Source of the DNA: Candidatus Parcubacteria bacterium | Lineage (GTDB): Bacteria > Patescibacteriota > Minisyncoccia > UBA6257 > 2-01-FULL-56-20 | Direction of reading: 5' to 3' | DNA length: 63,098 bases | Assembly: GCA_041169145.1 (NCBI GenBank) | Contig: JBEEJO010000001.1 | Span: 1 to 63,098 of the forward strand | Part shown: positions 1-63,098 of the stretch, piece by piece | How positions within the stretch are numbered: position 1 is the first letter of the stretch | Layout of the letters: each line of letters begins with the position of its first letter | Program-made: the position numbers and the translations under genes | Notes under the pieces: generated by a model | Seen by the model: the letters and a program-made list of their open reading frames with translations, nothing else | What the model was told of the DNA's origin: nothing | Databases searched by the model: none

Positions 1-80
1 CGCGCCTCTATCAGCTCTAACAGTTTCTCCAGCGGCCCGGCATATCGCTCCAATTTCAATTCATACGGCGCAATGGTCAT
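1..80 (-). CDS. scpA: segregation and condensation protein A, N-terminal fragment running off the window
   Basis: Minus-strand ATG at 78-80 overlaps the upstream stop (ATGA). The translation MTIAPYELKLERYAGPLEKLLELIEAR fits the ScpA N-terminal GPLxxLLxLI motif. Confidence 0.55.
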   Translation of the reverse strand, partial: MTIAPYELKLERYAGPLEKLLELIEA

Positions 81-1480
81 GGTATGAGCGGAGCTTTTTC
101 CGGCACCGGAACCGGTTCATAGACGGTCTCCACATACTGTTTCAATGTTTCAATATCCGCGATGACGTTATCGGAACCGAGCGCGATGATGGCGATAGGC
201 CGGAGCTGGCCTTGAACGGAAACATTGAACATTGCTGCCATGGTTTCTTTCGCCGTTCCATTCTTGCCGATCTTTCCGCCAATGAAGCCGTCGGCGGCCG
301 TGAAGCCGTTCAGATTTTCAATGCCGCCCCACGCCGGGGACACACCCAGCTCTCGCAATACTTCCCCTGCCGATATTTTCAGGAAAAAACTTTGGTTCGT
401 GCGCAAATAGGCAAGAAGCGTGAACAGGTCTTCCGCCGTGGATACATTCTCGTGGCTTGCACCCGTCGCATCGGCGAAGTACGTGTCCTTCATGCCGAGC
501 GCTTCCGCTTTCATATTCATGAGTCGGACGATGCGTTCCTCGCCAAGTGTTTGCGCGAAAGCGGCCGCCGCTTCGTTCGAAGATTCCAACAGGAGCGGAT
601 AGAGCAAATCAAATGCCCGCACTTTTTGCCCGGGCCACAACCGCGGCTTTGATGTTGGGACCAGCATGTCCTTTGTGATGTCGATGGTCCTGTCCAGATT
701 GATGTATTCGGTAGCCACGAGCGCGGTGATGAATTTCGTAATGGAAGCGATCGGCACGACTACCTTCGCATCTTTCTCCGCGAAGACGAAGTTGCTCTGC
801 AGGTCCGCGACAAGGTATATCGCAGCGCTCGTTTGCGGGGGCTTTACCGCATACCGGAGCGCATCCGATACCGCCTCCGTCCTGAACACCAAGACCGGCA
901 TGCCGACCGTTGCGAGATCGTACACACGCTTCGCATCTTCAGTGCTCAGCCGGATACAGCCGCCGGAATAGCGCGACTCTACCGGCGTGCCATCGGGATA
1001 ATATGGCCACCCGTGGATGAAGAAATTCCCCTGGAACGGCAGAGACCACGGCATGTAGACGTTCGAAAATGCGGAAAAATGGTTCTTTTCCATGCCGTCG
1101 ACACGATAGAGACCCGCGGGGGTTTCCCACCATGAACCCGACTTGCCGATCGCGAGTATCGGTACGGCGAGCGCCGACTTGCCCGCCAGATAGACGGTCA
1201 ATCGCTTGTCTACCAAGTCCGCTTCGATGAAGTTCGCCTGTTCGGCGGTGAGCGAATCGCGCACCGAACGGAAAAAGTTCGGATTGGTGAGCGCAGGCCA
1301 ACTTCCGTACTGGAACACTCTCGTACTGTTCCCGCTGTCCGCAAGCACTACCTCATAGTTCTCTATCACCTCACGATAGTACCGTACGGCGACGAACGTC
1401 CCGACCGTAAGGATCATCATGACAAGCACGACGGCATAGAGCGGAACGGTGAACGATGCGAATCTGCGAAATTCTGCCAT
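77..1480 (-). CDS. fusion protein: N-terminal TM anchor, L,D-transpeptidase (YkuD) domain and serine-type D-Ala-D-Ala carboxypeptidase (PBP5/DacA-like) domain
   Basis: YkuD motif HGWPYYPDGTPVESRYSGGCIRL. Penicillin-binding motifs SITK (SxxK) and SSNE (SxN). N-terminal hydrophobic helix. Confidence 0.8.
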   Translation of the reverse strand: MAEFRRFASFTVPLYAVVLVMMILTVGTFVAVRYYREVIENYEVVLADSGNSTRVFQYGSWPALTNPNFFRSVRDSLTAEQANFIEADLVDKRLTVYLAGKSALAVPILAIGKSGSWWETPAGLYRVDGMEKNHFSAFSNVYMPWSLPFQGNFFIHGWPYYPDGTPVESRYSGGCIRLSTEDAKRVYDLATVGMPVLVFRTEAVSDALRYAVKPPQTSAAIYLVADLQSNFVFAEKDAKVVVPIASITKFITALVATEYINLDRTIDITKDMLVPTSKPRLWPGQKVRAFDLLYPLLLESSNEAAAAFAQTLGEERIVRLMNMKAEALGMKDTYFADATGASHENVSTAEDLFTLLAYLRTNQSFFLKISAGEVLRELGVSPAWGGIENLNGFTAADGFIGGKIGKNGTAKETMAAMFNVSVQGQLRPIAIIALGSDNVIADIETLKQYVETVYEPVPVPEKAPLIP

Positions 1481-1498
1481 GGATGGTTTTGCGCGTAT

Positions 1499-2830
1499 CT
1501 ATTGATAATACCGGTAATTGTTCGACGGATCCCACAGGAGCCATCCTGCGTAATGCTCGGTTCCGGCCAGGACATCGTCCGCCGCCTTGATCTGCGCCTT
1601 GATCTTCGCCGTATCGTACACGGCGCCGAGGTCGAACACCTGGAGCCACGGACGCAATTTCGCGACATGAATATCGTTCATCACGGTCGGTTCCCAGTCT
1701 ACCGTGGATGTCGCTGTCGATGTCGCCGTTTCTACGTTCGTGACGGATCGGACATACGCCGTGAGCTTTGCGAGTCCCGCGGTCATGGACGCCGCGATGA
1801 CCTCGTACGGATGCGCTGCCGGCTCCTTGAACCCGCCATATCCCGAAGCGAAGTGCGATGGATATACCATCGGACATACGTAGTCGAAATTCGCATAGGC
1901 ATCCTCTATCTTTTGGCCGATGCCAAGATCGTCGCTTGCGGACGTCGTGAGTCCGAAGAGATCGGCGGAGAGTTTCCGTGCCGGCAGCCGTTCACGAAGA
2001 TATTCGAAGAACGATGCAACGATCCGGTGCTGAGCGGTCTTTTCGTCCCAAAATGGAAATGAGGTGAGCGACAGATCGCCGTCCGACGGAAACCGAATGT
2101 AGTCAAAATTCACTTCATCAAACCCTCGCGCAAATGCATCGCGCGCCAGCGCAACGTGATAATCCCAAACCGGCTTGGCAGCCGTGTCCATCCACGCGAG
2201 TCCCTTCCGATCGGTCCATACCTTTCCCGTATTCTTGTTCTGCACCGCCCATTCCGGATGCGCTTTCGCGAGGAGCGGATCTTGGAATACGCTAATGCGT
2301 CCAATGACATAAATGCCTTTGTCGTGCAGCTCTTTGATGAGCGCGTTCGGCCGGGCAATGCGTATCTCATTCTCGGCCCCGATCGCGGCAACATCCGAAA
2401 TGCCTGTCCGGTACGCGACATACCCCGAGTAATCCTTGATATCGATGACCATCGCGTTCAGTTCCGTCCGGTCGACGAGCGAGGCGAGCGATGCCAGGCG
2501 CTTGCTTGAGCCCGCGGTCCAATTCGTCAAATAGATACCCTTCACGATCGCGGGCGGATTCGGCAATGGCTGTTGCGGAGGCAGATCCGTGACGCCGATC
2601 GGCTGTGAAATCCCCTGCGTGCTGCTTGCGGTCGGAAGAGGCGCCTCGGGAATTCCCGGAACACTTGTCGTGTTCGTAGGCCCCTGCGCGGTATTTCCCG
2701 CGATATCTGCCGATCCGGTCGGTACGATGGATACCGTGCGGTCGGGCAATAACAAAAAAACCGCGGCGATCAATCCGAAGATCGCCACGCCGAGCACGAT
2801 ACTTCCCCTTCTCCTCGTCGCAGTATCCAT
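1499..2830 (-). CDS. membrane-anchored putative glycoside hydrolase (DUF4015/GHL-type TIM barrel)
   Basis: N-terminal TM helix followed by a Pro/Thr-rich linker. IKGIYLTNWTAGS...NAMVIDIKDYSGYVAY and FDEVNFDYIRFPSDGD resemble the DUF4015 family. Confidence 0.6.
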   Translation of the reverse strand: MDTATRRRGSIVLGVAIFGLIAAVFLLLPDRTVSIVPTGSADIAGNTAQGPTNTTSVPGIPEAPLPTASSTQGISQPIGVTDLPPQQPLPNPPAIVKGIYLTNWTAGSSKRLASLASLVDRTELNAMVIDIKDYSGYVAYRTGISDVAAIGAENEIRIARPNALIKELHDKGIYVIGRISVFQDPLLAKAHPEWAVQNKNTGKVWTDRKGLAWMDTAAKPVWDYHVALARDAFARGFDEVNFDYIRFPSDGDLSLTSFPFWDEKTAQHRIVASFFEYLRERLPARKLSADLFGLTTSASDDLGIGQKIEDAYANFDYVCPMVYPSHFASGYGGFKEPAAHPYEVIAASMTAGLAKLTAYVRSVTNVETATSTATSTVDWEPTVMNDIHVAKLRPWLQVFDLGAVYDTAKIKAQIKAADDVLAGTEHYAGWLLWDPSNNYRYYQ

Positions 2831-2851
2831 ATCCTTTCTGCGCTGATTACC

Positions 2852-2879
2852 TTGCTATTATAGGCCATTTCCTGATAAT
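2852..2879 (+). promoter_or_regulatory. sigma70-like promoter TTGCTA-16-GATAAT, 10 nt upstream of the dnaX ATG
   Basis: Hexamers at 2852-2857 and 2874-2879. No SD between the -10 and the ATG at 2890. Confidence 0.5.
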
Positions 2880-2889
2880 AGAAAGTGCT

Positions 2890-4002
2890 ATGGGATTGGC
2901 ACTCTATCGGAAATATCGCCCGCGGAAGCTCGATGACCTGCTCGGCCAGGATATGAACGTGCAGATCCTCAAGGATGCCGCGCGCCAGGACCGGCTCGGC
3001 CAGGCTTATCTTTTTTACGGTCCTCGCGGCACCGGCAAAACATCAACCGCCCGGCTCATCGCAAAACTCGCGAACTGCGAAAAGCGGCATACGGACCCGA
3101 AATTCCGGGAGCTCGGCGAACCCTGCAACGCATGCCGCATCTGCAAGGAGATCGAGGCGAACGCGTCGCTTGGCGTCATAGAAATAGACGCGGCGTCGAA
3201 CCGCGGCATCGACGAGATCCGCAACCTCAAAGAGGATATCCAGATGGCGCCCGCAGGCACGCTGCGCAAAGTCTATATCATTGACGAAGTTCATATGATG
3301 ACCCCCGCGGCGTTCAATGCGCTCTTGAAGACGCTGGAAGAACCTCCACGCCATGCGATGTTCATCCTTGCGACGACAGAATATGAGAAACTTCCGGCGA
3401 CCATCGTTTCGCGCACTCAGCGATTCTTGTTCAAAAAACTCTCTAAAGCAAAGATCCTGGAGAAACTGAAAGCGATCACAAAGGCGGAGAAGATCTCCGT
3501 CAATGACGACGCATTGGAGCTCGTTGCGGCGGCGGCGGACGGCAGCGTGCGGGATGCCGAATCGCTCTTGGAGCAGCTTTCATCACTTGCGGCGAAGATC
3601 GATCTCAAAACGGCCGAACACATCACCGGTCGGACCGGTTTCAAAACCGTTGATGCGCTTGCCGAACTGATATTGCGGCGCGATCTGAAGAACGCGCTGA
3701 ATTACGTCGCGCATCTCGGCGAAGAAGGCGTGAATATCGTCCAGTTGGTCCGCGACCTCATTCACTATATGCGGAAGATCGTTACGCTGAATCTTTCGCC
3801 CGACGTCGAGTACGTATTCCATACGGAACTGACCGGCGAAGAAGTGAAGCGGCTCGTAGCGCTCGCAAAGCTCACGGAACCCGCCCGCGACCTGAAACTT
3901 ATCCATGCGCTTATCCGCGCGTATGCGGAAATGCGCTATTCGCCGTTCCACAGCGTTCCGCTCGAGATCGCCCTCATAGAATATCTCAATTCGCCGCAGT
4001 AG
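2890..4002 (+). CDS. dnaX: DNA polymerase III subunit gamma/tau
   Basis: YRKYRPRKLDDLLGQ, Walker A GPRGTGKTSTARL, zinc module CNACRIC, DEVHMM box. Confidence 0.9.
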   Translation: MGLALYRKYRPRKLDDLLGQDMNVQILKDAARQDRLGQAYLFYGPRGTGKTSTARLIAKLANCEKRHTDPKFRELGEPCNACRICKEIEANASLGVIEIDAASNRGIDEIRNLKEDIQMAPAGTLRKVYIIDEVHMMTPAAFNALLKTLEEPPRHAMFILATTEYEKLPATIVSRTQRFLFKKLSKAKILEKLKAITKAEKISVNDDALELVAAAADGSVRDAESLLEQLSSLAAKIDLKTAEHITGRTGFKTVDALAELILRRDLKNALNYVAHLGEEGVNIVQLVRDLIHYMRKIVTLNLSPDVEYVFHTELTGEEVKRLVALAKLTEPARDLKLIHALIRAYAEMRYSPFHSVPLEIALIEYLNSPQ

Positions 4003-4005
4003 CTT

Positions 4006-4401
4006 TTAGCGCTCCTTCTTCTGCCGCGATCGCCGGCGTTCTTCCGCTGCTCTGACCTCGTACTCGTCCAATCCGAGGAAATGCGCGACCTCGTGCCATA
4101 TGGTGTCGCGCACAACCTCGCGGACATCCATTCCGTTTTCCGCCGCTTCATCTTCCGACGGCTCTTGGAACAGCACGATGCGTCCGGGAAATTCCCACGG
4201 CCCGCTTCCCCGCTCGCCAAGCGTTACGCCATCAAAAAGCCCGAGGAGCGTATCCCTCTCGGGAACGTCGTGTTCGCGAAGTTCTTCCGTGGTCGGCTTT
4301 ATCCTGGCCACGAATACGACATTCGCCAGGTCTTTCCGGAATCGCTCCGGTATGCGAGCGACCTCTTCTGCAACAAGCCGTTCGAATTGGCGCAACGTCA
4401 T
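4006..4401 (-). CDS. zincin-like metallopeptidase family protein (DUF1025/Zincin_1)
   Basis: C-terminal HEVAHFLGLDE motif and the typical 130-aa size. Confidence 0.65.
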   Translation of the reverse strand: MTLRQFERLVAEEVARIPERFRKDLANVVFVARIKPTTEELREHDVPERDTLLGLFDGVTLGERGSGPWEFPGRIVLFQEPSEDEAAENGMDVREVVRDTIWHEVAHFLGLDEYEVRAAEERRRSRQKKER

Positions 4402-4436
4402 TCCGCCGCTATGATGCGTTTTCGCCTTGCGACGGG

Positions 4437-4688
4437 CTATCGCACGCCAAAGTCCATCGACTGCCCATCTTTCGACTCCTTCTTGACCGTTTCTATGTTG
4501 GTTTCCAAGGCCTTCATGCGACGTTCAAGCTGGTCGATCACGCCCATCCTTCGTTCAAATTCGTATATGGAGCCGCCGGCGCTTCGCTCGATATTCACGA
4601 TACGGCGCTCGAGCGCTTCAACGCTCTTCGTAAGCGAAGCGAGCTCGCGCTCCAGATTACGAATATCGGATTCCAGATGGTCCGTCAT
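4437..4688 (-). CDS. hypothetical coiled-coil protein
   Basis: 83-aa ORF with heptad-like Leu/Glu/Arg pattern. Co-oriented in the gap between frr and the metallopeptidase gene. Confidence 0.4.
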   Translation of the reverse strand: MTDHLESDIRNLERELASLTKSVEALERRIVNIERSAGGSIYEFERRMGVIDQLERRMKALETNIETVKKESKDGQSMDFGVR

Positions 4689-4701
4689 GTGTTTGTACTG
4701 T

Positions 4702-5253
4702 TTATTCTACAAGTTCCGCGAGTTTAGATGCAAGTTGGGATTCCACTTTCGCATTCACCCCTTCCACCACTTTTTGCGCGGCTTCTTTTGCCTTGAATGC
4801 CGCGTCTTCCGTCAATTCTTTCCTGTCCTGCGCGGCTTTCATCTTTTTCATAACTTCGTCGCGATGCGTTCGGATCTGGATGCGCGCGGTTTCCGCCATC
4901 TTTTTCGCAAGCCGTGCGAATTCCTCCCGCCGCTCGTCGGTTAGGGCTGGCAATGTCACCCGAATACTATTGCCGTCATTCGCCACGGAAAGCCCCGGAC
5001 GTCCATCCTGAATGGCTTTGGCAACGGTGTTTATGACCGAAGCATCCCAGAGCGCGACCAGAATATCCCGCGGCGGGCGTATGGTGATGGATCCCATCTG
5101 TTTTACCGTCATCGTCTGGTTATATGCCACGACCGGAAGATCTTCCACAAGCTGCGGATTGGGACGATTGCTCCGCACGCCCTGTAACTCGTTCACAAAA
5201 CGCTCGAGGACCGCGCGAAGCGCACTATCAAGTTCTTTGCTGTAGATATCCAT
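4702..5253 (-). CDS. frr: ribosome recycling factor
   Basis: 183 aa. Contains VRSNRPNPQLVEDL, LTDERREEFARLAKK and IRTHRDE, typical of RRF. Confidence 0.92.
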   Translation of the reverse strand: MDIYSKELDSALRAVLERFVNELQGVRSNRPNPQLVEDLPVVAYNQTMTVKQMGSITIRPPRDILVALWDASVINTVAKAIQDGRPGLSVANDGNSIRVTLPALTDERREEFARLAKKMAETARIQIRTHRDEVMKKMKAAQDRKELTEDAAFKAKEAAQKVVEGVNAKVESQLASKLAELVE

Positions 5254-5267
5254 GCGTATCAGATGTT

Positions 5268-6128
5268 TTATGTGAGGTGTTCAGCAAGCGCAGTGAGCTG
5301 GAGCCGTGGATTCAGATTATAGGAATCTTCATTTTGCCGCAATTCCATGAGGCGATGCCATAGGACCGACTGCTTCTTCGCCGCCGCCTCATCGGGGAAA
5401 AGCGTGATAACGAGCGTTTCCAAAAAAACGCCGAATGAAAATGTTTCGGTACTCACCAGTTCTTTTACATATTCGTTCCGCGCGCGACCGCGGAGGCGCA
5501 GATATTCGCGCACATCTTGCTCTCGCGCTTTCCAATCCCCGTCCTTCGCGAACATGAGCGCTCTGCCGGGGGCGCCCTGGGAACGATCTGCGGCGCGACG
5601 CGCCTCTTCATGTTTCACGCCGTGTTCGCTGACAAGCCACTGCGCGATGGCCTCGGCCGGCACCGGGCTTACATAGATCCCCTGCAAACGTGAACGAACC
5701 GTCGGCAACAGCCGTTCCGGATCGTCCACGACGAGCATGATGAGCGAGCGCAGATTCGGCTCCTCCGCTATTTTCAATAATGCGTTCTCCGCCGATGGCG
5801 TGAGCAGTTCGCCGTTCTCCAAGACCACCGTGCGCACCGAGCTTCGATTCGGCGCTTGAGCGAGGAACGCACGTATCGTGCGCACCGCGTCGATACCCAC
5901 CGACTCACCACCCTCTCCGGACAGTCGGACGCGCAACAGGTCGCCGAGCATGGGCGGTTTTTCTTCATGCCAATCGAACACGCCGGTTTCCAGATAATTC
6001 GCGAGCGCAAGAGCAACGGTCGCCTTGCCCACGCGCCGGGGTCCGAAAAGCAAGTAGCCGTGCGCAAGCTGCCGCTTGTCCGCAAGCTGCGTGAATCGCC
6101 GTATAAGATCGTGATGGCCGATGAGCAT
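5268..6128 (-). CDS. holB: DNA polymerase III subunit delta prime
   Basis: LAHGYLLFGPRRVGKATVALALANYLE clamp-loader P-loop-like motif. Start moved to ATG 6128 because the longer ORF overlaps mreB. Confidence 0.7.
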   Translation of the reverse strand: MLIGHHDLIRRFTQLADKRQLAHGYLLFGPRRVGKATVALALANYLETGVFDWHEEKPPMLGDLLRVRLSGEGGESVGIDAVRTIRAFLAQAPNRSSVRTVVLENGELLTPSAENALLKIAEEPNLRSLIMLVVDDPERLLPTVRSRLQGIYVSPVPAEAIAQWLVSEHGVKHEEARRAADRSQGAPGRALMFAKDGDWKAREQDVREYLRLRGRARNEYVKELVSTETFSFGVFLETLVITLFPDEAAAKKQSVLWHRLMELRQNEDSYNLNPRLQLTALAEHLT

Positions 6129-6198
6129 CGTGATGGGATTCGGAATGTGACGCGTTCCGATAATTCCATTCTCCCTTTTCTGTTGCTCAAATTCCAGC

Positions 6199-7212
6199 CT
6201 ACCGTTTATTGAGCAACGTCTGCTTATAGGTATCCAGATGGTCCAGAATGAGCCCGGTGCCTTTCGCAACGCAGAACAGCGGGTCTTCGGCGACATAGGC
6301 CGGCACGCCCAAGAATCGTTCAAAGAATTCCGGCAGATGATGGAGCTGGGCCGAGCCGCCCGAAAGGATGATGCCCTTGCTCATGATATCCGCCACGAGT
6401 TCCGGCGGCGTGTTGTTGAACACGTTCTGCACCGAGCCGGCGATTTCTATAAGGTGCGGATTCAATGCTTCCGCTATTTCGTTCGAGCTGATGACGATAT
6501 CCTTCGGCAAACCGTTCACAAGATTGCGGCCGCGGACCTGATACTCCATTTTGTCCTTTGTCGGAAGCGCCGAACCGATGGCGATCTTCACCTGCTCGGA
6601 GGTCTGCTCGCCTATGGCGAGGGCGTATTTCTTCTTGATATAGTCCGAAAGCGCCTGGTCGAATTTATTACCGGCGACGCGAAGCGATGCCCATGACACG
6701 ATGTTCCCAAGCGCAATGACCGCGACCTCGGACGTGCCGCCGCCCATATTGATGATCATATGGCCCGAACGCGCGTTGATGGGAATTCCTGACCCGAGCG
6801 CGGCAAGAACCGGTTCGCGGACGATGAAGACGTTCTTCGCGCCGGATTCCATTGCGGCGTTCACAACGGCGCGCCGTTCCGTCTGCGTGATGCCTGCCGG
6901 AACGGAAATGATGACGTCCGGTTTGAATATGTTGAACCGTCCGGTTGCTTTGCTGATGAAATAGGTAAGGAGCGCTTTTGTGATGTAGTAATCGGCGATA
7001 ACGCCATCCTTCAAGGGCCGGTACGCGATGATCTCCTCGGACGTGCGTCCGATCATCTCCTTCGCTTCGCTACCGACTGCCATCACGGTATTCCCCGGGC
7101 GGCGGAGCGCCACGATCGTGGGTTCGTTGATGATAAACCCGCGTCCGGGCACGAAAACCACCGTGTTCGCGGTGCCCAAATCAATGCCGATTTTGCGCGT
7201 TAATACGGCCAT
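6199..7212 (-). CDS. mreB: rod shape-determining actin homologue MreB
   Basis: IGIDLGTANTVVF phosphate-1 motif, MGGGTSEVAV, SGGSAQL. 337 aa. Confidence 0.93.
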   Translation of the reverse strand: MAVLTRKIGIDLGTANTVVFVPGRGFIINEPTIVALRRPGNTVMAVGSEAKEMIGRTSEEIIAYRPLKDGVIADYYITKALLTYFISKATGRFNIFKPDVIISVPAGITQTERRAVVNAAMESGAKNVFIVREPVLAALGSGIPINARSGHMIINMGGGTSEVAVIALGNIVSWASLRVAGNKFDQALSDYIKKKYALAIGEQTSEQVKIAIGSALPTKDKMEYQVRGRNLVNGLPKDIVISSNEIAEALNPHLIEIAGSVQNVFNNTPPELVADIMSKGIILSGGSAQLHHLPEFFERFLGVPAYVAEDPLFCVAKGTGLILDHLDTYKQTLLNKR

Positions 7213-7340
7213 AAAAGCAGGGATACTATACCTCCATTTTTACCCTACGACAAGCCCGCCGACTTTAAAAGCGAAACGCTCCGCTCACGCCGGAGGCATC
7301 TGAGTTTTACCGAATCCGGCCATCACAAAAACCGGGGCAT

Positions 7341-8858
7341 TTACATGCCTTTCAGGATATCTATCCTCGCGCCAAGCTTGTTCAACCGGTTCACGAGATC
7401 TTCATATCCGCGATTGATGGAATACACGTTCCGCAGAATGGACGTACCGCGCGCGGCAAGCATGCCGATCAACACGATAACTGCCGGGCGAAGCGCGGGC
7501 GGACAAACAACTTCCGCACCGCGAAGCTCCGTCGGGCCCTCGATATAGACACGATGCGGATCCGCAAGAATGATGTTCGCATTGAGCTTCGCGAGTTCCA
7601 TATAGTAGATGGCGCGGTTCTCGTAGACCCAATCGTGAATGAGCGTCGTTCCTTTCGCTTGCGTCGCAACGGGCACGAAGAACGGCAGATTGTCTATGTT
7701 CAGCCCGGGATACGGCTGAGCGTGAAGTTTCTCTTCAAGCGCAACGAGTTTGGACGGAAGGGTCTTGATATCAACAAGATTCGCCTCGCCGTTCCGGGCC
7801 TTATATCGGCGCAGGATCTTGTACCGGAATCCCATCTTCTCGAGCCTTAACAATTCCATCTCCAAGAAATCAATGGGGCATCGTTCAATGGTAAGCGATG
7901 AGCGAGTCGTCGCGGCAATGGAAAGGAAGAGCATCGCTTCGATGGGGTCCTCGCTCGGCTCGTATGCGACATCTGCGCGAATATCACGCTTGCCATGCAC
8001 GGTCATTGTGGTCGTTCCGATGCCATCCACGCGCACGCCGAGCTTCTCGAGGAACCGCGCAACATCTTGCACCTGATAGTTCGCTGAGGCGAATTTAATG
8101 ACGGTCTTGCCCGGCACGCGCGCGGCGGCCATGAGCGCATTTTCCGTCACCGTATCGCCGGCTTCGTACAGCACAATATCGGCAGGGCGAAGCTTTGCAG
8201 CGGTGATGTGATAGTTGCCTTTCGTCGCAGAGATCTTCACGCCAAGCTTTTCTAATGCGAACAGATGCGGACGCACCGTCCGTCGGCCAAGCCGACAGCC
8301 GCCAGGATACGGTATGGCAAATGCCTGCAGTTCATGGATAAGCGGACCCATAAGCATCAGGACGCTCCGCGTTTTTATCGCCGATGCGATGTTCAATCTA
8401 TCCATCCGAAGCGTTTTTGGAGGAACGATCTCCACGTCGCTTTGGCCCGACCAGCGAACCGTAACGCCGATGGATTGGAGCACTTCTATCACCCGGTTCA
8501 CTTCTTCGATTTTCGGCATATTGCGAAGCGTCGTCTTGCCGCGGTTCAAGAGCGATGCGCAAAGCAACCCAACCGCCGAATTTTTTGATGTGTTCACGCG
8601 AACCGTGCCGGAAAGCTTCCGCCCGCCCTCGATACGGAAGCTCATCGCGCCGGATGACAGCGTGATGATATTGCGCTTCAATACGCGGCCGATCTTTGCG
8701 AGCGTCTCGGTCGTGAAATTCTGCTCACCCTTTTCCATTCGCGCAACGGCACTTTGGCTCGTGTGCAAAGCCTTTGCTAACTCCTCTTGCGTCATTCCCG
8801 CATGTTCGCGAAGCGTTTCTATAAATCTGCCGATCTGTATTTGTTCTTCGGTTTTCAT
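7341..8858 (-). CDS. murA: XRE-type HTH domain fused to UDP-N-acetylglucosamine 1-carboxyvinyltransferase
   Basis: Residues about 10-65 (MTQEELAKALHTSQSAVARMEKGEQNFTTETLAKIGRVL) form an XRE HTH. The rest aligns with MurA, including the PGGCRLGRR catalytic Cys loop and the C-terminal INRGYEDLVNRLNKLGA. Confidence 0.85.
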   Translation of the reverse strand: MKTEEQIQIGRFIETLREHAGMTQEELAKALHTSQSAVARMEKGEQNFTTETLAKIGRVLKRNIITLSSGAMSFRIEGGRKLSGTVRVNTSKNSAVGLLCASLLNRGKTTLRNMPKIEEVNRVIEVLQSIGVTVRWSGQSDVEIVPPKTLRMDRLNIASAIKTRSVLMLMGPLIHELQAFAIPYPGGCRLGRRTVRPHLFALEKLGVKISATKGNYHITAAKLRPADIVLYEAGDTVTENALMAAARVPGKTVIKFASANYQVQDVARFLEKLGVRVDGIGTTTMTVHGKRDIRADVAYEPSEDPIEAMLFLSIAATTRSSLTIERCPIDFLEMELLRLEKMGFRYKILRRYKARNGEANLVDIKTLPSKLVALEEKLHAQPYPGLNIDNLPFFVPVATQAKGTTLIHDWVYENRAIYYMELAKLNANIILADPHRVYIEGPTELRGAEVVCPPALRPAVIVLIGMLAARGTSILRNVYSINRGYEDLVNRLNKLGARIDILKGM

Positions 8859-8864
8859 ATAAAT

Positions 8865-8893
8865 AGCATATCACATATGATATATTTGTTCAA
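8865..8893 (-). promoter_or_regulatory. promoter TTGAAC-17-TATGCT placed 6 nt before the murA ATG (leaderless geometry)
   Basis: Plus-strand gttcaa at 8888-8893 and agcata at 8865-8870. Only ataaat lies between the -10 and the start codon. Confidence 0.55.
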
Positions 8894-9264
8894 TGATGCA
8901 CGAGGAACCCCGTGCGGTCGCAGTTATGGATATGCTTGCAACCGGATCGCCTCTGTGGTACTGTGCGTGACGGTTCGTTGTAACGGCTTCCGGTCGGCAA
9001 ATGCGTTTCGGGTCCCGCCTGAGCGCGCCCGCCCCCGTTCGCGACGGGAGGGAATGTGCTCCCCTACAGCGCACTATGCATATCGCAGGACGTTCTGCGA
9101 ACCAGCCGGCCGTGCCCTCACAAGGGGTACTCCACTCCCTAAGCCGTGGATGGGATGGGCTCATAACCCGCCATCCGCGTCAATCGGAGGAAATGCCGGT
9201 CTTCATCATCCCTACAAATACATTACCCCCAGAAGCAGTCGCTTCTGGGGTGCGTTCTTTTTTT
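8894..9264 (+). ncRNA. candidate structured non-coding RNA of unknown class (about 370 nt)
   Basis: 420-bp gap without a credible ORF. Extended -10 (tgaTATATT, 8878-8886) at the left end, many local GC hairpins, and an intrinsic terminator at the right end on the plus strand. Confidence 0.35.
9227..9264 (+). terminator. rho-independent terminator
   Basis: Stem ccccagaagc/gcttctgggg with loop agtc, followed by tgcgttcttttttt. Confidence 0.7.
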
Positions 9265-9278
9265 GGGCAAAACAAAGC

Positions 9279-10589
9279 CTAGCCGTATACGCGGGAATGG
9301 ATGTACTCCCCCAACTCAGCGATGGCGACGCGCTCCTGTTTTGCCGAATCGCGATCGCGGACGGTCACGGTATCCTTCTTTTCACCGCCGTTCTCTCCGA
9401 GCGTGTCGAAATCGACCGTAATGCAGTATGGCGTCCCGATCTCGTCCTGGCTGTAGTATCGCTTGCCGACATTTCCCCTATCATCCCATGCGATCATGAA
9501 CCGCTTGCGGAGATCCGTATAAATTTCCTTGGCTTTTCCCACTAACGCCGGTTTATTCGCCAAGAGCGGAAATACGGCGGCTTTATATGGCGCGAGTCGA
9601 GGTTTGAGTTTCAAGACCAGCCGGTCACCGTCTTCGGCATAGGCGCCGCATAAAACAGCAAGCACCGAGCGATCAACGCCCCAGGTCGGTTCAATGACAT
9701 GCGGATAGAACGCATCACCCTCCTCTTCTTTATAGGGCGGTTCTTTGAAGTGATTCTTGAGATCGAAGTCCGTACGATATGCCAAACCGTAGAGTTCATC
9801 TCGGCCGAACGGATATTCATATTCGAAGTCGATCGTCCGTTTCGAGTAGTGCGCCAGTTCGCTCTTTGGAACATCGAGTTCGAAAACGTTGTCCTTGATA
9901 TTCAATCCAAGATCGTTCTTCATCCAATCAAACATCTCTTCGCGCCAATGCTCGAACCATCGTTCCCACTCCTCGGGACGAATGAAATATTCTATCTCCA
10001 TCTGCTCGAATTCACGCGTCCGGAAAATGAAATTGCCAGGTGTTATCTCGTTTCGGAATGCCTTGCCGATCTGCGCGATGCCAAACGGGAGTTTCCGGCG
10101 AGTGGTATCGAGAACATTCTTAAAATCGACGAACATCGCCTGAGCCGTTTCTGGTCGGAAATATACGATGTTCGATCTTTCTTCCGCAGGACCAAGAAAG
10201 GTTTTCAGCATCAAATTGAACTGCTTAGCCTCAGTGAACGAATCCTCCGCCTTGCAATTCGGGCACGATCCCTTCGCATCTATTTTGTCAGCGCGGAATC
10301 TTTCATGGCATTGCTTGCATTCAACGAGCGGATCGGAAAACGTGGATAAATGCCCGCTCGCCTCCCATACTTTCGGGTTCATAATGAGCGCCGCATCAAT
10401 GCCAACGATATCGTCGCGCCGATGCACAAAACGCTCCCACCACGCTTTCTTGATGTTGTTCTTAAGCTCCACACCCAAGGGACCGTAGTCCCACGAATTC
10501 GCAAGACCGCCGTAAATTTCCGAACCCGGATACACGAATCCCCGGCGCTTTGCCAAACTCACGATCTTCTCCAAGGTCACCGATTCCAT
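9279..10589 (-). CDS. glyQS: glycine--tRNA ligase (single-chain alpha2 type)
   Basis: RRGFVYPGSEIYGGLANSWDYGPLG, FRNEITPGNFIFRTREFEQMEIEYF (class II motif 2), and a C-terminal anticodon-binding domain. Confidence 0.93.
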   Translation of the reverse strand: MESVTLEKIVSLAKRRGFVYPGSEIYGGLANSWDYGPLGVELKNNIKKAWWERFVHRRDDIVGIDAALIMNPKVWEASGHLSTFSDPLVECKQCHERFRADKIDAKGSCPNCKAEDSFTEAKQFNLMLKTFLGPAEERSNIVYFRPETAQAMFVDFKNVLDTTRRKLPFGIAQIGKAFRNEITPGNFIFRTREFEQMEIEYFIRPEEWERWFEHWREEMFDWMKNDLGLNIKDNVFELDVPKSELAHYSKRTIDFEYEYPFGRDELYGLAYRTDFDLKNHFKEPPYKEEEGDAFYPHVIEPTWGVDRSVLAVLCGAYAEDGDRLVLKLKPRLAPYKAAVFPLLANKPALVGKAKEIYTDLRKRFMIAWDDRGNVGKRYYSQDEIGTPYCITVDFDTLGENGGEKKDTVTVRDRDSAKQERVAIAELGEYIHSRVYG

Positions 10590-10590
10590 G

Positions 10591-12309
10591 TTACGGTTTT
10601 ACTTCATGATTTTGCCCGACAAGCGACGTGTCGTCGGGAAGGTTCGTATCCAGCTGTCGGTCGCTTGATTTGAGCTTCCGTTCCACAAAATTATCGTCCG
10701 CTTCAATGGTTGTCTCGCTCAGGAACTCAACGCTTTGGCCGACCTGATTCACAGCCGGAACATTCTCCACCTGGAACACGGCCTCCACCGGATCGCCCAG
10801 CAAGCCCTTCGTCGCCGGAAGATTTGCGATGTCCCAGCGCACTTCATTGGACGCCGCATTGAACCGCGGCTGAGCGCCAATGGTGCTTTTTATAACGCGT
10901 ACGAACCTGGTGTTGGATTGCAAGAAAGCGAACACGCGGATATTGGACACATCGGTTGAATGATTCTGGAGCTTCCAGTGGATGGTGTATTGCGTTGCCT
11001 GATTTATCCGCGGTGGGAAAACGCCGCTGTTCACCACATTCGCATCCGCGTCGTGGTAGAACGCCGACGCATCAACGGTTATCCTCCCCTGCACCTTGCT
11101 TTCCAAACCTGTCACCGAAATGGTCTTCGCCGCGCCCGTTTGCTCCGGAACGGTCGGTGATTCTATCTGTGCGCGGACCTTCAGCATGTAGTTCTTGTCG
11201 CTCAGACGCGTAATGGGAAACGCATCGCGAAGCGCGATGCGCAGGTTCACGAATCCGCTTCCGCCGGGACGGATCTGCGCGAGTCCCGGCGTGTTCGCCG
11301 TATTCCACGTGAACGTATTCGTCAGCGAATTGAAGAATGCCGTGGTCGCCGCCGTTCTGAAGTTATACATTTCACCCGTAAGCACTGCGGTAACGGTCAG
11401 GTTCTCCAATACAATAGGCGAATTATTCTTATAGATGAAACTGTAATCAAGGAACTCCCCTGCTCTTGCGACAAATCCCAAGCTTTCACGATTCACTTCA
11501 ATATTCAGGGAAAGCGGAGATTTACTGATACCCATCGCGACCTCCTGATCGGCAACGGTGTATGAACGTCCGGAAAATTCAGCCGAGAGCTTTGCCTTCA
11601 CCCTAAAGTAGGTCTCCGCAGCGCCAAGAACCGCCCCGGACATGACGACGCTCTTCTTTTCCCTGCGCCGGAGCGTGCCGAGCTCCCAGCGATTATTGGA
11701 CTGGCTCGGTTTCGGATCGCTCTTCGTGAATTGAAATACCGGCGGTAGCTCCAATTCAAGCCGCACATGCTCAAAATCGGAAGGCGAAGCGTTCTCGTAC
11801 GAGATGACGACATCAAAATTTTGCCCGCTGAAAACATTTTCGGGCGTTTCGAAGTTGAGCGTGATTGCCGGCTGGCCGATCTCCACATCAAATCCATCAA
11901 ACGCTTCAAATTGCGTCTTGCCGTTCGGACCGCCCACATAGGCGATCTTTGCCTCAACATGCTTCACGCTTTGAGAACCCCCCGTCGCAATGAGCGTAAA
12001 ACTTTGTTTGCCAAGCCCCTGTGCCGCAAGTTCGCCGATATCATACTCCGCAAATCGTACGTCGGCCGGCGAACCGACAAGCGAAAGATATTCCGGAAGA
12101 GAAAGCGTAAGCCGCGCGTCTTTCGCGGGGGCGGTTCCTTCGTTCGAGAATGACACATCAACCGTAAACGGCTCGCCGACCTTCACCGCGCTGGGAGCTA
12201 AAGCAGTGAGCTGAACTTCGCCGCTTTCGTGCGGCACGACATACATCACCAGCGCGATGAGAACAGCGCAAAACCCCGCACCCAGAAGGATCACAATGAT
12301 TTTTTTCAT
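10591..12309 (-). CDS. membrane-anchored hypothetical protein with repeated Ig-like (CARDB/DUF11-like) modules
   Basis: N-terminal TM helix followed by about 550 aa of beta-rich repeats. No catalytic motif recognised. Confidence 0.5.
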   Translation of the reverse strand: MKKIIVILLGAGFCAVLIALVMYVVPHESGEVQLTALAPSAVKVGEPFTVDVSFSNEGTAPAKDARLTLSLPEYLSLVGSPADVRFAEYDIGELAAQGLGKQSFTLIATGGSQSVKHVEAKIAYVGGPNGKTQFEAFDGFDVEIGQPAITLNFETPENVFSGQNFDVVISYENASPSDFEHVRLELELPPVFQFTKSDPKPSQSNNRWELGTLRRREKKSVVMSGAVLGAAETYFRVKAKLSAEFSGRSYTVADQEVAMGISKSPLSLNIEVNRESLGFVARAGEFLDYSFIYKNNSPIVLENLTVTAVLTGEMYNFRTAATTAFFNSLTNTFTWNTANTPGLAQIRPGGSGFVNLRIALRDAFPITRLSDKNYMLKVRAQIESPTVPEQTGAAKTISVTGLESKVQGRITVDASAFYHDADANVVNSGVFPPRINQATQYTIHWKLQNHSTDVSNIRVFAFLQSNTRFVRVIKSTIGAQPRFNAASNEVRWDIANLPATKGLLGDPVEAVFQVENVPAVNQVGQSVEFLSETTIEADDNFVERKLKSSDRQLDTNLPDDTSLVGQNHEVKP

Positions 12310-12364
12310 CTCAGTATTGAATCCCGGCGACGCACGATTTCCTATGAGACCCGTGTGTCATTCC

Positions 12365-12886
12365 CTACCCCATTGATATTACCGCACCTGGCTCAAGTTT
12401 TGAAGCATTCGTTTCCATCGAGGTTCTTGCGGGTGTGTGCGCAGCGCAGACGAATTCTTGCGTCCCGATCACGAACGCGCAAGGACGTTTTGCGCATTGG
12501 GAACAGGATGCATGCGCCGGGTCCCAGCCCAGAAGCGCAAGCACAACCCGCCAATGGTATGCGGCACCGGTGAGCGTATTCCACAGTTCGTTGTCACGCT
12601 CAGCATCGTGTATGAGGTGGTTCAACGCCCGCAGATCGCTTGGCGCATGCGGCAGGCGGCGTTCTTTGAGAGCGTCGGCGATGCGCATACCGTTCTTTTC
12701 CACAATGCGCACGGACGCTACATCTCCGATCTGGAGATGCGGCGTAAGTTTCGATGTTATCTTCCGCGCGCTTTTTCCCCGTACGACGATGCGGCCGAAC
12801 CGTTCGGTGAACAGGGAAAAGCGCGTATCCGCCTCTCCGACCGGTTCGGCATCAAGAACGATGGCCGTGCTTCGATATTCGTACAT
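12365..12886 (-). CDS. recO: DNA repair protein RecO (short form)
   Basis: N-terminal OB fold pattern (AIVLDAEPVGEADTRFSLFTERFGRIVVRGKSARK) and C-terminal CxxC...C zinc module. Its ATG overlaps the upstream stop (TAATG). Confidence 0.7.
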   Translation of the reverse strand: MYEYRSTAIVLDAEPVGEADTRFSLFTERFGRIVVRGKSARKITSKLTPHLQIGDVASVRIVEKNGMRIADALKERRLPHAPSDLRALNHLIHDAERDNELWNTLTGAAYHWRVVLALLGWDPAHASCSQCAKRPCAFVIGTQEFVCAAHTPARTSMETNASKLEPGAVISMG

Positions 12887-13068
12887 TACACCTCTGCGCG
12901 TGGCGGCTCCTCGCCGGAAGGAGGCGCATCCTGTTTTCCGTTATGCTTACCATCGGCACAGTCGCACGCCTCAAGCGGCTGTTCGTGCTTTGAACAATCC
13001 GGAGCATTGCACAAGCCGGGCTTATCCGCCTCGCCCTTGCATTCACCGGTACAAATATAGTGGATCAT
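12886..13068 (-). CDS. small cysteine-rich protein (putative metal-binding)
   Basis: MIHYICTGECKGEADKPGLCNAPDCSKHEQPLEACDCADGKH has 7 Cys in 40 aa. It is translationally coupled to recO. An alternative start lies at 13086. Confidence 0.5.
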   Translation of the reverse strand: MIHYICTGECKGEADKPGLCNAPDCSKHEQPLEACDCADGKHNGKQDAPPSGEEPPRAEV

Positions 13069-13093
13069 GGAAATCTGATATATCAACTCAATC

Positions 13094-13306
13094 TTATCGT
13101 TCTATTCTCCCCCATGCGATGGTATTCCATAAACGCTCATGGAAATAATACGCAATCATACTGACGAACGCGGCGACGATGGTGGCCTCAATGGACTGAA
13201 CAACTTTCCCGGTGAGCACGTATAACATGCCGAACGTGACGATCGTTGCGATGACGCGCCATACGACCGCTTTTACGAGCGATCGAAGTTTTGTTTCAGA
13301 GCTCAT
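13094..13306 (-). CDS. DUF2061-like small membrane protein
   Basis: KAVVWRVIATIVTF...IAYYFHERLWN pattern with two TM helices. Confidence 0.55.
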   Translation of the reverse strand: MSSETKLRSLVKAVVWRVIATIVTFGMLYVLTGKVVQSIEATIVAAFVSMIAYYFHERLWNTIAWGRIER

Positions 13307-13381
13307 ATGAGATAGCGAACGAATACAGGATCGGATATGTGCGCGGCGCGAACAGAACACGCACCGTGCGACCGCGATCGA

Positions 13382-13834
13382 TCACGTGAACATTTTTTCT
13401 CCCGATGCGCTCCACCGCTTCCGAAGATGCCACGCGGCCCAGAGATATGCGGCTCCCGTAATGACGAATAGGACCTGATTCCCATAGGAAACGGACATCC
13501 CGATGTTCTGCCCCAAAAGTCCGGCGAGACCCAAGTTAATGCCGGAAATGACGCTTACGAAGAACGCATACGTGTCGCGCTGGTCGCGTCCGCCAAAAAG
13601 CTTCTTCTCACCGCCGTGCCAGCGATACAGCAGATACGCCGAAGCGACGCCCGAGACGATCCACGACAGATGGAGAAACGGGAGCGTGATGCCATAGAGC
13701 GTCGGCAGAAAATACAAAACGGGCGGATATCCTCCGAGGAAGAGTGCCACCGCAGCGATCACGAGCCGAGTCTGCGACCAAACGAAACTATACCGCTCCA
13801 GCTGGTCCGGGTGAGTGTGATGTTTAATGCTCAT
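13382..13834 (-). CDS. hypothetical integral membrane protein
   Basis: 150 aa with four hydrophobic helices. Extended -10 (tggTATACT) ends 6 nt before the ATG. Confidence 0.5.
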   Translation of the reverse strand: MSIKHHTHPDQLERYSFVWSQTRLVIAAVALFLGGYPPVLYFLPTLYGITLPFLHLSWIVSGVASAYLLYRWHGGEKKLFGGRDQRDTYAFFVSVISGINLGLAGLLGQNIGMSVSYGNQVLFVITGAAYLWAAWHLRKRWSASGEKMFT

Positions 13835-13872
13835 CGGCTAAGTATACCACATCCACCGTCACGCCAATTTGA

Positions 13873-13900
13873 TTTACAAATCCTCATGTTCTGCTATTAT
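13873..13900 (+). promoter_or_regulatory. promoter TTTACA-16-TATTAT aimed at the first base of the tRNA-Leu 5'-half copy
   Basis: Hexamers at 13873-13878 and 13895-13900. The half-copy begins at 13911. Confidence 0.5.
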
Positions 13901-13910
13901 CATTGACGAC

Positions 13911-13985
13911 GCGCGGGTGGCGAAACCCGCCAGAGGCGGGCAAGCTGGCAGATTTAGCCGCCTTCGGCGGCCGCACTACCTTGAG
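13911..13985 (+). pseudogene. partial duplicate of tRNA-Leu(GAG): 5' half through the anticodon, interrupted by two GC hairpin inserts
   Basis: Blocks gcgcgggtggcgaaa, ctggcaga and gcactaccttgag are identical to 14236-14273. The inserts cccgccagaggcgggcaag and tttagccgccttcggcggcc each form a 6-bp hairpin. Confidence 0.8.
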
Positions 13986-13986
13986 A

Positions 13987-14229
13987 ATGGTAACAGTTTA
14001 TGTCATCAGAAGTTTAACGGGTAGTTTTAGATACGTCGGTATGACTGACAATTTGAAGCGTCGTTTGAAAGAACACAATTCTGGAAAAAGCAGAAGCACC
14101 CGAAGTTATGTGCCTCTCCGGCTAATCTATAGCGAAGATTGCAAGAATCGTATTCACGCCAGAGGCAGAGAGAAATTTTTAAAGAGCGGTGCTGGACGGA
14201 AGTTTCTTAATAATCTAGAATTTCGTTGA
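13987..14229 (+). CDS. GIY-YIG nuclease family protein (80 aa)
   Basis: VYVIRS...FRYVGMTDNLKRRLKEHNSG matches the GIY-(10-11)-YVG and R-x3-E-H-N core. The ATG sits immediately after the duplicated anticodon. Confidence 0.8.
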   Translation: MVTVYVIRSLTGSFRYVGMTDNLKRRLKEHNSGKSRSTRSYVPLRLIYSEDCKNRIHARGREKFLKSGAGRKFLNNLEFR

Positions 14230-14235
14230 GTAATT

Positions 14236-14319
14236 GCGCGGGTGGCGAAACTGGCAGACGCACTACCTTGAGGTGGTAGCGCCCGTAAGGGCTTGGAGGT
14301 TCAAATCCTCTCCCGCGCA
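14236..14319 (+). tRNA. tRNA-Leu (anticodon GAG), class II with long variable arm
   Basis: Acceptor gcgcggg/cccgcgc, anticodon arm ctacc-ttGAGgt-ggtag, T-arm ggaggttcaaatcctc, discriminator A, no encoded CCA. Confidence 0.9.
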
Positions 14320-14333
14320 CACAGAATCTTGCT

Positions 14334-15044
14334 ATGATCAAACCAATGAACCGCAACGGCTTCGCGCCAATCGTTATCCTAATCGTCGTCGTGGGAATTT
14401 TGGCTGTCGGTGCCGGAGGTTTAGCCATTCAAAAGGATGACGAAAATACGGTACTTAGACGACAAAATTACGCTCTAACCAACCAGGTCGACACTCTATC
14501 CAATCAACTTCAGCAACTTGCCGCTCAAAAACAGGTTATCACCCGAATCGAATCGCCAAAACAAGCTCCCTCGCCGACACCACAACCACCAGCTCCACCA
14601 AAACCATCCATTAATTCTTTTCAAATCGGTCAAGCATTTGACGTCGGTAGTATGCAATTTACAGTACTTTCGGCAGTCGACCTTGGAGGCCAATATCACT
14701 CAAATCGCACGACTGGTAAATACGTCGAAGTGACTTTTTCCGCAAAGAATATTGGCACGAATACTGCCTCTATCAACCCCGCTTATTACATACTCGATTC
14801 TCTAAATCGTCACTACGATACTACTGATTCTGTAATATATTATTCTCCACCAGATGGATATAAGCATTACTCAAGCTATCAAGGTCAGCCGGGTCCTTTT
14901 GGGCAGGATATGAGTTTGAACGATCTTAAACCCGGATTTACGCAAAGCTTCGGCTCACTTTTTGAAGTCGCAGCTGACTCTCAGGGCCTTACGTTATTGA
15001 TGGGGAAAGACAATAGCCCAAAGTATATTTCTCTTGGACTGTGA
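14334..15044 (+). CDS. membrane-anchored DUF4352-like protein
   Basis: N-terminal TM helix, coiled-coil/Pro-rich linker, then MQFTVLSA...KYVEVTFSAKNIGTNTASINPAYYILDS, typical of DUF4352 Ig-like domains. Looks more AT-rich than flanking genes by eye. Confidence 0.6.
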   Translation: MIKPMNRNGFAPIVILIVVVGILAVGAGGLAIQKDDENTVLRRQNYALTNQVDTLSNQLQQLAAQKQVITRIESPKQAPSPTPQPPAPPKPSINSFQIGQAFDVGSMQFTVLSAVDLGGQYHSNRTTGKYVEVTFSAKNIGTNTASINPAYYILDSLNRHYDTTDSVIYYSPPDGYKHYSSYQGQPGPFGQDMSLNDLKPGFTQSFGSLFEVAADSQGLTLLMGKDNSPKYISLGL

Positions 15045-15071
15045 CTATTAGGCTCTAATACCAGCTAAAAC

Positions 15072-15100
15072 AGTTCGAACATCGTCCCATCCCGCGCACA
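15072..15100 (+). repeat. tRNA-3'-end-like fragment: 21-nt core plus copy of the tRNA-Leu 3' terminus
   Basis: agttcgaacatcgtcccatcc (15072-15092) is identical to the reverse complement of 61891-61911. tcccgcgcaca (15090-15100) repeats 14311-14321. Confidence 0.75.
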
Positions 15101-15242
15101 TGAGAAAATCCCGCCGAATCTGTAAGGCGAGGATTCTTCGTTGTCCCGATGGAACGAAGCGACGAGGGAGAGAATGGACACCACGAATTACAAACATAGG
15201 GGGCTCGAATGGAGTCCCCTATTCTTCGAGCTGCATCGGCTC

Positions 15243-15431
15243 TCACTCCGGTAGCGTCCGCTCGCGGCGGACGTACTCCTGCATGAATACGTTGAGCTTC
15301 GTCACCGGCATACCCCTGCCGCCCGCGGCTTTGAACAGACGGTCGAGCTTCTTCGGATCTTCCACTTTCTGCAGCACATGAGCGAGATGTTGTTCTTTAC
15401 CACTCGTCCTCCGCGACCTTCCTCGCTGCAT
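15243..15431 (-). CDS. hypothetical small basic protein (62 aa)
   Basis: ATG at 15431 preceded by aaGGAGGacgat. The longer ORF version overlaps rplS. Confidence 0.4.
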   Translation of the reverse strand: MQRGRSRRTSGKEQHLAHVLQKVEDPKKLDRLFKAAGGRGMPVTKLNVFMQEYVRRERTLPE

Positions 15432-15487
15432 ATCGTCCTCCTTTTGTTCTGTCTGAAAGACTACCCGTAACGGTAACTGCTTGCAAC

Positions 15488-15518
15488 CAAAATCCCCGCT
15501 CAGGCGGCGGGGTTTTTG
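15488..15518 (-). terminator. intrinsic terminator downstream of rplS (hairpin symmetric, could act both ways)
   Basis: ccccgc-tcaggcg-gcgggg stem flanked by A-run and T-run. Confidence 0.6.
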
Positions 15519-15556
15519 GTTCTTGTTTCGTGATATGCGTCTCGTGAATCGTGTCG

Positions 15557-15865
15557 CTAAATCGACACTCCCAGCCGCTGCCGAATCTTCGCTCCGGATG
15601 CTTTGCGCACCCAATAAAGCTTTGCCTTGCCTACCTTCTTCGGCGAGGACACAATATCCACCTTAGAGATGAGGGGCGTATGCATCGGATAGATCTTTTC
15701 CACGCCAACGCCAGCAAGGACCGTGCGGACCGTGAACGTTCCACCGGCCTCGGAACCGTGTCGTTTGGCGATCACAATGCCCTCGAATGGGGCCGTTGCT
15801 TTTCCTTCCCAGACGCGAACCTTCGCGCCGGGCTTTATTTTATGGACAATTGCTTCTGCGATCAT
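15557..15865 (-). CDS. rplS: 50S ribosomal protein L19
   Basis: KPGAKVRVWEG...FEGIVIAKRHGSEAGGTFTVR...GVEKIYPMHTPLISKVDIV. Confidence 0.9.
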   Translation of the reverse strand: MIAEAIVHKIKPGAKVRVWEGKATAPFEGIVIAKRHGSEAGGTFTVRTVLAGVGVEKIYPMHTPLISKVDIVSSPKKVGKAKLYWVRKASGAKIRQRLGVSI

Positions 15866-15889
15866 GGGTATTGCTGTGGTTTGCGGCTG

Positions 15890-16285
15890 TTATTTCTGGT
15901 CAGCGAACGCCGTTTTCTTCGCCAGCTGATTCTTAATCATATTTTCCAAATCGTCAATAGAGGTCCGGGCTTTTACGTAATAGTCCACCGCGCCAAGGCT
16001 TCGCGCTTTTTCCACGTCCGTTTCCTGTCCCAAGTTCGTAGCGACGATGATCGGGATGGAGGTCAGTTCCGGATCGGAAGCGATATGCTCCATCAGCTCG
16101 AAACCGGACATCTTCGGCATGATGATATCTAAAATGACCAAGTCGGGCTTGAAACTCCGCATCTTCTGTATGCCTTCGTCGCCGTCGAACGCCTGGTCAA
16201 CGACAAAGCCGTCGTGTTCCATCCGGCTTTTGATGATCGAGGACAAAAAGCGGTCATCTTCCACGATGAGTACTTTTGGTTGCAT
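15890..16285 (-). CDS. single-domain response regulator (CheY-like receiver)
   Basis: VLIVEDD, phospho-acceptor LVILDIIMP, and the ATNLG and K positions are conserved. Confidence 0.85.
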   Translation of the reverse strand: MQPKVLIVEDDRFLSSIIKSRMEHDGFVVDQAFDGDEGIQKMRSFKPDLVILDIIMPKMSGFELMEHIASDPELTSIPIIVATNLGQETDVEKARSLGAVDYYVKARTSIDDLENMIKNQLAKKTAFADQK

Positions 16286-16297
16286 GGCGTTCTATTT

Positions 16298-16696
16298 CTA
16301 TGATGCTTGATTTTCCTGGCCCGGCTTTTTTGACAATCGATTTTTTACGACATTCTCAAGGTCATCGATGGACGTCTTCGCTTTAATGTAATAATCCACC
16401 GCGCCCAAGCTTCTGGCCTTTTCTACGTCAGATTCCTGGCCAAGATTTGAAACGACCATAATGGGAATGCTGTTCAATTCGACATCGCTCACCACGCGTT
16501 CCAAAAACTCAAAACCCGACACTTTTGGCAGGATGATGTCCAAGATGACAAGATCGGGCCGCAAGCTTCGCATCTTCTGCACGCCTTCGTCGCCGTCGAA
16601 CGCCTGATCAACGACAAAACCGTCGTGTTCTAGGCGACTCTTGAGCATAGACGACACAAATCGATCATCCTCTACGAGTAATACTTTCGGCTGCAT
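16298..16696 (-). CDS. single-domain response regulator, tandem paralogue of 15890-16285
   Basis: Long identical runs with the neighbour (HDGFVVDQAFDGDEG, KARSLGAVDYY). Start set at ATG 16696 because the longer ORF runs into the 16S gene. Confidence 0.85.
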   Translation of the reverse strand: MQPKVLLVEDDRFVSSMLKSRLEHDGFVVDQAFDGDEGVQKMRSLRPDLVILDIILPKVSGFEFLERVVSDVELNSIPIMVVSNLGQESDVEKARSLGAVDYYIKAKTSIDDLENVVKNRLSKKPGQENQAS

Positions 16697-16705
16697 ACTG
16701 CACCC

Positions 16706-16733
16706 AGTATAACAGATAGAGCTGGTCTGGCAA
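16706..16733 (-). promoter_or_regulatory. promoter TTGCCA-16-TATACT, 9 nt before the response-regulator ATG
   Basis: Plus-strand tggcaa at 16728-16733 and agtata at 16706-16711. Confidence 0.55.
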
Positions 16734-16809
16734 AATCGTTCGACTTTGCTCAGGGTAAAGAGCTTTTTCGTTGTCCCAACCCATCTCGGCATTGCCGAAA
16801 TGTCGACGT

Positions 16810-18358
16810 AGTTTAATTGATCCACGCACAGCTTCCGCTACGCGTGCCTTGTTACGACTTAGCCCATGTCACCGAGCCAGAACTAATCCCACCGAAGCGA
16901 GACTTCATCCTTTCCCGGCTTCCTTGGCTTGACGGGCAGTGAGTACAGGACTCGAGAACGTATTCACCGCAACGTAGCTGATTTGCGATTACTAGCGATT
17001 CCGGCTTCATGGGGTCGAGTTGCAGACCCCAATCCGAACTGAGGCCAGGTTTTGTGGGGTTAGCTCCGGCTTACGCCTTGGCGACCCATTGTCCTGACCA
17101 TTGTAACACGAGTGTAGCCCAGGGCATCAGAGGGCCATGCGGATTTGACGTCATCCCCTCCTTCCTCCCCCGCCGAAATCCGCAACGATTGTTGTGAACT
17201 TTGGCGGGGGCAGTTTCGCGTGACACTTGTAACACGCGATAGGGGTTGCGTTCGTTCACCCAATTAAGGGGACGCCTCACGGCACGAACTGACGACAACC
17301 ATGCAGCACCTGTGCTTTCTGTCCTTGTGAGAGGTCTTCCCTTTCGGGAAGATTTCAAAAAGCATTTCAAGCCCTGGTAAGGTTCCTCGCTTATCGACGA
17401 ATTAAACCTCATGTTCCACCGCTTGTGCGAGTCCCCGTCTATTCCTTTGAGTTTTAAGCTTGCGCTCGTACTTCCCAGGCGGCCTGCTTAACGCGTTAGC
17501 TCCGGCACTCCGAGGGTCGATACTCGAAACACCAAGCAGGCATCGTTTAGGGCGTGGACTACAAGGGTATCTAATCCTTTTTGCTCCCCACGCTTTCGTG
17601 TCTCAGAGTCAGGAAGGTCCCAGTGCACTGCCTTCGCCTTTGGTGTTCCCCACGATATCAACGGATTTCACCCCTACACCGTGAGTTCCATGCACCTCTA
17701 ACCTCCTCTAGTCCTGCCGTATTCCACGCAGTTCCACCGTTAGGCGGTGGGATTTAACATGAAACGCACAGAACCTCCTACACACGCTTTACGCCCAATA
17801 AATCCGGATAACGCTTGAGGTCTACGTATTACCGCGGGTGCTGGCACGTAGTTACCAACCTCTTTCCGTGGAGCCCTCACTTGCGTTGGTACTCCACTAC
17901 CGCAGTTTACAACCCGAAGGCCTTCATCCTGCACGCGGCGTCGCTCGATCAGGCTTTCGCCCATTGTCGAATATTCTCGACTGCTGCCTCCCGTAGGAGT
18001 ACGGACCGTGTCTCAGTTCCGTCGTTGGGGATCAGGCTCTCACCCCCCCTACCGGTCATAGCCTTGGTAGGCCATTACCCTACCAACTAGCTGATCGGAC
18101 CTAGGCCGATCCCGAAGCGCATTGCTGCGTTTACCCTTCGATTGCTCTCAGGGACTATCGGGTATTACTCCGCCTTTCGGCGGACTATCTCCGTCTTCAG
18201 GGTACGTCACCAAGGTGTTACTAACTCGTTCGCCGCTACTCTATCCCATCCGTCGCTTTGATGTAATCGCAACTTCTTCAAAGATAGAATCGCTCGACTT
18301 GCATGCCTTATCCACGCCGCCAGCGTTCATCCTGGACCAGGATCAAATCCTCAGTAAA
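16810..18358 (-). rRNA. rrs: 16S ribosomal RNA (orphan, no 23S/5S or spacer tRNAs adjacent)
   Basis: Minus strand reads ...GGATTTGATCCTGGTCCAGGATGAACGCTGGCGG at the 5' end. It has GTGCCAGCACCCGCGGTAATAC, ATTAGATACCCTTGTAGTCC, and AAGTCGTAACAAGG...GGATCA at the 3' end. The exact 3' boundary is uncertain. Confidence 0.93.
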
Positions 18359-18730
18359 AATCGCGCATTTGTTCAACACGCGAGCTTAAGCGCTATCGAT
18401 AACGCTCAAACTCGCATGTCTCACGTGCGTGAGTCTTGCTGCGATTGAATGTCTGTTTTTTGTCTGTATCCCACCGTCTCCGAAACTCCTGCGGGACATG
18501 CCCGCGTGTGTTCCGGTTGCGATGCTGATACTCAGCAACCGCAAAAACACATCTCGCCGATGGCTGAACGTGTATTGCGACCACTGGTTATTGGGACAAC
18601 GAAAAAACTCTCTTTTTACCAGTTAATCTGATATCACCCCTCTTCGTCCGCCTTGCGGAAGAGCGGGGGCAAATTTTTCAAAACAACACAACCTGCGGCG
18701 ACCCTGAGGCCGCCATCGGATGCAGGGTCT

Positions 18731-18758
18731 ATTATAGGGATGGCCCGCGTTCTGTCAA
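18731..18758 (-). promoter_or_regulatory. consensus promoter TTGACA-16-TATAAT, about 370 nt upstream of mature 16S
   Basis: Plus-strand tgtcaa at 18753-18758 and attata at 18731-18736. Confidence 0.6.
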
Positions 18759-18958
18759 GGTGCTCAGATCCTTTCTCCGAAAGAACCGGTGTCGTTCCGG
18801 TTCCAGCGACCGGACCGCACCTGCTTCTCATCCCGCCAACCGAGCACATAATGCGTTATGTGCTCGGACCAAGCTTGGCGGGATTCCGAAAGCTTCTTTC
18901 GGAGAAAGGATCTTCGCTCTGCGAAGCCGTTCCAGAGAGTGGCCAGTATTATCCCCAA

Positions 18959-18987
18959 TTGACAGGAGTATGTTATTAGGATATAAT
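18959..18987 (+). promoter_or_regulatory. consensus promoter TTGACA-17-TATAAT
   Basis: Perfect hexamers at 18959-18964 and 18982-18987, 33 nt upstream of the ATG at 19021. Confidence 0.65.
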
Positions 18988-19020
18988 CTCCGCGGTTCGT
19001 CAACTCTTGGAGGTCAACGA

Positions 19021-19242
19021 ATGAAAAAGCGAGTTATCATCGCCGGTGGCGTAACGCTCGGAGCCGTGGCGGCAGGAGCAGCCGTAAGCGCCCTCGCGCA
19101 CAGGCGCGCGAAGAAGTTGGAGGAGCTCGGGGATCCAAATCCCCTCGCCCTCTCCTCCGGCGCAAAGACCACGACCGAGCTGGACGATCTCGAACGCCTC
19201 ACTCGCGCCGCCCGCTGTCCCGGCGAGATCGTCAGTTCGTAG
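19021..19242 (+). CDS. hypothetical small membrane protein (73 aa)
   Basis: Complete unit: consensus promoter, GGAGGtcaacgaATG, one TM helix (VIIAGGVTLGAVAAGAAVSALA), and a terminator at 19254-19298. Confidence 0.55.
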   Translation: MKKRVIIAGGVTLGAVAAGAAVSALAHRRAKKLEELGDPNPLALSSGAKTTTELDDLERLTRAARCPGEIVSS

Positions 19243-19253
19243 AATCTCCCTTC

Positions 19254-19298
19254 CGCGTCCCGGAATCGCCTATTGCGGCTCCGGGACGCGCCTCTTTT
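19254..19298 (+). terminator. rho-independent terminator
   Basis: gcgtcccgg/ccgggacgc stem followed by gcctcttttt. Confidence 0.6.
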
Positions 19299-19304
19299 TC
19301 CTAT

Positions 19305-19332
19305 TTGCCATTTTTTTGAAGTTGGATATAAT
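19305..19332 (+). promoter_or_regulatory. promoter TTGCCA-16-TATAAT, 9 nt before the rpmE ATG
   Basis: Hexamers at 19305-19310 and 19327-19332. No SD. Confidence 0.6.
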
Positions 19333-19341
19333 GGACCAGTT

Positions 19342-19599
19342 ATGAAAACCGATATTCATCCCACATATTACAAGGATGCCAAGGTGCGTTGCGCCTGCGG
19401 CAATAGTTTTACGGTCGGCGCAACGCGGCCGGAGATCCGCGTTGAGATCTGCCACAACTGCCATCCGTTCTATACGGGCGAAAAGAAGCTTGTTGATACC
19501 GCGGGTCGCGTGGAACGGTTCACGACGCGCAGAACAAAAGCAGTTCCCGCACGGGTAAAGAAAGTTCGGATCCGCAAGAATAAAGTTACGTCACTGTAA
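19342..19599 (+). CDS. rpmE: 50S ribosomal protein L31
   Basis: [10 protein letters not shown]...CACGNSF...[11 protein letters not shown]. Confidence 0.9.
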
Positions 19600-20034
19600 C
19601 CAAACTCCTTCCGGCAAACCGGTGAAGTTTTGGGCCTCTTGCGCGCTCCGCAGATATTTGCGCACGGAGGCGATGATGCGTTCAAGGCTGCTCGTCTTTC
19701 GGATATATCCCTCGGCGCCGACCTGTTGCGCGGCAAGCTGATCGACATCCAATCCCCCCGGCCGGATGTCGCCGAGCTTGGTAAGGAAAAATATCCGTAA
19801 ACCGCGCGTTAAAGGGTCTGTCTTCAGATCCAAAATGACACTCACCCCATCCCGTGCTGGCAAATGAACTTCAGTGAGCATAAGGTCCGGACGCAAAGCT
19901 CGCGCTTTCTGCGCCGCGATGTTTCCGTCCTGCGCTATTTCAACGCGGCAGCCTATTCCAGTGAGCCGCCCCGAAAGTTCTTGAGCAAAGCTCGCATCGT
20001 TGTCTGCGAGGAGAATGAGCGGTCGTTTTTCCAT
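19591..20034 (-). CDS. response regulator receiver protein with short C-terminal extension
   Basis: LILLADND...LMLTEVHLP...FFLTKLG receiver pattern. The start is uncertain (20034 or 20091). Confidence 0.7.
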
Positions 20035-20147
20035 GGAAGCGATATGTCCATTATACATCATTTGCCCGGCATGGCTCTTCGGTCGTGACATAGACGCCTT
20101 TCTTGTAGTACAATCGTTTGCACAGAAGCGGTTCCACGAACTATTCC

Positions 20148-20879
20148 ATGAAAAAGCTCATTTTGGAGATTCGGGCCGGGGCGGGCGGCGATGAAGCCGC
20201 TATTTTTGCCGGCGATCTCGCGCGGATGTACCAGCGATATGCGGGAAAGCGCGGCTGGACATTCTCTATCCTTGATTCCAACGAAACGTCCTTGCAGGGC
20301 TATAAATCGCTCGTTGCCGAAGTGAAGGGCGAAGGATGTTATGACGCTCTGAAGCTCGAATCCGGCGTCCATCGCGTCCAGCGCATTCCGGCGACCGAAA
20401 AAGCTGGGCGCGTGCATACCTCAACGGCGTCCGTTGCAATCTTGCCCATCGTGGAAGCGAGGGAGGTCACCGTGAATCCGAACGATTTGGAGGTCACGTT
20501 TTCCCGCGCCGGCGGCCCGGGCGGGCAGAATGTGAACAAGATAGAGTCCGCCGTCCGCATTCTCCACAAACCGACGGGTATCGTTATCTCATGCCGAGTG
20601 GAGCGGAACCAGCACGCGAACCGCGAACGCGCGATGGAAGTGTTGCGCGCGAAACTCTGGGACCTGGAACAACAACGAACAACGGGCAATGTTTCCGAGA
20701 TCCGCCGCGAGCAGGTCGGGAGCGCTGACCGTTCCGAAAAAATACGCACCTATAATTTTCCCGACGACCGTATTACGGACCATCGCTTCAACGCGAAAGT
20801 ACACAATATCGAAAAAGTGCTTGAAGGCGATCTGGATGCGCTTTTGAAGAAGATAGCGAAGGGCGGGGCCGGGCAATAA
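20148..20879 (+). CDS. prfA: class I peptide chain release factor, RF1-type (PAT motif), lacking N-terminal domain 1
   Basis: [33 protein letters not shown] (PxT), GPGGQNVNK (GGQ), [14 protein letters not shown]. Only 243 aa (253 from the TTG at 20118). Confidence 0.8.
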
Positions 20880-20930
20880 GACATTCCCAGGTGCTATGTG
20901 TTCGCATAGCACTCGTAAATGCCAAGTACG

Positions 20931-20964
20931 AACGGGGACGAATGATGTCCCCGTTTTACGTTTT
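20931..20964 (+). terminator. rho-independent terminator after prfA
   Basis: aacggggac/gtccccgtt stem followed by ttacgtttt. Confidence 0.65.
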
Positions 20965-21035
20965 GTCCGGCGCAGTGGTCGTCCCCATCGCGACGAACGA
21001 GTTGTTCGTCGTGGAAACGGTCAAATAGTAGAACT

Positions 21036-21069
21036 GTCCTAGTTGTATGCTATAGCATACAACTAGGAC
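21036..21069. promoter_or_regulatory. perfect 34-bp palindrome, candidate operator
   Basis: gtcctagttgtatgcta|tagcatacaactaggac, with 17 of 17 positions symmetric. Lies 96 bp upstream of the wHTH-Nudix gene. Confidence 0.45.
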
Positions 21070-21164
21070 GGGAACCGCCTCGGGCATGCTAATCAAGCGC
21101 CCAATTCCTATCCCCAACCTACTGAAGTCCGCTTCACTGGACGCACGGCGAACACGGCTCTAGG

Positions 21165-21875
21165 ATGCATTCTATGACTGCCATCAATCCGAACGACATA
21201 CATCCCATCCAGGGACGCATTCTCCGAGAACTCCTCTTTCATCCCGACCGGCGCTTCTCGGACCTTGCGCCTAAAGGTGTTCCCAGCGACCAACTGGCGT
21301 TCCACGTAAAACGCCTACTGGAGCTAAGTCTGTTGAATAAGCTTGGCGACCGGTACGAACTCACCGCAAGCGGCAAAGAGTTTGCCGGGCGTTTTGACAC
21401 CGACGGAGCTGAGACAATGGTGATGGAGAAACAAGCAAAACTATGCGTTCTTGTCACGTGTGTGCGCGATGGAAAATATCTTGTCCAACAGCGGCTCAAG
21501 CAGCCATTCTATGGATTCTATGGATTTGTTACCGGTAAGGTCAAAATGGGCGAAACGACCGCAGAAGCGGCCGCACGGGAACTCATGGAAGAAACTGGCC
21601 TAACGGCGAAACTCCTGCCCGTCGGCATAGAACATAAGATAGATCACTCCGCGAGCGGTGAACTTTTGGAAGATAAACACTTCTTCGCGTTTCGTGGCGA
21701 ACACCCGCAAGGGGCGCTTGTTGAGCGCTTTGAAGGAGGTCGGAATATGTGGCTCACCAAAGAAGAAATGCTCGCGATGCCAAACTTGTACGCCGATATC
21801 GCAGATGCCCTATCGTTATGGGAAAGTAAAGAATTCCACGTCATTGAACGGCGGTATACGGAAGAGAAATACTAG
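21165..21875 (+). CDS. winged-helix DNA-binding domain fused to NUDIX hydrolase
   Basis: N-terminal ILRELLFHPDRRFSDLA...LAFHVKRLLELSLL (ArsR/MarR-like wHTH). Nudix box GKVKMGETTAEAAARELMEETGL. Confidence 0.75.
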   Translation: MHSMTAINPNDIHPIQGRILRELLFHPDRRFSDLAPKGVPSDQLAFHVKRLLELSLLNKLGDRYELTASGKEFAGRFDTDGAETMVMEKQAKLCVLVTCVRDGKYLVQQRLKQPFYGFYGFVTGKVKMGETTAEAAARELMEETGLTAKLLPVGIEHKIDHSASGELLEDKHFFAFRGEHPQGALVERFEGGRNMWLTKEEMLAMPNLYADIADALSLWESKEFHVIERRYTEEKY

Positions 21876-22336
21876 AGACGCTTCGCCACTTCTGCTATCT
21901 CTTCCGCGATTCCTTCGATGAGATCGAAATTCTTTGCTTCGTCCGCCGTCACCCACGCGAAATCCGTCAGATCCTTGCCCAGTTTTACTTCGCCGCTTTT
22001 CCACGGCGCCCAGTACGAAAGAATAACGACCGGATAGCCGTCGGGACGGACGAACGCGAGGTCGCACACATATTCCGCGCGCCCAATTTCCAATCCGACC
22101 TCCTCTTGCACTTCTTTCTCAACCACCCATTGCACGACGTTGTACCATTGGTTCGCGAGCTGCGGCAGATGTTCGTACTCGTGGCGCACCAGCTTTCCAC
22201 CCGGCACCGTCCAGCGGTTCGGATGAACCTTTTCGTGCGCGGCACGTTTGGCTATCAAAAACTTGCCGTCCCTTGCGACAATACACGTCGCGACGACGAA
22301 ATGGATTCTCGGGTCTATTGCTTGTTCGTTACTCAT
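21872..22336 (-). CDS. NUDIX hydrolase
   Basis: Nudix box GGKLVRHE...VVEKEVQEEVGLE. Start set at ATG 22336, overlapping the ndk stop. Confidence 0.75.
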   Translation of the reverse strand: MSNEQAIDPRIHFVVATCIVARDGKFLIAKRAAHEKVHPNRWTVPGGKLVRHEYEHLPQLANQWYNVVQWVVEKEVQEEVGLEIGRAEYVCDLAFVRPDGYPVVILSYWAPWKSGEVKLGKDLTDFAWVTADEAKNFDLIEGIAEEIAEVAKRL

Positions 22337-22922
22337 CAACGCCGAAGCGCTTGTATGGGAACGGTTTGAATCCTTTGCCGAACCAGTGCTGTATCTCGTG
22401 CTCTGCCTCCTCCGGCGTCTCCGAGGCATGGAGCAAGTTCATCACTGCGCGCTTTTCGCTGTTCGCGAGCGCGGCGGAATCTATGGAGAAGTCGCCGCGA
22501 ATGGTGCCCATATCGGCCGCCGAGGGCATCGTTGCGCCGGCGATCTTCCGCACGACGTCAACCGCATGCACGCCCTGCACCGCCATCCGAACGAGTGGCG
22601 CCGAGGTCATGTAATCCACCAGCCATTTGCGGACCATCACGCCGATCTTCTTGTCGTCTTTGGTGCCTAATTCTTTCACCACGTCATAGCCGTATTTCTC
22701 ATACGTCGCCAGGCTCTTTTGCCCCAAACGACGGATCCACGCCTCATTCTTCGGATAGTGGTCGTCTATCTGCGCATGCGTCGGCTGGAACATCTCAAGC
22801 GCAACGACTTTCAGGTCGCGCTGTTCGAATCGTCGGATGATCTCGCCGATAAGCCCCTTCCGGACCCCGTCCGGCTTTATCATCACATAGGTCACCTCTT
22901 CTTTCGGTTTTCTCTTGTTCAT
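22329..22922 (-). CDS. ndk: nucleoside-diphosphate kinase (long variant with internal insertion)
   Basis: TYVMIKPDGV, NLLHASETPEEAEHEIQHWF (active-site His). Confidence 0.85.
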   Translation of the reverse strand: MNKRKPKEEVTYVMIKPDGVRKGLIGEIIRRFEQRDLKVVALEMFQPTHAQIDDHYPKNEAWIRRLGQKSLATYEKYGYDVVKELGTKDDKKIGVMVRKWLVDYMTSAPLVRMAVQGVHAVDVVRKIAGATMPSAADMGTIRGDFSIDSAALANSEKRAVMNLLHASETPEEAEHEIQHWFGKGFKPFPYKRFGVDE

Positions 22923-22929
22923 GTGGTTA

Positions 22930-24357
22930 TTATTTTTCGTTCTTTATTGCTAATCCTAATTCATCAAGCTGCTTCTTGTCTACGGACGCAGGGCTTCCCA
23001 TCATCGGATCGCGGCCGTCGCCGGTCTTCGCGAACGCAATGACCTCGCGGATATTCGGCTCGTTCTGAAGTATCGCAACAAGCCGATCCAGCCCCCATGC
23101 GATGCCGCCGTGCGGCGGCGCGCCGAACGAGAGCGCCTGCAGCATATGGCCGAAGTTCTTTTCTATCCGCTCATCGGTGAATCCCATGATCGAGAAAACG
23201 GCTTTTAAGGCTTCGGGACGATGATTTCGGATGCTCCCCCCGCCGATCTCGAACCCATTCAGGGCAATATCATATTGCGTGGTGAGAATGTCGGGGATAT
23301 TCTTCCCGGCAAGCAGGTCGTCCGCATATTCCGGTTTCGGCGCCGAGAACGGGTTGTGCGTGAACGTCCACTGCGGTAATCCCTCGGCTGCTGCCTCGGG
23401 ATGAACGGGTCCTTCGACCCGTTCAAAGAACGGAAAATCGATGACCCAACAAAATGCGAGGAGGTTCGGGTCGTTCTTGTCGGTTCGCATGTCCGGTCGG
23501 TCGGTTTTGTACCGTTCCATCGCCTCCTTATACGTGAGGCGAGGAAATGGCTTTTCCTGTATCGTTTTCTCCGGGTAGAGCTTTTCCACCAATGCGATGA
23601 GCAATGCTTCGTTCAGGGCCATTACGTCTTCACGCTCTACGAAACTCATTTCCATATCAAGCTGAGTGAACTCCGGCTGACGGTCGCCGCGCGTATCCTC
23701 ATCACGGAAACACCGTGCGATCTGGAAATACTTTTCCACGCCCGCAACCATAAGCAATTGTTTATATTGCTGCGGCGACTGCGGGAGAGCATAGAAATTG
23801 CCGGGGCTTATCCGCGACGGCACAAGATAATCCCGCGCGCCTTCCGGCGTAGATCGCGAAAGCGACGGCGTTTCGATCTCAAGGAATCCTTTCTCATCCA
23901 TCCAGTCGCGGATGAATTTCACCAAGCGATGGCGCATGCGGAAATTCTTCGCCATCCGTTCGCGGCGCAGATCCAGATACCGATACTTCAAACGAACCTC
24001 TTCGTTGACGTCATAGCCATCCCCATCAACCGGTATCGGCATCTCCCCCGCCGGATTCAATACGGTGAGCGACTTCGCCTCTACCTCTATTGTGCCGTTC
24101 GGGACCTTGTCGTTCACCATCGCCGCCGGGCGGGCTTTCACCATGCCGGTCATATGGATGACATACTCGAGACGCATATCGCCTGCGCCTTGAATCTGGG
24201 GCGTAAACACGACCTGCACCAACCCCGTGCGATCGCGAAGATCAATGAAAATGATCTTCCCGTGATCGCGGCGGGCGTGCACCCAGCCGAAAAGCTCAAC
24301 CTCTTTCCCAGCGGAATTCTTCAGGTCTTGTATCCAGGTCCTCATAGGTAATGTCAT
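22930..24357 (-). CDS. aspS: aspartate--tRNA ligase, bacterial-type core without the GAD insertion domain
   Basis: GWVHARRDHGKIIFIDLRD, QSPQQYKQLLMVAG, FRDEDTRGDRQPEFTQLDMEMSF, GGGSIRNH. 475 aa. Confidence 0.9.
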   Translation of the reverse strand: MTLPMRTWIQDLKNSAGKEVELFGWVHARRDHGKIIFIDLRDRTGLVQVVFTPQIQGAGDMRLEYVIHMTGMVKARPAAMVNDKVPNGTIEVEAKSLTVLNPAGEMPIPVDGDGYDVNEEVRLKYRYLDLRRERMAKNFRMRHRLVKFIRDWMDEKGFLEIETPSLSRSTPEGARDYLVPSRISPGNFYALPQSPQQYKQLLMVAGVEKYFQIARCFRDEDTRGDRQPEFTQLDMEMSFVEREDVMALNEALLIALVEKLYPEKTIQEKPFPRLTYKEAMERYKTDRPDMRTDKNDPNLLAFCWVIDFPFFERVEGPVHPEAAAEGLPQWTFTHNPFSAPKPEYADDLLAGKNIPDILTTQYDIALNGFEIGGGSIRNHRPEALKAVFSIMGFTDERIEKNFGHMLQALSFGAPPHGGIAWGLDRLVAILQNEPNIREVIAFAKTGDGRDPMMGSPASVDKKQLDELGLAIKNEK

Positions 24358-24362
24358 GTGGT

Positions 24363-24391
24363 ATAATACGGCAATGATGGACTTTTCTCAA
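24363..24391 (-). promoter_or_regulatory. promoter TTGAGA-17-TATTAT, 5 nt before the aspS ATG; its -10 overlaps the plus-strand TATAAT of mgtC
   Basis: Plus-strand tctcaa at 24386-24391 and ataata at 24363-24368. Plus-strand tggTATAAT (24359-24367) lies 6 nt before ATG 24374. Confidence 0.55.
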
Positions 24392-24838
24392 ATGTATGCG
24401 CAGTTCGCGATCGCCATCGTCCTCGGCGCCCTCATGGGCCTGGAACGGGAGCTTGCCGGGAAAGAAGCCGGTATTAGAACCGGCATGATGGTTGCCAGCG
24501 GATCGGCGATATTCACCATTGTTGCGCTCCACCTGCCCGCTCTCCTCGCGGAGAATTATGCGACGAATGTCCACGACATCCTTGCCCATAATGCCGGCTT
24601 TTTGAACGTCATCGCGAACATCGCCGTCGGCATCGGATTTCTCGGCGCCGGCATCATCATCAAGACCGAAGAACATGTCTATGGCCTTACGTCTGCCGCC
24701 GTCATTTGGGTCATTGCGGCTGTTGGCATGCTTGCGGGACTCGGTCTTACGCAGTTCGCCGTCACGACCGCCGTGACGCTTTCCGTACTGCTCTATATCA
24801 TGCGTAAGCTCGGTATTTCGGAAAAGCTTCAACGCTGA
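24374..24838 (+). CDS. mgtC: MgtC/SapB family membrane protein
   Basis: IVLGALMGLERELAGKEAGIRTGMMV. Start moved to ATG 24374 (the longer ORF overlaps the aspS start). Confidence 0.8.
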   Translation: MMDFSQMYAQFAIAIVLGALMGLERELAGKEAGIRTGMMVASGSAIFTIVALHLPALLAENYATNVHDILAHNAGFLNVIANIAVGIGFLGAGIIIKTEEHVYGLTSAAVIWVIAAVGMLAGLGLTQFAVTTAVTLSVLLYIMRKLGISEKLQR

Positions 24839-25034
24839 GAGAAATAGCAACCCCTCGACCCGGCCAGGGTCGTCTTCCCTGTGCTATCCGTATTCGTCGC
24901 AAGGCGACGAAGGATTCTGGTCGTAAAAATGAAGTGGCCCGGGAACCTTGCAGTCCCCGGGCCGAACTTGAAACGAACCTGAAAGCGGCTGGCGAAGCCG
25001 GTGATGTGCGCCGGCAGCCTCCGCGTCGGAGTGG

Positions 25035-25328
25035 TCAGGCCCGAGCCGCCGGTCTGCCGGCCGTCTTCTTCGGGGACGGAACTCCGACGTTTTGCGCCGC
25101 ACGCTCCTGCTTCATCTCCCGGAACTGTCCGCTGAGCTTCCTCGTATGCTCCAGCATGGCGCCGTACTCCGGGCTATGCTCCACGCACGACTGGTGGTGG
25201 ACCTTGTTCTTGGGGTCGATCACCCGTTTGTCTACGGGATAGAAGACCCTCTTCCCACAGGTCGCACATTCGAGGTCGTCGCGCATGAGCTCCAAGAGCC
25301 CGCACCGGTCCAAATTCATCTGTGACAT
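25035..25328 (-). CDS. hypothetical small protein with CxxC pair
   Basis: 97-aa ORF (MSQMNLDRCGLLE...CATCGKRVFYP). No recognisable family. Confidence 0.35.
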   Translation of the reverse strand: MSQMNLDRCGLLELMRDDLECATCGKRVFYPVDKRVIDPKNKVHHQSCVEHSPEYGAMLEHTRKLSGQFREMKQERAAQNVGVPSPKKTAGRPAARA

Positions 25329-25498
25329 TCCGCTGCCCTCTTTCGTGTTCGTTCTTGTCAACGCACAGCCTCGCGAAAAGCCGTGCACGATGTGCTCTCA
25401 TCCGGCCACGCGTGCATGCGCGCGCGAACGGATGTCGCACATTATATCAGCGTGGATATTTTCAGTCAATTATCCAAGCTTGTGGAAAACTTCCTTGC

Positions 25499-25527
25499 TT
25501 GACATTCAAATTATCGTGTGCTATATT
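25499..25527 (+). promoter_or_regulatory. promoter TTGACA-17-TATATT with TGn extension
   Basis: Hexamers at 25499-25504 and 25522-25527. About 175 nt upstream of the 3D-domain gene start. Confidence 0.6.
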
Positions 25528-25703
25528 TTCATCAGCTCGTCTGTAATCCGTTTCGCTTTTCCCGGACATTAACATCTTTCGGGAGGTTATCGTTCGTTGT
25601 TCGGTCGCGCAGGGAAGCGCGGGCGTTCATTTTCGGGAAAAGCGAAAAAAAACTGAACACATCGCGAGCATATATTCACTCGCCACTCTATCGGAGGTCT
25701 CGA

Positions 25704-26192
25704 TTGCGAACAAAAAACCACGACGTAGAGGACCATCACACGCGGCAGGTCGTCCGGCTTGCTCTTTTTGCATTCGTCTGCATGCTCCCCCACTGTCGGG
25801 GCATAGCGCGCGCGGCGGACGTGAATGAACAGCCGGCGATCACTGTTCCGTACGTCGTTCACGAAGAAGTTCCCGCGCCACGGCTCGTTCTTATGGAGGT
25901 AACGCTCACCGGCTACTGTCCGTGCACGAAGTGTACGGGAAAGAATGGACCGTGGAACAAGCGGACGACCCGCTACGGAGACCTCGCCATCGTCTGCGAC
26001 GGCGTCGCGGCGGACCCTGGCGTCCTGGTACCGCGATCGCGCATCTACATCCCCGGCATCGGCTGGCGCGAGGTAGATGATATCGGCGGCGATATTAAAG
26101 GCCATCGGCTGGATGTTCGATTCCCCGACCATGAATCGGCGCTTCGTTTCGGCATTCACCGCAAGGTGATCGTCGGCGTTCTCGTCGCTTGA
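25704..26192 (+). CDS. secreted 3D-domain (MltA/RlpA-like double-psi beta-barrel) protein
   Basis: TLTGYCPCTKCTG...GVAADPGVLVPRSRIYIPGIGWREVDDIGGDIKGHRLDVRF. TTG start at 25704 preceded by GGAGGtctcga. The start is uncertain. Confidence 0.65.
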   Translation: MRTKNHDVEDHHTRQVVRLALFAFVCMLPHCRGIARAADVNEQPAITVPYVVHEEVPAPRLVLMEVTLTGYCPCTKCTGKNGPWNKRTTRYGDLAIVCDGVAADPGVLVPRSRIYIPGIGWREVDDIGGDIKGHRLDVRFPDHESALRFGIHRKVIVGVLVA

Positions 26193-26331
26193 TGTGTTCA
26201 TCATCTCCGCCCGGAGGATTTCGGTCCTCCGGGCGTGCGTATTTCTGCTCGTTGACTATGGGATTACCCGACGTATACTTCTGAGAACACAGCGCAGGGA
26301 CTGTAGCTCTTTCCAAGAAGGGAGGTATCCC

Positions 26332-26667
26332 GTGAGGCCAAGGCAGGAATATGTGCTTGCGTTCCTCGTTGCCGTTTTCTTTGCGATCGTAAACAGCGGC
26401 ATGGAGCAGGGCGCGTACAATTCCCCGCCCACGACAGCTCTTGCGAAGCGCGGCTCCGTCGAGACAGAACGTTCGTTCTCCGGCGCAACGTGGCTCATCG
26501 CGGACGATTCGACGGCGGAAGGGCGCAAGAACAACGAAGAGCTGCGCTACGCGATAACGTGGATAGCCACGAGGGCGTGCTGCGCCATCATCGCGCTTGC
26601 TGTCGGCATATTCATCCTGGCAAAGCGCTTTCCGCCGCTACCGCGAAATCCTCCTCCGCACATCTAG
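26332..26667 (+). CDS. hypothetical membrane protein
   Basis: GTG start preceded by GGGAGGtatcc. Two hydrophobic helices, followed by a strong terminator. Confidence 0.4.
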   Translation: MRPRQEYVLAFLVAVFFAIVNSGMEQGAYNSPPTTALAKRGSVETERSFSGATWLIADDSTAEGRKNNEELRYAITWIATRACCAIIALAVGIFILAKRFPPLPRNPPPHI

Positions 26668-26670
26668 AGA

Positions 26671-26703
26671 GCGGCCGATGTCCTTGTTCAGGACATCGGC
26701 CGC
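26671..26703. terminator. 13-bp GC hairpin between convergent genes
   Basis: gcggccgatgtcc-ttgttca-ggacatcggccgc. Confidence 0.6.
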
Positions 26704-26725
26704 TTCACGCATTCACGCGTGCATG

Positions 26726-27277
26726 CTATAACCGGAACTCACCGAGCACCGAATAGTCGGCGCCCGATGGCGATAATATTGACTCCATCAACACGAACGT
26801 CCGCGCCTCTTCCGTCCACAAAACCGCGTCGTTGATGTTTTGCGCCGAAAATTTCGGAAAGCGCGCCGGATCAAAACGTGCCACGGTCATATGAAGCCGA
26901 AACGGTTTTTTGTCCGCATTTCGCGTGAGCGCGCGCTCGATGGTATGTTTCGCGGTGAACAGCTGGTCCGGAGCTTCTCCCTCTGCCCAGATAAGCCGGG
27001 GCTCGCGAAGCGTCGGACCGTATCGCACGAGCGTGTAATTCATGGTGAACGGCCCGATCGATCCTTCGGCCATACGCAGAACGTCCAACACCGCATCGAT
27101 GTCTTCCTCCTCCCACGGCGGTATCACGGTCACATGGAGATTCTTCGGCGCCACCCACCGCACCGGGAGATTCCTATATTGCTTGCGCCACGCATAGACG
27201 GCGTCGTGGATGCCTTTTGAAGCAGGAATAGCAACAAACAGCCGGTGGCTCATGGACCCCATGCCGCCATCATACAC
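26726..27277 (-). CDS. thpR: RNA 2',3'-cyclic phosphodiesterase (2H phosphoesterase, LigT/ThpR)
   Basis: Two HxT motifs (LHVTVIPP, LHMTVARF) with the usual spacing. Confidence 0.8.
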   Translation of the reverse strand: MYDGGMGSMSHRLFVAIPASKGIHDAVYAWRKQYRNLPVRWVAPKNLHVTVIPPWEEEDIDAVLDVLRMAEGSIGPFTMNYTLVRYGPTLREPRLIWAEGEAPDQLFTAKHTIERALTRNADKKPFRLHMTVARFDPARFPKFSAQNINDAVLWTEEARTFVLMESILSPSGADYSVLGEFRL

Positions 27278-27297
27278 AACCGCAACGCCGAAACAAG

Positions 27298-27930
27298 TCA
27301 GGATACGATCCGCCGGACCGCAGGCACGAGCGTTTCTTCTTCCATTGTTTCAATGCGTTTCCGCTTGCGGCGCACTATATAGAACCCAGCGGCCAGCGCA
27401 ATATAGTTCGGGACCAAGATCACCGGATGTGACCATGGCATACCGTTGAAATGCCACGCGGAAAACGGCCAGAGTAAGGGCGTCGGATAAAAGTCGCTGC
27501 TGTGCGTGAACACGTCCATCGCAATATGCAAAAGCCATGGCGTCATCTCCCATATGAACGCGTAGCTCCGTTTCAGGACGAATTTCCGAAACGCCCAAAC
27601 GGCGAAGAATACGGCGAAGAATACGATGGCGCTATGCGTTACGCTGTAGATCTCGCGGGTCACCCAGAAGATGCCATTCGTTTCGGCTCCGATAACCTCC
27701 GCTTCGCGCGGGCGTATAAACTGTTCAGGTTCAATATGGCCGGAAAGGATGCCTCCGCCGAAAAGCAGAAACACGGGCGTGAACGCAATGAGGTCCGGCG
27801 CGAATCCCCAGAACGCCGAGAGGAGTGGATCGAGCTTTCGGACCTCCCCGTTCTTTTTCGTTCTGCGCAAACGAATATTCACCGATTTCGCGAGGAGCGC
27901 GCCCCACAGGCCATGAGAAATGATGTCCAT
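27298..27930 (-). CDS. membrane-bound metal-dependent hydrolase (YdjM/DUF457 family)
   Basis: MDIISHGLWGALL N-terminus, multiple TM helices, conserved His residues. Confidence 0.65.
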   Translation of the reverse strand: MDIISHGLWGALLAKSVNIRLRRTKKNGEVRKLDPLLSAFWGFAPDLIAFTPVFLLFGGGILSGHIEPEQFIRPREAEVIGAETNGIFWVTREIYSVTHSAIVFFAVFFAVWAFRKFVLKRSYAFIWEMTPWLLHIAMDVFTHSSDFYPTPLLWPFSAWHFNGMPWSHPVILVPNYIALAAGFYIVRRKRKRIETMEEETLVPAVRRIVS

Positions 27931-27983
27931 AGGTATTATGTGAAATCCGTCTCGATATCGATCAGTATAGCAAAAACATCACG

Positions 27984-28697
27984 TTACGCCGGAATCTCAT
28001 ATATCATGTCCTTCCGCTCGACCACGATCTTCCAGCCGTTCCGGCGGGCCGCGCGATAGAGAGCGCGATTCGGATTGAAACAAATAGGACGCTCGACAAG
28101 CTTCAAAAATGGGACATCGGATTCAGTGTCCCCCACGCCTACCGAGCCGCGCAGCGTAAGCCCCTCTTTTTCGATCGCGCGCTTCAGCACAACCGACTTG
28201 TTCAGCATGACCTCCGTATGCAGTCGTTTCCCCGTGAATTGCTTTGTCCGCTCATCGAGCTCGAACAGCATGCCGTATACCTTGTGAAATCCCATCTGCT
28301 TCCCGAAAGAACCGGCGATATATTTCGGCGAGTGCGATATGGCAAGCAGAAAATACCCCTGCCGGCGAAGCATATGCACCAGATCGCGGGTATATCGGTA
28401 GACCCGGTGGCGATGAATGCGGACGACTTGGCGCACAACACGCAGGAAATCGCGTTCGTGGATTCCCCGGAGGTGCCGGTCGAATGCCCGAATGACCGCG
28501 AGGATGTATTTGTCGTAGCCGTCTTTCCGGTCAAGCCAGCGCCGATATGCGCGGTCATAAACGGCGCGGGCGCTTTTGGGAAACACGCCGGCATGGATCA
28601 GCTCTTCCACAAGTTCTATCAACAGACTGGACCGGAAGATGGTCCCGTCGATGTCGAAAACGGCAAGTTTTTTGTTCTTAGCGGACGGTTGTTTCAT
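27984..28697 (-). CDS. HAD-IB family hydrolase (SerB-like)
   Basis: LAVFDIDGTIF (DxDGT motif I) and GVGDTESDVPFL (motif IV). ATG 28697 overlaps the end of nth. Confidence 0.75.
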   Translation of the reverse strand: MKQPSAKNKKLAVFDIDGTIFRSSLLIELVEELIHAGVFPKSARAVYDRAYRRWLDRKDGYDKYILAVIRAFDRHLRGIHERDFLRVVRQVVRIHRHRVYRYTRDLVHMLRRQGYFLLAISHSPKYIAGSFGKQMGFHKVYGMLFELDERTKQFTGKRLHTEVMLNKSVVLKRAIEKEGLTLRGSVGVGDTESDVPFLKLVERPICFNPNRALYRAARRNGWKIVVERKDMIYEIPA

Positions 28698-29343
28698 AGT
28701 TCGCCAATGGACAACGCGAGTGGTCCTTTGTTCTTGCGGTGCAATATGCCCGGCCATATTCAATGAGGCGATATGTGAGCCGGAACCATTCCTTCTTGGG
28801 AAACAACGCCATGAGATCTTGCTCTATGCGTTCGGGGTTCTCGTGTCGCGACAGTCCGAGGCGTCGCGCAAGACGCTGGACATGCGTATCGACAGCGATG
28901 CCCTCCACGATACCATACGCGTTTCCCAGGATAATATTTGCCGTTTTCCGCCCAACGCCGGGAATGGATATCATCTCATGCATCGTCATCGGCAGCTTCC
29001 CGCCGAAGCGGTTCTTCAGCATCTTTGCGGCCGCAAGGATATTCTTCGTTTTGTTCCGATAAAATCCGGTCTGCCGGATATCCCGTTCGAACTCCTTGGG
29101 TTTTGCGCGGACATAATCATCGAACGTGCGATACTTCTTGAAGAGTTCCGCTGTCACTTCGTTCACTTTTTTGTCCGTACATTGCGCCGAAAGTTCTACG
29201 GCAACAAGGAGTTCCCAATGGCTCCGATATCGAAGGACCATGTTCGCGTCCGGGAACAGACGTTTTAATCTCGCAAGGATCGTTGCGGCGCGGATCCTCT
29301 CGCGTGCCGAACCGGTCGCAGTGCGATGTGCCGGTTGTGTCAT
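28678..29343 (-). CDS. nth: endonuclease III
   Basis: HhH-GPD (IPGVGRKTANIILGNA, VDTHVQRLARRLGL) and a C-terminal FeS Cys cluster. The ATG overlaps the upstream stop (ATGA). Confidence 0.88.
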   Translation of the reverse strand: MTQPAHRTATGSARERIRAATILARLKRLFPDANMVLRYRSHWELLVAVELSAQCTDKKVNEVTAELFKKYRTFDDYVRAKPKEFERDIRQTGFYRNKTKNILAAAKMLKNRFGGKLPMTMHEMISIPGVGRKTANIILGNAYGIVEGIAVDTHVQRLARRLGLSRHENPERIEQDLMALFPKKEWFRLTYRLIEYGRAYCTARTKDHSRCPLANYETTVR

Positions 29344-29762
29344 TTGAATGTGATAAGGAGCGCACCGGCGACCATGAGTACCGTCCCGAGAATGGACCGC
29401 CACGTCAACTGTTCGCCGAGAAAGAGCGCCGCAAGCACAACGACGAAGACCAAGCTGAGCCGGTCAATGACCACTACTTTCGTCGCCAATCCATATTTGA
29501 GCGCGACAAAATAGAACAGCCACGAAAGCGCTCCGGCAATGCCGGATGCGGCGATAAGCTGCCAATCGCGTACCGTGAATGTTGCGGCGGAGAATCCGGA
29601 GAACTTTCCGAGTGCCACACTCACCGCCACCAAAAACACCGCCATAATGATGGACCGGACAGTCGTGGCAAGCGTTGGGTCAATGTTCTTCAGTCCTAAC
29701 TTCCCAAGAATGGCGACAAGCGCGGCGGTGATAGCAGAGAGAACGGCATAGAGAAGCCACAT
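29340..29762 (-). CDS. small EamA/DMT-family transporter half
   Basis: 140 aa, four to five TM helices. The LGKLGLKNIDP...ALKYG pattern is typical of EamA repeats. Confidence 0.65.
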   Translation of the reverse strand: MWLLYAVLSAITAALVAILGKLGLKNIDPTLATTVRSIIMAVFLVAVSVALGKFSGFSAATFTVRDWQLIAASGIAGALSWLFYFVALKYGLATKVVVIDRLSLVFVVVLAALFLGEQLTWRSILGTVLMVAGALLITFK

Positions 29763-29803
29763 GAACGTATTGTACCAAGTTGCGCGCCTATGCCAAAAAT
29801 CTC

Positions 29804-31006
29804 CTAGCGTCCCGTTCGTTCCAGATATGCACGCCGAACGGCGGCGAGATTGTCTTCGCGTATCCCCTCTCGTATGCGTTCCATGAGCTCATTAAAGAAA
29901 TAGAGATTGTGGATAGTCGCAAGCCGTCCGGCCCGCAGATCTTTACTGCGGAATAAATCATGCAATTCGCGGCGCGATACCTGTTCATCCGCGCAGGTCG
30001 GACATTCGCACCCTTCTGCGATCGGACCGCCGTCATCGGCATACTTCCCTTTTCCGCCGATATCCAGCCGGCCTTCTTTGGTCCACAGGGCGCCATGCCG
30101 CGCTTCACGCGTCGGAATGACGCAATCGAACGTATCGATGCCCGCTTCCACTCCGACAAAGATATCTTCCACTCTACCGATGCCGAGCAAATGCCGTGGC
30201 TTATTTTCAGGCAGGAGCGGAATGGTCCAGAGAAGTTCGTCGGCGGTCCGTTCGTGCGTATCGCCGAACGAGTTGCTGAATGCACCGCCGATGCCGAATC
30301 CCGCACAAGGCAGGTTTCCGATGTATCGCGCGCTTTCTTTCCGCAGATCTTCATATGCTCCGCCCTGCACGATGCCGTAAAGCGCCTGTTCCGACGTTTT
30401 TGCCTCCAATGATCGTTCGGCCCAGCGATGCGTCCGCTCCATAGCCGTGCGCGTATACGCCTTGTCGTGATGCGGCGAACTCGGTTCATCGAACGCGAAT
30501 ATGATATCCGCGCCGAGCTGTTCTTGAATCCTCATAGAAAGTTCCGCGTCGAGATACTGCTCCTCATCCGCGCCGGCAAATGTAGGATCGCGGAAATACA
30601 CTCCCGCTTCCGTGACTCGCACCATGCTTTCACCGGAACGGAATTCACGGCCAGTTTCGGAAGATATCTTCCCTACGGCATGTTCGCGCGACGCGCCGAA
30701 ACTGAACACCTGAAATCCGCCGGAGTCGGTCATGATAATACCGTCATTCCACTCCATGCCGGCGTGCAGTCCCGGATACGATTCAAGTCCTTCATCGCCA
30801 AGCTCCCGCCACAAATGGTAGGTATTCGCGATGGCTATCTGGGTTTTTGTTCTCGGAATATCCTCCGGCTCTACTGTGCGGATATAGCCGTTCGTTGCAA
30901 CGGCAACGTATGCCGGGGTTTCGGCAACGCGATCGTCGATCGCCAAACGACCGACCCGCGCGCGACTCTTTGAGTCGCGCGCGGTGATTTCGAACGACAA
31001 TGCCAT
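29804..31006 (-). CDS. tgt: tRNA-guanine transglycosylase (queuine tRNA-ribosyltransferase)
   Basis: TDSGGFQVFS, GIGGAFS..., zinc site CECPTCA...H. Confidence 0.9.
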   Translation of the reverse strand: MALSFEITARDSKSRARVGRLAIDDRVAETPAYVAVATNGYIRTVEPEDIPRTKTQIAIANTYHLWRELGDEGLESYPGLHAGMEWNDGIIMTDSGGFQVFSFGASREHAVGKISSETGREFRSGESMVRVTEAGVYFRDPTFAGADEEQYLDAELSMRIQEQLGADIIFAFDEPSSPHHDKAYTRTAMERTHRWAERSLEAKTSEQALYGIVQGGAYEDLRKESARYIGNLPCAGFGIGGAFSNSFGDTHERTADELLWTIPLLPENKPRHLLGIGRVEDIFVGVEAGIDTFDCVIPTREARHGALWTKEGRLDIGGKGKYADDGGPIAEGCECPTCADEQVSRRELHDLFRSKDLRAGRLATIHNLYFFNELMERIREGIREDNLAAVRRAYLERTGR

Positions 31007-31018
31007 ACGACGTCCGAG

Positions 31019-31504
31019 CTATTTCTGACCGTTCACCGCCAGCAGCTCAACATCAAACTGCAACGTCGCGTTCGGCGGAATAGGACCGGTGCCGCGTTCG
31101 CCATATGCGAGCTCCGGCGGGATGGTAAGCTTCCGCTTTCCGCCAACCTTCATACCTGCGACACCCAGATCCCAACCCTGAATGACCGCACCTGTTCCGA
31201 GCTTGAATTCGAACGGCTGGCCCCGATCTACCGAACTGTCGAACTTCGTTCCGTCGGTGAGCGTCCCGGTATAGTGAACCGAGACCGAATCCCCCGCTTT
31301 TGCTTCCGTGCCTGTTCCGACCACGACATCTTCTGTTTTAAGATTTCCCACTGCCTTATTGTATTGCGCGGCAAGTTCATCCGCGCGCTGTTTGGTTTCT
31401 TGCGCACTCCGCTCGGCCATGCGGGTGTTATAGTCACGGCCCAACCACAAAAGCGCCGCCGCAAGCGCGATGAATATAAGTCCTTTTATCGTGTTATTGG
31501 TCAT
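31019..31504 (-). CDS. FKBP-type peptidyl-prolyl cis-trans isomerase, membrane-anchored
   Basis: [60 protein letters not shown]. Confidence 0.9.
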
Positions 31505-31529
31505 TGCGGCCGAGTATATCCTATATCGA

Positions 31530-31793
31530 TCACTTGTGCCAGCGCTTCAGCTGCGGGATAACCGCATGCGCGAGCACATTCGCCTGGTCATCGGACATCT
31601 TTGAACCTTTCGTCGCGTATTTGATGGAATGCGCGATCATCTCATCGAGGGTCATCGTGGGATTCGTGAACTGCCCTTTTTCATAGCAGAGCTTACACCA
31701 CTCCTTCGACGGAGCGCCGTCCGTTTCCGTGCCGAAGAACTCCTCGGTCATCCGCATTCCGCAACTTTGGCACCGTGGCTGGTTTTCGATCAT
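31530..31793 (-). CDS. zinc-ribbon domain protein (Zn_ribbon_2-like)
   Basis: CQSCGMRM...[12 protein letters not shown]. Confidence 0.6.
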
Positions 31794-31854
31794 GGCAATA
31801 CCGTTTCAGACAACTTCGGCATTATAGCCCCTCGCCCCGCTCGGGACAACCGGT

Positions 31855-33639
31855 CTACGCAACTTCGCTATTGTAGCACGATTCACAGTAGACGATCTCT
31901 GGCCGGTCAGGGGCATAGGGCGTTTCAAACTCAACGGAGCACTTGTCCGATCCATGCGAATGTTTACCCGTATTAGTAAAACGCCCTCCGTCTGATCGTA
32001 ATCCGGAACATTGACAAGCACGATGCCACAGTCGATTCGGATTGCGCTTCGCAAGACGCTCATAATGACGGCAATTCGGACACAGTCGCGGGAGCGGCAA
32101 TCCGAGTCGCCGATAGTACTGAAGTTCCTCTGGAACAATACGGAAGGCAGTCGTACACATGTGCGCGCATGTGCCTCCATGACCGCATTCGATAACCTCT
32201 TGCGTGATGGAATCCGGCGCCGAAGCGCTCTCATCCGGAATATCGCCCAATCGCATCGTTGGCACATATCGCTTCTCTGCAGAATCACGCCAAGAAAATC
32301 CTTGAGCTAGCGCTTTTTCTTTCGAAAGCGGAAACTGCTCCATAGCAAAGGTCTCATTATAACCGAACGGCGAAAACTCTGCTGGGAAAAACTCGCCATA
32401 AGCGTATCGTCGCCCTCGGGCATCCACGTATGGCATGTCGCTCATCCGCGCGATGAGGCGTGGCACCATCATTTCGTATTCTTCTTTCGTATATTGTTTA
32501 TTGAGAATGCAGTATTCCTTGTTGCGAAGATTCACGCAACCGAAAAGATCGTGCGAACTGCGGCAGTTGTATGAATAGGTTATGTTGTAAGACTCCGAAA
32601 TGATGAGCGAACTTACGATATTCCGCGCATTCGAAAATATCGCCATTGAGTCATGAACGAGCTCTGCTTCGTGACCGACATGATTACTGCCGTAAACATC
32701 TCTCACATTCAGACCTCCGAGACAAAGATCCCGACAGTCTTCGCTTGGACCCATGAGCTCGAAACAATTATGACAGTTCTTCGCGTTCAATAGCTTATCA
32801 CCAGTACTTGCGGCCGATTGAGCGATAGAAGCGAATCGCCGGGGGAAGGACATAATAAGCTCCTGATATTTTGCCTCGAACTGGCGGCGGGTCACGACAT
32901 TATCGAGTCTTAATTCGGCAATTTTGTTCTCATACTCTTCTTTGGTATACGGAATATTCAAAATGTGATACTGCTTATGCCGCAATCCTATACAACCGAC
33001 ACAATGGCTTACATCCACGCAATCGTACAGATACGAAGAATCTGAGCTGTCCCGGACGAACTGCCCGTAAGAGACCCCGTAACAATTGGCGCTATCGATC
33101 AACTCATAACAGAGTTCCGTCTTCTCGGTCCAATGCACATCGGCACAATCTTTGCTATGAAAACAATAGGTCGAAAAGCGGCAATTTTCATTGAAGTCAC
33201 CGCCGAAAACGAGATAACAGCGATGATTGTCCGTCGTATAATTGCAGTAATCGCTTTCAACGGCATTCTCGTTGAACAATGAGAACCACGGCACATCCTG
33301 GACGAGGTCCCTGAACTGCGCCAGGAATGGGCGACTATTATCGACATCGCGTCCGTAATCTAAAGCGTTCCACTCATCACCGTTCCAGAATTTTCGGTCA
33401 TAGACGACGAGCGGGCTGTCCGGCGCGTACATCGAAATCATTTCTTCAGCGTGTCCCGGAGCCTGACAGGTTCGTTTGTGTAATGAGCGCTCATTGCGAA
33501 ATGCCATGCGACGCTGCATCCGGCACGAAATACACCACGTCGGCGGCGGCACTTTGATCTTCTCGTAGAACTGAAAATCCTCGGGTTCGATAATGAACGA
33601 ACCCTTACAATTCTGGCAGGTTCTTGTTTCGGAATTCAT
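31855..33639 (-). CDS. large cysteine-rich hypothetical protein with terminal zinc-ribbon modules
   Basis: 594 aa. The N-terminal CQNCKGSFIIEPEDFQFYEKIKVPPPTWCISCRMQRR motif is repeated near the C-terminus (FRIVPEELQYYRRLGLPLPRLCPNCRHYER). The central part is made of short Cys/Asn-rich repeats. Confidence 0.6.
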   Translation of the reverse strand: MNSETRTCQNCKGSFIIEPEDFQFYEKIKVPPPTWCISCRMQRRMAFRNERSLHKRTCQAPGHAEEMISMYAPDSPLVVYDRKFWNGDEWNALDYGRDVDNSRPFLAQFRDLVQDVPWFSLFNENAVESDYCNYTTDNHRCYLVFGGDFNENCRFSTYCFHSKDCADVHWTEKTELCYELIDSANCYGVSYGQFVRDSSDSSYLYDCVDVSHCVGCIGLRHKQYHILNIPYTKEEYENKIAELRLDNVVTRRQFEAKYQELIMSFPRRFASIAQSAASTGDKLLNAKNCHNCFELMGPSEDCRDLCLGGLNVRDVYGSNHVGHEAELVHDSMAIFSNARNIVSSLIISESYNITYSYNCRSSHDLFGCVNLRNKEYCILNKQYTKEEYEMMVPRLIARMSDMPYVDARGRRYAYGEFFPAEFSPFGYNETFAMEQFPLSKEKALAQGFSWRDSAEKRYVPTMRLGDIPDESASAPDSITQEVIECGHGGTCAHMCTTAFRIVPEELQYYRRLGLPLPRLCPNCRHYERLAKRNPNRLWHRACQCSGLRSDGGRFTNTGKHSHGSDKCSVEFETPYAPDRPEIVYCESCYNSEVA

Positions 33640-33652
33640 AACGAGGCGATTA

Positions 33653-34012
33653 CTATCCGACGCTGCTTCCCGGCGGGACTTCTTTTTCTACGCCTAAGAG
33701 GACCGGCGAACCGTCTTCGGCATGCGCGGCGAGCAACATTCCTTGACTCTCCAACGTTACGGCAGGCGTGCCGGTTTCGGCGTCGGCCTTCTTAATAGTG
33801 AACGTACGCGGATCAAGATTCGCTACGATAACTATCTCGCGGCCTACAAGCATCTCCGGCGCGTAGGCCTTTGCGATACCGGCGACGAGCTGCCGTTCGG
33901 TGTCGCCAAGGGAGATCTTTAGTTTCACCAGTTTCTCCGAACCTTCCACGCGTTCTGCGGCAAGCACTTTCGCGATACGAAGTTCTACCTTTTGGAACTC
34001 ATCGATGGTCAT
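33653..34012 (-). CDS. tRNA-binding domain protein (CsaA/Trbp111-like)
   Basis: FQKVELRIAKVLAAERVEGSEKLVKLKISLGD...LVAGIAKAY. Confidence 0.8.
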   Translation of the reverse strand: MTIDEFQKVELRIAKVLAAERVEGSEKLVKLKISLGDTERQLVAGIAKAYAPEMLVGREIVIVANLDPRTFTIKKADAETGTPAVTLESQGMLLAAHAEDGSPVLLGVEKEVPPGSSVG

Positions 34013-34027
34013 ACGGTGAATCCTATC

Positions 34028-34744
34028 CTATATATTTTGATTGGTGAAGAGCGTTACTTTTTTCATTTCCCGCATAACGCTGGCGGGGGTTTTCCATATT
34101 TCGATATCGCCCGTTGTGCTCCGTTTCAGGGCGCGTCGCTTCATCCAACCGATCGCATACGCCACGCCTTCATCCACGCCATTCTTGAGGAACGACACCG
34201 TCACCGTTGCCCGAAGAGGATGCGTGCTTTTCCCCGCCGCATCGTACCCCACGGCCCATTTCCCGTCTTCTTCAAATAATCCCTTGAATGCTTGTTCGTT
34301 CTCCTGAAATGGCATGATGCCGCAGGTGTGGCCGTCGGAACCGATGCCCATGGTCATCACGACCTTCCCTTGCGGATTCGCTTTCCGCCAATCGTTCAGC
34401 GCAACATTAAAACGCGTACCGAGTTGTGTAACAGTTTCTTTTTCCAGCGGCCGCGTATCGATGAACGCGCATCCGCGGTTGGTCGCGCTTCCGTAGAACG
34501 GCTTCGCGACCATCTGCGCAAAATTGTTCACGGCGGGATCGGTACTCAAACGCTCATCCGACATACCGATGGTAACGTGCGGTCCCAAGAACTCTGCGCG
34601 GATACCATCCAATAAGCCGAGGCTCGAACCGCCGGAAAGCAAAAAGAGCAGGGGCACGCCGAACTCGCGTTCAAGCATGCCATTCACCGCACGCACGGCC
34701 TCGTCGTGCACGCGCTCGGATTCCGGATAGATGAGGATCTCCAT
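34028..34744 (-). CDS. pgl: 6-phosphogluconolactonase
   Basis: LLFLLSGGSS and the SugarP-isomerase fold pattern. Sits in an operon with zwf and gnd. Confidence 0.7.
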   Translation of the reverse strand: MEILIYPESERVHDEAVRAVNGMLEREFGVPLLFLLSGGSSLGLLDGIRAEFLGPHVTIGMSDERLSTDPAVNNFAQMVAKPFYGSATNRGCAFIDTRPLEKETVTQLGTRFNVALNDWRKANPQGKVVMTMGIGSDGHTCGIMPFQENEQAFKGLFEEDGKWAVGYDAAGKSTHPLRATVTVSFLKNGVDEGVAYAIGWMKRRALKRSTTGDIEIWKTPASVMREMKKVTLFTNQNI

Positions 34745-34747
34745 AGC

Positions 34748-35650
34748 TTAATGCTTCTTTTTTACATTATGTCCGCCAAATTGATTCCGTAAAGCCGATA
34801 CTATCTGTCCGGTATAGCTCGGCTGTTTCGCCGAACGCATGCGGAACCTGAACGCACCTTCTATGATGGGCACGGGTATTTTCAGCTTCTTTGCGGTTTG
34901 TATGGTCCATTCCCCTTCTCCGGTATGGCCGGCCGTACCCGATATGCCTTTCAGGTTCTCGCCGTATTCGCCATAGGCCTTCGCAAGCCAGCGCACGAGC
35001 TGCGATTCCACGACACTGCCGTGATCGTACAGACGAGCTATCGCAGGAAGATCAAGCCTGTACGGTCCGCTATGGAGCACGGCAAATCCTTCGGCAAGCG
35101 CCTGCATCATGCCGTATTCGATGCCATTGTGGACCATCTTCACAAAATGACCGGCGCCGTGCTTGCCGGCGTATAAGTAATATCCTTCGCCCGCGGAGAT
35201 ATCGCGGAACAGCGGCTGCAATGTTCTCACATCGCGCTTTTCGCCGCCGATCATGACGCATGCGCCACGCAAAGCTCCTGCCGGACCGCCCGATATGCCG
35301 GCATCCAGAAATCGCACTCCCCGCGCGCCGAGCCGTTTCGCGCGTTGAAGCGTATCTTTATAGTGCGAATTTCCGCCGTCAATGACCACATCGCCTCGTT
35401 TTGCATACCGGAGAACATCGCGGAGCGCCGCATCCATTACCCCATGCGGCACCATGAGCCACATAACGCGCGGTAATGCCAGCGAGCTCATCAGCTCCTT
35501 CACGGAATCCGTGATGTGCGCGCCCGCCTTTCGCGCTTTCCCGCGCGCACGCGGGTCGATATCGTACGCTACGACACGGTGGCCCTTGCGCACAAGGCGC
35601 GTCACCATATTGAGTCCCATCTTTCCTAAACCGATATACCCGATGGTCAT
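34748..35650 (-). CDS. gnd: 6-phosphogluconate dehydrogenase (decarboxylating, short YqeC/GntZ-like form)
   Basis: IGYIGLGKMGLNMVTRL Rossmann motif, GHFVKMVHNGIEYGMMQ. Start moved to ATG 35650. Confidence 0.85.
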   Translation of the reverse strand: MTIGYIGLGKMGLNMVTRLVRKGHRVVAYDIDPRARGKARKAGAHITDSVKELMSSLALPRVMWLMVPHGVMDAALRDVLRYAKRGDVVIDGGNSHYKDTLQRAKRLGARGVRFLDAGISGGPAGALRGACVMIGGEKRDVRTLQPLFRDISAGEGYYLYAGKHGAGHFVKMVHNGIEYGMMQALAEGFAVLHSGPYRLDLPAIARLYDHGSVVESQLVRWLAKAYGEYGENLKGISGTAGHTGEGEWTIQTAKKLKIPVPIIEGAFRFRMRSAKQPSYTGQIVSALRNQFGGHNVKKKH

Positions 35651-35663
35651 GTCGTTCGTCGCA

Positions 35664-37121
35664 TTATGAGGGCAGCGTGCCCGGTTTGTATCGCTTGAGC
35701 GGCACTTTGTTCTTCCGCCATGCTTCAAAGATGGGATCAACGAATTTCCAACTCGCCTTTATTTCTCCGGTAGAAACGAAAAGGGTCTGATTGCCCTGGA
35801 TGGCGTCCAAAAGCAATTTTCGATAGGGATCCACATGGGGGTCCACGAACTCATCCGGGCTGTACAGAGCCTTATAGTCGAAGACGAAATCCTGCTTCTT
35901 GATCGTCATATCGGAACCCGGTTTTTTGACCCAGAATGAAATGGTTATTTTTTCGTCGGGCTGCATCTCGTAGCGCAGGGTATTGGCGCACCCTTCCTCG
36001 CTCATGCTTCGGCGGGCAGACGCGCCGTCACCCAGGATAGAACACAGCCCGTGCGGCGCTTCGCGGAACGTCACAAGCACTTCGGCGAACGTTCTCTCCA
36101 TCTTCTTGCCGCTTTCGAGCAGAATAGGCACGCCTCGCCAGCGCGGCGACCTCAAGAACGCATTCAGCCTGAAATAGGTTTCGGTCTCAGATCTCGGATC
36201 AACGCCTTTTGCTTCGGTGTAGCCGTCGTACTGCCCGCGAGTGGAATTCTTCGCTTCCTTTGCGGTCATCGGCTTCAACGCCCGCAGGGCGGCGAGCCGC
36301 GCACTGCGTACCGCATCGGCGGTCATGTTCTCCGGCTCGTCCATCGTGAACAGCGCCAGGAGCTGCAACAAGTGGTTTTGGCCGACATCGCGAAACGCGC
36401 CGATACCGTCATAGAACGCCCCGCGCGACTCAACGCCGTTCCGTTCGTGCATGCGAATAGCGATGGACGCTATATGTTTGCGATTCCAGGCCGGCTCCAA
36501 AAACGCGTTCGAGAACCGAAACGCGATGATATTCTGCACTGTTTCTTTGCCGAGATAATGGTCGATGCGATAGATCTGTTCTTCCCGGAACAGTTTACCG
36601 AGGAGGATATCCAAACGCTCCGCCGTCTCGGTGTTTTTGCCGAACGGTTTTTCCACCACAACGCGCGTCCAACCTTCCTCGGGACTGCACGGCTCCGTAA
36701 GACCCGAAGATTCCACATGTCGGAAGATGCTTTCGTAATGTTCCGGCGGTACGGCAAGATAGAACAGCTTATTGGAACAGACCCGCCATTCATTGTCCTT
36801 CCGGCCGAGGGATTCGGCGAGCGCTCGGTATCCCTCAATATGCTCGAACATCCCCTGCCGGTAGACGAACAGGCGCGCGAACGCGTCGACTGCAGACGCA
36901 TCGCTTCTCGCTTGGACCTTCATCATCTCTCGGACTTCGTCCCGCAGTTCCTCGTCGGACATTTCCCGGCGCGAAAATCCGACCACTTGGAACAGCGGCG
37001 GCAGAAGCTTCTTCCGATGCAGGTGGAACAAAGCGGGAACGAGCTTTCGACGTGCGAGATCGCCCGTGATGCCGAATATCACGAGGATCGTTGGATTGCT
37101 CGTCTTATATACTTCCTCCAT
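35664..37121 (-). CDS. zwf: glucose-6-phosphate 1-dehydrogenase
   Basis: VIFGITGDLARRKL, RIDHYLGKE, and the active-site region HLLQ. Confidence 0.92.
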   Translation of the reverse strand: MEEVYKTSNPTILVIFGITGDLARRKLVPALFHLHRKKLLPPLFQVVGFSRREMSDEELRDEVREMMKVQARSDASAVDAFARLFVYRQGMFEHIEGYRALAESLGRKDNEWRVCSNKLFYLAVPPEHYESIFRHVESSGLTEPCSPEEGWTRVVVEKPFGKNTETAERLDILLGKLFREEQIYRIDHYLGKETVQNIIAFRFSNAFLEPAWNRKHIASIAIRMHERNGVESRGAFYDGIGAFRDVGQNHLLQLLALFTMDEPENMTADAVRSARLAALRALKPMTAKEAKNSTRGQYDGYTEAKGVDPRSETETYFRLNAFLRSPRWRGVPILLESGKKMERTFAEVLVTFREAPHGLCSILGDGASARRSMSEEGCANTLRYEMQPDEKITISFWVKKPGSDMTIKKQDFVFDYKALYSPDEFVDPHVDPYRKLLLDAIQGNQTLFVSTGEIKASWKFVDPIFEAWRKNKVPLKRYKPGTLPS

Positions 37122-37165
37122 ACAGCGTCATCTCAGTATATATCAAAACCGGCTCCTGGCGAGTT

Positions 37166-38917
37166 CTATAGCTCGTCGCCCGCGGCGCTTTGTTCCTTCC
37201 ATAACGCCGCATACAGCCCCTGCCTCGCAAGAAGCGCCTTATGACCCCCTTCCTCAACGATGGTTCCTTTCGCCAAGACATAGATGCGATCGGCATGCGC
37301 GACAGTGGAAAGCCGATGCGCGACCGAAACCGACATGAGGTTCTGCCGCGATTTCGCAATAGAACGGATGGTCTCCGTGATGGCGCGTTCGGTCAAAGAA
37401 TCCAAACTGCTGGTCGCTTCGTCAAAGATGATGAGTTCGGGGTCCCGCAGTAACGCGCGTGCGATGGCAAGTCGCTGGCGTTCGCCGCCGGATATCTTGA
37501 TGCCGCCTTCGCCGATCTTCGTGTCCAATCCTTTTTCGCCCCGCTCGATAATGGAGAGTGCGGCGGCCTGTCCCAAAGCCGTCAGACATTCTTTGTCCGA
37601 TGCATTCGGACGCACGAACAATAAATTCTCGCGGATGGTCCCCGCGAACAGCTGAGTCTCTTGCGATACATACCCGATATGCGAACGGAACGTTTCGTAG
37701 TCTATGCGGTCGCCGGGAACGCCGTTCACGAGCACCTGTCCGGCGATCGGCCGATAGAGCCCGACCAGAAGCTTCACGAGCGTCGTTTTTCCCGAACCCG
37801 ATGGACCGACGAACGCGATGGACTCCCCCGCTTTCGCGCGAAGCGTAATATCCCGCACCGCCGGTTCTGATGATTCCGCATAAGAAAAATCGACTTTCGC
37901 GAACGCAACATCCGTGAGCCGACCGATATTCTCCGCATGCGCCGGCTTTGGTTCAGGACGCACGGCGAGCAGGCGCTCCACTTGTTCCATGCTGGCTCGA
38001 GCCTCCTGATATGATGTCGTGACTTGGCCGAACTCATACAGCGGATTGAAGATGGCGAACGAATAAAAGAGCAAACTGAAGAATTCACCGAGCGTAATGG
38101 CATTCGTGGACATCAGCCACAGCATAAGGAACATGATGGCGGTTCGGACCGTATTGATGGTCGTTCCCTGTATGAAGTTCAACAAACGGACGGTTTTCAC
38201 TTTTGCGAGCTCAAGACCGAGGATCTTCACGTTCACATCGTTCAGACGCTCGGATTCTTGCGCTTCCAAACCAAGACTTTTCACGAGCTCCACATTCCTC
38301 AGCGTTTCGGTGGTTGAACCCGCCAGCTCCGCGCTCTGCTTTACGATCTTCGCTTGGGCCGCTTTGATGCGACGGCTCGTCCATACCATGATGCCGCCGA
38401 CGATGGGAAACATGAGCATGAATGACAGCGCGATGGACCAATGCACGAATGCCGCATATACCAGCACGAGCCCGATGCCGAGCAGTGAAAGGAATGCGAT
38501 ATTGATGGCGTTCGTGACGAACACCTGCGTATCGGCCCGCGCTTTCTGGAGTTTTTGCAGGATCTCTCCCGACCGCTGATCCTCGAACACGCCGTACGGC
38601 AAGGAAAACGCGTGTGCGATGCTTTCTCCGTAGATGCCCGCGCCGATGCGCTGGGTCATGACATTCACGAAATAGTCCTGGAAATTCTTCGCGATGCGGG
38701 ATGCGAGCGCAACGCCCATGGAAGCAAGGAGGAGTACCAATACGCCGGAGATAAATTCACCCTGCGGCAGAACATCCACATGCATGGCATACTGGTCAAC
38801 GATCAGGCGAAATATCTGCGGATCCATCAGCGAAAAGACCTGATTCACGGTCGCCAAGACGAGCGCGAGCACAAGCGTTCTTCGATGAAGCGAGAGGTAA
38901 CGAAATAGAAGTTGCAT
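37166..38917 (-). CDS. ABC transporter permease/ATP-binding fusion (MsbA/exporter type)
   Basis: Six N-terminal TM helices, GPSGSGKTT, LSGGERQRLAIARALL, IIFDEATS. Confidence 0.88.
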   Translation of the reverse strand: MQLLFRYLSLHRRTLVLALVLATVNQVFSLMDPQIFRLIVDQYAMHVDVLPQGEFISGVLVLLLASMGVALASRIAKNFQDYFVNVMTQRIGAGIYGESIAHAFSLPYGVFEDQRSGEILQKLQKARADTQVFVTNAINIAFLSLLGIGLVLVYAAFVHWSIALSFMLMFPIVGGIMVWTSRRIKAAQAKIVKQSAELAGSTTETLRNVELVKSLGLEAQESERLNDVNVKILGLELAKVKTVRLLNFIQGTTINTVRTAIMFLMLWLMSTNAITLGEFFSLLFYSFAIFNPLYEFGQVTTSYQEARASMEQVERLLAVRPEPKPAHAENIGRLTDVAFAKVDFSYAESSEPAVRDITLRAKAGESIAFVGPSGSGKTTLVKLLVGLYRPIAGQVLVNGVPGDRIDYETFRSHIGYVSQETQLFAGTIRENLLFVRPNASDKECLTALGQAAALSIIERGEKGLDTKIGEGGIKISGGERQRLAIARALLRDPELIIFDEATSSLDSLTERAITETIRSIAKSRQNLMSVSVAHRLSTVAHADRIYVLAKGTIVEEGGHKALLARQGLYAALWKEQSAAGDEL

Positions 38918-38981
38918 GGGAATACGGAATGCAAAACGAACGAACTCGACGGCGTGGAACTGCACGGTCCCGGATATTTAT

Positions 38982-39383
38982 TTAAATCGCCAAACTTTGC
39001 GCCGCCTCCGCCTCGGTCTTATTCGCGTGAATGGTGCCGGGCTTATGGTGGGGCGGAGCGTACACGACATAGAGCTTCAGATCGGTCTTTCCGGTGTTGC
39101 CGAAGTTGTGGACCGCTCCGGCAGGAATGAACACGAGGTGCTCCGCCGTGATCGATTCTCGTTCGCCGCTCACCGTAGCGTACCCTTCGCCTTCCACAAC
39201 GACGACGATCTGGTCTGTCGCGTGCACCGATTCGCCGGCGTCCTCGCCGGGCGACAAGCTCATCACCACGACCTGCATATGAGATCCCGTTATGATCGCC
39301 TGGCGGAAGAACGAGTTCACTTTTGCGAGCGCGCTGATATTTTTATTGAAGATCATATGTGTAGGGCCCCCGAATGCATGCAT
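38982..39383 (-). CDS. cupin domain protein
   Basis: GESVHATDQIVVVVEGEG...FIPAGAVHNFGNTG two-motif cupin signature. Confidence 0.7.
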   Translation of the reverse strand: MHAFGGPTHMIFNKNISALAKVNSFFRQAIITGSHMQVVVMSLSPGEDAGESVHATDQIVVVVEGEGYATVSGERESITAEHLVFIPAGAVHNFGNTGKTDLKLYVVYAPPHHKPGTIHANKTEAEAAQSLAI

Positions 39384-39385
39384 TG

Positions 39386-40486
39386 TTATCCGTGACTCGC
39401 GCGTATTCGTTTTTCGGGACCGCCATCAGGATAGCGCACCCGGACGATTCTTGCCACATCGTCCGCTGAGGACGCTTCCATAAGTTCCGTGCGCAACTCC
39501 TTTGCGCCCGGAAAGCCGGAAACATAGGCCACATAATGTTTTTTCATCACGTCAAAGTTCTTCACCGGCCGCGGACCGGAGCGGAATAGCTCATCGAACA
39601 ACCTCGTATGCTCCAGCATGACACGGAGCTTTTCGGCTACATCCGGAGGTCCGCTCCGTGTACGGTCGAAAAACCACGGGTTGCCGAAAATACCCCTGCC
39701 AACCATCGTTCCGTCAGCGCCCGACGCCTGCGCACGTTCCTCGGCGTCCCGCATACTTGCCGCGTCGCCGTTCCCGATCAACAACGGACGTTCGTCCGGC
39801 GTTGCCGCATACGCGCGCTCAACAACGGCAACCGCTTTCGAAACCTCGTCCCAACGCGCCGGTACCTTGGACATTTCGTTTCGCGTCCTCGCGTGGACGA
39901 TCACCGCTGCCGGCTCGGCCTCTAAAAGACGCGGAAGCCATTGCGCAATGTCGTTCGTGCGGTACCCCGTGCGCGTTTTGATCGATACCGGCAGTCCGCC
40001 GGCGCCTTCGCGCGCGGCGCGGATAAGCGCCGCGGCGCGGACGGGATCTTTCATGAGCGCCGCTCCGGCGCCCTGTTTTTCCACGGCGCGATCGGGACAA
40101 CCCATATTGATATCCACGCCGTCAAAACCGAGCTTGCGCACGATCTCCGCCGCACGCTTCATCTGTTCGGGCTCTGCGGTAAAGAGCTGGGCCACAACGG
40201 GCCGCTCCGCCTCCGTGAACCACAGATCCGGCAGTAGCCGTTCGCGCCCCGCAGAGAGAAGACCGTCGGCCGAGACGAATTCGGTCCAGAATACATCCGG
40301 CCCGCCGACGCGAAATGTTCCGGCCGGGATATTGGCCTTCGCGCCATCCCCGATGTCGCGGCCTCCATATCGCGAATACTTCACGATGATCCGGCGGAAT
40401 GCGGCATCGGTGACGTTCGCCATTGGCGCGAGCACCACGCATGGCCGCCCGAGGCGCCGCACGTCGTCCCAAAATCCTTTCTGCAT
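39386..40486 (-). CDS. dus: tRNA-dihydrouridine synthase
   Basis: VLAPMANVTDAAFRR, DINMGCP, HARTR. Confidence 0.88.
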   Translation of the reverse strand: MQKGFWDDVRRLGRPCVVLAPMANVTDAAFRRIIVKYSRYGGRDIGDGAKANIPAGTFRVGGPDVFWTEFVSADGLLSAGRERLLPDLWFTEAERPVVAQLFTAEPEQMKRAAEIVRKLGFDGVDINMGCPDRAVEKQGAGAALMKDPVRAAALIRAAREGAGGLPVSIKTRTGYRTNDIAQWLPRLLEAEPAAVIVHARTRNEMSKVPARWDEVSKAVAVVERAYAATPDERPLLIGNGDAASMRDAEERAQASGADGTMVGRGIFGNPWFFDRTRSGPPDVAEKLRVMLEHTRLFDELFRSGPRPVKNFDVMKKHYVAYVSGFPGAKELRTELMEASSADDVARIVRVRYPDGGPEKRIRASHG

Positions 40487-40532
40487 ATGGGACAGGATAG
40501 CCGAAGCCGGACCGAGACGCTACTTCTTCCCG

Positions 40533-41537
40533 CTACGGAACGAGATTGAACATCTCCTTCTTCAGATATCCCTTCACATTCGCGATGGTCGTATGCAGTA
40601 TCCTCTGAAGCGCTTCCACCGAGTTGAACGCCAGGTGCGGCGTGACCAGAACGTTCGGCATTTTCATCAGAATGTGATTTCGCAAGATATTTTCCAGCGA
40701 TTCGGAATTCGGATGGCCGCTCGCCAGGATGTGCAGCTCCTCTTTCGTTTCTCCTTCCTCTTCCAGAACGTCGAGCGCCGCGCCGGCAAGGAATCCTTCC
40801 TGAAGCGCCCAGACCAGCGCCTCGGTCGCGACGATGCCCCCGCGAGCCGTATTAATAAGATACGAACCTCGGCGCAGCTGGCTGATGTTCTGCATGTTGA
40901 TGAGATGCTTCGTCTCCAGCGTGAGCGGACAATGGATCGTAATGATATCGGACATCCGCAATACCTCTTCCAACGTGTGGTACTCGAATCCGACATCCTT
41001 TGAGAACTGAACATCGGGCTTCAGATCGTACGCGACGATGCGCATACCGAATCCCTGCGCTATGCGCAAGGTGTGCCGGCCGATGCGGCCCGTGCCGATG
41101 ACACCGATCGTGCGGCCCAACAGGTCAACGCCGCGAAGCCCTTCGAGCGAGAACGAGCCGTGTTCTTTCACGTGTTCCGCGCCGAGATAGATCTTGCGCG
41201 TGAGCGCGAGAAGCAGGCCGAAGGTGAATTCCGCAACGGTGCTGTCGCCATATCCCGGAACGAACGAAACAACGATGCCGCGCGCTTTGCAGGCGGCGAT
41301 ATCGATATGGTCATATCCCGTTGACCGCGCCGCGATGAACTTCAGATTCGGGAATTTTGCTATAACGTCCGCCGTGATCTGGGATTCCACGAACACGGAT
41401 ATGGCCTCAAAGCCGGTGTCGGACGGAATCTCCTCCGGCGTCAATCTGTTGCGCGAGAGATATACCTCGTGCGTCGGAAACTCTTTGAGAATGAGGTGGT
41501 TTTCCCATCCCTCCAATTCAAAGAATGCAATGCGCAT
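40533..41537 (-). CDS. D-isomer-specific 2-hydroxyacid dehydrogenase (D-lactate/glycerate dehydrogenase-like)
   Basis: GVIGTGRIGRHT NAD site, NTARGG, and the PHLAF catalytic His region. Confidence 0.85.
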   Translation of the reverse strand: MRIAFFELEGWENHLILKEFPTHEVYLSRNRLTPEEIPSDTGFEAISVFVESQITADVIAKFPNLKFIAARSTGYDHIDIAACKARGIVVSFVPGYGDSTVAEFTFGLLLALTRKIYLGAEHVKEHGSFSLEGLRGVDLLGRTIGVIGTGRIGRHTLRIAQGFGMRIVAYDLKPDVQFSKDVGFEYHTLEEVLRMSDIITIHCPLTLETKHLINMQNISQLRRGSYLINTARGGIVATEALVWALQEGFLAGAALDVLEEEGETKEELHILASGHPNSESLENILRNHILMKMPNVLVTPHLAFNSVEALQRILHTTIANVKGYLKKEMFNLVP

Positions 41538-41558
41538 GCTCCTTGCGTATCGTAATTA

Positions 41559-43976
41559 CTATGCCGCGACCTTCCGCTCTTCCTCCGCTATTGCAGCGAG
41601 CGTCTTGATGACAGTATCGGGATTCAGCGAGATGCTCTGAATACCGTGCTGCACGAGAAATCGCGCAAAGTCGGGATAGTCCGATGGCGCCTGTCCGCAA
41701 ATGCCGATGTATTTTCCTTTCTCGCGGCAATTATGGATGATCTCGGCAATGAGCTTCTTTACCGCAGGATCGTTCTCGTTCGCGATCGTGTTCACAATAC
41801 CGGAATCGCGGTCCAAGCCGAGCGTAAGCTGGCTCAGGTCGTTGGAGCCGATCGACATGCCATCGAAGATCGCAAGGAAGTCATCGGCGCGCAAGATGTT
41901 GGACGGTATCTCGCACATGACATAGACCTTGAGCGATCCGTCCTTTCCGCGGTCCAGGCCGTTCTGGGCCATGATATCCACGACCTGCTTCCCCTCTTCG
42001 GGCGTGCGGCAGAACGGTATCATCGGCACCACATTCACCAGCCCCATTTCTTCGCGGACCTTCTTCAATCCTTTGCACTCCAAGCCGAACGCTTCCTTAA
42101 AATCGGGGTGGTAATAGCGCGATGCGCCGCGCCAGCCGATCATCGGATTCTCTTCCTCCGGTTCGTAGAGCTCGCCGCCGACCAATTTCCGATACTCGTT
42201 CGTTTTGAAATCCGAAAAGCGGATAATAACTTCGTTCGGATAGAATGCCGCGCCGATACGCGCGATCCCTTCCGCAAGCCGGTCAACATAATATTGCGAT
42301 TTATCCGCATACCCGGCCGTCATTTCGTCAACGCTTTTTACGGTCTCTTTGGCTTCGCGGCGCGCGTCGCGCTTCAGTTCTTCGTAATGGATGAGTGCGT
42401 TCGGATGGATGCGGATGTGCGATGCGATGATGAATTCCAGCCGTCCCAAGCCGACGCCTTTGACCGGCAGGATGTGGTTCTTGAACGCTTCGTCGGGCGA
42501 ACCGACATTCACCATGATCTTCGTACGCGTCTCGGGCATGGAATCCAGGCGGTGTTCTTTCGCTTCGAACTCCAAGATGCCGGCGAACACGACGCCCGAC
42601 ATTCCCGAAGAACAATCGATGGTCACCGGTTCGCCGTTCTTCAGTACCGTCGTCGCATTTCCGCTGCCGACGATGCACGGGATGCCGAGTTCGCGCGACA
42701 CGATCGCCGCATGGCTCGTCCGGCCGCCCTTATCCGTCACGATGGCGGATGCGATCTTCATAATGGGCTCCCAATCGGGGTCCGTTATCTCCGTGACAAG
42801 AACTTCGCCTTGCTTGAACTCGCCGATATGCTTCGCGTCGCGGATCACACGCACATTTCCTGCGCCGATCTTCGTTCCTACGGCCGTACCCGTCACCCGA
42901 ACCGCGCCCTTGCTCTTCAAGACATACTCGCGATAGATATTCTTGTCCGCCGACGAATGGATGGTTTCTGGGCGCGCCTGCACAATGAAAAGTTCGTTCG
43001 TCTTTCCGTCTTTCGCCCACTCAATATCCATCGGCTGATGGTGGCCGTGTTTATTGGAAAAATAATCTTCTATCTGCGCGCCCCATTTCGCGAGCCGCAG
43101 AGCCTCATCGTCGGATATGCAGAACGTACCGCGATCGTCCGGCAGAACATTCACTTCAACAATGCCCGAGCGCCCATAAATGATCTTTCGTTTTTTATCG
43201 CCCAGCTTCCGTTCGATGATCGCCGGAAATCCTTTTGCGAGCGCAGGTTTAAAGATCATATATTCGTCCGGCGTCACTTTCCCTTGCACGATCATCTCGC
43301 CGAGGCCATAAGAGCCATTAATGATGATGACGTTGGGGAATCCGGTTTCGGTATCCAATGTGAACATGACGCCCGATGAAGCAAGGTCTGAGCGCACCAT
43401 TTTTTGGACGCCGACCGAGAGTGCCGCATCAAAATGCGAGAATCCTTTGTCTACGCGGTATGAAATAGCGCGATCGGTAAAGAGCGATGCCACGCATTTT
43501 CGTACCGATAGGAGCAGATCGGGCAAACCGCGGACGTTCAAATAGGTCTCCTGCTGGCCCGCGAACGAAGCGCCGGGCAGATCTTCGGCCGTCGCCGACG
43601 AACGCACCGCGACGTCGGTTCCCGTGCCATACATCCGTTCCAATTCGGCATACGCTTCACCCACAAATTGCGCGAGGTCTGCCGGCAATTCCGAGCGAAG
43701 AATAAGTTCACGCACCGCTTTCCCGCGTCGCTGGAGATCTTTCATATTGCCGGTGTCCAATCCCTCAAGCGCCGCCTTGATCTTTTCCGGAAGTCCGACA
43801 GACGACAGAAAATGCCGGTAGGCGTCTGCGGTTATCGCAAAGCCATTCGGCACATTCACGCCAAGCGGTACGAGATTCGCACACATTTCCCCGAGCGCGG
43901 CATTCTTCCCACCGACCCGCGGGACATCTTCTATCCGCAGATCTTTAAACCACGCAATGTATTGATTCGTTTCCAT
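41559..43976 (-). CDS. ppsA: phosphoenolpyruvate synthase (pyruvate, water dikinase)
   Basis: VGGKNAALGEM, phospho-His loop GGRTSHAAIVSRELGIP, and a C-terminal PEP-utilising TIM barrel (GIGSNDLSQ). Confidence 0.93.
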   Translation of the reverse strand: METNQYIAWFKDLRIEDVPRVGGKNAALGEMCANLVPLGVNVPNGFAITADAYRHFLSSVGLPEKIKAALEGLDTGNMKDLQRRGKAVRELILRSELPADLAQFVGEAYAELERMYGTGTDVAVRSSATAEDLPGASFAGQQETYLNVRGLPDLLLSVRKCVASLFTDRAISYRVDKGFSHFDAALSVGVQKMVRSDLASSGVMFTLDTETGFPNVIIINGSYGLGEMIVQGKVTPDEYMIFKPALAKGFPAIIERKLGDKKRKIIYGRSGIVEVNVLPDDRGTFCISDDEALRLAKWGAQIEDYFSNKHGHHQPMDIEWAKDGKTNELFIVQARPETIHSSADKNIYREYVLKSKGAVRVTGTAVGTKIGAGNVRVIRDAKHIGEFKQGEVLVTEITDPDWEPIMKIASAIVTDKGGRTSHAAIVSRELGIPCIVGSGNATTVLKNGEPVTIDCSSGMSGVVFAGILEFEAKEHRLDSMPETRTKIMVNVGSPDEAFKNHILPVKGVGLGRLEFIIASHIRIHPNALIHYEELKRDARREAKETVKSVDEMTAGYADKSQYYVDRLAEGIARIGAAFYPNEVIIRFSDFKTNEYRKLVGGELYEPEEENPMIGWRGASRYYHPDFKEAFGLECKGLKKVREEMGLVNVVPMIPFCRTPEEGKQVVDIMAQNGLDRGKDGSLKVYVMCEIPSNILRADDFLAIFDGMSIGSNDLSQLTLGLDRDSGIVNTIANENDPAVKKLIAEIIHNCREKGKYIGICGQAPSDYPDFARFLVQHGIQSISLNPDTVIKTLAAIAEEERKVAA

Positions 43977-44038
43977 GTTGTTATCAAAAGGTTATTTCCC
44001 TGATTATGACCGTGCGACAATCACCTCCCCGCGATGCA

Positions 44039-45328
44039 TCACTCCCTGAGCGCGATGATGAGGTCCGATACGTTGGAACCGGTATCGCCGATAAGCAGAT
44101 AGTCCCCGACGGCGTTCCAAAAATCGAACGATGCGCTCTTTGCGAGATACTCCTCCGGTGAGATGTGTAATGATTGAACTCGCTCTCCGGTCAGTATATC
44201 ACAGATGGCCCCGCCAAAGTCGGTATTATCCCGCCCATCCGACGCCACGGCAATAAGCACGCCATCCTTCGGCATCGCCGCAAGCGCGCCAAGCACGACT
44301 TCCTGATTCCGTCCACCCTTTCCCGGGCCTCGGACATTGACCGTCGTTTCACCGCCGTAGAGGAGCGCGGCCTTGGGCGCCGCACGACCGAGCTCTTCGG
44401 CGATACGCTTTCCGATATCGTGCGCTTCGCCCGCGAGCTTCGTATCGCGTATCGCAGGAACAAATCCTCCTGAACGAGCGGCTTCCGCCATCGCGTCAAG
44501 CGCGATCTGATTGGACACAACGACGATATTCTTCACTCGGGCGAACAATGCGTCATCCTTCGGCGTTTCCATCAGGCCGCATCCTTCCAGGCCGCACGAG
44601 CTCAAAATATTGTACTTCGCAAGCATTTCATCGGCCTGCTCTTTTGTTGTCGTATCCTTCACCGTCGGACCGGATGCAATAAAACCGATGTCATCGCTCC
44701 CCGGCACATCATTGAAAATAAGTGATACGACGCGCGCAGGGTGCATCGCTTGCGCCAAGAATCCGCCGCGAACGCGGGACATGTGCTTGCGAACCGTGTT
44801 CACGTCCTGAATGGGCGCGCCGGCGTTCATGAACGCGCCGAGGATGAGCGATTCCCGCTGCCAGTTCCCGTCATCGGGAAGGCACAAGAGCGTTGAGCCG
44901 CCGCCGGTCGCAAGGAAAATGACGGTGTCGTTCTCCGAGAGTCCCGAGCAGAATTTGAGAAGCGCCTGAGATGCTTCCACGTTTACGAGCGACGGGAACG
45001 GATGCGTACCGTGGTACACCGTCACGTTCCGCATCGGCGGAACTTCCCCCACCGCGATGATAAGACCGGCATGGAGCCGGTCGCCAAGAATGCGCTCAAG
45101 TTCCGCCGCGGCGCGAGCGGCACACTTCCCCACTCCGGCGATCAACAGCCGGCCCGGTCCCGAGAGCGGAATACGCTCGCCGTCTATGACAAGCGTGTCG
45201 CCATCGCGCCGCACCGTCTTCCGAATGACCTCTTCGGTATCTATCGCCCGCAATCCCGCCTCAACGATCTCCAACGCCTTGTGCCGGAGCGGCGTCTGCG
45301 CAAGCTGAGTCAAATTCTTTATTTTCAT
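44039..45328 (-). CDS. glycerate 2-kinase (DUF4147 + MOFRL, GckA/TtuD type)
   Basis: LLIAGVGKCAARAA, GGETTV...GKGGRNQE, and the MOFRL C-terminus. Confidence 0.8.
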   Translation of the reverse strand: MKIKNLTQLAQTPLRHKALEIVEAGLRAIDTEEVIRKTVRRDGDTLVIDGERIPLSGPGRLLIAGVGKCAARAAAELERILGDRLHAGLIIAVGEVPPMRNVTVYHGTHPFPSLVNVEASQALLKFCSGLSENDTVIFLATGGGSTLLCLPDDGNWQRESLILGAFMNAGAPIQDVNTVRKHMSRVRGGFLAQAMHPARVVSLIFNDVPGSDDIGFIASGPTVKDTTTKEQADEMLAKYNILSSCGLEGCGLMETPKDDALFARVKNIVVVSNQIALDAMAEAARSGGFVPAIRDTKLAGEAHDIGKRIAEELGRAAPKAALLYGGETTVNVRGPGKGGRNQEVVLGALAAMPKDGVLIAVASDGRDNTDFGGAICDILTGERVQSLHISPEEYLAKSASFDFWNAVGDYLLIGDTGSNVSDLIIALRE

Positions 45329-45376
45329 TTACCCTCAATTGTATCCTATCTGGAATTGCAGCCATAATCCTCCCCG

Positions 45377-48208
45377 TCAGAATCGTATCTCCTTCAATAC
45401 GCCTCCGGAGAAGTTGTAGACCTTCAGGTCAGCGGTCGCGGCGGCGGGGGTACCGTCGAGTCCGGTACAGGTGACGGTGTAGGTGGTGGAGACGGAGGGA
45501 GAGACGTTCATTGAGGATGCTTCCTGGACGGGGCCGATACCCTGGTTCATCACGCAGGTGTTGGCTTGGACGTTCTGGCAGTTCCATTCGAGGGATGGGC
45601 CCGTGGCCCGCTGTGGCGGGATGACGATACGGTTCGGGTTGATGGACATGGTGCAGGTGCCCGGAGGCAGAGGGCATGCGGGGAGCGATCCTGGGGGGCT
45701 CCCTTGGGGACTGCAAGTAGAGGCGGCGGGGTCTCCTGGGATCCGGGTGCAGGCATAGCCGATGCAGGTGTCGTAGTAGGTGATGCACTCAAGGTCATAT
45801 GTACATCCGTTGAGTCCCGGGCCGGTGAGTCTGGTGCAGGTGACAGTACCGGGGCTTATGCCCTGACAGACGTTGTGGCCGCAGTCGTTGTCCGCCGCGC
45901 ACTCGTCCGCACCACCGCCTGCTAACGGTTTGCACATGAGGAGCGGGTCGCAGCCAAGATGCGTGCAGGTGTTCCAGGTGCACCATGTACTGCAGTCACT
46001 GGGAGGGGTATCTGAGCAAGTGCCGTTGCTCTTGCCGTCGCTGTCGCCGTGGGCTAGATCGCCATCGTCGCAGGATTCGCCGGGTTCAAGTACGCCATTG
46101 CCGCAGTCGTTGCAGGTGTTCCAGATACAGGAGGTACTGCATAGAGCGGTGGGGCAGGTGCCGTTATTGATGCCGTCGTCGCATTGTTCGGATCCTTCTG
46201 GCCAGACGCCGTTCCCGCAAAATGCACTCGCAGTGATCGTTGTTCGTGCTTCCGCCGGCAATGCAGCGGAACGTTCGACGATGACCTTGCCGGTGTAGGA
46301 GGCAGCGGGAGTATAGATATGGGAAACGGTGTTCTGCGGACTCGTACTGATCGCGTTGCACTTGTATCCAACACCAACAGTTTCAATGCAACTTCCCGCT
46401 CCGGGATCCGTTAAATTGCCGCAGATAGAGCTCACTCCAGCAACACTCGTTCCAGTATCAATGCAATTCCACCAGAAAGAGTAGTTCATAGTACCAGCGG
46501 CAGTGCCGCCGACCGTGGCCTGGAGGATGGAAGAGAGCGGAGCGGGACCGCTTGTCGGTGATGCGGCGAGAGAGACGGAAAGGGTCGGAATCCTCGTGAA
46601 ATTCGCCCAATCGCAGAAGATATTCGTGTATGACGCGTTGGCCATATACACGTGCGTTGAGTACGTTCCGTATCCGGGATGGTTCGCGAAATCTATGGTC
46701 GCTTTCCAGGTGCCACCGCCCTGGTTCACGCCGGGGTACCAGATGATGTCATCCTGACCATTCAGGTCGGACCAGGTGGGAAATACCACGCTTGTGGCGT
46801 TCGTGACGCCGTAGGCATAGACGTCGTGGGTGGTGCCGGATTCGTTCACGCTGTCGGGGCCGGCGGAGGTGCAGGCGGGAGGCGTCACAACATTGATGAC
46901 CGCGTTCGTTGAATAGTCGCCAAACCAGGCGACGCCATCTTCAACCATCCTCCACTGGAAATTGTAGGGGTTGGGGGTTGCGGGTGCGGTGATGGTGAAG
47001 GTGAAGGTGAAGGGGTAGGTCGCCCCGGGGGCGACGTTGCCGGAGAGGTTTACGCGGCCGGTGCCCCATCGCACGTTGTCTTGGGGGTTCTGGGAACCAA
47101 GCCGGAACGGGTTCGCGCCGCCTGCGATCCATGTCGTGTCGCAGGAGGTGTTCTTCATCGTCACCGTCGTGGACGTCGTTTGGCTCGGCGCCATGAGTGT
47201 GGGGACGCTTTGGGAGATGAACTGGGCTTGGAGACCGTTCATACAGTTCTTGAATATGGTCGCAGCACTGATCCAGCCGGAGTTCGCACCCTGGTTGTCA
47301 GTAACTAGGATCCACACTTGGTACGTGTGATCGGGCGTCATGTCGACCACTTGCGGAGTGTTCGAAAAGGTCCAGCTTGTCGTGCCGGCGGCGTTCCAGG
47401 TTTTTGAACCAATGGCACCCCATCCGGCACCATTCCAGTCCTGGTTCGCAGTCGCATCGCGGAGGACGACTTGCACAAGGGAAACGGCGCTGTTGTCCGA
47501 CGCGGTGCCGGAAACGATACCGCTCCCGGCGGCCTGGACCGATGACCGTATTCTTTCGTTCGTAATGGGGTTCACCAGTGCGTCGATGGCGCCGGTCGGT
47601 GCGGGGTTCGGGCATGCCGTTCTCGCCGTGCAGTTCGTCTTGCATCCCGAGCCGCAGGCATCGGTGTTGCTACTACCCAAATCGCATTCTTCACTGCATT
47701 CCCGTACGCCGTTGCCGCAGGAGGAGCTGCAACCGCATGAATCTCTCGGCGTACAATCCGTTTTGCATCCCGAGCCGCAGGCATCGTTGTTGGCGCTTCC
47801 CGCATCGCATTGTTCGCTACCTTCTACAACGCCATTGCCGCAAACAGCGGGACAGTCACCAGAGCATGAGGAATATGACTCACCATTATTGCAGCTTCCA
47901 TCCCCACAATAGGGACCTTCCACACACCATTCATCCCAACATGTGCCGCAATCGAGGCTTCCATCTGACATTGGTCTATCTGTGCCCTGACAGTAGCTAC
48001 CCGGGCCGTTACAGGGAATCGGGTCGACACAGGCTCCAGCGCAACATCCTCCCTTCCCCTGAGCGCATACTTCCGGGTTGCACTGCAAGGCAAACACGCC
48101 CTGAGGGATTGCGAAGAATACTCCCATACTTAAGACGAGCGCCAGCACACCGAAGAACGCGTATCGCCGGACTAACGCTATGTCGATAGATATTGTCCCT
48201 TTCCTCAT
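45377..48208 (-). CDS. 943-aa secreted multidomain Cys-rich surface protein
   Basis: Signal/TM helix. Four CGNGVxExxExCD Cys-rich repeats (Myxococcus-type). Also an NBR1-like Ig domain, a GBS-Bsp-like repeat (FPTWSDLNGQDDIIWYPG), and a PKD-like segment. Confidence 0.7.
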   Translation of the reverse strand: MRKGTISIDIALVRRYAFFGVLALVLSMGVFFAIPQGVFALQCNPEVCAQGKGGCCAGACVDPIPCNGPGSYCQGTDRPMSDGSLDCGTCWDEWCVEGPYCGDGSCNNGESYSSCSGDCPAVCGNGVVEGSEQCDAGSANNDACGSGCKTDCTPRDSCGCSSSCGNGVRECSEECDLGSSNTDACGSGCKTNCTARTACPNPAPTGAIDALVNPITNERIRSSVQAAGSGIVSGTASDNSAVSLVQVVLRDATANQDWNGAGWGAIGSKTWNAAGTTSWTFSNTPQVVDMTPDHTYQVWILVTDNQGANSGWISAATIFKNCMNGLQAQFISQSVPTLMAPSQTTSTTVTMKNTSCDTTWIAGGANPFRLGSQNPQDNVRWGTGRVNLSGNVAPGATYPFTFTFTITAPATPNPYNFQWRMVEDGVAWFGDYSTNAVINVVTPPACTSAGPDSVNESGTTHDVYAYGVTNATSVVFPTWSDLNGQDDIIWYPGVNQGGGTWKATIDFANHPGYGTYSTHVYMANASYTNIFCDWANFTRIPTLSVSLAASPTSGPAPLSSILQATVGGTAAGTMNYSFWWNCIDTGTSVAGVSSICGNLTDPGAGSCIETVGVGYKCNAISTSPQNTVSHIYTPAASYTGKVIVERSAALPAEARTTITASAFCGNGVWPEGSEQCDDGINNGTCPTALCSTSCIWNTCNDCGNGVLEPGESCDDGDLAHGDSDGKSNGTCSDTPPSDCSTWCTWNTCTHLGCDPLLMCKPLAGGGADECAADNDCGHNVCQGISPGTVTCTRLTGPGLNGCTYDLECITYYDTCIGYACTRIPGDPAASTCSPQGSPPGSLPACPLPPGTCTMSINPNRIVIPPQRATGPSLEWNCQNVQANTCVMNQGIGPVQEASSMNVSPSVSTTYTVTCTGLDGTPAAATADLKVYNFSGGVLKEIRF

Positions 48209-48780
48209 CGTACTTTCAAAATAGTAAGGGAAATCTGAGCAGCAGCTTCACCCGGAAGCACTATAGCCGCGACGCGAAGTCCTTCTCGTTGAGCTTCGAT
48301 AGTACACATTTCATCCGTGCGACGACTTGTTCTGCCCGTCCAGCCTTCTTTCTTGAACGATGACGAATAGAACTGACAGATATTTCCCCAGGTATCGCCA
48401 GTGATGGTATACGACGCGGTATATCCCATCGTGCCGTCCGCGAATGTCACAGCCTGTACCACCGTATCTTTAGCGTCCACGCGGAAGAGCATATTGCGCG
48501 GGAGTGGTATGTCACTTACATTTGCCGAGGAGGTCGAGAGGATTCCTGGGAGGTTTAGCATCAGGCGGAGATTTGGAACAACAACAGGTGAAAGGCTCTG
48601 GGGAGTTCGTGCTGATTGAACTCCGTTCCGATCTGAAGGTGCTTGTAAAGCGACCTCTCTAAACTGATATGCCGCAAATACACCTCCAAGAATTAGAACG
48701 GCTACAAGGGTCGCTATCCACTTCAAACGCGAAGAGTGCCACTCGGACGGGACGTTCACGTATTCTCCTACTGGTTTCAT
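48205..48780 (-). CDS. hypothetical membrane-anchored protein
   Basis: 191 aa with one TM helix. Overlaps the downstream gene start by 4 nt (operon). Confidence 0.5.
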   Translation of the reverse strand: MKPVGEYVNVPSEWHSSRLKWIATLVAVLILGGVFAAYQFREVALQAPSDRNGVQSARTPQSLSPVVVPNLRLMLNLPGILSTSSANVSDIPLPRNMLFRVDAKDTVVQAVTFADGTMGYTASYTITGDTWGNICQFYSSSFKKEGWTGRTSRRTDEMCTIEAQREGLRVAAIVLPGEAAAQISLTILKVR

Positions 48781-48935
48781 AGGACAAATAGATCAATTAT
48801 AAAAACTGGCGTGGTTTCATTCTAGCAAATTATGGCGAATGGGTATAAGAATGTTGTTGATGCCCCGGAGCGCGCGAGCGCGCTCCGGGGCATAGATCGA
48901 CGTTGGACTTTCGCGGTAAGAGCCGTTGAGTATGG

Positions 48936-49451
48936 TCATGGATTACAGAAAGACCATGTCAACCTGTACATCGCGTCCTTCTGGCTGCGATTCCTGACGT
49001 AGATAAACAACCGTTCATCCGCCGCCTTGAGGACATAGGACACCTCTCTTGGATGAACGCCTGGCGCCGTTGAATCCGACAGGCCGGGCCAGCAGGTATC
49101 CTGCGATGGCGGACAGGCGTCAGGGGGAGAGCTGTAATTGTACAGGTACAACTGCACGTCCGCCCCGGGTGGTTGAGGCGTCCATTCTAGATTTACGTGG
49201 AACACCATCCCGACGGCTCGTGTTGCTTGAGACATCCCGATTGACCCTGCTTCGCCAGACGATATCAACGACCAGTCTCGAGTACGCGTCTCGGGACAGT
49301 TTGGCGTCGGCGATGGCGTGGGTGTCGTCGGCACCGGGCCGGGCTGGCCGGGGTCGGTGGGACCCTTGCCTCCGCCTCCACAGGCGGAGAGAGTGAGGAT
49401 GAACAGGATGCCGCAGGCCACGGAGGCCGCGGTGCGGAGATGCTTCGTCAT
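48936..49451 (-). CDS. putative lipoprotein
   Basis: GGGAGGtagccATG. Signal peptide with lipobox LTLSAC, followed by a Pro/Thr linker. Confidence 0.6.
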   Translation of the reverse strand: MTKHLRTAASVACGILFILTLSACGGGGKGPTDPGQPGPVPTTPTPSPTPNCPETRTRDWSLISSGEAGSIGMSQATRAVGMVFHVNLEWTPQPPGADVQLYLYNYSSPPDACPPSQDTCWPGLSDSTAPGVHPREVSYVLKAADERLFIYVRNRSQKDAMYRLTWSFCNP

Positions 49452-49686
49452 GGCTACCTCCCTATTGCCTGGGGCATCGGATGATGCCGGGCAAGGAGAA
49501 GACGGGTTGGAGTTGCTCCGTGTCAGTGTCGTGCTGTAAAAGCTGGCAGCGGGATGCTGCCCCGATATTTCATCGCACTCTAGGCGATGATGTCGGGGTC
49601 CCGACTGTAGGTCGGGACTGGAGCGAGCTGGACTTCTTATACCACAATTATTTCCGTTTGACCAGCTCTTGGCGAGAGTGGTGCGG

Positions 49687-50070
49687 CTACTGCGAAGATG
49701 TTGCCGCAATGAGCGGGCAGCCGCTTTCCGAAGAAAGCTTCTGGAGGCCTTGCTCGCCGGCGAAGATGCGGCCATCCGGGAATACCCACGTCGGATATCC
49801 CTTCACGCCTTTCGCAAGACACATCTGCGGATTGTTGGGACATTCCACATACGGCACGAACTGGATCGATGAACCGAAAAGGCGCTTTTCGCGCTGGCAG
49901 TGCGGGCACCATGCCGCGCCATACATTGTCACTTTCTTATCAGCTAAACATTTCGCGAAGGCATCGTACGTGCCGTCGGCAACGGGGAATCCATAAAGCT
50001 CAAATAGCCCCACGCCGGCAAGAACGAGCGCGATAAGAATGAAGAGTGCGCGTCTTTTTCTATTCATCAC
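49687..50070 (-). CDS. membrane-anchored thioredoxin-fold protein (CPHC)
   Basis: N-terminal TM helix, then YGAAWCPHCQREK...GYPTW. Confidence 0.8.
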   Translation of the reverse strand: MMNRKRRALFILIALVLAGVGLFELYGFPVADGTYDAFAKCLADKKVTMYGAAWCPHCQREKRLFGSSIQFVPYVECPNNPQMCLAKGVKGYPTWVFPDGRIFAGEQGLQKLSSESGCPLIAATSSQ

Positions 50071-50560
50071 AACAGTTCACGAGCTTATCCACGATATCCT
50101 GGAGCGCCCACGGCTTGTCTTTCGCAGCCGTTTCCTTGATGCCGTCGATCGAAATAAGTTTGAGGCGCAGACCCCAAAACAGCGAATACATCCGATAGGC
50201 GTGGTCGAACAACTCTTTAGCGAGATCTTTTTTGCCGTCCTGCTGGAGCTTCGTGCCGACCTCCATGAACCGCATGGATGCCGCGAGGAGATGCTTCGTG
50301 ATGCACCAGGTCTCCCCTTCGTGCTGATCTTTCGGTACGAGTTTCGCGAGCAACGCCTTGCGCGATTGGCGCACTTCGTTCAGCAGGTCGAAATATTCCG
50401 GTTTCCCCGTTTTTTCGCCCGTGAAGAAGAAATGTTCTTCGAGCGAGATAAGATTCATGACGCCGATCGAGAGATCTTCGTCGGTGGAAAGATCCACGCC
50501 CGAAGATTTTCGCGCCTCGTCGACTTTTTTCAAGAGTTCCTGAAATTGTTTTTCGTCCAT
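50060..50560 (-). CDS. hypothetical protein ending in CCDE
   Basis: 166-aa helical ORF, overlapping the thioredoxin gene start by 11 nt. No family recognised. Confidence 0.5.
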   Translation of the reverse strand: MDEKQFQELLKKVDEARKSSGVDLSTDEDLSIGVMNLISLEEHFFFTGEKTGKPEYFDLLNEVRQSRKALLAKLVPKDQHEGETWCITKHLLAASMRFMEVGTKLQQDGKKDLAKELFDHAYRMYSLFWGLRLKLISIDGIKETAAKDKPWALQDIVDKLVNCCDE

Positions 50561-50599
50561 GGTAGTGCGTAGTGATGTTGATGGTAGCGACTTTTTTAA

Positions 50600-51376
50600 T
50601 TATGGAAGGAGGAAGATCGATATGCCGAGAACGACCATGGCGACGCCGCCCCAAAACCGCATTGCGCCTGAACGTTCGCGTTTCCAGCTCTGGACCCGTT
50701 CAAGCACTGCGTGATCGCTCCCCGCACCGAGGATGATGACGAGCGGGAGCACGAAGATGAGGTTGTAGAGCAGGAGGTAGCCGAATCCTTGCATGAACGT
50801 CCCGGCGTTCGCCAGGAGTCCGAGAATGAGAAGGTACGGCCCGCCGGTGCAGGGAAATTCCGAAAGGCCGACGAATATTCCGAGAATGAGCGCCGTTCGG
50901 TATGACGCTTTTTCCATCAAGACCGCCATTGTGCGGTGCGCCGCTTGCGGTATCTTCGTTTTGATGGGGAAGGACGGGAACAGTTCGTTCACGACGTTCA
51001 GGAACCCGCCCGCGATGAGGATTGCCGCGCCGATACGGGCGATGAGGTGCGGCAAGGCGAATGCCGCAAGCGCCTTGACCAAACCGAGGCCGATCAGAAC
51101 ATAAATGAGGAATACGCCGGCGATGTAGAAACTGCCGATGGCGAGGATGTTCGTCCGCGTCCTGCCCAGACTCACGAGGAATGCGAGTGTGAGGAGAAGA
51201 ACCGAAAACGCGCACGGATTTACGCTGTCCACGAGCGCAGCGACGACAAGAAGCGGCAAGAACCACGGGCTTTGCAGCGTCACGGCATTCAACGTGTCTT
51301 CGCGCACCATCCCATATCCCACAAGCGCGGCAACGAGCAGGGCAAGCGCAACAAAAATGATGAGTTTCTTTGTCAT
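50600..51376 (-). CDS. ccdA: cytochrome c biogenesis/thiol-disulfide transporter CcdA (DsbD core)
   Basis: DSVNPCAFSVLL and GLSEFPCTGGPYL conserved Cys motifs. Six TM helices. Confidence 0.85.
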   Translation of the reverse strand: MTKKLIIFVALALLVAALVGYGMVREDTLNAVTLQSPWFLPLLVVAALVDSVNPCAFSVLLLTLAFLVSLGRTRTNILAIGSFYIAGVFLIYVLIGLGLVKALAAFALPHLIARIGAAILIAGGFLNVVNELFPSFPIKTKIPQAAHRTMAVLMEKASYRTALILGIFVGLSEFPCTGGPYLLILGLLANAGTFMQGFGYLLLYNLIFVLPLVIILGAGSDHAVLERVQSWKRERSGAMRFWGGVAMVVLGISIFLLP

Positions 51377-51430
51377 GGTTTTTCTTCTCTTCGCGAAGCG
51401 CCGCGTCGGGCGCTTCGCGAAGAGCATACC

Positions 51431-53617
51431 TCAGGTCGATATTTTCTTCAACGCACCCCGAATGCGCAAACTGTTCCCGATGACGCTTACGGACGACAGA
51501 GCCATCGCTCCCGAAGCGATCATGGGGTTCAGGAACCCGAATGCCGCAAGGGGGATGGCCGCAACGTTATATGCGAATGCCCAGAAGAGATTCTGTACGA
51601 TGGTGCGGAAGGTGATCCGCGCGAGCCGGAGCGCTTCCACGACCTTTGCCGGACTTCCCTTCACGAGAACGATGTTCCCCGCCTCTATCGCGATATCGGT
51701 TCCCGTTCCCATCGCAATACCCAGATCCGCCTGCACAAGCGCTGGCGCATCATTCACGCCATCGCCGACAAAAGCGACTTTCTTCCCGTTCGCCTGCAGT
51801 TCTTTCACTTTGTTCGCTTTTTCACCGGGAAGCACTCCGGCGAAGACGGTCTTCATGCCAAGTTCGCTCGCTATCGCCTCGGCGGTCTTCTGATTGTCGC
51901 CGGTGAGCATCACGCTTTCTACGCCGTCTCGCGCAAGCTCTGCGATCGCTATTTTCGCATCCGGTTTCACCGTGTCCGCGATGCCGATAGCGCCAAAAAG
52001 CATTCCGCCGTGAGCGACGAACACGACGCTCCGTGCGGACGACTCAAGCCGGGCGATGTCGTTCTGGAGCGCACTGGCGGATATTCCCTGTTCTTCCAAG
52101 AATTTCACTTTCCCGACGATCGTTATCTCGCCGGCGATCGTCCCCTGAACGCCAAACCCGGCAGCATTCACGAATCCTTTTGTTTCGGAGAGCGCAATAT
52201 TATCTGCCGATGCCCGGGCAACGATGGCTTGCGCGAGCGGATGCTCCGAAAGTTTCTCCAACGATGCGGCGAGACGCAGAACATCCTCTGTGGTCTTTCC
52301 CGCCGAGGGAACGATATCCGTCACCACCGGCTTTCCTTCGGTGAGCGTCCCAGTCTTGTCAAAGACCACGACGTCTATCTTTCGCGAGCGTTCCAGCGCT
52401 TCGCCATTCTTGATGAGAATGCCCTTCCGCGCGCCGAGTCCGGTACCGACCATGATGGCGGTCGGCGTTGCAAGACCGAGCGCGCAGGGACACGCGATGA
52501 CGAGCACGGCAACAGCCGAGATGACCGCATTCGCGATGTTTTGCGTCGCGAGATACCAGCCACCGGCAGTCGCGAGCGCGATAAGAATGACGGCCGGCAC
52601 AAAAATACTTGAAGCGCGATCGGCAAGTTTCTCTATCGGCGCTTTCTTCGCCTGCGCATCTTCCACGACGCGTACGATCTGCGCGAGCGCGGTTTCGGCG
52701 CCGACCTTCGCGGCGCGGATGCGGATCGCACCGCTTACATTCACCGTCGCGCCGAAAACGTCATCTCCTTCTTTTTTATCAACCGGCATGGATTCGCCGG
52801 TAAGCATCGATTCGTCAACGCTCGTCGCGCCCGAACGCACCGTGCCATCGGTCGGGATCTTTTCTCCCGGTTTCACGAGTAGTACATCCCCCACTGCGAT
52901 GCTTTCCGCCGGCACATTTCGTTCGGTTCCGTCCGGCAACATAAGTCGCGCGGTCTTCGCGCCGAGTTCCATGAGCTTCCGGATGGCTTGCGATGCTTCT
53001 CCGCGGCTTCGCGCTTCTAAATATCGACCGAGGAGAATGAGTGCGGTTATGACCGCGCCGGTTTCATAGTACACAGCTTCGTTCCGGAACATTGCCCAGC
53101 CGCTCCATGCGAGCGCCGCAAGCGTTCCGACAGAGACCAGCGTGTTCATGTCGGCGGAAAACCTCCGTGCTTGCCGAAGCATGCCAATGTGGAATTCTCT
53201 TCCGAGCACAAGGACCGCGAATGCCGAAAGTGCGGCTTGGAGCCAAACGCTCGCGTTCACGCCAAGGGTCGCCCACGGGAACATCGCCTCTCCCATCGCG
53301 AGAATGAGCGCGGGAGCCGCAAGGGCGATAGCGATGAATGCGCGGTTCTTGACCGCCGCAAGCTCGTTCGTTGCCGGGTGATGGTGCGCGCGCTCCCCTC
53401 CCGCGAGCGCAGCCGCAACATGGTACCCATTCTCTTCTATCACGCGTCGAAAGTCCTGCTCGCCCACTTTCGTTTCGTCGTATTCCACCGTCGCCCGCTC
53501 CGTACCAAAATTCACCGAAGCATCCGCAACACCCGGGAGTTTTTTCAGTGCATCCTCATTCCGCACCACGCACGACGCGCAATGCATTCCCACAATGCCG
53601 AATGATGTCTTTCTCAT
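51431..53617 (-). CDS. copA: copper-translocating P1B-type ATPase
   Basis: HMA GMHCASC, TGES, CPC ([12 protein letters not shown]), [15 protein letters not shown]. Confidence 0.93.
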
Positions 53618-53621
53618 GGCA

Positions 53622-55010
53622 TTAGATATTGTTCGGTACGACGATGAATGCGGAATTCGGCGTCATCATGCCCATACTGCAGTTGAACGCCAGCTCGCCG
53701 GGCCTCTCGGGCCTGAATTGAATGACGGTCTCGCCACGGGATTTGAGCATCTGGGTAATACCGAGCGCCGGCATCGTTATCACGCGCCCGCAACCTGTCG
53801 CGGTCTCGCCGTCAATGCGCCACTCAACCGGAACGCCCGCGCGCACGCGGAAACGATTCGGCGTATAGGTGTATCCGGCCGCGCGCATCTGCACGACCTG
53901 TTTTCCGTCAACAAGCGGAACAAGTTCCTCCTGCGCTGTATTGTTTTTTGCCCCTCCCGTGAAGAATGCCGCAAGATCAATGGGTTTTCCGCCCGCCAGA
54001 ACGATGCCGCTCTGCATATTCATGACACCGAGCAAGACCACAACCGTGCCGGCAACACGGAGGACGTAGTGCCGGAAAGCGCCTTTTGTGAAGCTTGTAA
54101 GCGCAGAGAGCGAAAGGAGTGCCGGCAGGGTGCCAAGCGCAAAAACAAACATCGTGAGTGCGCCCGTTATCCAACTTCCCGTTGCCAGGACATAGAGCTG
54201 AAGCGCTTGCGTGAACCCGCACGGCAAGAAGAATGTCAACGCACCGAGCACAAATGGCGTGGCAGGACGATCGGAATCAGAGAGGTTATGGATGTGATGC
54301 GCAAGCGCCTTGGGCATTCGCGGCATAAACCGGCTTGTGCCCGGGAAAAGGTTAAGGAGCTGAAAGCCAAGAATAATCATCACGATGCTCACGCCGATCG
54401 TCAGCACACCATTTGCTTGCGCTGAAAGCCCAACGACCGAACCCAACGCTCCAACCAATCCACCAAAAACACTGTAACCGATGACCCGGCCGGCGTTGAA
54501 TGCAAGTTGCGGGCGCAATTTTTGCCAGCCGGAACGCTGCGGAAAACGTACACTATACCGCGCCGAAACCGCCACGAGTAATCCGCCCGTCACCGCCATG
54601 CACGTAGAAACGGACGCTATGAGACCGATGAGGAACACGAGGCCATATCCCATGTTCTCCGTAATTTCAAGAGATGGGAGAAGATTCATTTGCTTTAGCA
54701 TGAGATACCACGCGGCAACTAAAAGGAAGATGGCGCCAATTTCGGCATAGTCCATGGGGCCGTTCCGCCGCGGCGGCTCTTCTTTGTTTTCTTCCGCTCG
54801 CGATACCCGATAGCCATACTCGTGCACGGCAGCGTTAAGTTCCACAATACGCGGCTCTTCCGAATACCACACTGTGGCGTCCCCGCTCACATGATCTACT
54901 TCGGCACGTTCCACACCCTTCACGTCTTTGAATTTTCGCTCAATGACGACTTCGCAGCTTGCGCAATGCGTGCCGGTAATATGCAGTTGTATTTTTTTAG
55001 ATGATTCCAT
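53622..55010 (-). CDS. HMA domain + DsbD_2/TauE-like membrane domain + C-terminal cupredoxin-like domain protein
   Basis: [14 protein letters not shown], multiple TM helices with FLPCGFT, and a C-terminal beta domain ending in CSMGMM. Start moved to ATG 55010. Confidence 0.75.
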
Positions 55011-55096
55011 GAATGTGCATCTCTGATGAACGACTGGAAAACGTATGCAAAAACACCGCCCGAGCACGCAGGTGCGTGCAAAGAGCGGACATAACA

Positions 55097-55486
55097 CTAT
55101 GCGTAGAGGCGCGGATGCAAAACACCTCGGGAAAGCGCAAGGAGAAGATGGTCGGGTGCGTGGCCTGTTCTTTGAAAAATGGAGGAAGAAAAGACGCCGA
55201 ACGGTGGTGCGTTGCCGTGGAATATGAGTACTGAAACAATCGTTCCAACACAGGCAATGATAAGCAAAAGAATGAACACTGTTTGCGGCGTCATCGCGGC
55301 GAAGGCGCTTTCCCATGCGGCAATGTGGCTCACGCCGCCGAACGGACACATGGACGAGACATCTCCCATAAGCGGACAATGCATCATGCCGCCGTGCTCG
55401 CCGTCATGGCCAAGCATGGACAGGATACCGAAGAGCGAAACGCTCCCGAAAAGCAATATCAGCGAGATGGCGGACGCCTGTTTCAT
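55097..55486 (-). CDS. small membrane protein rich in His/Met/Cys (putative copper-related)
   Basis: LGHDGEHGGMMHCPLMGDVSSMCPFGGVSH between two TM helices. Adjacent to the copper genes. Confidence 0.5.
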   Translation of the reverse strand: MKQASAISLILLFGSVSLFGILSMLGHDGEHGGMMHCPLMGDVSSMCPFGGVSHIAAWESAFAAMTPQTVFILLLIIACVGTIVSVLIFHGNAPPFGVFSSSIFQRTGHAPDHLLLALSRGVLHPRLYA

Positions 55487-55561
55487 CGGTGTTCTGAGTA
55501 TATCGCGAACACTCTCGTCAAGCAATCAAAAACGGCGCCTCGCCGGGCGCCGTTTTCTCTC

Positions 55562-55903
55562 TTACGCTGTTTCCTTCTGTGTTGGCACTTCCGCCGGCTT
55601 GCTCGCCGGTGCCGCCGCTGCGGGGGCGGGCTTTTCCACAACCTTAAATTTCATTTGTATCTTTGGTGATTTCAGAACGCCTTGTTTCACAAAAAGGTTA
55701 TGTACGGTCACCGTCGGCTGTGCGCCGACGCCGAGCCAGTAGGATGCCCGTTCCGCGTTCACATTTGCCTGTTTCGTCCTCGGACTGTATGAACCGAGAT
55801 CCTCAACCGGCGGAGCTGCCATTTTGGAACGCTTTTCCGCCACAACGAGCCGATAGCTCGGCTGGTGCTTCTTTCCGGTGCGCTGAAGTTTGATGGCTAA
55901 CAT
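55562..55903 (-). CDS. rpsP: 30S ribosomal protein S16 with Ala/Pro-rich C-terminal tail
   Basis: MLAIKLQRTGKKHQPSYRLVVAEKRSK... Confidence 0.9.
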   Translation of the reverse strand: MLAIKLQRTGKKHQPSYRLVVAEKRSKMAAPPVEDLGSYSPRTKQANVNAERASYWLGVGAQPTVTVHNLFVKQGVLKSPKIQMKFKVVEKPAPAAAAPASKPAEVPTQKETA

Positions 55904-55912
55904 AACGGAGCT

Positions 55913-55941
55913 ATTCTATACGAAAATACTTGAACGGTCAA
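55913..55941 (-). promoter_or_regulatory. promoter TTGACC-17-TAGAAT, 9 nt before the rpsP ATG
   Basis: Plus-strand ggtcaa at 55936-55941 and attcta at 55913-55918. Confidence 0.6.
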
Positions 55942-58164
55942 CTATGACGAATGTTCCAGCTTCAGCGACACCGCTTTCGAACTGCCGTCGTCGGAAAGCG
56001 TGATGCCATAAAGGACGTCCGCCGCTTCCATCGTGGCACGGTTGTGCGTCACGAGGATGAACTGCGTCTTTTTGGAAAATTCATTGAGCATCTCGGAAAA
56101 CCGTCGTGCGTTCCGCTCGTCCAATGCCGCATCTATCTCGTCCAGCACAAGGAACGGCGGCGGCGAGACGGATACGAGGGCAAAAAGCGCGGCGATGCCG
56201 ACGAGCGAACGTTCTCCGCCCGAAAGTACGTCCAGCGAATTAATGCGCTTTCGCGGAAGTTTCACTTCTATTTCTATGCCTTCGCTCACCTCGGGCGCTT
56301 CTTCCTCTTCTTCCACTGCAACCGCATCCTTTACGCCACCGGCTTCTCCCGCCTGTGCCATGCCCTCTTCCGAGCCCGGCGCTGTCTGCCGTTTTTCCCG
56401 TTTCGCCAATTTGAGCTTTGCCGTTCCTCCGCCGAACATCACTTCAAAGAATTTGCCGAACTCGGCGTTTATCTGCTGAAGCGCCGCGGAGAATTCCGTA
56501 CCGATCTTTTCGCTGAGATTCGTGATAAGTCCGCGAAGATCTTCTTTCGCGCCGGCGAGGTCCGTTGACTCCTTTTCCAGGAACGTATACCGCTCTTCCG
56601 TCTCGTGCGCTTCTTTGAGAAGCGCTTCATCCACCTCGCCCATCGCGGCAAGCTCTCCGCGCAACCGGAACATCCGCCGTTCGGCATCGGCCCTATCAGC
56701 CATTTCCCGCTCATGGTCTGCGGTAAGCTTGTGGAACTCTTCCGGCTTGCGCCCCGTTTGTTCCACTTGGTGTTTCCATTCGTTCAGGCGAAGGCCGAAC
56801 CGCTCTTCTTCGAACTTCTTCTCGCGCGTACCCGCCTCCCACTGTTCCACTTTATCCTTCGCGGCCTCGAGCGAAGCGACGGCCGATTTGAAACTCTGAT
56901 AGAACTCTTCCTGCCCTTTTTCCAATATTTTTTCCTTATCACGGAGCGCTTCGAGATCGCGCTCAAGGTCGGTGAGCTGCGCCGTTATTTTTTTGAGCTC
57001 ATCCTCCACTCCAACCTGAACTTCCGGACGCCGCGCCGTTGCTTTCCGCTCCGTGAGAACGGCGTCGATGTCTTCAATGATCTCGTGTACGCTCGCGCGG
57101 AAATCCTCGGGGTCAATATCATGCTCCATAAGACCTTCCAGCTTGTTCCGCATATCGCGGATGAGCGATGCGAGCATGCTTGCGGACGGCAAGCCGGCCG
57201 AAACGGTTTCGCGCTCGGCGTGTTCCATCTGCGCTTCCAAACGGCCGAGTTCTTTCTGCAGCTCGCTCCGCTTTCGGATGATTTCCTCCGTTCTGCGCTT
57301 CACGTCCTGCAATTCTTTCCGCTCTTCGGGCTGGGCCGCTTCAACGCGCTTCAGATGCTCTTCCGCCGCGTGCCGTTCCTTCTGCAGTTCCGCAAGCCGC
57401 TCCGTCCGTTCGGCAACGTCCTTTTGCGCCGCGGCGACGCCGCGAGAAAGTTCCGCATATTCCGAACCGAAAAAGTGGTCTTCAAGTCCCTTCAATTCTT
57501 CCGCAAGCTCGCCGCGCCGGGCCCATCGGCCCGTCTGGCGTTTCAGCGAGCGCAAATGCGGCAATATCTCTTCGGTCAGCGCTTTTACCTTATCCAGATT
57601 TATCTCCGTATTCTTGAGCCGCCGTTCGGCTTCCGCGCGCTTCAGTTGATACTCGCGCAGGCCGAGCATTTCTTCTATCATTTCGCGCCGGATCTCCGGA
57701 GACGATTGGATGAATACATCGCTATTCCCTTGAGTCACGACGACAAGTCCTTTTGTGCCGAGCCGCGCTTTCGCGAAAAAATCAATGAGGTCGCGAAGGC
57801 GTATCTCCGCCTTGTTCAAAAAATACTGGTTCGTACCATCGCGATTCACCTGGCGCGTTACAACGATCTCGGTGAATTCCGCCGGAAAAAAATTGTTGAA
57901 GTTCTCCAGGTGCAAACTCGCTTGCGCCTGGCCCATCCGCGCGCGCTTTGCCGTTCCGGCGAAAATGAGGTCTTCGGCTTTTGCGCCGCGCAAGTTCTTC
58001 GCCTCGCGCTCGCCCAAAAGCCATCGCACCGCGTCAATGACGTTCGACTTGCCCGACCCGTTCGGGCCGACGATAGCCGTTACGCCGTGCGAGAAATCGA
58101 ATGTTGTCCGCGAGGCGAACGATTTGAAACCGTTCAGTTCAAGGCGCTTGAGAAGGTTCGCCAT
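55942..58164 (-). CDS. smc: SMC-family chromosome segregation ATPase, short form without recognisable hinge
   Basis: LELNGFKSFA...IVGPNGSGKSNVIDAVRWLLGE head, about 440 aa of coiled coil, and LSGGERSL...LVLDEIDAALD tail. 740 aa from ATG 58164. Confidence 0.8.
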   Translation of the reverse strand: MANLLKRLELNGFKSFASRTTFDFSHGVTAIVGPNGSGKSNVIDAVRWLLGEREAKNLRGAKAEDLIFAGTAKRARMGQAQASLHLENFNNFFPAEFTEIVVTRQVNRDGTNQYFLNKAEIRLRDLIDFFAKARLGTKGLVVVTQGNSDVFIQSSPEIRREMIEEMLGLREYQLKRAEAERRLKNTEINLDKVKALTEEILPHLRSLKRQTGRWARRGELAEELKGLEDHFFGSEYAELSRGVAAAQKDVAERTERLAELQKERHAAEEHLKRVEAAQPEERKELQDVKRRTEEIIRKRSELQKELGRLEAQMEHAERETVSAGLPSASMLASLIRDMRNKLEGLMEHDIDPEDFRASVHEIIEDIDAVLTERKATARRPEVQVGVEDELKKITAQLTDLERDLEALRDKEKILEKGQEEFYQSFKSAVASLEAAKDKVEQWEAGTREKKFEEERFGLRLNEWKHQVEQTGRKPEEFHKLTADHEREMADRADAERRMFRLRGELAAMGEVDEALLKEAHETEERYTFLEKESTDLAGAKEDLRGLITNLSEKIGTEFSAALQQINAEFGKFFEVMFGGGTAKLKLAKREKRQTAPGSEEGMAQAGEAGGVKDAVAVEEEEEAPEVSEGIEIEVKLPRKRINSLDVLSGGERSLVGIAALFALVSVSPPPFLVLDEIDAALDERNARRFSEMLNEFSKKTQFILVTHNRATMEAADVLYGITLSDDGSSKAVSLKLEHSS

Positions 58165-58165
58165 G

Positions 58166-58849
58166 CTATTTCTGCGCCCGAAGCGCATCCTTCGCCGCGT
58201 CCAGTTCCGCCTCTTGCTTGGACATGCCTTCACCTTCGCCGATCTTCTCCTCACCGACATACACGCCGACGCGGAACACGCGGCGATGCGCCGGGCCGGT
58301 TTCTTCAAGTACTCGATAGCTCGGCGTGATACGCGTCTTCTCCTGCACGTTCTCCTGCAATTCGCTCTTCGCGTCCTTATAGCTCCGTTTCTCCAGTATC
58401 TCCTGCAGATGCGGCAGGACGAATTGTTCCGCGAACTTCGCCGCCGGCGAAAAACCTTGGTCCAGGTAGATAGCGCCGATGACCGACTCCATGGCGTTCG
58501 CGAGGATCACCTCGCGCGCTTTCGAGGTGTCCGCGCGCTCGCCCTTGGACATGAGGATATAACCCTCAAGGCCGATCTCCTGCGCAACCCGCGCGAGGAG
58601 CTGATAGTTCACGAGCGCCGCGCGGAGCACGGTGAGCTGGCCTTCGGGATCTTCGGGGAATTTGTGGTAGAGATACTCCGTCACGGCGAGCTCCAACACG
58701 GCATCGCCAAGATACTCCAGCCGTTCATTGTGCGGCAGGTCCCAATCGGGATGCTCATTCAGATATGAACGGTGCGTCAAAGCCTCCCTGAGCAGGTCGG
58801 GATTCTTGAACGATGTTCCTATTTTTTGTGCGAGATCTTCAGCGGTCAC
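58166..58849 (-). CDS. rnc: ribonuclease III
   Basis: ERLEYLGDAVLE signature and a C-terminal dsRBD. Confidence 0.92.
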   Translation of the reverse strand: MTAEDLAQKIGTSFKNPDLLREALTHRSYLNEHPDWDLPHNERLEYLGDAVLELAVTEYLYHKFPEDPEGQLTVLRAALVNYQLLARVAQEIGLEGYILMSKGERADTSKAREVILANAMESVIGAIYLDQGFSPAAKFAEQFVLPHLQEILEKRSYKDAKSELQENVQEKTRITPSYRVLEETGPAHRRVFRVGVYVGEEKIGEGEGMSKQEAELDAAKDALRAQK

Positions 58850-58978
58850 GCTGGATGAATCACCGAAGAGACGGAGAGATCAAAACAACCTGCGCGCATG
58901 CCGCGCCGCATCGTCATTTTGATCTTTTCACCTTGCTTCGATGTAGGACGTTTCGGCCTTTTATTCCTGCCCGCCTTT

Positions 58979-59443
58979 TTATCCTGAGTCGCTCGAAGGA
59001 CTATGCCCGACTTCTTCCTCTTTCTGCGCTTTGAGCTCCCGATAAATGGTTCCCATCACGCCGTTCACGAATCTCCCCGAGTTCGGTCCGCCGTAGTTCT
59101 TCGCCATCTCTATCGCTTCATTGATGGCGACTTTCGGCGGTACTTCTTCCGGATCGGCATAGAGGAGCTCCGACAGTCCGATGCGGAGGATGTTCCGGTC
59201 CACAATGGCGATCTTCTGGATCGGCCATTCCGGCGCCGCTTTTGCGATGACGCCATCCACATCCGCGATATGGTCAACGAGGCGCTTCAATATCTTCCAT
59301 GCGAATTCCGGCTCGTCTATGCCCGGCGCGAATTCCGTGAGATTCCGGTCCAGTATCTGCACCAGGTCCTTTTTTTGACGATAGAAATCCCACTCATAGA
59401 GCGATTGTAGGATGACGGTTCGTATCAGATGGCGCGTGGCCAT
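58979..59443 (-). CDS. nusB: transcription antitermination factor NusB
   Basis: [34 protein letters not shown]. Confidence 0.85.
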
Positions 59444-59538
59444 AGGTGTGGAAAGGAACTCTTACGCTGTCTTGTGACAGTATACCAAAAACGGCAAAAC
59501 GGCGCACCCGACGGGCGGCCGCTTCCCGGGCGATCTCC

Positions 59539-59691
59539 CTACTTTTTCCCGCACTGCGGGCAAACCCGGTGCTCAAGCTTCGGGCCGCCGCAATTCTTGC
59601 AGACGCGGAGTCCCCGCTTTTTGAGCGCCAAATGCGACCGGCGTCTGCCGGTCTTGCCATGCGAGTGATGTTTTGTTGGTACGCCTCCCAT
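59539..59691 (-). CDS. rpmF: 50S ribosomal protein L32
   Basis: MGGVPTKHHSHGKTGRRRSH...CKNCG...CPQCG. Start moved to ATG 59691. Confidence 0.85.
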   Translation of the reverse strand: MGGVPTKHHSHGKTGRRRSHLALKKRGLRVCKNCGGPKLEHRVCPQCGKK

Positions 59692-59811
59692 GTGCCAGTC
59701 TTGCCCAAGAACGAAGCGATTGGATGCAAAGCCGAGCATCCCGAGCAGCGTCGAGGGATTTCTTGGTGACTATCGGTGACCCGGTGAATAGTATAGAAAA
59801 TACCTCATAAA

Positions 59812-59849
59812 GTCAAAAGCGGGGCGAGGACCGGTGGTCCTCGCCCCGC
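59812..59849 (-). terminator. rho-independent terminator about 115 nt downstream of rnhB
   Basis: 14-bp stem gcggggcgaggacc/ggtcctcgccccgc followed by TTTTGAC on the minus strand. Confidence 0.65.
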
Positions 59850-59963
59850 ACGTCGCAGCCCGGGGCTCCTTCTATCCGTCGATGGTGTCGTTCCTCATTT
59901 GCACGCTCCCGTGTTCGGGGTTCACGGCGGACGTCTTTGGGCGACCTGGTACTGATAGCTATT

Positions 59964-60566
59964 CTATGACAAAAATGTTCGGCGGTGAATAGGGCTTGGT
60001 CCAATACGCCGAACGGCGGCGAGATGCGCCCGAGTGCCATAGCCCTTGTGGAGCTCAAATCCGTAGCCGGGATAGTGCTCTGCCATCCGCTTCATAAAGC
60101 GATCCCGCGTTACCTTTGCAATAATGGACGCCATCGCTACCGCCGGAATGTTCTCGTCGCCCTTAATAATGGTCTTCGCCTTGAGCGATGCGCTATGCGC
60201 TTTATCTTTGAGGAACAATCCCCCGTCCAAGAACACGCGTCCGCGAACCGCAAGGCGCGTGAAAGCTCGCCATGCAGCGAGATTCGCCGCGCGCGATATG
60301 TTCCGTTTCTCTATCTGGCGCGGATAGACGCGCGCGACAGCGTAGCGGATACGCGGATGTCTCGTGAGATGCGCATACCACGCATCCCGTTGTTTCGGCG
60401 TAAGCTTCTTGGAATCGTGAAGCGCGGAGAGCTTATTGCTGCTATGTGAACGCATAGCGCCTCTTTGTGCCAGCGTATCAGGGAGAGCGACCGCGCACAC
60501 AACAACCGGTCCGGCCAACGGACCCCGGCCGACTTCGTCGATGCCGATGGTATATCTCACGAACAC
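59964..60566 (-). CDS. rnhB: ribonuclease HII
   Basis: IGIDEVGRGPLAGPVV, DSKKL, ASIIAKV. Confidence 0.9.
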   Translation of the reverse strand: MFVRYTIGIDEVGRGPLAGPVVVCAVALPDTLAQRGAMRSHSSNKLSALHDSKKLTPKQRDAWYAHLTRHPRIRYAVARVYPRQIEKRNISRAANLAAWRAFTRLAVRGRVFLDGGLFLKDKAHSASLKAKTIIKGDENIPAVAMASIIAKVTRDRFMKRMAEHYPGYGFELHKGYGTRAHLAAVRRIGPSPIHRRTFLS

Positions 60567-60675
60567 ATCATAACAGATGCGCAGGCGCGGATGCCTTGTC
60601 TTGAGCTTGCCGAATGGAAAGATGGTCGAACGGTGCCTCTTACCGAACCGAACCCACTCTCTGGGCCCAGCAGGA

Positions 60676-61497
60676 CTACTTCGTGTTCGTTATGCAGCCC
60701 GAGAACGTCGTCGTACCGTTTTCGGTGATGAATGCGGTATCACCCTTATTCCAGAAAACGAATGATTCATCATCTTTCGCGTAACGCGCACCGGAAGCGG
60801 AGATAGCTCGGGGAACGGACAATTTCCTCTCGTCGCTTAGTACCAGGTCGACATATTTGTCGTCCGTCGGATAAAAAGTCACCGTAATAGTTTTATGGGA
60901 GTCGCAAGAGAACACGGCTGTTTTCGGCGCTGTTGCCGTGCAATATTCTTCCCACTGCCGGATGCAGGTCTGTTTGGCATCACACCAGCTGTAGCCTGCC
61001 GCAACAAGACAGCCATGTTCGTCTTTCTGTCCGCCGATCGCTTGCTCGTGGGTTATCTGGAAAGGCGCGCTTTCTCCCGCGATCACGTCTGTGATCGGAA
61101 TGGATGCGTAGCTATTCACGGATACCACATACGTTCCTGTCGGATACATGTCGGAGATGGTCCACTCAATGCTTCCCATATTATCGAGGTTCACAAAAAC
61201 AATAGGGTCGAACTCCTGGCCCTCGGTCTGGAGGGGCGGTGGAGGCACTCTGCGCAAAGTGACGGAAATTTTATTATCTGGCGAGGTATTTTTTGTGGTC
61301 CATGAAATAGCGTGCGTGGAGCCGGTCGCCCACGTGTCACCGCCATTCGGAGATGTGACCGTGACCGAAGGCGTCGTTTGAAACTGCTTATTTTTCCCCA
61401 AGACGTATAATCCTCCTGCAATAACCGCGATTCCCGCGACTAACAGAACGATAACCAGCGGTGTAAAAGCGGACCGTTGCCTTGAATTATGGAACAT
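60676..61497 (-). CDS. membrane-anchored protein with Kre9/KNH-like beta domain and C-terminal MliC (lysozyme inhibitor) domain
   Basis: VTSPNGGDTWATGSTHAISWTT. The C-terminal FSCDSHKTITVTFYP...SGARYA...FWNKGD resembles MliC. Confidence 0.6.
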   Translation of the reverse strand: MFHNSRQRSAFTPLVIVLLVAGIAVIAGGLYVLGKNKQFQTTPSVTVTSPNGGDTWATGSTHAISWTTKNTSPDNKISVTLRRVPPPPLQTEGQEFDPIVFVNLDNMGSIEWTISDMYPTGTYVVSVNSYASIPITDVIAGESAPFQITHEQAIGGQKDEHGCLVAAGYSWCDAKQTCIRQWEEYCTATAPKTAVFSCDSHKTITVTFYPTDDKYVDLVLSDERKLSVPRAISASGARYAKDDESFVFWNKGDTAFITENGTTTFSGCITNTK

Positions 61498-61632
61498 GCC
61501 CCCATTCTAGCACTTTCCATTCTTGTAACGAGGGGCCATCGACGCGCGTGCATCGTGGCCCCATTGTCTTCCCCCGCTCACTTCACGGGCTCAAGCTGGC
61601 GGGCGTGGTACCGGTTCCTCCTCGAACGTAGA

Positions 61633-61676
61633 AAATGCAATGCCCCACCGCGAGGGTGAGGTATTGCATTTTTTTG
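61633..61676. terminator. hairpin flanked by A/T runs (bidirectional terminator geometry)
   Basis: aaatgcaat...attgcattt outer stem with a GC inner stem, T7 on plus, TTTTCT on minus. Lies downstream of the 49-aa ORF. Confidence 0.5.
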
Positions 61677-61678
61677 TA

Positions 61679-61704
61679 TGCGCAGGGAGAGACGATGTTC
61701 GAAC
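61679..61704 (-). repeat. tRNA-3'-end-like fragment carrying the tRNA-Tyr 3' terminus
   Basis: Minus-strand gttcgaacatcgtctctccctgcgca. The last 11 nt are identical to the 3' end of tRNA-Tyr. The core is related to the 21-mer at 15072 and 61891. Confidence 0.65.
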
Positions 61705-61709
61705 GTACT

Positions 61710-61859
61710 TTATTTCTGCTTACGCGGAATAAGGTAAAGAAACCAAATGAACCAAAGAAGCCAGAGCATATCTTTCCAGTCTTGGGTAAATATCCCAGGA
61801 ATACCCAAAAGACCAAGAAATCCCAAAAGACCCAACATCCGGTTCTTATTCATATTCAT
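61710..61859 (-). CDS. hypothetical 49-aa membrane peptide (below the ORF-track cutoff)
   Basis: MNMNKNRMLGLLGFLGLLGIPGIFTQDWKDMLWLLWFIWFLYLIPRKQK has two hydrophobic helices. A terminator lies downstream. Confidence 0.4.
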   Translation of the reverse strand: MNMNKNRMLGLLGFLGLLGIPGIFTQDWKDMLWLLWFIWFLYLIPRKQK

Positions 61860-61881
61860 AGAAATATTCTACCACTGTTCT

Positions 61882-61911
61882 TGGTGCACCGGATGGGACG
61901 ATGTTCGAACT
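61882..61911 (-). repeat. tRNA-3'-end-like fragment ending in ...GGTGCACCA, with the identical 21-nt core
   Basis: Minus-strand agttcgaacatcgtcccatccggtgcacca. No matching 5' acceptor strand nearby. Confidence 0.65.
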
Positions 61912-61914
61912 AGT

Positions 61915-62004
61915 CTATCGAGTAAATAGATACCAAATACCAATCAAAGCAAGTATCACTAGAAGACCAATTGCCCTGCCGACATAAAACTTTCTGAGGT
62001 TCAT
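61915..62004 (-). CDS. possible 29-aa single-TM peptide
   Basis: MNLRKFYVGRAIGLLVILALIGIWYLFTR. Only composition supports it. Confidence 0.25.
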   Translation of the reverse strand: MNLRKFYVGRAIGLLVILALIGIWYLFTR

Positions 62005-62037
62005 ATGTAACAGTATAACAGTATCAAAACATCTTAG

Positions 62038-62169
62038 TGCGCAGGGAGGGATTGAACGTCGCTCGTCGCTATACAGCAACTCGCTCTCACGAACCCAGCG
62101 GTTCGTGTGCTCCGCCACGGGAAACCTCCCGGTTTCCCGACCCCATCCCCGTTCGAATCCCTCCTCTGC
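62038..62169. repeat. MITE-like palindromic element with tRNA-Tyr-derived inverted termini
   Basis: Left arm tgcgcagggagggattgaacg (a copy of the tRNA-Tyr 3' end with a 1-nt deletion). Right arm cgttcgaatccctcctctgc is its inverted copy. Two internal 8-9 bp hairpins. Confidence 0.6.
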
Positions 62170-62174
62170 AAGCA

Positions 62175-62207
62175 AAATTCTGGATACCGCAAGGGTATCC
62201 AGAATTT
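62175..62207 (-). terminator. intrinsic terminator after tRNA-Tyr
   Basis: 14-bp stem aaattctggatacc/ggtatccagaattt with loop gcaag, followed by TTTTGC on the minus strand. Confidence 0.65.
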
Positions 62208-62213
62208 GGTGTG

Positions 62214-62297
62214 TGCGCAGGGAGGGATTCGAACCCCCGTAGGCCGTAGGCCGCCACGTTTACAGCGTGGTACAATTGACCGCTCTGTCACCTGCGC
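62214..62297 (-). tRNA. tRNA-Tyr (anticodon GUA), class II long variable arm
   Basis: Acceptor gcgcagg/cctgcgc, anticodon arm ccacg-ctGTAaa-cgtgg, T-arm gggggttcgaatccctc, discriminator A. Confidence 0.9.
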
Positions 62298-62303
62298 AAT
62301 TTC

Positions 62304-62690
62304 CTATTTTTTAGAGGGCTTTGTGGCGTTATCTTCCTTCTCAACCTCCTTTTCCAACGGGCCGGTCAGTTCCTTCATATACTCGTTATGATCGCCATTC
62401 TTCCCGTTGCCGTTCCCATTGCCATTTCCCATATTCATCGTTTTGAGCTTCCCCGTCAAATAGTTGTCAAAGCGCATGAGATTTATCTTCATCCTGCGAA
62501 GCGTTTTCCCCATGAACGCGTTCATCGTCTCGTCAACTTTTCCGGGAATGTCGGATGTTATCATGCGTTCAAAAACACCCTTCCGATCCGGATCTCCGGA
62601 TTCTTCAATGCGCGGCAACGTCCGCACGACGAGATACAACATCGTCGCGAGCGCCAGGAACAAGATATCGGTCAGGATGAGCTGGAGCAT
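62304..62690 (-). CDS. hypothetical membrane protein with (GN)n low-complexity stretch
   Basis: N-terminal TM helix. MGNGNGNGNGKNG repeat. Confidence 0.45.
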   Translation of the reverse strand: MLQLILTDILFLALATMLYLVVRTLPRIEESGDPDRKGVFERMITSDIPGKVDETMNAFMGKTLRRMKINLMRFDNYLTGKLKTMNMGNGNGNGNGKNGDHNEYMKELTGPLEKEVEKEDNATKPSKK

Positions 62691-62699
62691 GCGGTATGT

Positions 62700-63098
62700 T
62701 TAAACCTCGTACCGGACGAACCGGTTGACGCGGACATTCTCTCCCACGCGAGCGATGACATCCTGCACGAGCGAGTTCACCTTCCGGGATTCGTCGCGAA
62801 CATAAGGCTGTTCCAACAGCTCCTCAACGGTCTTCGGCTCCATCGCGGCGATCTGCATCACCAGCTCCTGCGCGAGCTCCTTGAACGGTTCCGAACGCAC
62901 GACAAAATCCGTCTCGGCGCGCACATCAAGCAGAACGCCGATACGCTCGTTGTGTATATACGCCTTGATAAGCCCGGCACCGGTCTCCCGATCCGCGCGT
63001 TTTTCCACCTTTGCGAGGCCGCGCTCCTGGATGAGCTTCTTTGCGCTCTCAAAATTGCCTTCCGCGTCCTGGAGGGCGCGTTTGCAGTCCATAACGCC
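62700..63098 (-). CDS. tsf: elongation factor Ts, C-terminal part (N-terminus beyond the window)
   Basis: MDCKRALQDAEGNFESAKKLIQERG (UBA-like domain), GLIKAYIHN..RIGVLLDV..ETDFV. Confidence 0.85.
   Translation of the reverse strand, partial: GVMDCKRALQDAEGNFESAKKLIQERGLAKVEKRADRETGAGLIKAYIHNERIGVLLDVRAETDFVVRSEPFKELAQELVMQIAAMEPKTVEELLEQPYVRDESRKVNSLVQDVIARVGENVRVNRFVRYEV

Follow-up and report, generated by a model that had tools for sequence, protein, structure and literature searches.

How a ribosome lacking the anti-Shine-Dalgarno (anti-SD) sequence selects its start codons is a question left unaddressed by the paper that reported this loss in a subgroup of the Parcubacteria, in which the 3' end of the 16S rRNA is without CCUCCU (48% detection rate; Tsurumaki et al. 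2022, RNA 28:1041, PMC9297842). It is raised anew by the divergent aspS/mgtC locus of the ultra-small, uncultured Candidatus Parcubacteria bacterium (GCA_041169145.1, JBEEJO010000001.1), where two overlapping -10 boxes on opposite strands lie only 5 and 6 nt from ATG codons. The locus was examined within a window of 63,098 nt, by which we mean the whole stretch of DNA analyzed, and genome-wide counts were taken over 814 kb; since genes were called and their starts chosen with a crude home-made program, the percentages given below are rough. This genome and its relatives offer a concrete, testable partial answer, in that a sizeable share of core-gene mRNAs appears laid out to begin at the AUG.

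Taken as a whole, the evidence makes it quite probable that ordinary sigma-70-type promoters abut ATG codons and give rise to leaderless or near-leaderless mRNAs. RNA polymerase would start at the start codon, or 1 to 4 nt before it. Many of these promoters carry a TGn-extended -10, many a TTG -35 separated from the -10 by 16 to 18 bp, and a ribosome-binding site would not fit on the resulting mRNAs. The ribosome with its initiator tRNA would then presumably bind the 5'-terminal AUG directly, a route that would be consistent with a 16S rRNA without an anti-SD. The core genes served would be rpsP, rpmE, a murA fusion, mgtC, and dnaX, and such promoters may also operate between closely packed codirectional genes, lying inside the gene before, at its 3' end. 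The rest of the native genes have short, SD-less, A-rich leaders, or else they touch or overlap the stop codon of the preceding gene, and translation of this last group would likely proceed by reinitiation after termination. We infer from sequence where exactly transcription starts and how the ribosome loads; a gene whose -10 box lies 6 to 9 bases before the ATG probably gives an mRNA with its 5' end at the start codon or no more than a few bases away.

A -10 box at a fixed distance from start codons

The original prediction had taken promoters abutting ATG codons at eight genes of the window as a pattern rather than chance. All eight -35/-10/ATG arrangements were recovered on reading the DNA, with matching coordinates and spacings, and the genome at large bears the pattern out. 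TANNNT was present at a spacing of 5 to 9 nt from the starts of the longest open reading frames (ORFs) in 128 of 750 genes, compared with 43.2±6.1 in dinucleotide shuffles (z = 13.8), the shuffles giving one third of the observed count. Scanning -10 hexamers against starts across the genome, measured relative to the first in-frame start of each ORF, gave a sharp maximum at spacing 6, where TANNNT preceded 6.7% of genes versus about 1.2% at flanking positions and 0.5% at internal ATGs; at spacing 5 the frequency was 8- to 12-fold lower. A PWM trained on relatives only, and then applied to this genome, gave 4.6% at spacing 6 against a background of 0.38% (12-fold). Another PWM, trained on the same genome, was judged circular and dropped because it "found" an excess in an anti-SD-positive genome too. 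After control subtraction, roughly 15% of all genes, or about one in six, show the geometry, with a -10 box 6 to 9 bases upstream; the signature is absent from over 80% of genes. Within the window, a promoter scan of positions 13000 to 32000 returned 27 promoter-like sites where shuffles gave 12.8±3.7; among the 27 were the promoters of aspS, rpmE, and the response regulator.

The hits also had promoter features for which they had not been selected: 57% had G at -14 and 28% had TGn, T/T/G stood at a 17-bp spacer, and the consensus was TAtAAT. The base at -1 was C or T in 92% of the spacing-6 genes versus 66% of genes without a -10. ATG use was 83% in the signature genes of this genome (G000), against 67%, and ATG began 84 to 92% of signature genes in three other anti-SD-less genomes, the remainder being almost all GTG.

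The signature is confined to the first genes of transcription units. Among divergent genes with a gap of 26 to 300 nt, TANNNT stood at spacing 5 to 9 in 32 of 98 (3 to 4% in the control), and the PWM, applied to any candidate start, marked 25% of divergent genes (control, 4%) and 15% of genes behind same-strand gaps of 0 to 50 nt (control, 2%), the latter implying internal promoters. The geometry is thus present, before control subtraction, at 25 to 33% of divergent transcription-unit heads. Overlapping genes carried it in 5% of cases, with controls of 0% for the PWM and 4 to 5% for TANNNT. The other native genes either have a short leader with no SD or directly adjoin or overlap the gene upstream.

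Comparison with 30 relatives extended these results. A -10 box lay 6 to 10 nt from the start at 70 of 110 orthologous starts, versus 15% of control windows, while the flanking sequence was not conserved; 42 of the 70 matches, mostly from rpsP and rpmE, also had TTG at 16 to 18 bp. The peak itself recurs in three other anti-SD-less genomes, at the levels of family, order, and class.

Promoters and start codons in the window

As far as can be read from the DNA, the geometry holds case by case for mgtC, the murA fusion, rpsP, rpmE, and the response regulator (Table 1).

Table 1. Features of the window, with positions, strand, and basis or remark
Feature	Position	Strand	Basis or remark
16S rRNA 3' end GGAUCAAUUAAAC, without CCUCC	16810..16850	-	Full-length Rfam match, 1364 bits
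mgtC extended -10, TGgTATAAT	24359..24367	+	6 nt before ATG; read from sequence
mgtC start codon, predicted leaderless transcription start	24374..24376	+	MgtC/SapB profile and orthologues
aspS -10 TATTAT, putative mirror half of bidirectional promoter	24363..24368	-	Overlaps mgtC hexamer by 5 bp
aspS -35 TTGAGA, within mgtC coding region	24386..24391	-	17-bp spacer to TATTAT; 10/12 matches in scan
aspS upstream in-frame ATG (start in the original prediction), probably not the start	24355..24357	-	5 nt from -10
aspS conserved start codon (M-R-T)	24343..24345	-	17 nt from -10, no SD
HTH-MurA fusion, TTGAAC-17-TGaTATGCT-6-ATG	8856..8893	-	ATG 8858; sequence reading
150-aa membrane gene, TGgTATACT-6-ATG	13832..13849	-	ATG 13834; sequence reading
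rpsP, TTGACC-17-TAGAAT-9-ATG, putatively near-leaderless	55901..55941	-	ATG 55903; sequence reading
rpmE, TTGCCA-16-TATAAT-9-ATG	19305..19344	+	ATG 19342; sequence and promoter scan
Response regulator, TTGCCA-16-TGtTATACT-9-ATG	16694..16733	-	ATG 16696; in spacer after 16S gene
dnaX, TTGCTA-16-GATAAT-10-ATG	2852..2892	+	ATG 2890; sequence reading
Further example, not listed in the original prediction, TTGGCA-16-TGgTACAAT-6-ATG	29760..29796	-	
Further example, TGcTAGAAT-6-ATG	61495..61512	-	

Seven of nine orthologues of the HTH-MurA fusion keep the -10 exactly 6 nt from the ATG, and the rpmE geometry is kept in 16 of 24 orthologues, the L31 profile aligning 1 to 1 with the gene product. For rpsP, the S16 profile aligns from residue 2 or 3, and TANNNT is found at 6 to 10 nt in 18 of 27 orthologues, 16 of these 18 having TTG at a 16- to 18-bp spacer. 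The PhoB receiver profile likewise aligns 1 to 1 with the response regulator, whose orthologues have a -10 at 5 to 11 nt in 17 of 24 cases, including all 12 same-family ones aligned. At dnaX, GATAAT lies at 10 to 13 nt in three of the four genus members examined and TATAAT at 6 to 9 nt in family members (TANNNT at 6 to 10 nt in 16 of 27 orthologues), and the gene is probably near-leaderless, with a short leader of about 3 to 4 nt. The claim that core genes are leaderless or nearly so is strongly supported by the genome statistics, the unselected promoter features, and conservation, with two exceptions: it probably fails at aspS, and the membrane gene geometry is not conserved, its closest relative (G001) having TATACT 31 nt upstream and hence a leader. 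The original prediction put the 5' UTRs at 0 to 3 nt; spacings of 9 to 11 nt at rpsP, rpmE, the response regulator, and dnaX would imply a leader of 2 to 4 nt rather than none, with 0 to 3 nt predicted for rpsP.

At the divergent locus, the mgtC hexamer TATAAT occupies 24362-24367 on the plus strand. The arrangement TGnTATAAT-6-ATG is kept in five of five genus members and in several family members, and the relatives keeping it differ in intergenic length, from 20 to 300 nt. Residue 9 of mgtC aligns to position 7 of the MgtC/SapB profile, and the orthologues start M(M/L)xF at the position equivalent to 24374. Codon 2 of mgtC is a second ATG, which is used as the start in one relative.

The aspS side reads differently. 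That aspS is leaderless from the ATG at 24357, as originally predicted, was rejected as the likeliest reading on three grounds: the 5-nt spacing occurs at the genome-wide background level, the ATG is not conserved (its equivalent is absent from the same-genus genome G001), and nearly all relatives start at MRT, with 20 of 26 aligned sequences, G000 included, starting with ATG and M-R-(T/V) at the 24345 position. AspS profiles align from residues 5 to 8. Most likely, aspS starts at the conserved ATG at 24345, with a leader of about 10 to 11 nt and no SD; the predicted transcription start at 24356 would leave about 11 nt to this codon.

The two -10 boxes are built around shared positions. The -11A of either strand faces the -7T of the other, positions A24363 and T24367 belong to both boxes, and the implied transcription starts, predicted at 24374 and 24356, are 18 bp apart. 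A single pseudo-symmetric -10 (TATAATA) may thus serve both divergent genes, with mgtC leaderless. Bidirectional promoters with opposite-strand -10s, reciprocally paired -7T/-11A, and 18 bp between starts were described by Warman et al. 2021, as summarized in PMC10268837, and the overlap and pairing at aspS/mgtC resemble them. In contrast to those promoters, both arms of aspS/mgtC would drive protein-coding genes, one of them leaderless, and the starts here are predicted. A genome-wide search for other divergent pairs sharing one -10 found few short divergent gaps and none as clean as aspS/mgtC.

Alternative readings of the hexamer

The aspS result invites the suggestion that the promoters are real but that translation generally proceeds from a downstream in-frame codon, giving short leaders made from supposed coding sequence. 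This is probable at aspS itself, whose conserved start lies 12 nt downstream, and the second ATG of mgtC is in keeping with it; as a general account, however, it is unlikely, given that the profiles of rpsP, rpmE, the response regulator, and dnaX align from residues 1 to 4 of the promoter-adjacent ATG, that N-terminal residues counted from this ATG are conserved in relatives, and that the first in-frame start of the ORF is the reference point for the genome-wide peak.

Alternatively, TAnnnT at 6 to 9 nt before the ATG could be a new ribosome-binding site on leadered mRNAs, pairing with the 16S tail AAUUAAAC or bound by S1. In its favor, SD sites typically lie at such distances too, conservation of the tail extends over the entire order, UAUAAU differs from the complement of AUUAAA by a single mismatch, and the genome encodes an S1-like protein. 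We nevertheless consider this very unlikely. The hexamer is invariant at T1, A2, and T6 and degenerate in the middle (TACAAT, TAGAAT, TAGGAT, TATACT), which is a sigma-70 rather than a base-pairing pattern, and it is accompanied by TGn and by TTG at 17 bp. It is missing before overlapping and internal genes, which would need a ribosome-binding site most, and genome G047 has a different 16S tail yet the same motif and spacing. Because this genome shows no enrichment of perfect complements of the tail (TTTAAT, GTTTAA, TTAATT; 2 versus about 1), a binding site complementary to AAUUAAAC was rejected here. Genome G020 has a small excess of TTAATT.

That the hexamers are a side effect of selection for AT-rich, unstructured sequence around starts, or chance occurrences in AT-rich spacers with no fixed function, has next to no probability, for although regions upstream of starts are A-enriched from -13 to -6 and weak hexamers such as TAATTT are frequent in AT-rich relatives, dinucleotide-preserving shuffles reach one third of the observed count, the drop from spacing 6 to spacing 5 is steep, and composition leaves the TGn, -35, and -1 pyrimidine features and the conservation at orthologous starts unexplained.

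Translation without an anti-Shine-Dalgarno

Promoters abutting the ATG, the preferred reading, belong to a genome whose 16S rRNA was correctly predicted to be without an anti-SD: it ends in GTGGATCAATTAAAC and has no CCUCC in the tail after helix 45. Among relatives in the order, all 14 with a 16S end in this tail, so that the whole sampled order shares the loss, while the class as sampled is a mix of anti-SD-positive and anti-SD-negative lineages. Both the 16S without CCUCC and the mixed class, which matches the 48% detection rate, recall the Parcubacteria of PMC9297842; that paper differs in giving the rRNA feature only, with nothing on promoters or leaderless mRNAs. The genes were also rightly described as being without an SD: the promoter leaves no room for one, and native genes have no SD signal, the stretch from -12 to -6 showing no enrichment in G. 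We saw no loss of S1 or IF3 that might go with leaderless translation: the genome has infC and an S1-like gene of four domains; matches to S21 were weak and in relatives only.

The geometry had been said to fit the missing anti-SD. It is consistent with that loss, but not exclusive to it: since a weaker peak (ratio of 1.7 to 1.8 versus 3.0 to 4.7), together with little SD use, is also seen in same-class relatives that have the anti-SD, the geometry is not a specific consequence of anti-SD loss. This contrast covers two anti-SD-positive and four anti-SD-negative partial genomes and the rpsP loci of 15 class-level genomes, and it allows no statistical conclusion because kin are not independent. 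At rpsP, no SD was present in 10 of 10 anti-SD-positive relatives.

The layout is already known from other bacteria and is extended here to a lineage without a fallback SD mechanism. The GeneMarkS-2 "group C" genomes (Mycobacterium, Streptomyces, Corynebacterium, Deinococcus) have frequent leaderless transcription and share with this one a Pribnow box at a fixed 6 to 8 nt from the start of operon-first genes, leaderless genes without an SD, and AUG-biased starts, with 25 to 50% of operons affected (bioRxiv 10.1101/193490, PMC4633059). They differ in keeping the anti-SD, and SD sites on internal and leadered genes, whereas here there is no CCUCC and no SD there either. Patescibacteria of the Parcubacteria/Paceibacteria type are not named in the group C work, and we found no paper linking this lineage to leaderless genes. 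Gene finders relying on SD motifs will misplace starts here, aspS and mgtC being examples of ambiguous starts, and a "group C"-type model is preferable.

With Bacteroidota and other "group B/X" genomes, this genome shares native leadered genes that are A-rich and G-poor before the start and have no SD. Bacteroidota retain the anti-SD and are not known to show a -10 peak at a set spacing before their starts; here, in contrast, the anti-SD is lost and such a peak is present.

A tentative further suggestion, which we hold to be possible though rather doubtful, is that in this class of Patescibacteria native genes had come, as a rule, to initiate translation independently of an SD before the anti-SD disappeared, making the 16S tail dispensable and allowing repeated anti-SD loss. 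Initiation of this kind would have taken three forms: leaderless mRNAs from promoters next to the ATG, promoters lying inside the gene upstream, and reinitiation where genes abut. The remaining canonical AAGGAGG sites would then be those on GC-rich foreign cassettes, sites that the resident ribosome could not recognize through pairing. Hints in this direction are the anti-SD-positive relatives, with their little SD use, weak -10 peak, and SD-less rpsP.

Spacing of -10 hexamers from start codons

All eight arrangements of -35, -10, and ATG that the original prediction had described (aspS, mgtC, murA, the membrane gene at 13834, rpsP, rpmE, the response regulator at 16696, and dnaX) were found in the sequence with the same coordinates and spacings, spacing being the nucleotides between the -10 hexamer and the start codon. 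Profiles confirmed AspS, MgtC/SapB, S16, L31, a receiver-domain response regulator, and DnaX, and family profiles showed "murA" to be an in-frame fusion of an XRE-type helix-turn-helix (HTH; residues 8-60) with MurA (residues 73-501). A promoter scan of positions 13000-32000 detected 27 promoter-like sites versus 12.8±3.7 in shuffles; the matches take in the aspS, rpmE, and response-regulator sites plus two more ATG-abutting ones, at 29762 and 31504.

The genome comprises 814 kb in 73 contigs (56% G+C), the window being one contig, and a simple periodic Markov model called 750-805 genes covering ~85% of it; these calls are crude and all percentages approximate. The positions of TANNNT hexamers were counted from the first in-frame start of every open reading frame (ORF), a definition independent of the promoter. 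Their frequency showed a sharp maximum at 6 nt (6.7%), with ~3% at 7-9 and 11 nt and 1.5% at 5 nt, against a background of ~1.2% at spacings of 15-35 nt and 0.5% before internal ATGs. That this is a pattern rather than chance was supported by dinucleotide-preserving shuffles of the same upstream segments (128 genes at spacing 5-9 versus 43.2±6.1, z = 13.8). A weight matrix from three relatives only, applied here, gave 4.6% at spacing 6 versus a background of 0.38%, with spacing 5 at background. Allowing any candidate start near the ORF 5' end, a good -10 lay at 6-9 nt in 18.7% of genes versus 3.4% in displaced control windows, and in 12 of the 60 genes called in the window.

Three other genomes lacking the anti-Shine-Dalgarno (anti-SD) sequence CCUCC at the 16S 3' end (same family, order, and class; all partial sequence, the class-level one with a different 16S tail) had the same sharp 6-nt peak (shuffle z = 9.5-11.4). 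Among orthologues of the original genes from 30 relatives, inspected upstream of the conserved N terminus, TANNNT occurred at 6-10 nt in 70/110 (64%), versus 15% in displaced windows of the same 110 sequences. The sequence around orthologous starts is otherwise unconserved; thus, the geometry is what is maintained. Most rpsP and rpmE matches also had TTG at a 16-18-bp spacer, and in 17 of 24 orthologues of the response regulator a hexamer lay at 5-11 nt. The promoter-abutting arrangement was upheld for the murA fusion, rpsP, rpmE, and the response regulator. The dnaX hexamer, GATAAT at 10 nt, is noncanonical; its retention at 10-13 nt in three of the four genus members examined makes a leader of 3-6 nt likely. 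In the membrane gene, TGgTATACT-6-ATG is perfect here, but the -10 of the closest orthologue sits 31 nt upstream.

Features of the window and orthologue counts
Feature	Position	Strand	Description	Orthologues with TANNNT at 6-10 nt
mgtC -10	24362-24367	plus	TATAAT, preceded by TGg, 6 nt before ATG 24374	13/23
rpsP				18/27
rpmE				16/24
dnaX				16/27
HTH-MurA fusion	7344-8858	minus		7/9, all at exactly 6 nt
Inverted repeat	8868-8883		ATATCA-N4-TGATAT, operator-like, perfect	
Response-regulator paralogue	15905-16285		76% identical	
Response regulator	16301-16696	minus	stand-alone receiver domain	
Replacement 16S tail	16810-16825	minus	AAUUAAAC	
16S rRNA gene	16810-18358	minus	complete, bacterial	
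Consensus promoter	18731-18758	minus	TTGACA-16-TATAAT, perfect	
SD-bearing ORF region	18959-19242	plus	perfect TTGACA-17-TATAAT, then GGAGG 7 nt before ATG	
Promoter-like site	20085-20118	plus	GTGACA-18-TACAAT	
RF1-like ORF, truncated	20118-20879		opens with TTG	

The divergent aspS/mgtC promoters

The mgtC arrangement TGgTATAAT-6-ATG is kept in 5/5 genus members, despite intergenic lengths of 20-300 nt among them. On the minus strand, 24363-24368 reads TATTAT, the aspS hexamer; the two hexamers therefore overlap on opposite strands such that A24363 and T24367 supply -11A and -7T for both. The symmetric bidirectional promoters of Warman et al. (summarised in PMC10268837), with starts 18 bp apart, are built in this way. 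Applied here, that rule would place the aspS transcription start at 24356, within the ATG at 24357 from which aspS had been proposed to be leaderless. That proposal probably does not hold. The 5-nt spacing is genome-wide background, the matching ATG is absent from a same-genus genome (G001), and AspS in most relatives begins M-R-T, corresponding to ATG 24345 here. Because of these observations and the 18-bp rule, aspS most likely has a leader of ~11 nt without SD, while a leaderless start at 24357 specific to this genome is less likely.

Promoter character, the 16S tail, and initiation

Matches aligned on the hexamer displayed promoter features that were not part of the selection. The three free positions read T/A/A (TAtAAT), G lay two bases upstream of the hexamer in 57%, TGn occurred in 28% versus ~6% expected, and T, T, and G appeared at the -35 positions for a 17-bp spacer. 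Of the 50 genes with a spacing of exactly 6, 92% had C or T before the ATG, versus 66% of genes without a -10; this is the preference of transcription starts for a pyrimidine at -1 and a purine at +1. Genes with the short-spaced -10 used ATG more often than others (83% versus 67%) and were equal to them in G+C and native coding score. TANNNT at spacing 5-9 preceded 32/98 divergent genes with a 26-300-nt gap (control, 3-4%); the cross-trained matrix, with any candidate start, found 25% of divergent genes (control, 4%), 15% of genes 0-50 nt behind a codirectional gene (control, 2%), and 5% of genes overlapping the upstream gene (control, 0%). A ribosome-binding motif would be expected foremost before such internal genes, where the hexamer is rare. 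Between -12 and -6, G is not enriched: its frequency, 0.19-0.25, is lower than the genome mean (0.28).

The 16S 3' end here is GTGGATCAATTAAAC, whereas other bacteria have GGATCACCTCCTTA; the tail AATTAAAC is common to 14/14 same-order relatives with an assembled 16S. This state agrees with that of the Parcubacteria subgroup in which Tsurumaki et al. (PMC9297842) reported no anti-SD; promoters and leaderless mRNAs are not mentioned in their paper. At class level, CCTCC-positive and CCTCC-negative lineages intermingle. The suggestion that the geometry fits the missing anti-SD was borne out in part: the ratio of the 6-7-nt peak to background was 3.0-4.7 in four anti-SD-less genomes versus 1.7-1.8 in two anti-SD-positive class members, in a small sample of partial, phylogenetically nonindependent genomes, but the weaker peak does exist in the anti-SD-positive lineages. 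Since those two genomes also make little use of SD, and no SD-like motif precedes rpsP in any of 10 anti-SD-positive class-level relatives (L345-L354, CCUCC still in 16S), the sequences suggest that SD-independent initiation may be older than anti-SD loss.

The leaderless-type layout itself is known. In group C genomes of GeneMarkS-2 (Actinobacteria, Deinococcus-Thermus), 25-50% of operons carry a Pribnow box 6-8 nt from the start (bioRxiv 10.1101/193490, PMC4633059). The layout here is the same; unlike group C, this genome lacks the anti-SD, and its native leadered and internal genes carry no SD. Full-text searches of the literature turned up no paper that connects Parcubacteria or other CPR bacteria with leaderless mRNAs.

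Some window genes (e.g., 59443, 27930, 37121, and 20034) have good promoters 14-36 nt upstream and a leader without SD. About a quarter of genes overlap the upstream gene or start within 10 nt of it, and for these reinitiation after termination would be the obvious route. The genome encodes both a four-domain S1-like protein and IF3. Unexpectedly, a textbook AAGGAGG at 5-9 nt occurred in about 5-8% of genes across four anti-SD-less genomes. These genes look like foreign cassettes, as they are richer in G+C (0.605 versus 0.561 in this genome) and have significantly lower native coding scores in three relatives (p from 0.005 to 2e-7), although not in this genome.

Further observations

One SD-bearing ORF encodes a 73-aa membrane-like product. 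The replacement 16S tail (loci L001-L017) is kept in nearly the whole sampled order; sequences complementary to it were not overrepresented ahead of start codons here, and in another relative (G020) TTAATT was mildly enriched near starts (11 versus ~2). The HTH-MurA fusion is conserved in ~10 relatives. Because the inverted repeat overlaps its TGn/-10 and recurs in eight orthologous promoters, the arrangement suggests that the protein may repress its own promoter. The -10 of the promoter-like site near the RF1-like ORF ends 3 nt before the opening TTG, which leaves the true start of that gene uncertain. Lying ~370 nt upstream of the 5' end of the 16S gene, the consensus promoter probably drives rRNA transcription. 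Directly 3' of the 16S gene lies the response regulator, followed by its paralogue, and the 16S-to-regulator synteny is kept in most order relatives.

Follow-up and report, generated by a model that had tools for sequence, protein, structure and literature searches.

Tail-like tRNA fragments in a Patescibacteria genome as probable attR junctions of large serine recombinase elements at tRNA 3' ends

Why do short sequences that resemble the 3' ends of tRNAs, one of them with an acceptor strand that belongs to neither tRNA gene nearby, stand apart behind tRNA genes and share one core? The question is raised by a stretch of 63,098 nt from a Patescibacteria genome (hereafter the window), for which an initial annotation had proposed either serial att-site remnants of a family of small integrative elements targeting tRNA 3' ends or a tRNA-end-mimicking repeat. 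The first of these readings is supported by a 5-nt register, by the polarity of the arrays in which the fragments stand and by genes of large serine recombinases (LSR) that contain the core. It is quite likely, as judged from sequence, that the fragments are attR junctions of LSR elements or cassettes integrated at tRNA 3' ends.

Tail-like fragments in the window and distribution of their core

Two real tRNA genes were found in the window, tRNA-Tyr(GTA) at 62213-62297 on the minus strand (ARAGORN; 55.6 bits with the Rfam tRNA model) and tRNA-Leu(GAG), the B-type site of a second array, at 14236-14320 on the plus strand (ARAGORN); at the fragments, no tRNA-like structure was detected with ARAGORN or the Rfam tRNA model. 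On the minus strand, positions 61679-61704 read gttcgaacatcgtctctccctgcgca (site 3) and positions 61882-61911 read agttcgaacatcgtcccatccggtgcacca (site 2). As the initial annotation had stated, the last 11 nt of site 3 (ctccctgcgca) equal the 3' end of tRNA-Tyr by sequence comparison, and the tail of site 2 has no counterpart, its matching 5' strand GCACCGG being absent from every tRNA of the window's genome. The 21-mer AGTTCGAACATCGTCCCATCC was likewise verified to be the same at 15072-15092 (+) and 61891-61911 (-). The small ORFs of 49 aa (61710-61859) and 29 aa (61915-62004), both on the minus strand, are present, and the AT-rich character of the stretch was confirmed, with a GC content of 0.40-0.43 over 61700-62099 versus 0.51-0.59 on either side.

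On the minus strand, tRNA-Tyr is followed by a terminator hairpin, a 130-nt structured element (62038-62170), the ORF of a 29-aa hydrophobic peptide without family match, which is the cargo of cassette 2, and the P-type site 2 (AGTTCGAACATCGTCCCATCCGGTGCACCA), the right end of this cassette, of composition A-GTTCGAA-CATCG-TCC-CAT-CCGGTGC-A-CCA. From site 2 (61911-61882) the order continues with the 49-aa ORF, the cargo of cassette 3, with a weak match to DUF3796, and with the P-type site 3 (GTTCGAACATCGTCTCTCCCTGCGCA, 61704-61679; GTTCGAA-CATCG-TCT-CTC-CCTGCGC-A), the putative outermost attR-type junction. Directly after site 3 stands a second, intrinsic-terminator-like hairpin (61637-61675, minus strand). 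On the plus strand, tRNA-Leu(GAG) is followed by one gene (14334-15046) for a membrane-anchored DUF4352 protein of 236 aa, the sole cargo of its cassette, and by AGTTCGAACATCGTCCCATCCCGCGCACA at 15072-15100, the P-type site 1 (A-GTTCGAA-CATCG-TCC-CAT-CCCGCGC-A-CA), whose tail is that of tRNA-Leu(GAG). Homologues of the 236-aa protein were sought as a tracer of mobility, and the protein proved to be an orphan within the family. Upstream, positions 13909-14230 (+) hold a copy of the 5' half of tRNA-Leu interrupted by hairpins and then an 80-aa GIY-YIG nuclease gene, followed by the intact tRNA-Leu(GAG).

The structured element at 62038-62170 (-) contains a third copy of the tRNA-Tyr tail (62038-62058), overlooked in the initial annotation. 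It is a protein-less mini-cassette with a conserved three-hairpin core and with inverted and direct copies of the tRNA-Tyr 3' end, which are B-type, without the 5-nt insert described below, and it belongs to a different element family. This family is multi-copy in the window's genome (further copies at C16:6806-6923, C24:955-1056, C3:9031-9098, C3:37815-37910, C33:8508-8614 and C4:15623-15670) and in all genomes of the same genus. The mini-cassettes measure about 130 nt. Three covarying hairpins are enclosed by two copies, one inverted and one direct, of the last ~21 nt of the neighbouring gene, and the arms differ from host gene to host gene (Tyr, Met, Ala, Thr); a mini-cassette standing where ftsZ ends re-encodes the last codons (LRRKKK and stop) using different codons. 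In the window's genome, the tail of at least 12 of the 44 tRNA genes recurs downstream of the gene, at a distance of 165-190 nt (as much as 664 nt for two of them), mostly due to these structured mini-cassettes. Most tRNA genes of this genome encode the discriminator and C74, and no CCA.

The core of the fragments is the 14-mer GTTCGAACATCGTC. Four matches at up to two mismatches were found in the window versus 0.9 expected, a number reached in no shuffle, and the repeat exceeds chance. The 814-kb genome contains four exact copies and one with a single mismatch (reversed control, 0 exact), and in the genome-wide search proposed earlier each of the five was found to follow a same-strand tRNA at a distance of 300-820 nt (Leu-GAG, Tyr twice, Leu-CAA and Val-CAC). 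Two of them had been overlooked, C3:8306 behind tRNA-Leu(CAA) and C19:11441 behind tRNA-Val, the latter with one mismatch. In the family, 43 exact copies are present in 24 of 125 genomes, patchily by genus (reversed control, 0), and the 14-mer is exact in these copies though their flanks are unrelated; in the same-genus genome G028, core copies carry 1-4 mismatches.

In the rest of the phylum the core was detected in 9 of 400 other sampled genomes (control, 1), and a genome scan of all species revealed P-type sites in the same register in Magasanikiibacteriota, Woesebacteria, Kaiserbacteria, Moraniibacteriota, Peribacteria and Saccharimonadia. At a locus of Peribacteria (L319:7218-7380), the P-type site stands just 36 nt after tRNA-Ser(GCT) and the 'cassette' is essentially without cargo. 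No tRNA or tail context was found at the first 80 of 120 exact matches in viral contigs, which were used as background; one background match, L085, was afterwards recognised as a genuine LSR attP.

Anatomy of the sites, arrays and cargo

The anatomy of the sites was derived from about 35 core copies in relatives, aligned to tRNA 3' ends. The site in the tRNA gene (B-type) consists of G53-TTCGAA-T60CC-nnn, the 7-nt acceptor 3' strand, the discriminator and C, and the fragment (P-type) of GTTCGAA-[C/G/T]ATC[G/A]-TCC-nnn, 7 nt, N and C. In about 35 P-type and 19 left-boundary B-type sites, the fragment is the tRNA 3' end plus a 5-nt insert, [C/G/T]ATC[G/A]. When insert lengths from 0 to 12 were compared with all tRNA tails of the genome, the core sites were recovered only at length 5; at two mismatches the comparison was too noisy to decide the matter. 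The 3' end of tRNA-Tyr(GTA), GTTCGAA-TCC-CTC-CCTGCGC-A, is without insert; it is an unmodified B-type site, the start of the array and the left half of attL.

The inner part of the fragments tracks particular tRNAs: copies behind tRNA-Gln retain CCAAG-CCCGGCA-G, and other tails are like those of Tyr/Leu, Ser, Gln-UUG and Pro. Many P-type tails differ from the local tRNA, and direct repeats of 10-17 nt of the tRNA tail border several cassettes. Several relatives have a terminator hairpin with a T run immediately 5' of the core, and in several a TTGACA...TATAAT promoter begins a few bases 3' of the tail; a unit with both forms a cassette that runs from promoter to terminator, with a DNA site at its end. 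Other candidate structures at the core were discarded: a T-arm hairpin is without complementary strand, a 20-bp palindrome around TTCGAA fails to match on its left side, a crossover within the T-loop leaves CATCG unexplained, and the resemblance to a dif/Xer-like site (TGCGCATA) is by chance only.

The layout of the arrays was studied in 20 regions of relatives, of 8-20 kb each. The array starts with a real tRNA in 10 of the 20 and with a stand-alone B-type fragment in five; the core sites of the other five have no recognisable B-type site upstream, one of these being cut by the contig end. After the B-type start follow one to four cassettes, each closed by a P-type site, and all further junctions are P-type. 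The stand-alone fragments (GTTCGAA-TCC-nnn-acceptor, without tRNA body) form the left array border at L204:7536 and 12562, L205:6692, L208:7479, L211:6973 and L220:7416; the start in L208 reads AAAACT-GTTCGAA-TCCTGCCCCGTGCAC, and the same sequence with CATCG is found 0.5 kb further on. One possibility is that these fragments are decoy or landing-pad attB sites. One stand-alone fragment stands directly after ftsQ.

Cassettes measure 0.2-4.5 kb. Their cargo in the window's genome comprises a DUF4352 protein, a DUF3796-like peptide, HNH_3 with a small membrane protein, and isochorismatase, and in other genomes PLD nuclease or Fic genes and one five-gene cassette of 4.5 kb. In 19 of the 20 regions, a tblastn search with the genome's own LSR and tyrosine recombinase found no recombinase up to 8 kb from the core. 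A conserved P' half was sought at the left ends of the cassettes and was not found, so that a canonical attP with two half-sites is not reconstructable for the cassettes. Close relatives in which such a site is empty or filled were not found, the genomes of the same genus being about 75-80% identical.

Serine integrase genes across the core

In the published model of LSR sites, the ZD motif stands 5 bp further out in attP, at positions 16-24, than in attB, at 11-19 (Rutherford et al. 2013, PMC3783163), and by this shift LSRs tell attP from attB (PMC3783163). With all P-type sites aligned, the shift of register between P-type sites and tRNAs is 5 bp, as in this rule.

Read on the opposite strand, the core encodes DDVRT. 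When opposite-strand frames through the core were ranked among all fetched loci, three of the ranked frames were long LSR frames ending 14-58 codons after DDVRT: L085, a viral contig, whose frame ends ...LLGDLDDVRTYGYKASRAAALIYAHFKKEF...; L313, an Abditibacterium genome, with the frame antisense across the core; and L265, a Saccharimonadales genome, with the frame across the core and also a second, tail-only remnant. The proteins of L085 and L313 have the Pfam domains Resolvase, Recombinase and Zn_ribbon_recom. A pattern of core, 18 nt and GGACGA gave six matches in the window's family and none in the control. One of the six is G008 (L387), a contig with a close relative of the L085 integrase (tail ...GQGNDVRTLMKKAERAAALIYAHFKKEF...), whose frame crosses a core with one mismatch that encodes NDVRT. 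Integrase-bearing contigs with the core, which the initial annotation had suggested looking for, are at hand as four intact LSR genes crossing the core antisense (L085, L313, L265 and L387). These data identify the putative enzyme class as large serine recombinase and the core as a putative attP-type half-site.

It is very unlikely that the fragments are instead attR remnants of tyrosine-integrase islands (Islander/tycheposon), with the repeat T60..C74 as identity block and the core as adjacent element arm. Tandem accretion with partial tRNAs is known for such islands, the 10-17-nt direct repeats of the tRNA tail at several cassettes would agree with them, and the window's genome has one tyrosine recombinase, on another contig, next to tRNA-Leu(TAG). 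However, the exact 5-bp displacement of the repeated T-loop motif is left unexplained, no tyrosine recombinase was found near the 20 arrays, the core lies within LSR genes and not within tyrosine-recombinase genes, many tails mismatch the local tRNA, and the fragment has a 5-nt insert where a plain direct repeat of the target would be expected.

The LSR reading gains from the symmetry of the sites. The three intact attP sites (L085, L265, L313) form a dyad, GTTCGAA-CATCG-TCC-(18 nt)-GGA-CGAxG, with 10-13 symmetric matches of 24; at the five core copies of the window's genome the count is at chance level, 6-9 of 24. With its centre between acceptor positions 6 and 7, the dyad sets GTTCGAA at 18-24 in P-type sites and at 13-19 in the tRNA, the outer motif edges of 24 and 19 being the edges of the published LSR model. 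From the symmetry of these three attP sites, the crossover would lie between acceptor positions 6 and 7.

The chance is slim that the core is kept only as coding sequence, as a remnant of integrase 3' ends without site function and with an incidental likeness to tRNAs. DDVRT is encoded in intact LSRs, and the sequence changes seen in the 5-nt insert are either synonymous or result in V/L/I/F; in the window's family, however, the frame comes to a stop 5 to 38 codons beyond DDVRT, in unrelated sequence, and yet there are 43 exact copies. Moreover, nnn and acceptor follow particular tRNAs (e.g., CCAAG-CCCGGCA for tRNA-Gln), and the dyad partner GGA-CGAxG stands at a fixed 18 nt. Membership of the core in a conserved coding frame of relatives, which the initial annotation would have held against att remnants, was thus literally found in the form of DDVRT in the integrase tail; since the integrase gene spans its own attP, it fits the att reading and explains it rather than refuting it.

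In distant cassettes, a 37-codon frame beside the core resembles LSR tails by eye (AAIAYFQKKE / ALIYAHFKKE / SIYHFFKKE), with 85, 62 and 149 differences at codon positions 1, 2 and 3, respectively. The 37-aa tail peptide retrieved just short frames across 400 Patescibacteria, and a 66-aa version of the tail found one match among 5.8 billion proteins, so gene callers ignore the frame. In distant Patescibacteria families, the cassettes behind tRNA-Leu at L231, L234 and L235 (PLD nuclease) and L232 (Fic) have their cargo transcribed antisense; it begins directly after the integrase-tail remnant, with a Shine-Dalgarno site and an ATGA overlap, and the old tail frame may be a leader for the cargo gene.

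A second LSR subfamily, with frames of 516-640 aa, lies antisense against tRNA 3' ends and reads into the tRNA in 9 of 12 fetched loci of the family. At tRNA-Ser, -His and -Asp its frame is the DDVRT frame (..RKDSN.., ..RESD.., ..PDLN..), which shows that the tail of the integrase is exchanged on integration. No P-type site was found when the attR of eight tRNA-abutting LSR elements of the family was sought within 20 kb (8 kb for one contig), and a search of viral contigs with a family LSR gave no related loci. Serine integrase frames run antisense into the adjacent tRNA gene at L367-L377 (genomes G066, G009, G057, G013, G054, G068, G111, G072 and G053), so that the protein receives a tail encoded by the tRNA, and one of these frames passes right through the tRNA gene; conserved P' sequences stand after the tRNA, e.g., ..TTCAGAAAAATT..GCCGCGCTTCGCGGAGCGAAGCG... 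At L236 (G011:C1), an LSR-containing island of 16.5 kb has as its boundary a 19-nt direct repeat of the tRNA-Glu(CTC) tail without the 5-nt insert, at +16582 from that tRNA, and given this B-type repeat more than one integration system may use tRNA ends.

The window's genome has a single LSR, of 498 aa, at C2:9583-11079 (region C2:9583-11281), antisense beside tRNA-Ser(GGA). It is a paralogue, 35% identical to L085, that ends about 115 nt before tRNA-Ser(GGA) and does not span the site; no far end of its element was found within 11 kb, and the core and an orthologue of this LSR occur together in just 1 of 30 loci. Since the genome's only LSR is a paralogue without a spanned site, the cognate enzyme is probably missing from the 92%-complete assembly.

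It is highly improbable that the cassettes were spread by tRNA-cutting homing endonucleases (GIY-YIG, HNH, LAGLIDADG, PLD), with the modified tail as a cleavage-resistant copy. Nuclease genes are frequent around these tRNAs, as seen in the GIY-YIG gene adjoining tRNA-Leu, the HNH_3 gene that stops 6 nt before the core at C3 and the PLD nucleases in distant cassettes; most cassettes, however, are without nuclease, and the insert is constant in sequence and register across the classes, and lies within LSR genes. A role of the fragments as RNA, as tRNA-end mimics acting as processing or CCA-adding signals on cassette transcripts, has next to no chance despite one copy ending in CCA and the likeness to T-loop and acceptor strand, as the fragments are without 5' partner strand and without tRNA-like structure by ARAGORN or Rfam, and the terminator hairpin with T run just 5' of the core in several relatives would leave them mostly untranscribed. 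This terminator, and the promoter just 3' of the tail in several relatives, speak against the second proposal of the initial annotation.

Reading of the window sites, known systems and meaning

According to the LSR reading, GTTCGAA-CATCG-TCC would be the P half-site of the element's attP, imitating the T-loop-to-acceptor segment of the tRNA, which would be the B half-site of attB. In terms of the published model, the five extra bp between the T-loop motif and TCC would move the zinc-ribbon-domain motif of attP outward by half a helical turn relative to attB. The integrase gene of autonomous elements crosses attP antisense, the same bases encoding DDVRT in its C-terminal tail, and this double duty as site and coding sequence is likely one reason for the low variation of the 14-mer. 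Repeated insertion at a tRNA would push older cassettes outward and would result in the layout tRNA, cassette, P-site, cassette, P-site, original trailer.

Because the second half-site is missing at the window's copies, all three fragments are taken as attR-type scars, composed of the P arm and whatever stood to its right. Site 1 closes the single cassette behind tRNA-Leu. In the array behind tRNA-Tyr, we infer that the oldest junction is site 3 (61679-61704); the C-A-TAC and the terminator that follow the centre of this site are probably the original tRNA-Tyr end, and the hairpin at 61637-61675 probably represents the original trailer and terminator, displaced by the insertions. On the basis of the attP dyad, the tail of site 2, CCGGTG followed by CACCA, is best read as a chimera of an arm mimic and CACCA from the end of the next cassette, its P arm CCGGTG being two mismatches from the Tyr/Leu type. 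Such a chimera of the P arm and the left end of the 49-aa cassette would explain the tRNA-less tail without an unknown tRNA. The earlier claim that one core is joined to the acceptor strands of three tRNAs holds as to the identity of the 21-mer, whereas a crossover between acceptor positions 6 and 7 would make the acceptor-like stretch mostly the element's own target-imitating arm.

The sites resemble those of the Listeria A118/LI integrases (PMC3783163), in which a zinc-ribbon-domain motif is common to attB and attP and stands 5 bp outward in attP, with motif edges at about 24 and 19, attP is an imperfect dyad, hybrid attL and attR arise after integration, and the enzyme consists of Resolvase, Recombinase and Zn-ribbon domains. 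Unlike in that system, attB is here the T-loop-to-acceptor end of many tRNA genes, a segment that the P arm copies base for base, the integrase gene spans attP, and most copies belong to integrase-less cassettes in which no P' half can be recognised. With tycheposons and Islander tandem islands (bioRxiv 10.1101/2020.12.28.424599; PMC4383910) the arrays share integration in series at a single tRNA, newer units pushing older ones outward, partial tRNA copies between the units and a variable, adaptive cargo. Those elements carry their own integrase, a tyrosine recombinase in 910 of 937 and an LSR in the rest, and are kilobases long (10.1101/2020.12.28.424599; PMC4383910), in contrast to the units described here, which measure 0.2-4.5 kb, are integrase-less and are marked by a modified (+5) tail and not by a plain partial tRNA.

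As in integron cassettes and CALINs, small and mostly single-gene units with one conserved recombination site at the 3' end form arrays and accumulate at one fixed entry site, the recombinase being encoded elsewhere or absent. Here, however, the units enter at a tRNA gene, the sites follow serine-recombinase logic, and several relatives have a promoter directly after the tail and a terminator before the core. Neither of the two integron features tested was found: an inverted partner of the core, as in an attC-type hairpin, is absent from the 35 aligned sites, and an IntI-type tyrosine recombinase is absent near the entry sites of the 20 arrays. The SSV1-type integrases of archaeal viruses are tyrosine recombinases whose gene contains attP, targets tRNA genes and is split by integration. 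Here, too, the recombinase gene spans its own attachment site at tRNA genes, so that integration alters the end of the gene; unlike in the SSV1 type, the serine recombinase only exchanges its last ~10-60 codons.

Two origins of the cassettes are possible, either as deletion derivatives of integrase-bearing elements or as units moved in trans with a minimal site. Function or recent arrival of the cassettes is favoured because the 14-mer is exact in 43 copies with unrelated flanks, and decay because the core copies of G028 carry 1-4 mismatches. It is a tentative and rather doubtful suggestion that the integrase-less cassettes form a working gene-cassette system of Patescibacteria, comparable to integrons, with serine integrases supplied in trans from autonomous elements; promoter-to-terminator units with only the P half-site could in that case be captured at tRNA genes and at the stand-alone tRNA-tail 'landing pads', and be stacked and shuffled there.

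The sites represent a natural, family-wide case of the LSR site rule, in which the attP arm is the attB arm plus 5 bp, written in tRNA-tail sequence. With the signature of T-loop motif, 5 nt and TCC, integrase sites can be located, as can the borders of islands and cassettes, in genomes of organisms that are hardly ever grown in culture. Integrases with a tRNA-derived half-site and target-specific inner positions could help the understanding and retargeting of serine integrases used in genome engineering. For the reduced genomes of Patescibacteria, the data show small, stacked expression cassettes to make up a large part of the variable DNA behind tRNA genes and, if these cassettes move in trans, they would constitute an integron-like system built on a serine recombinase.
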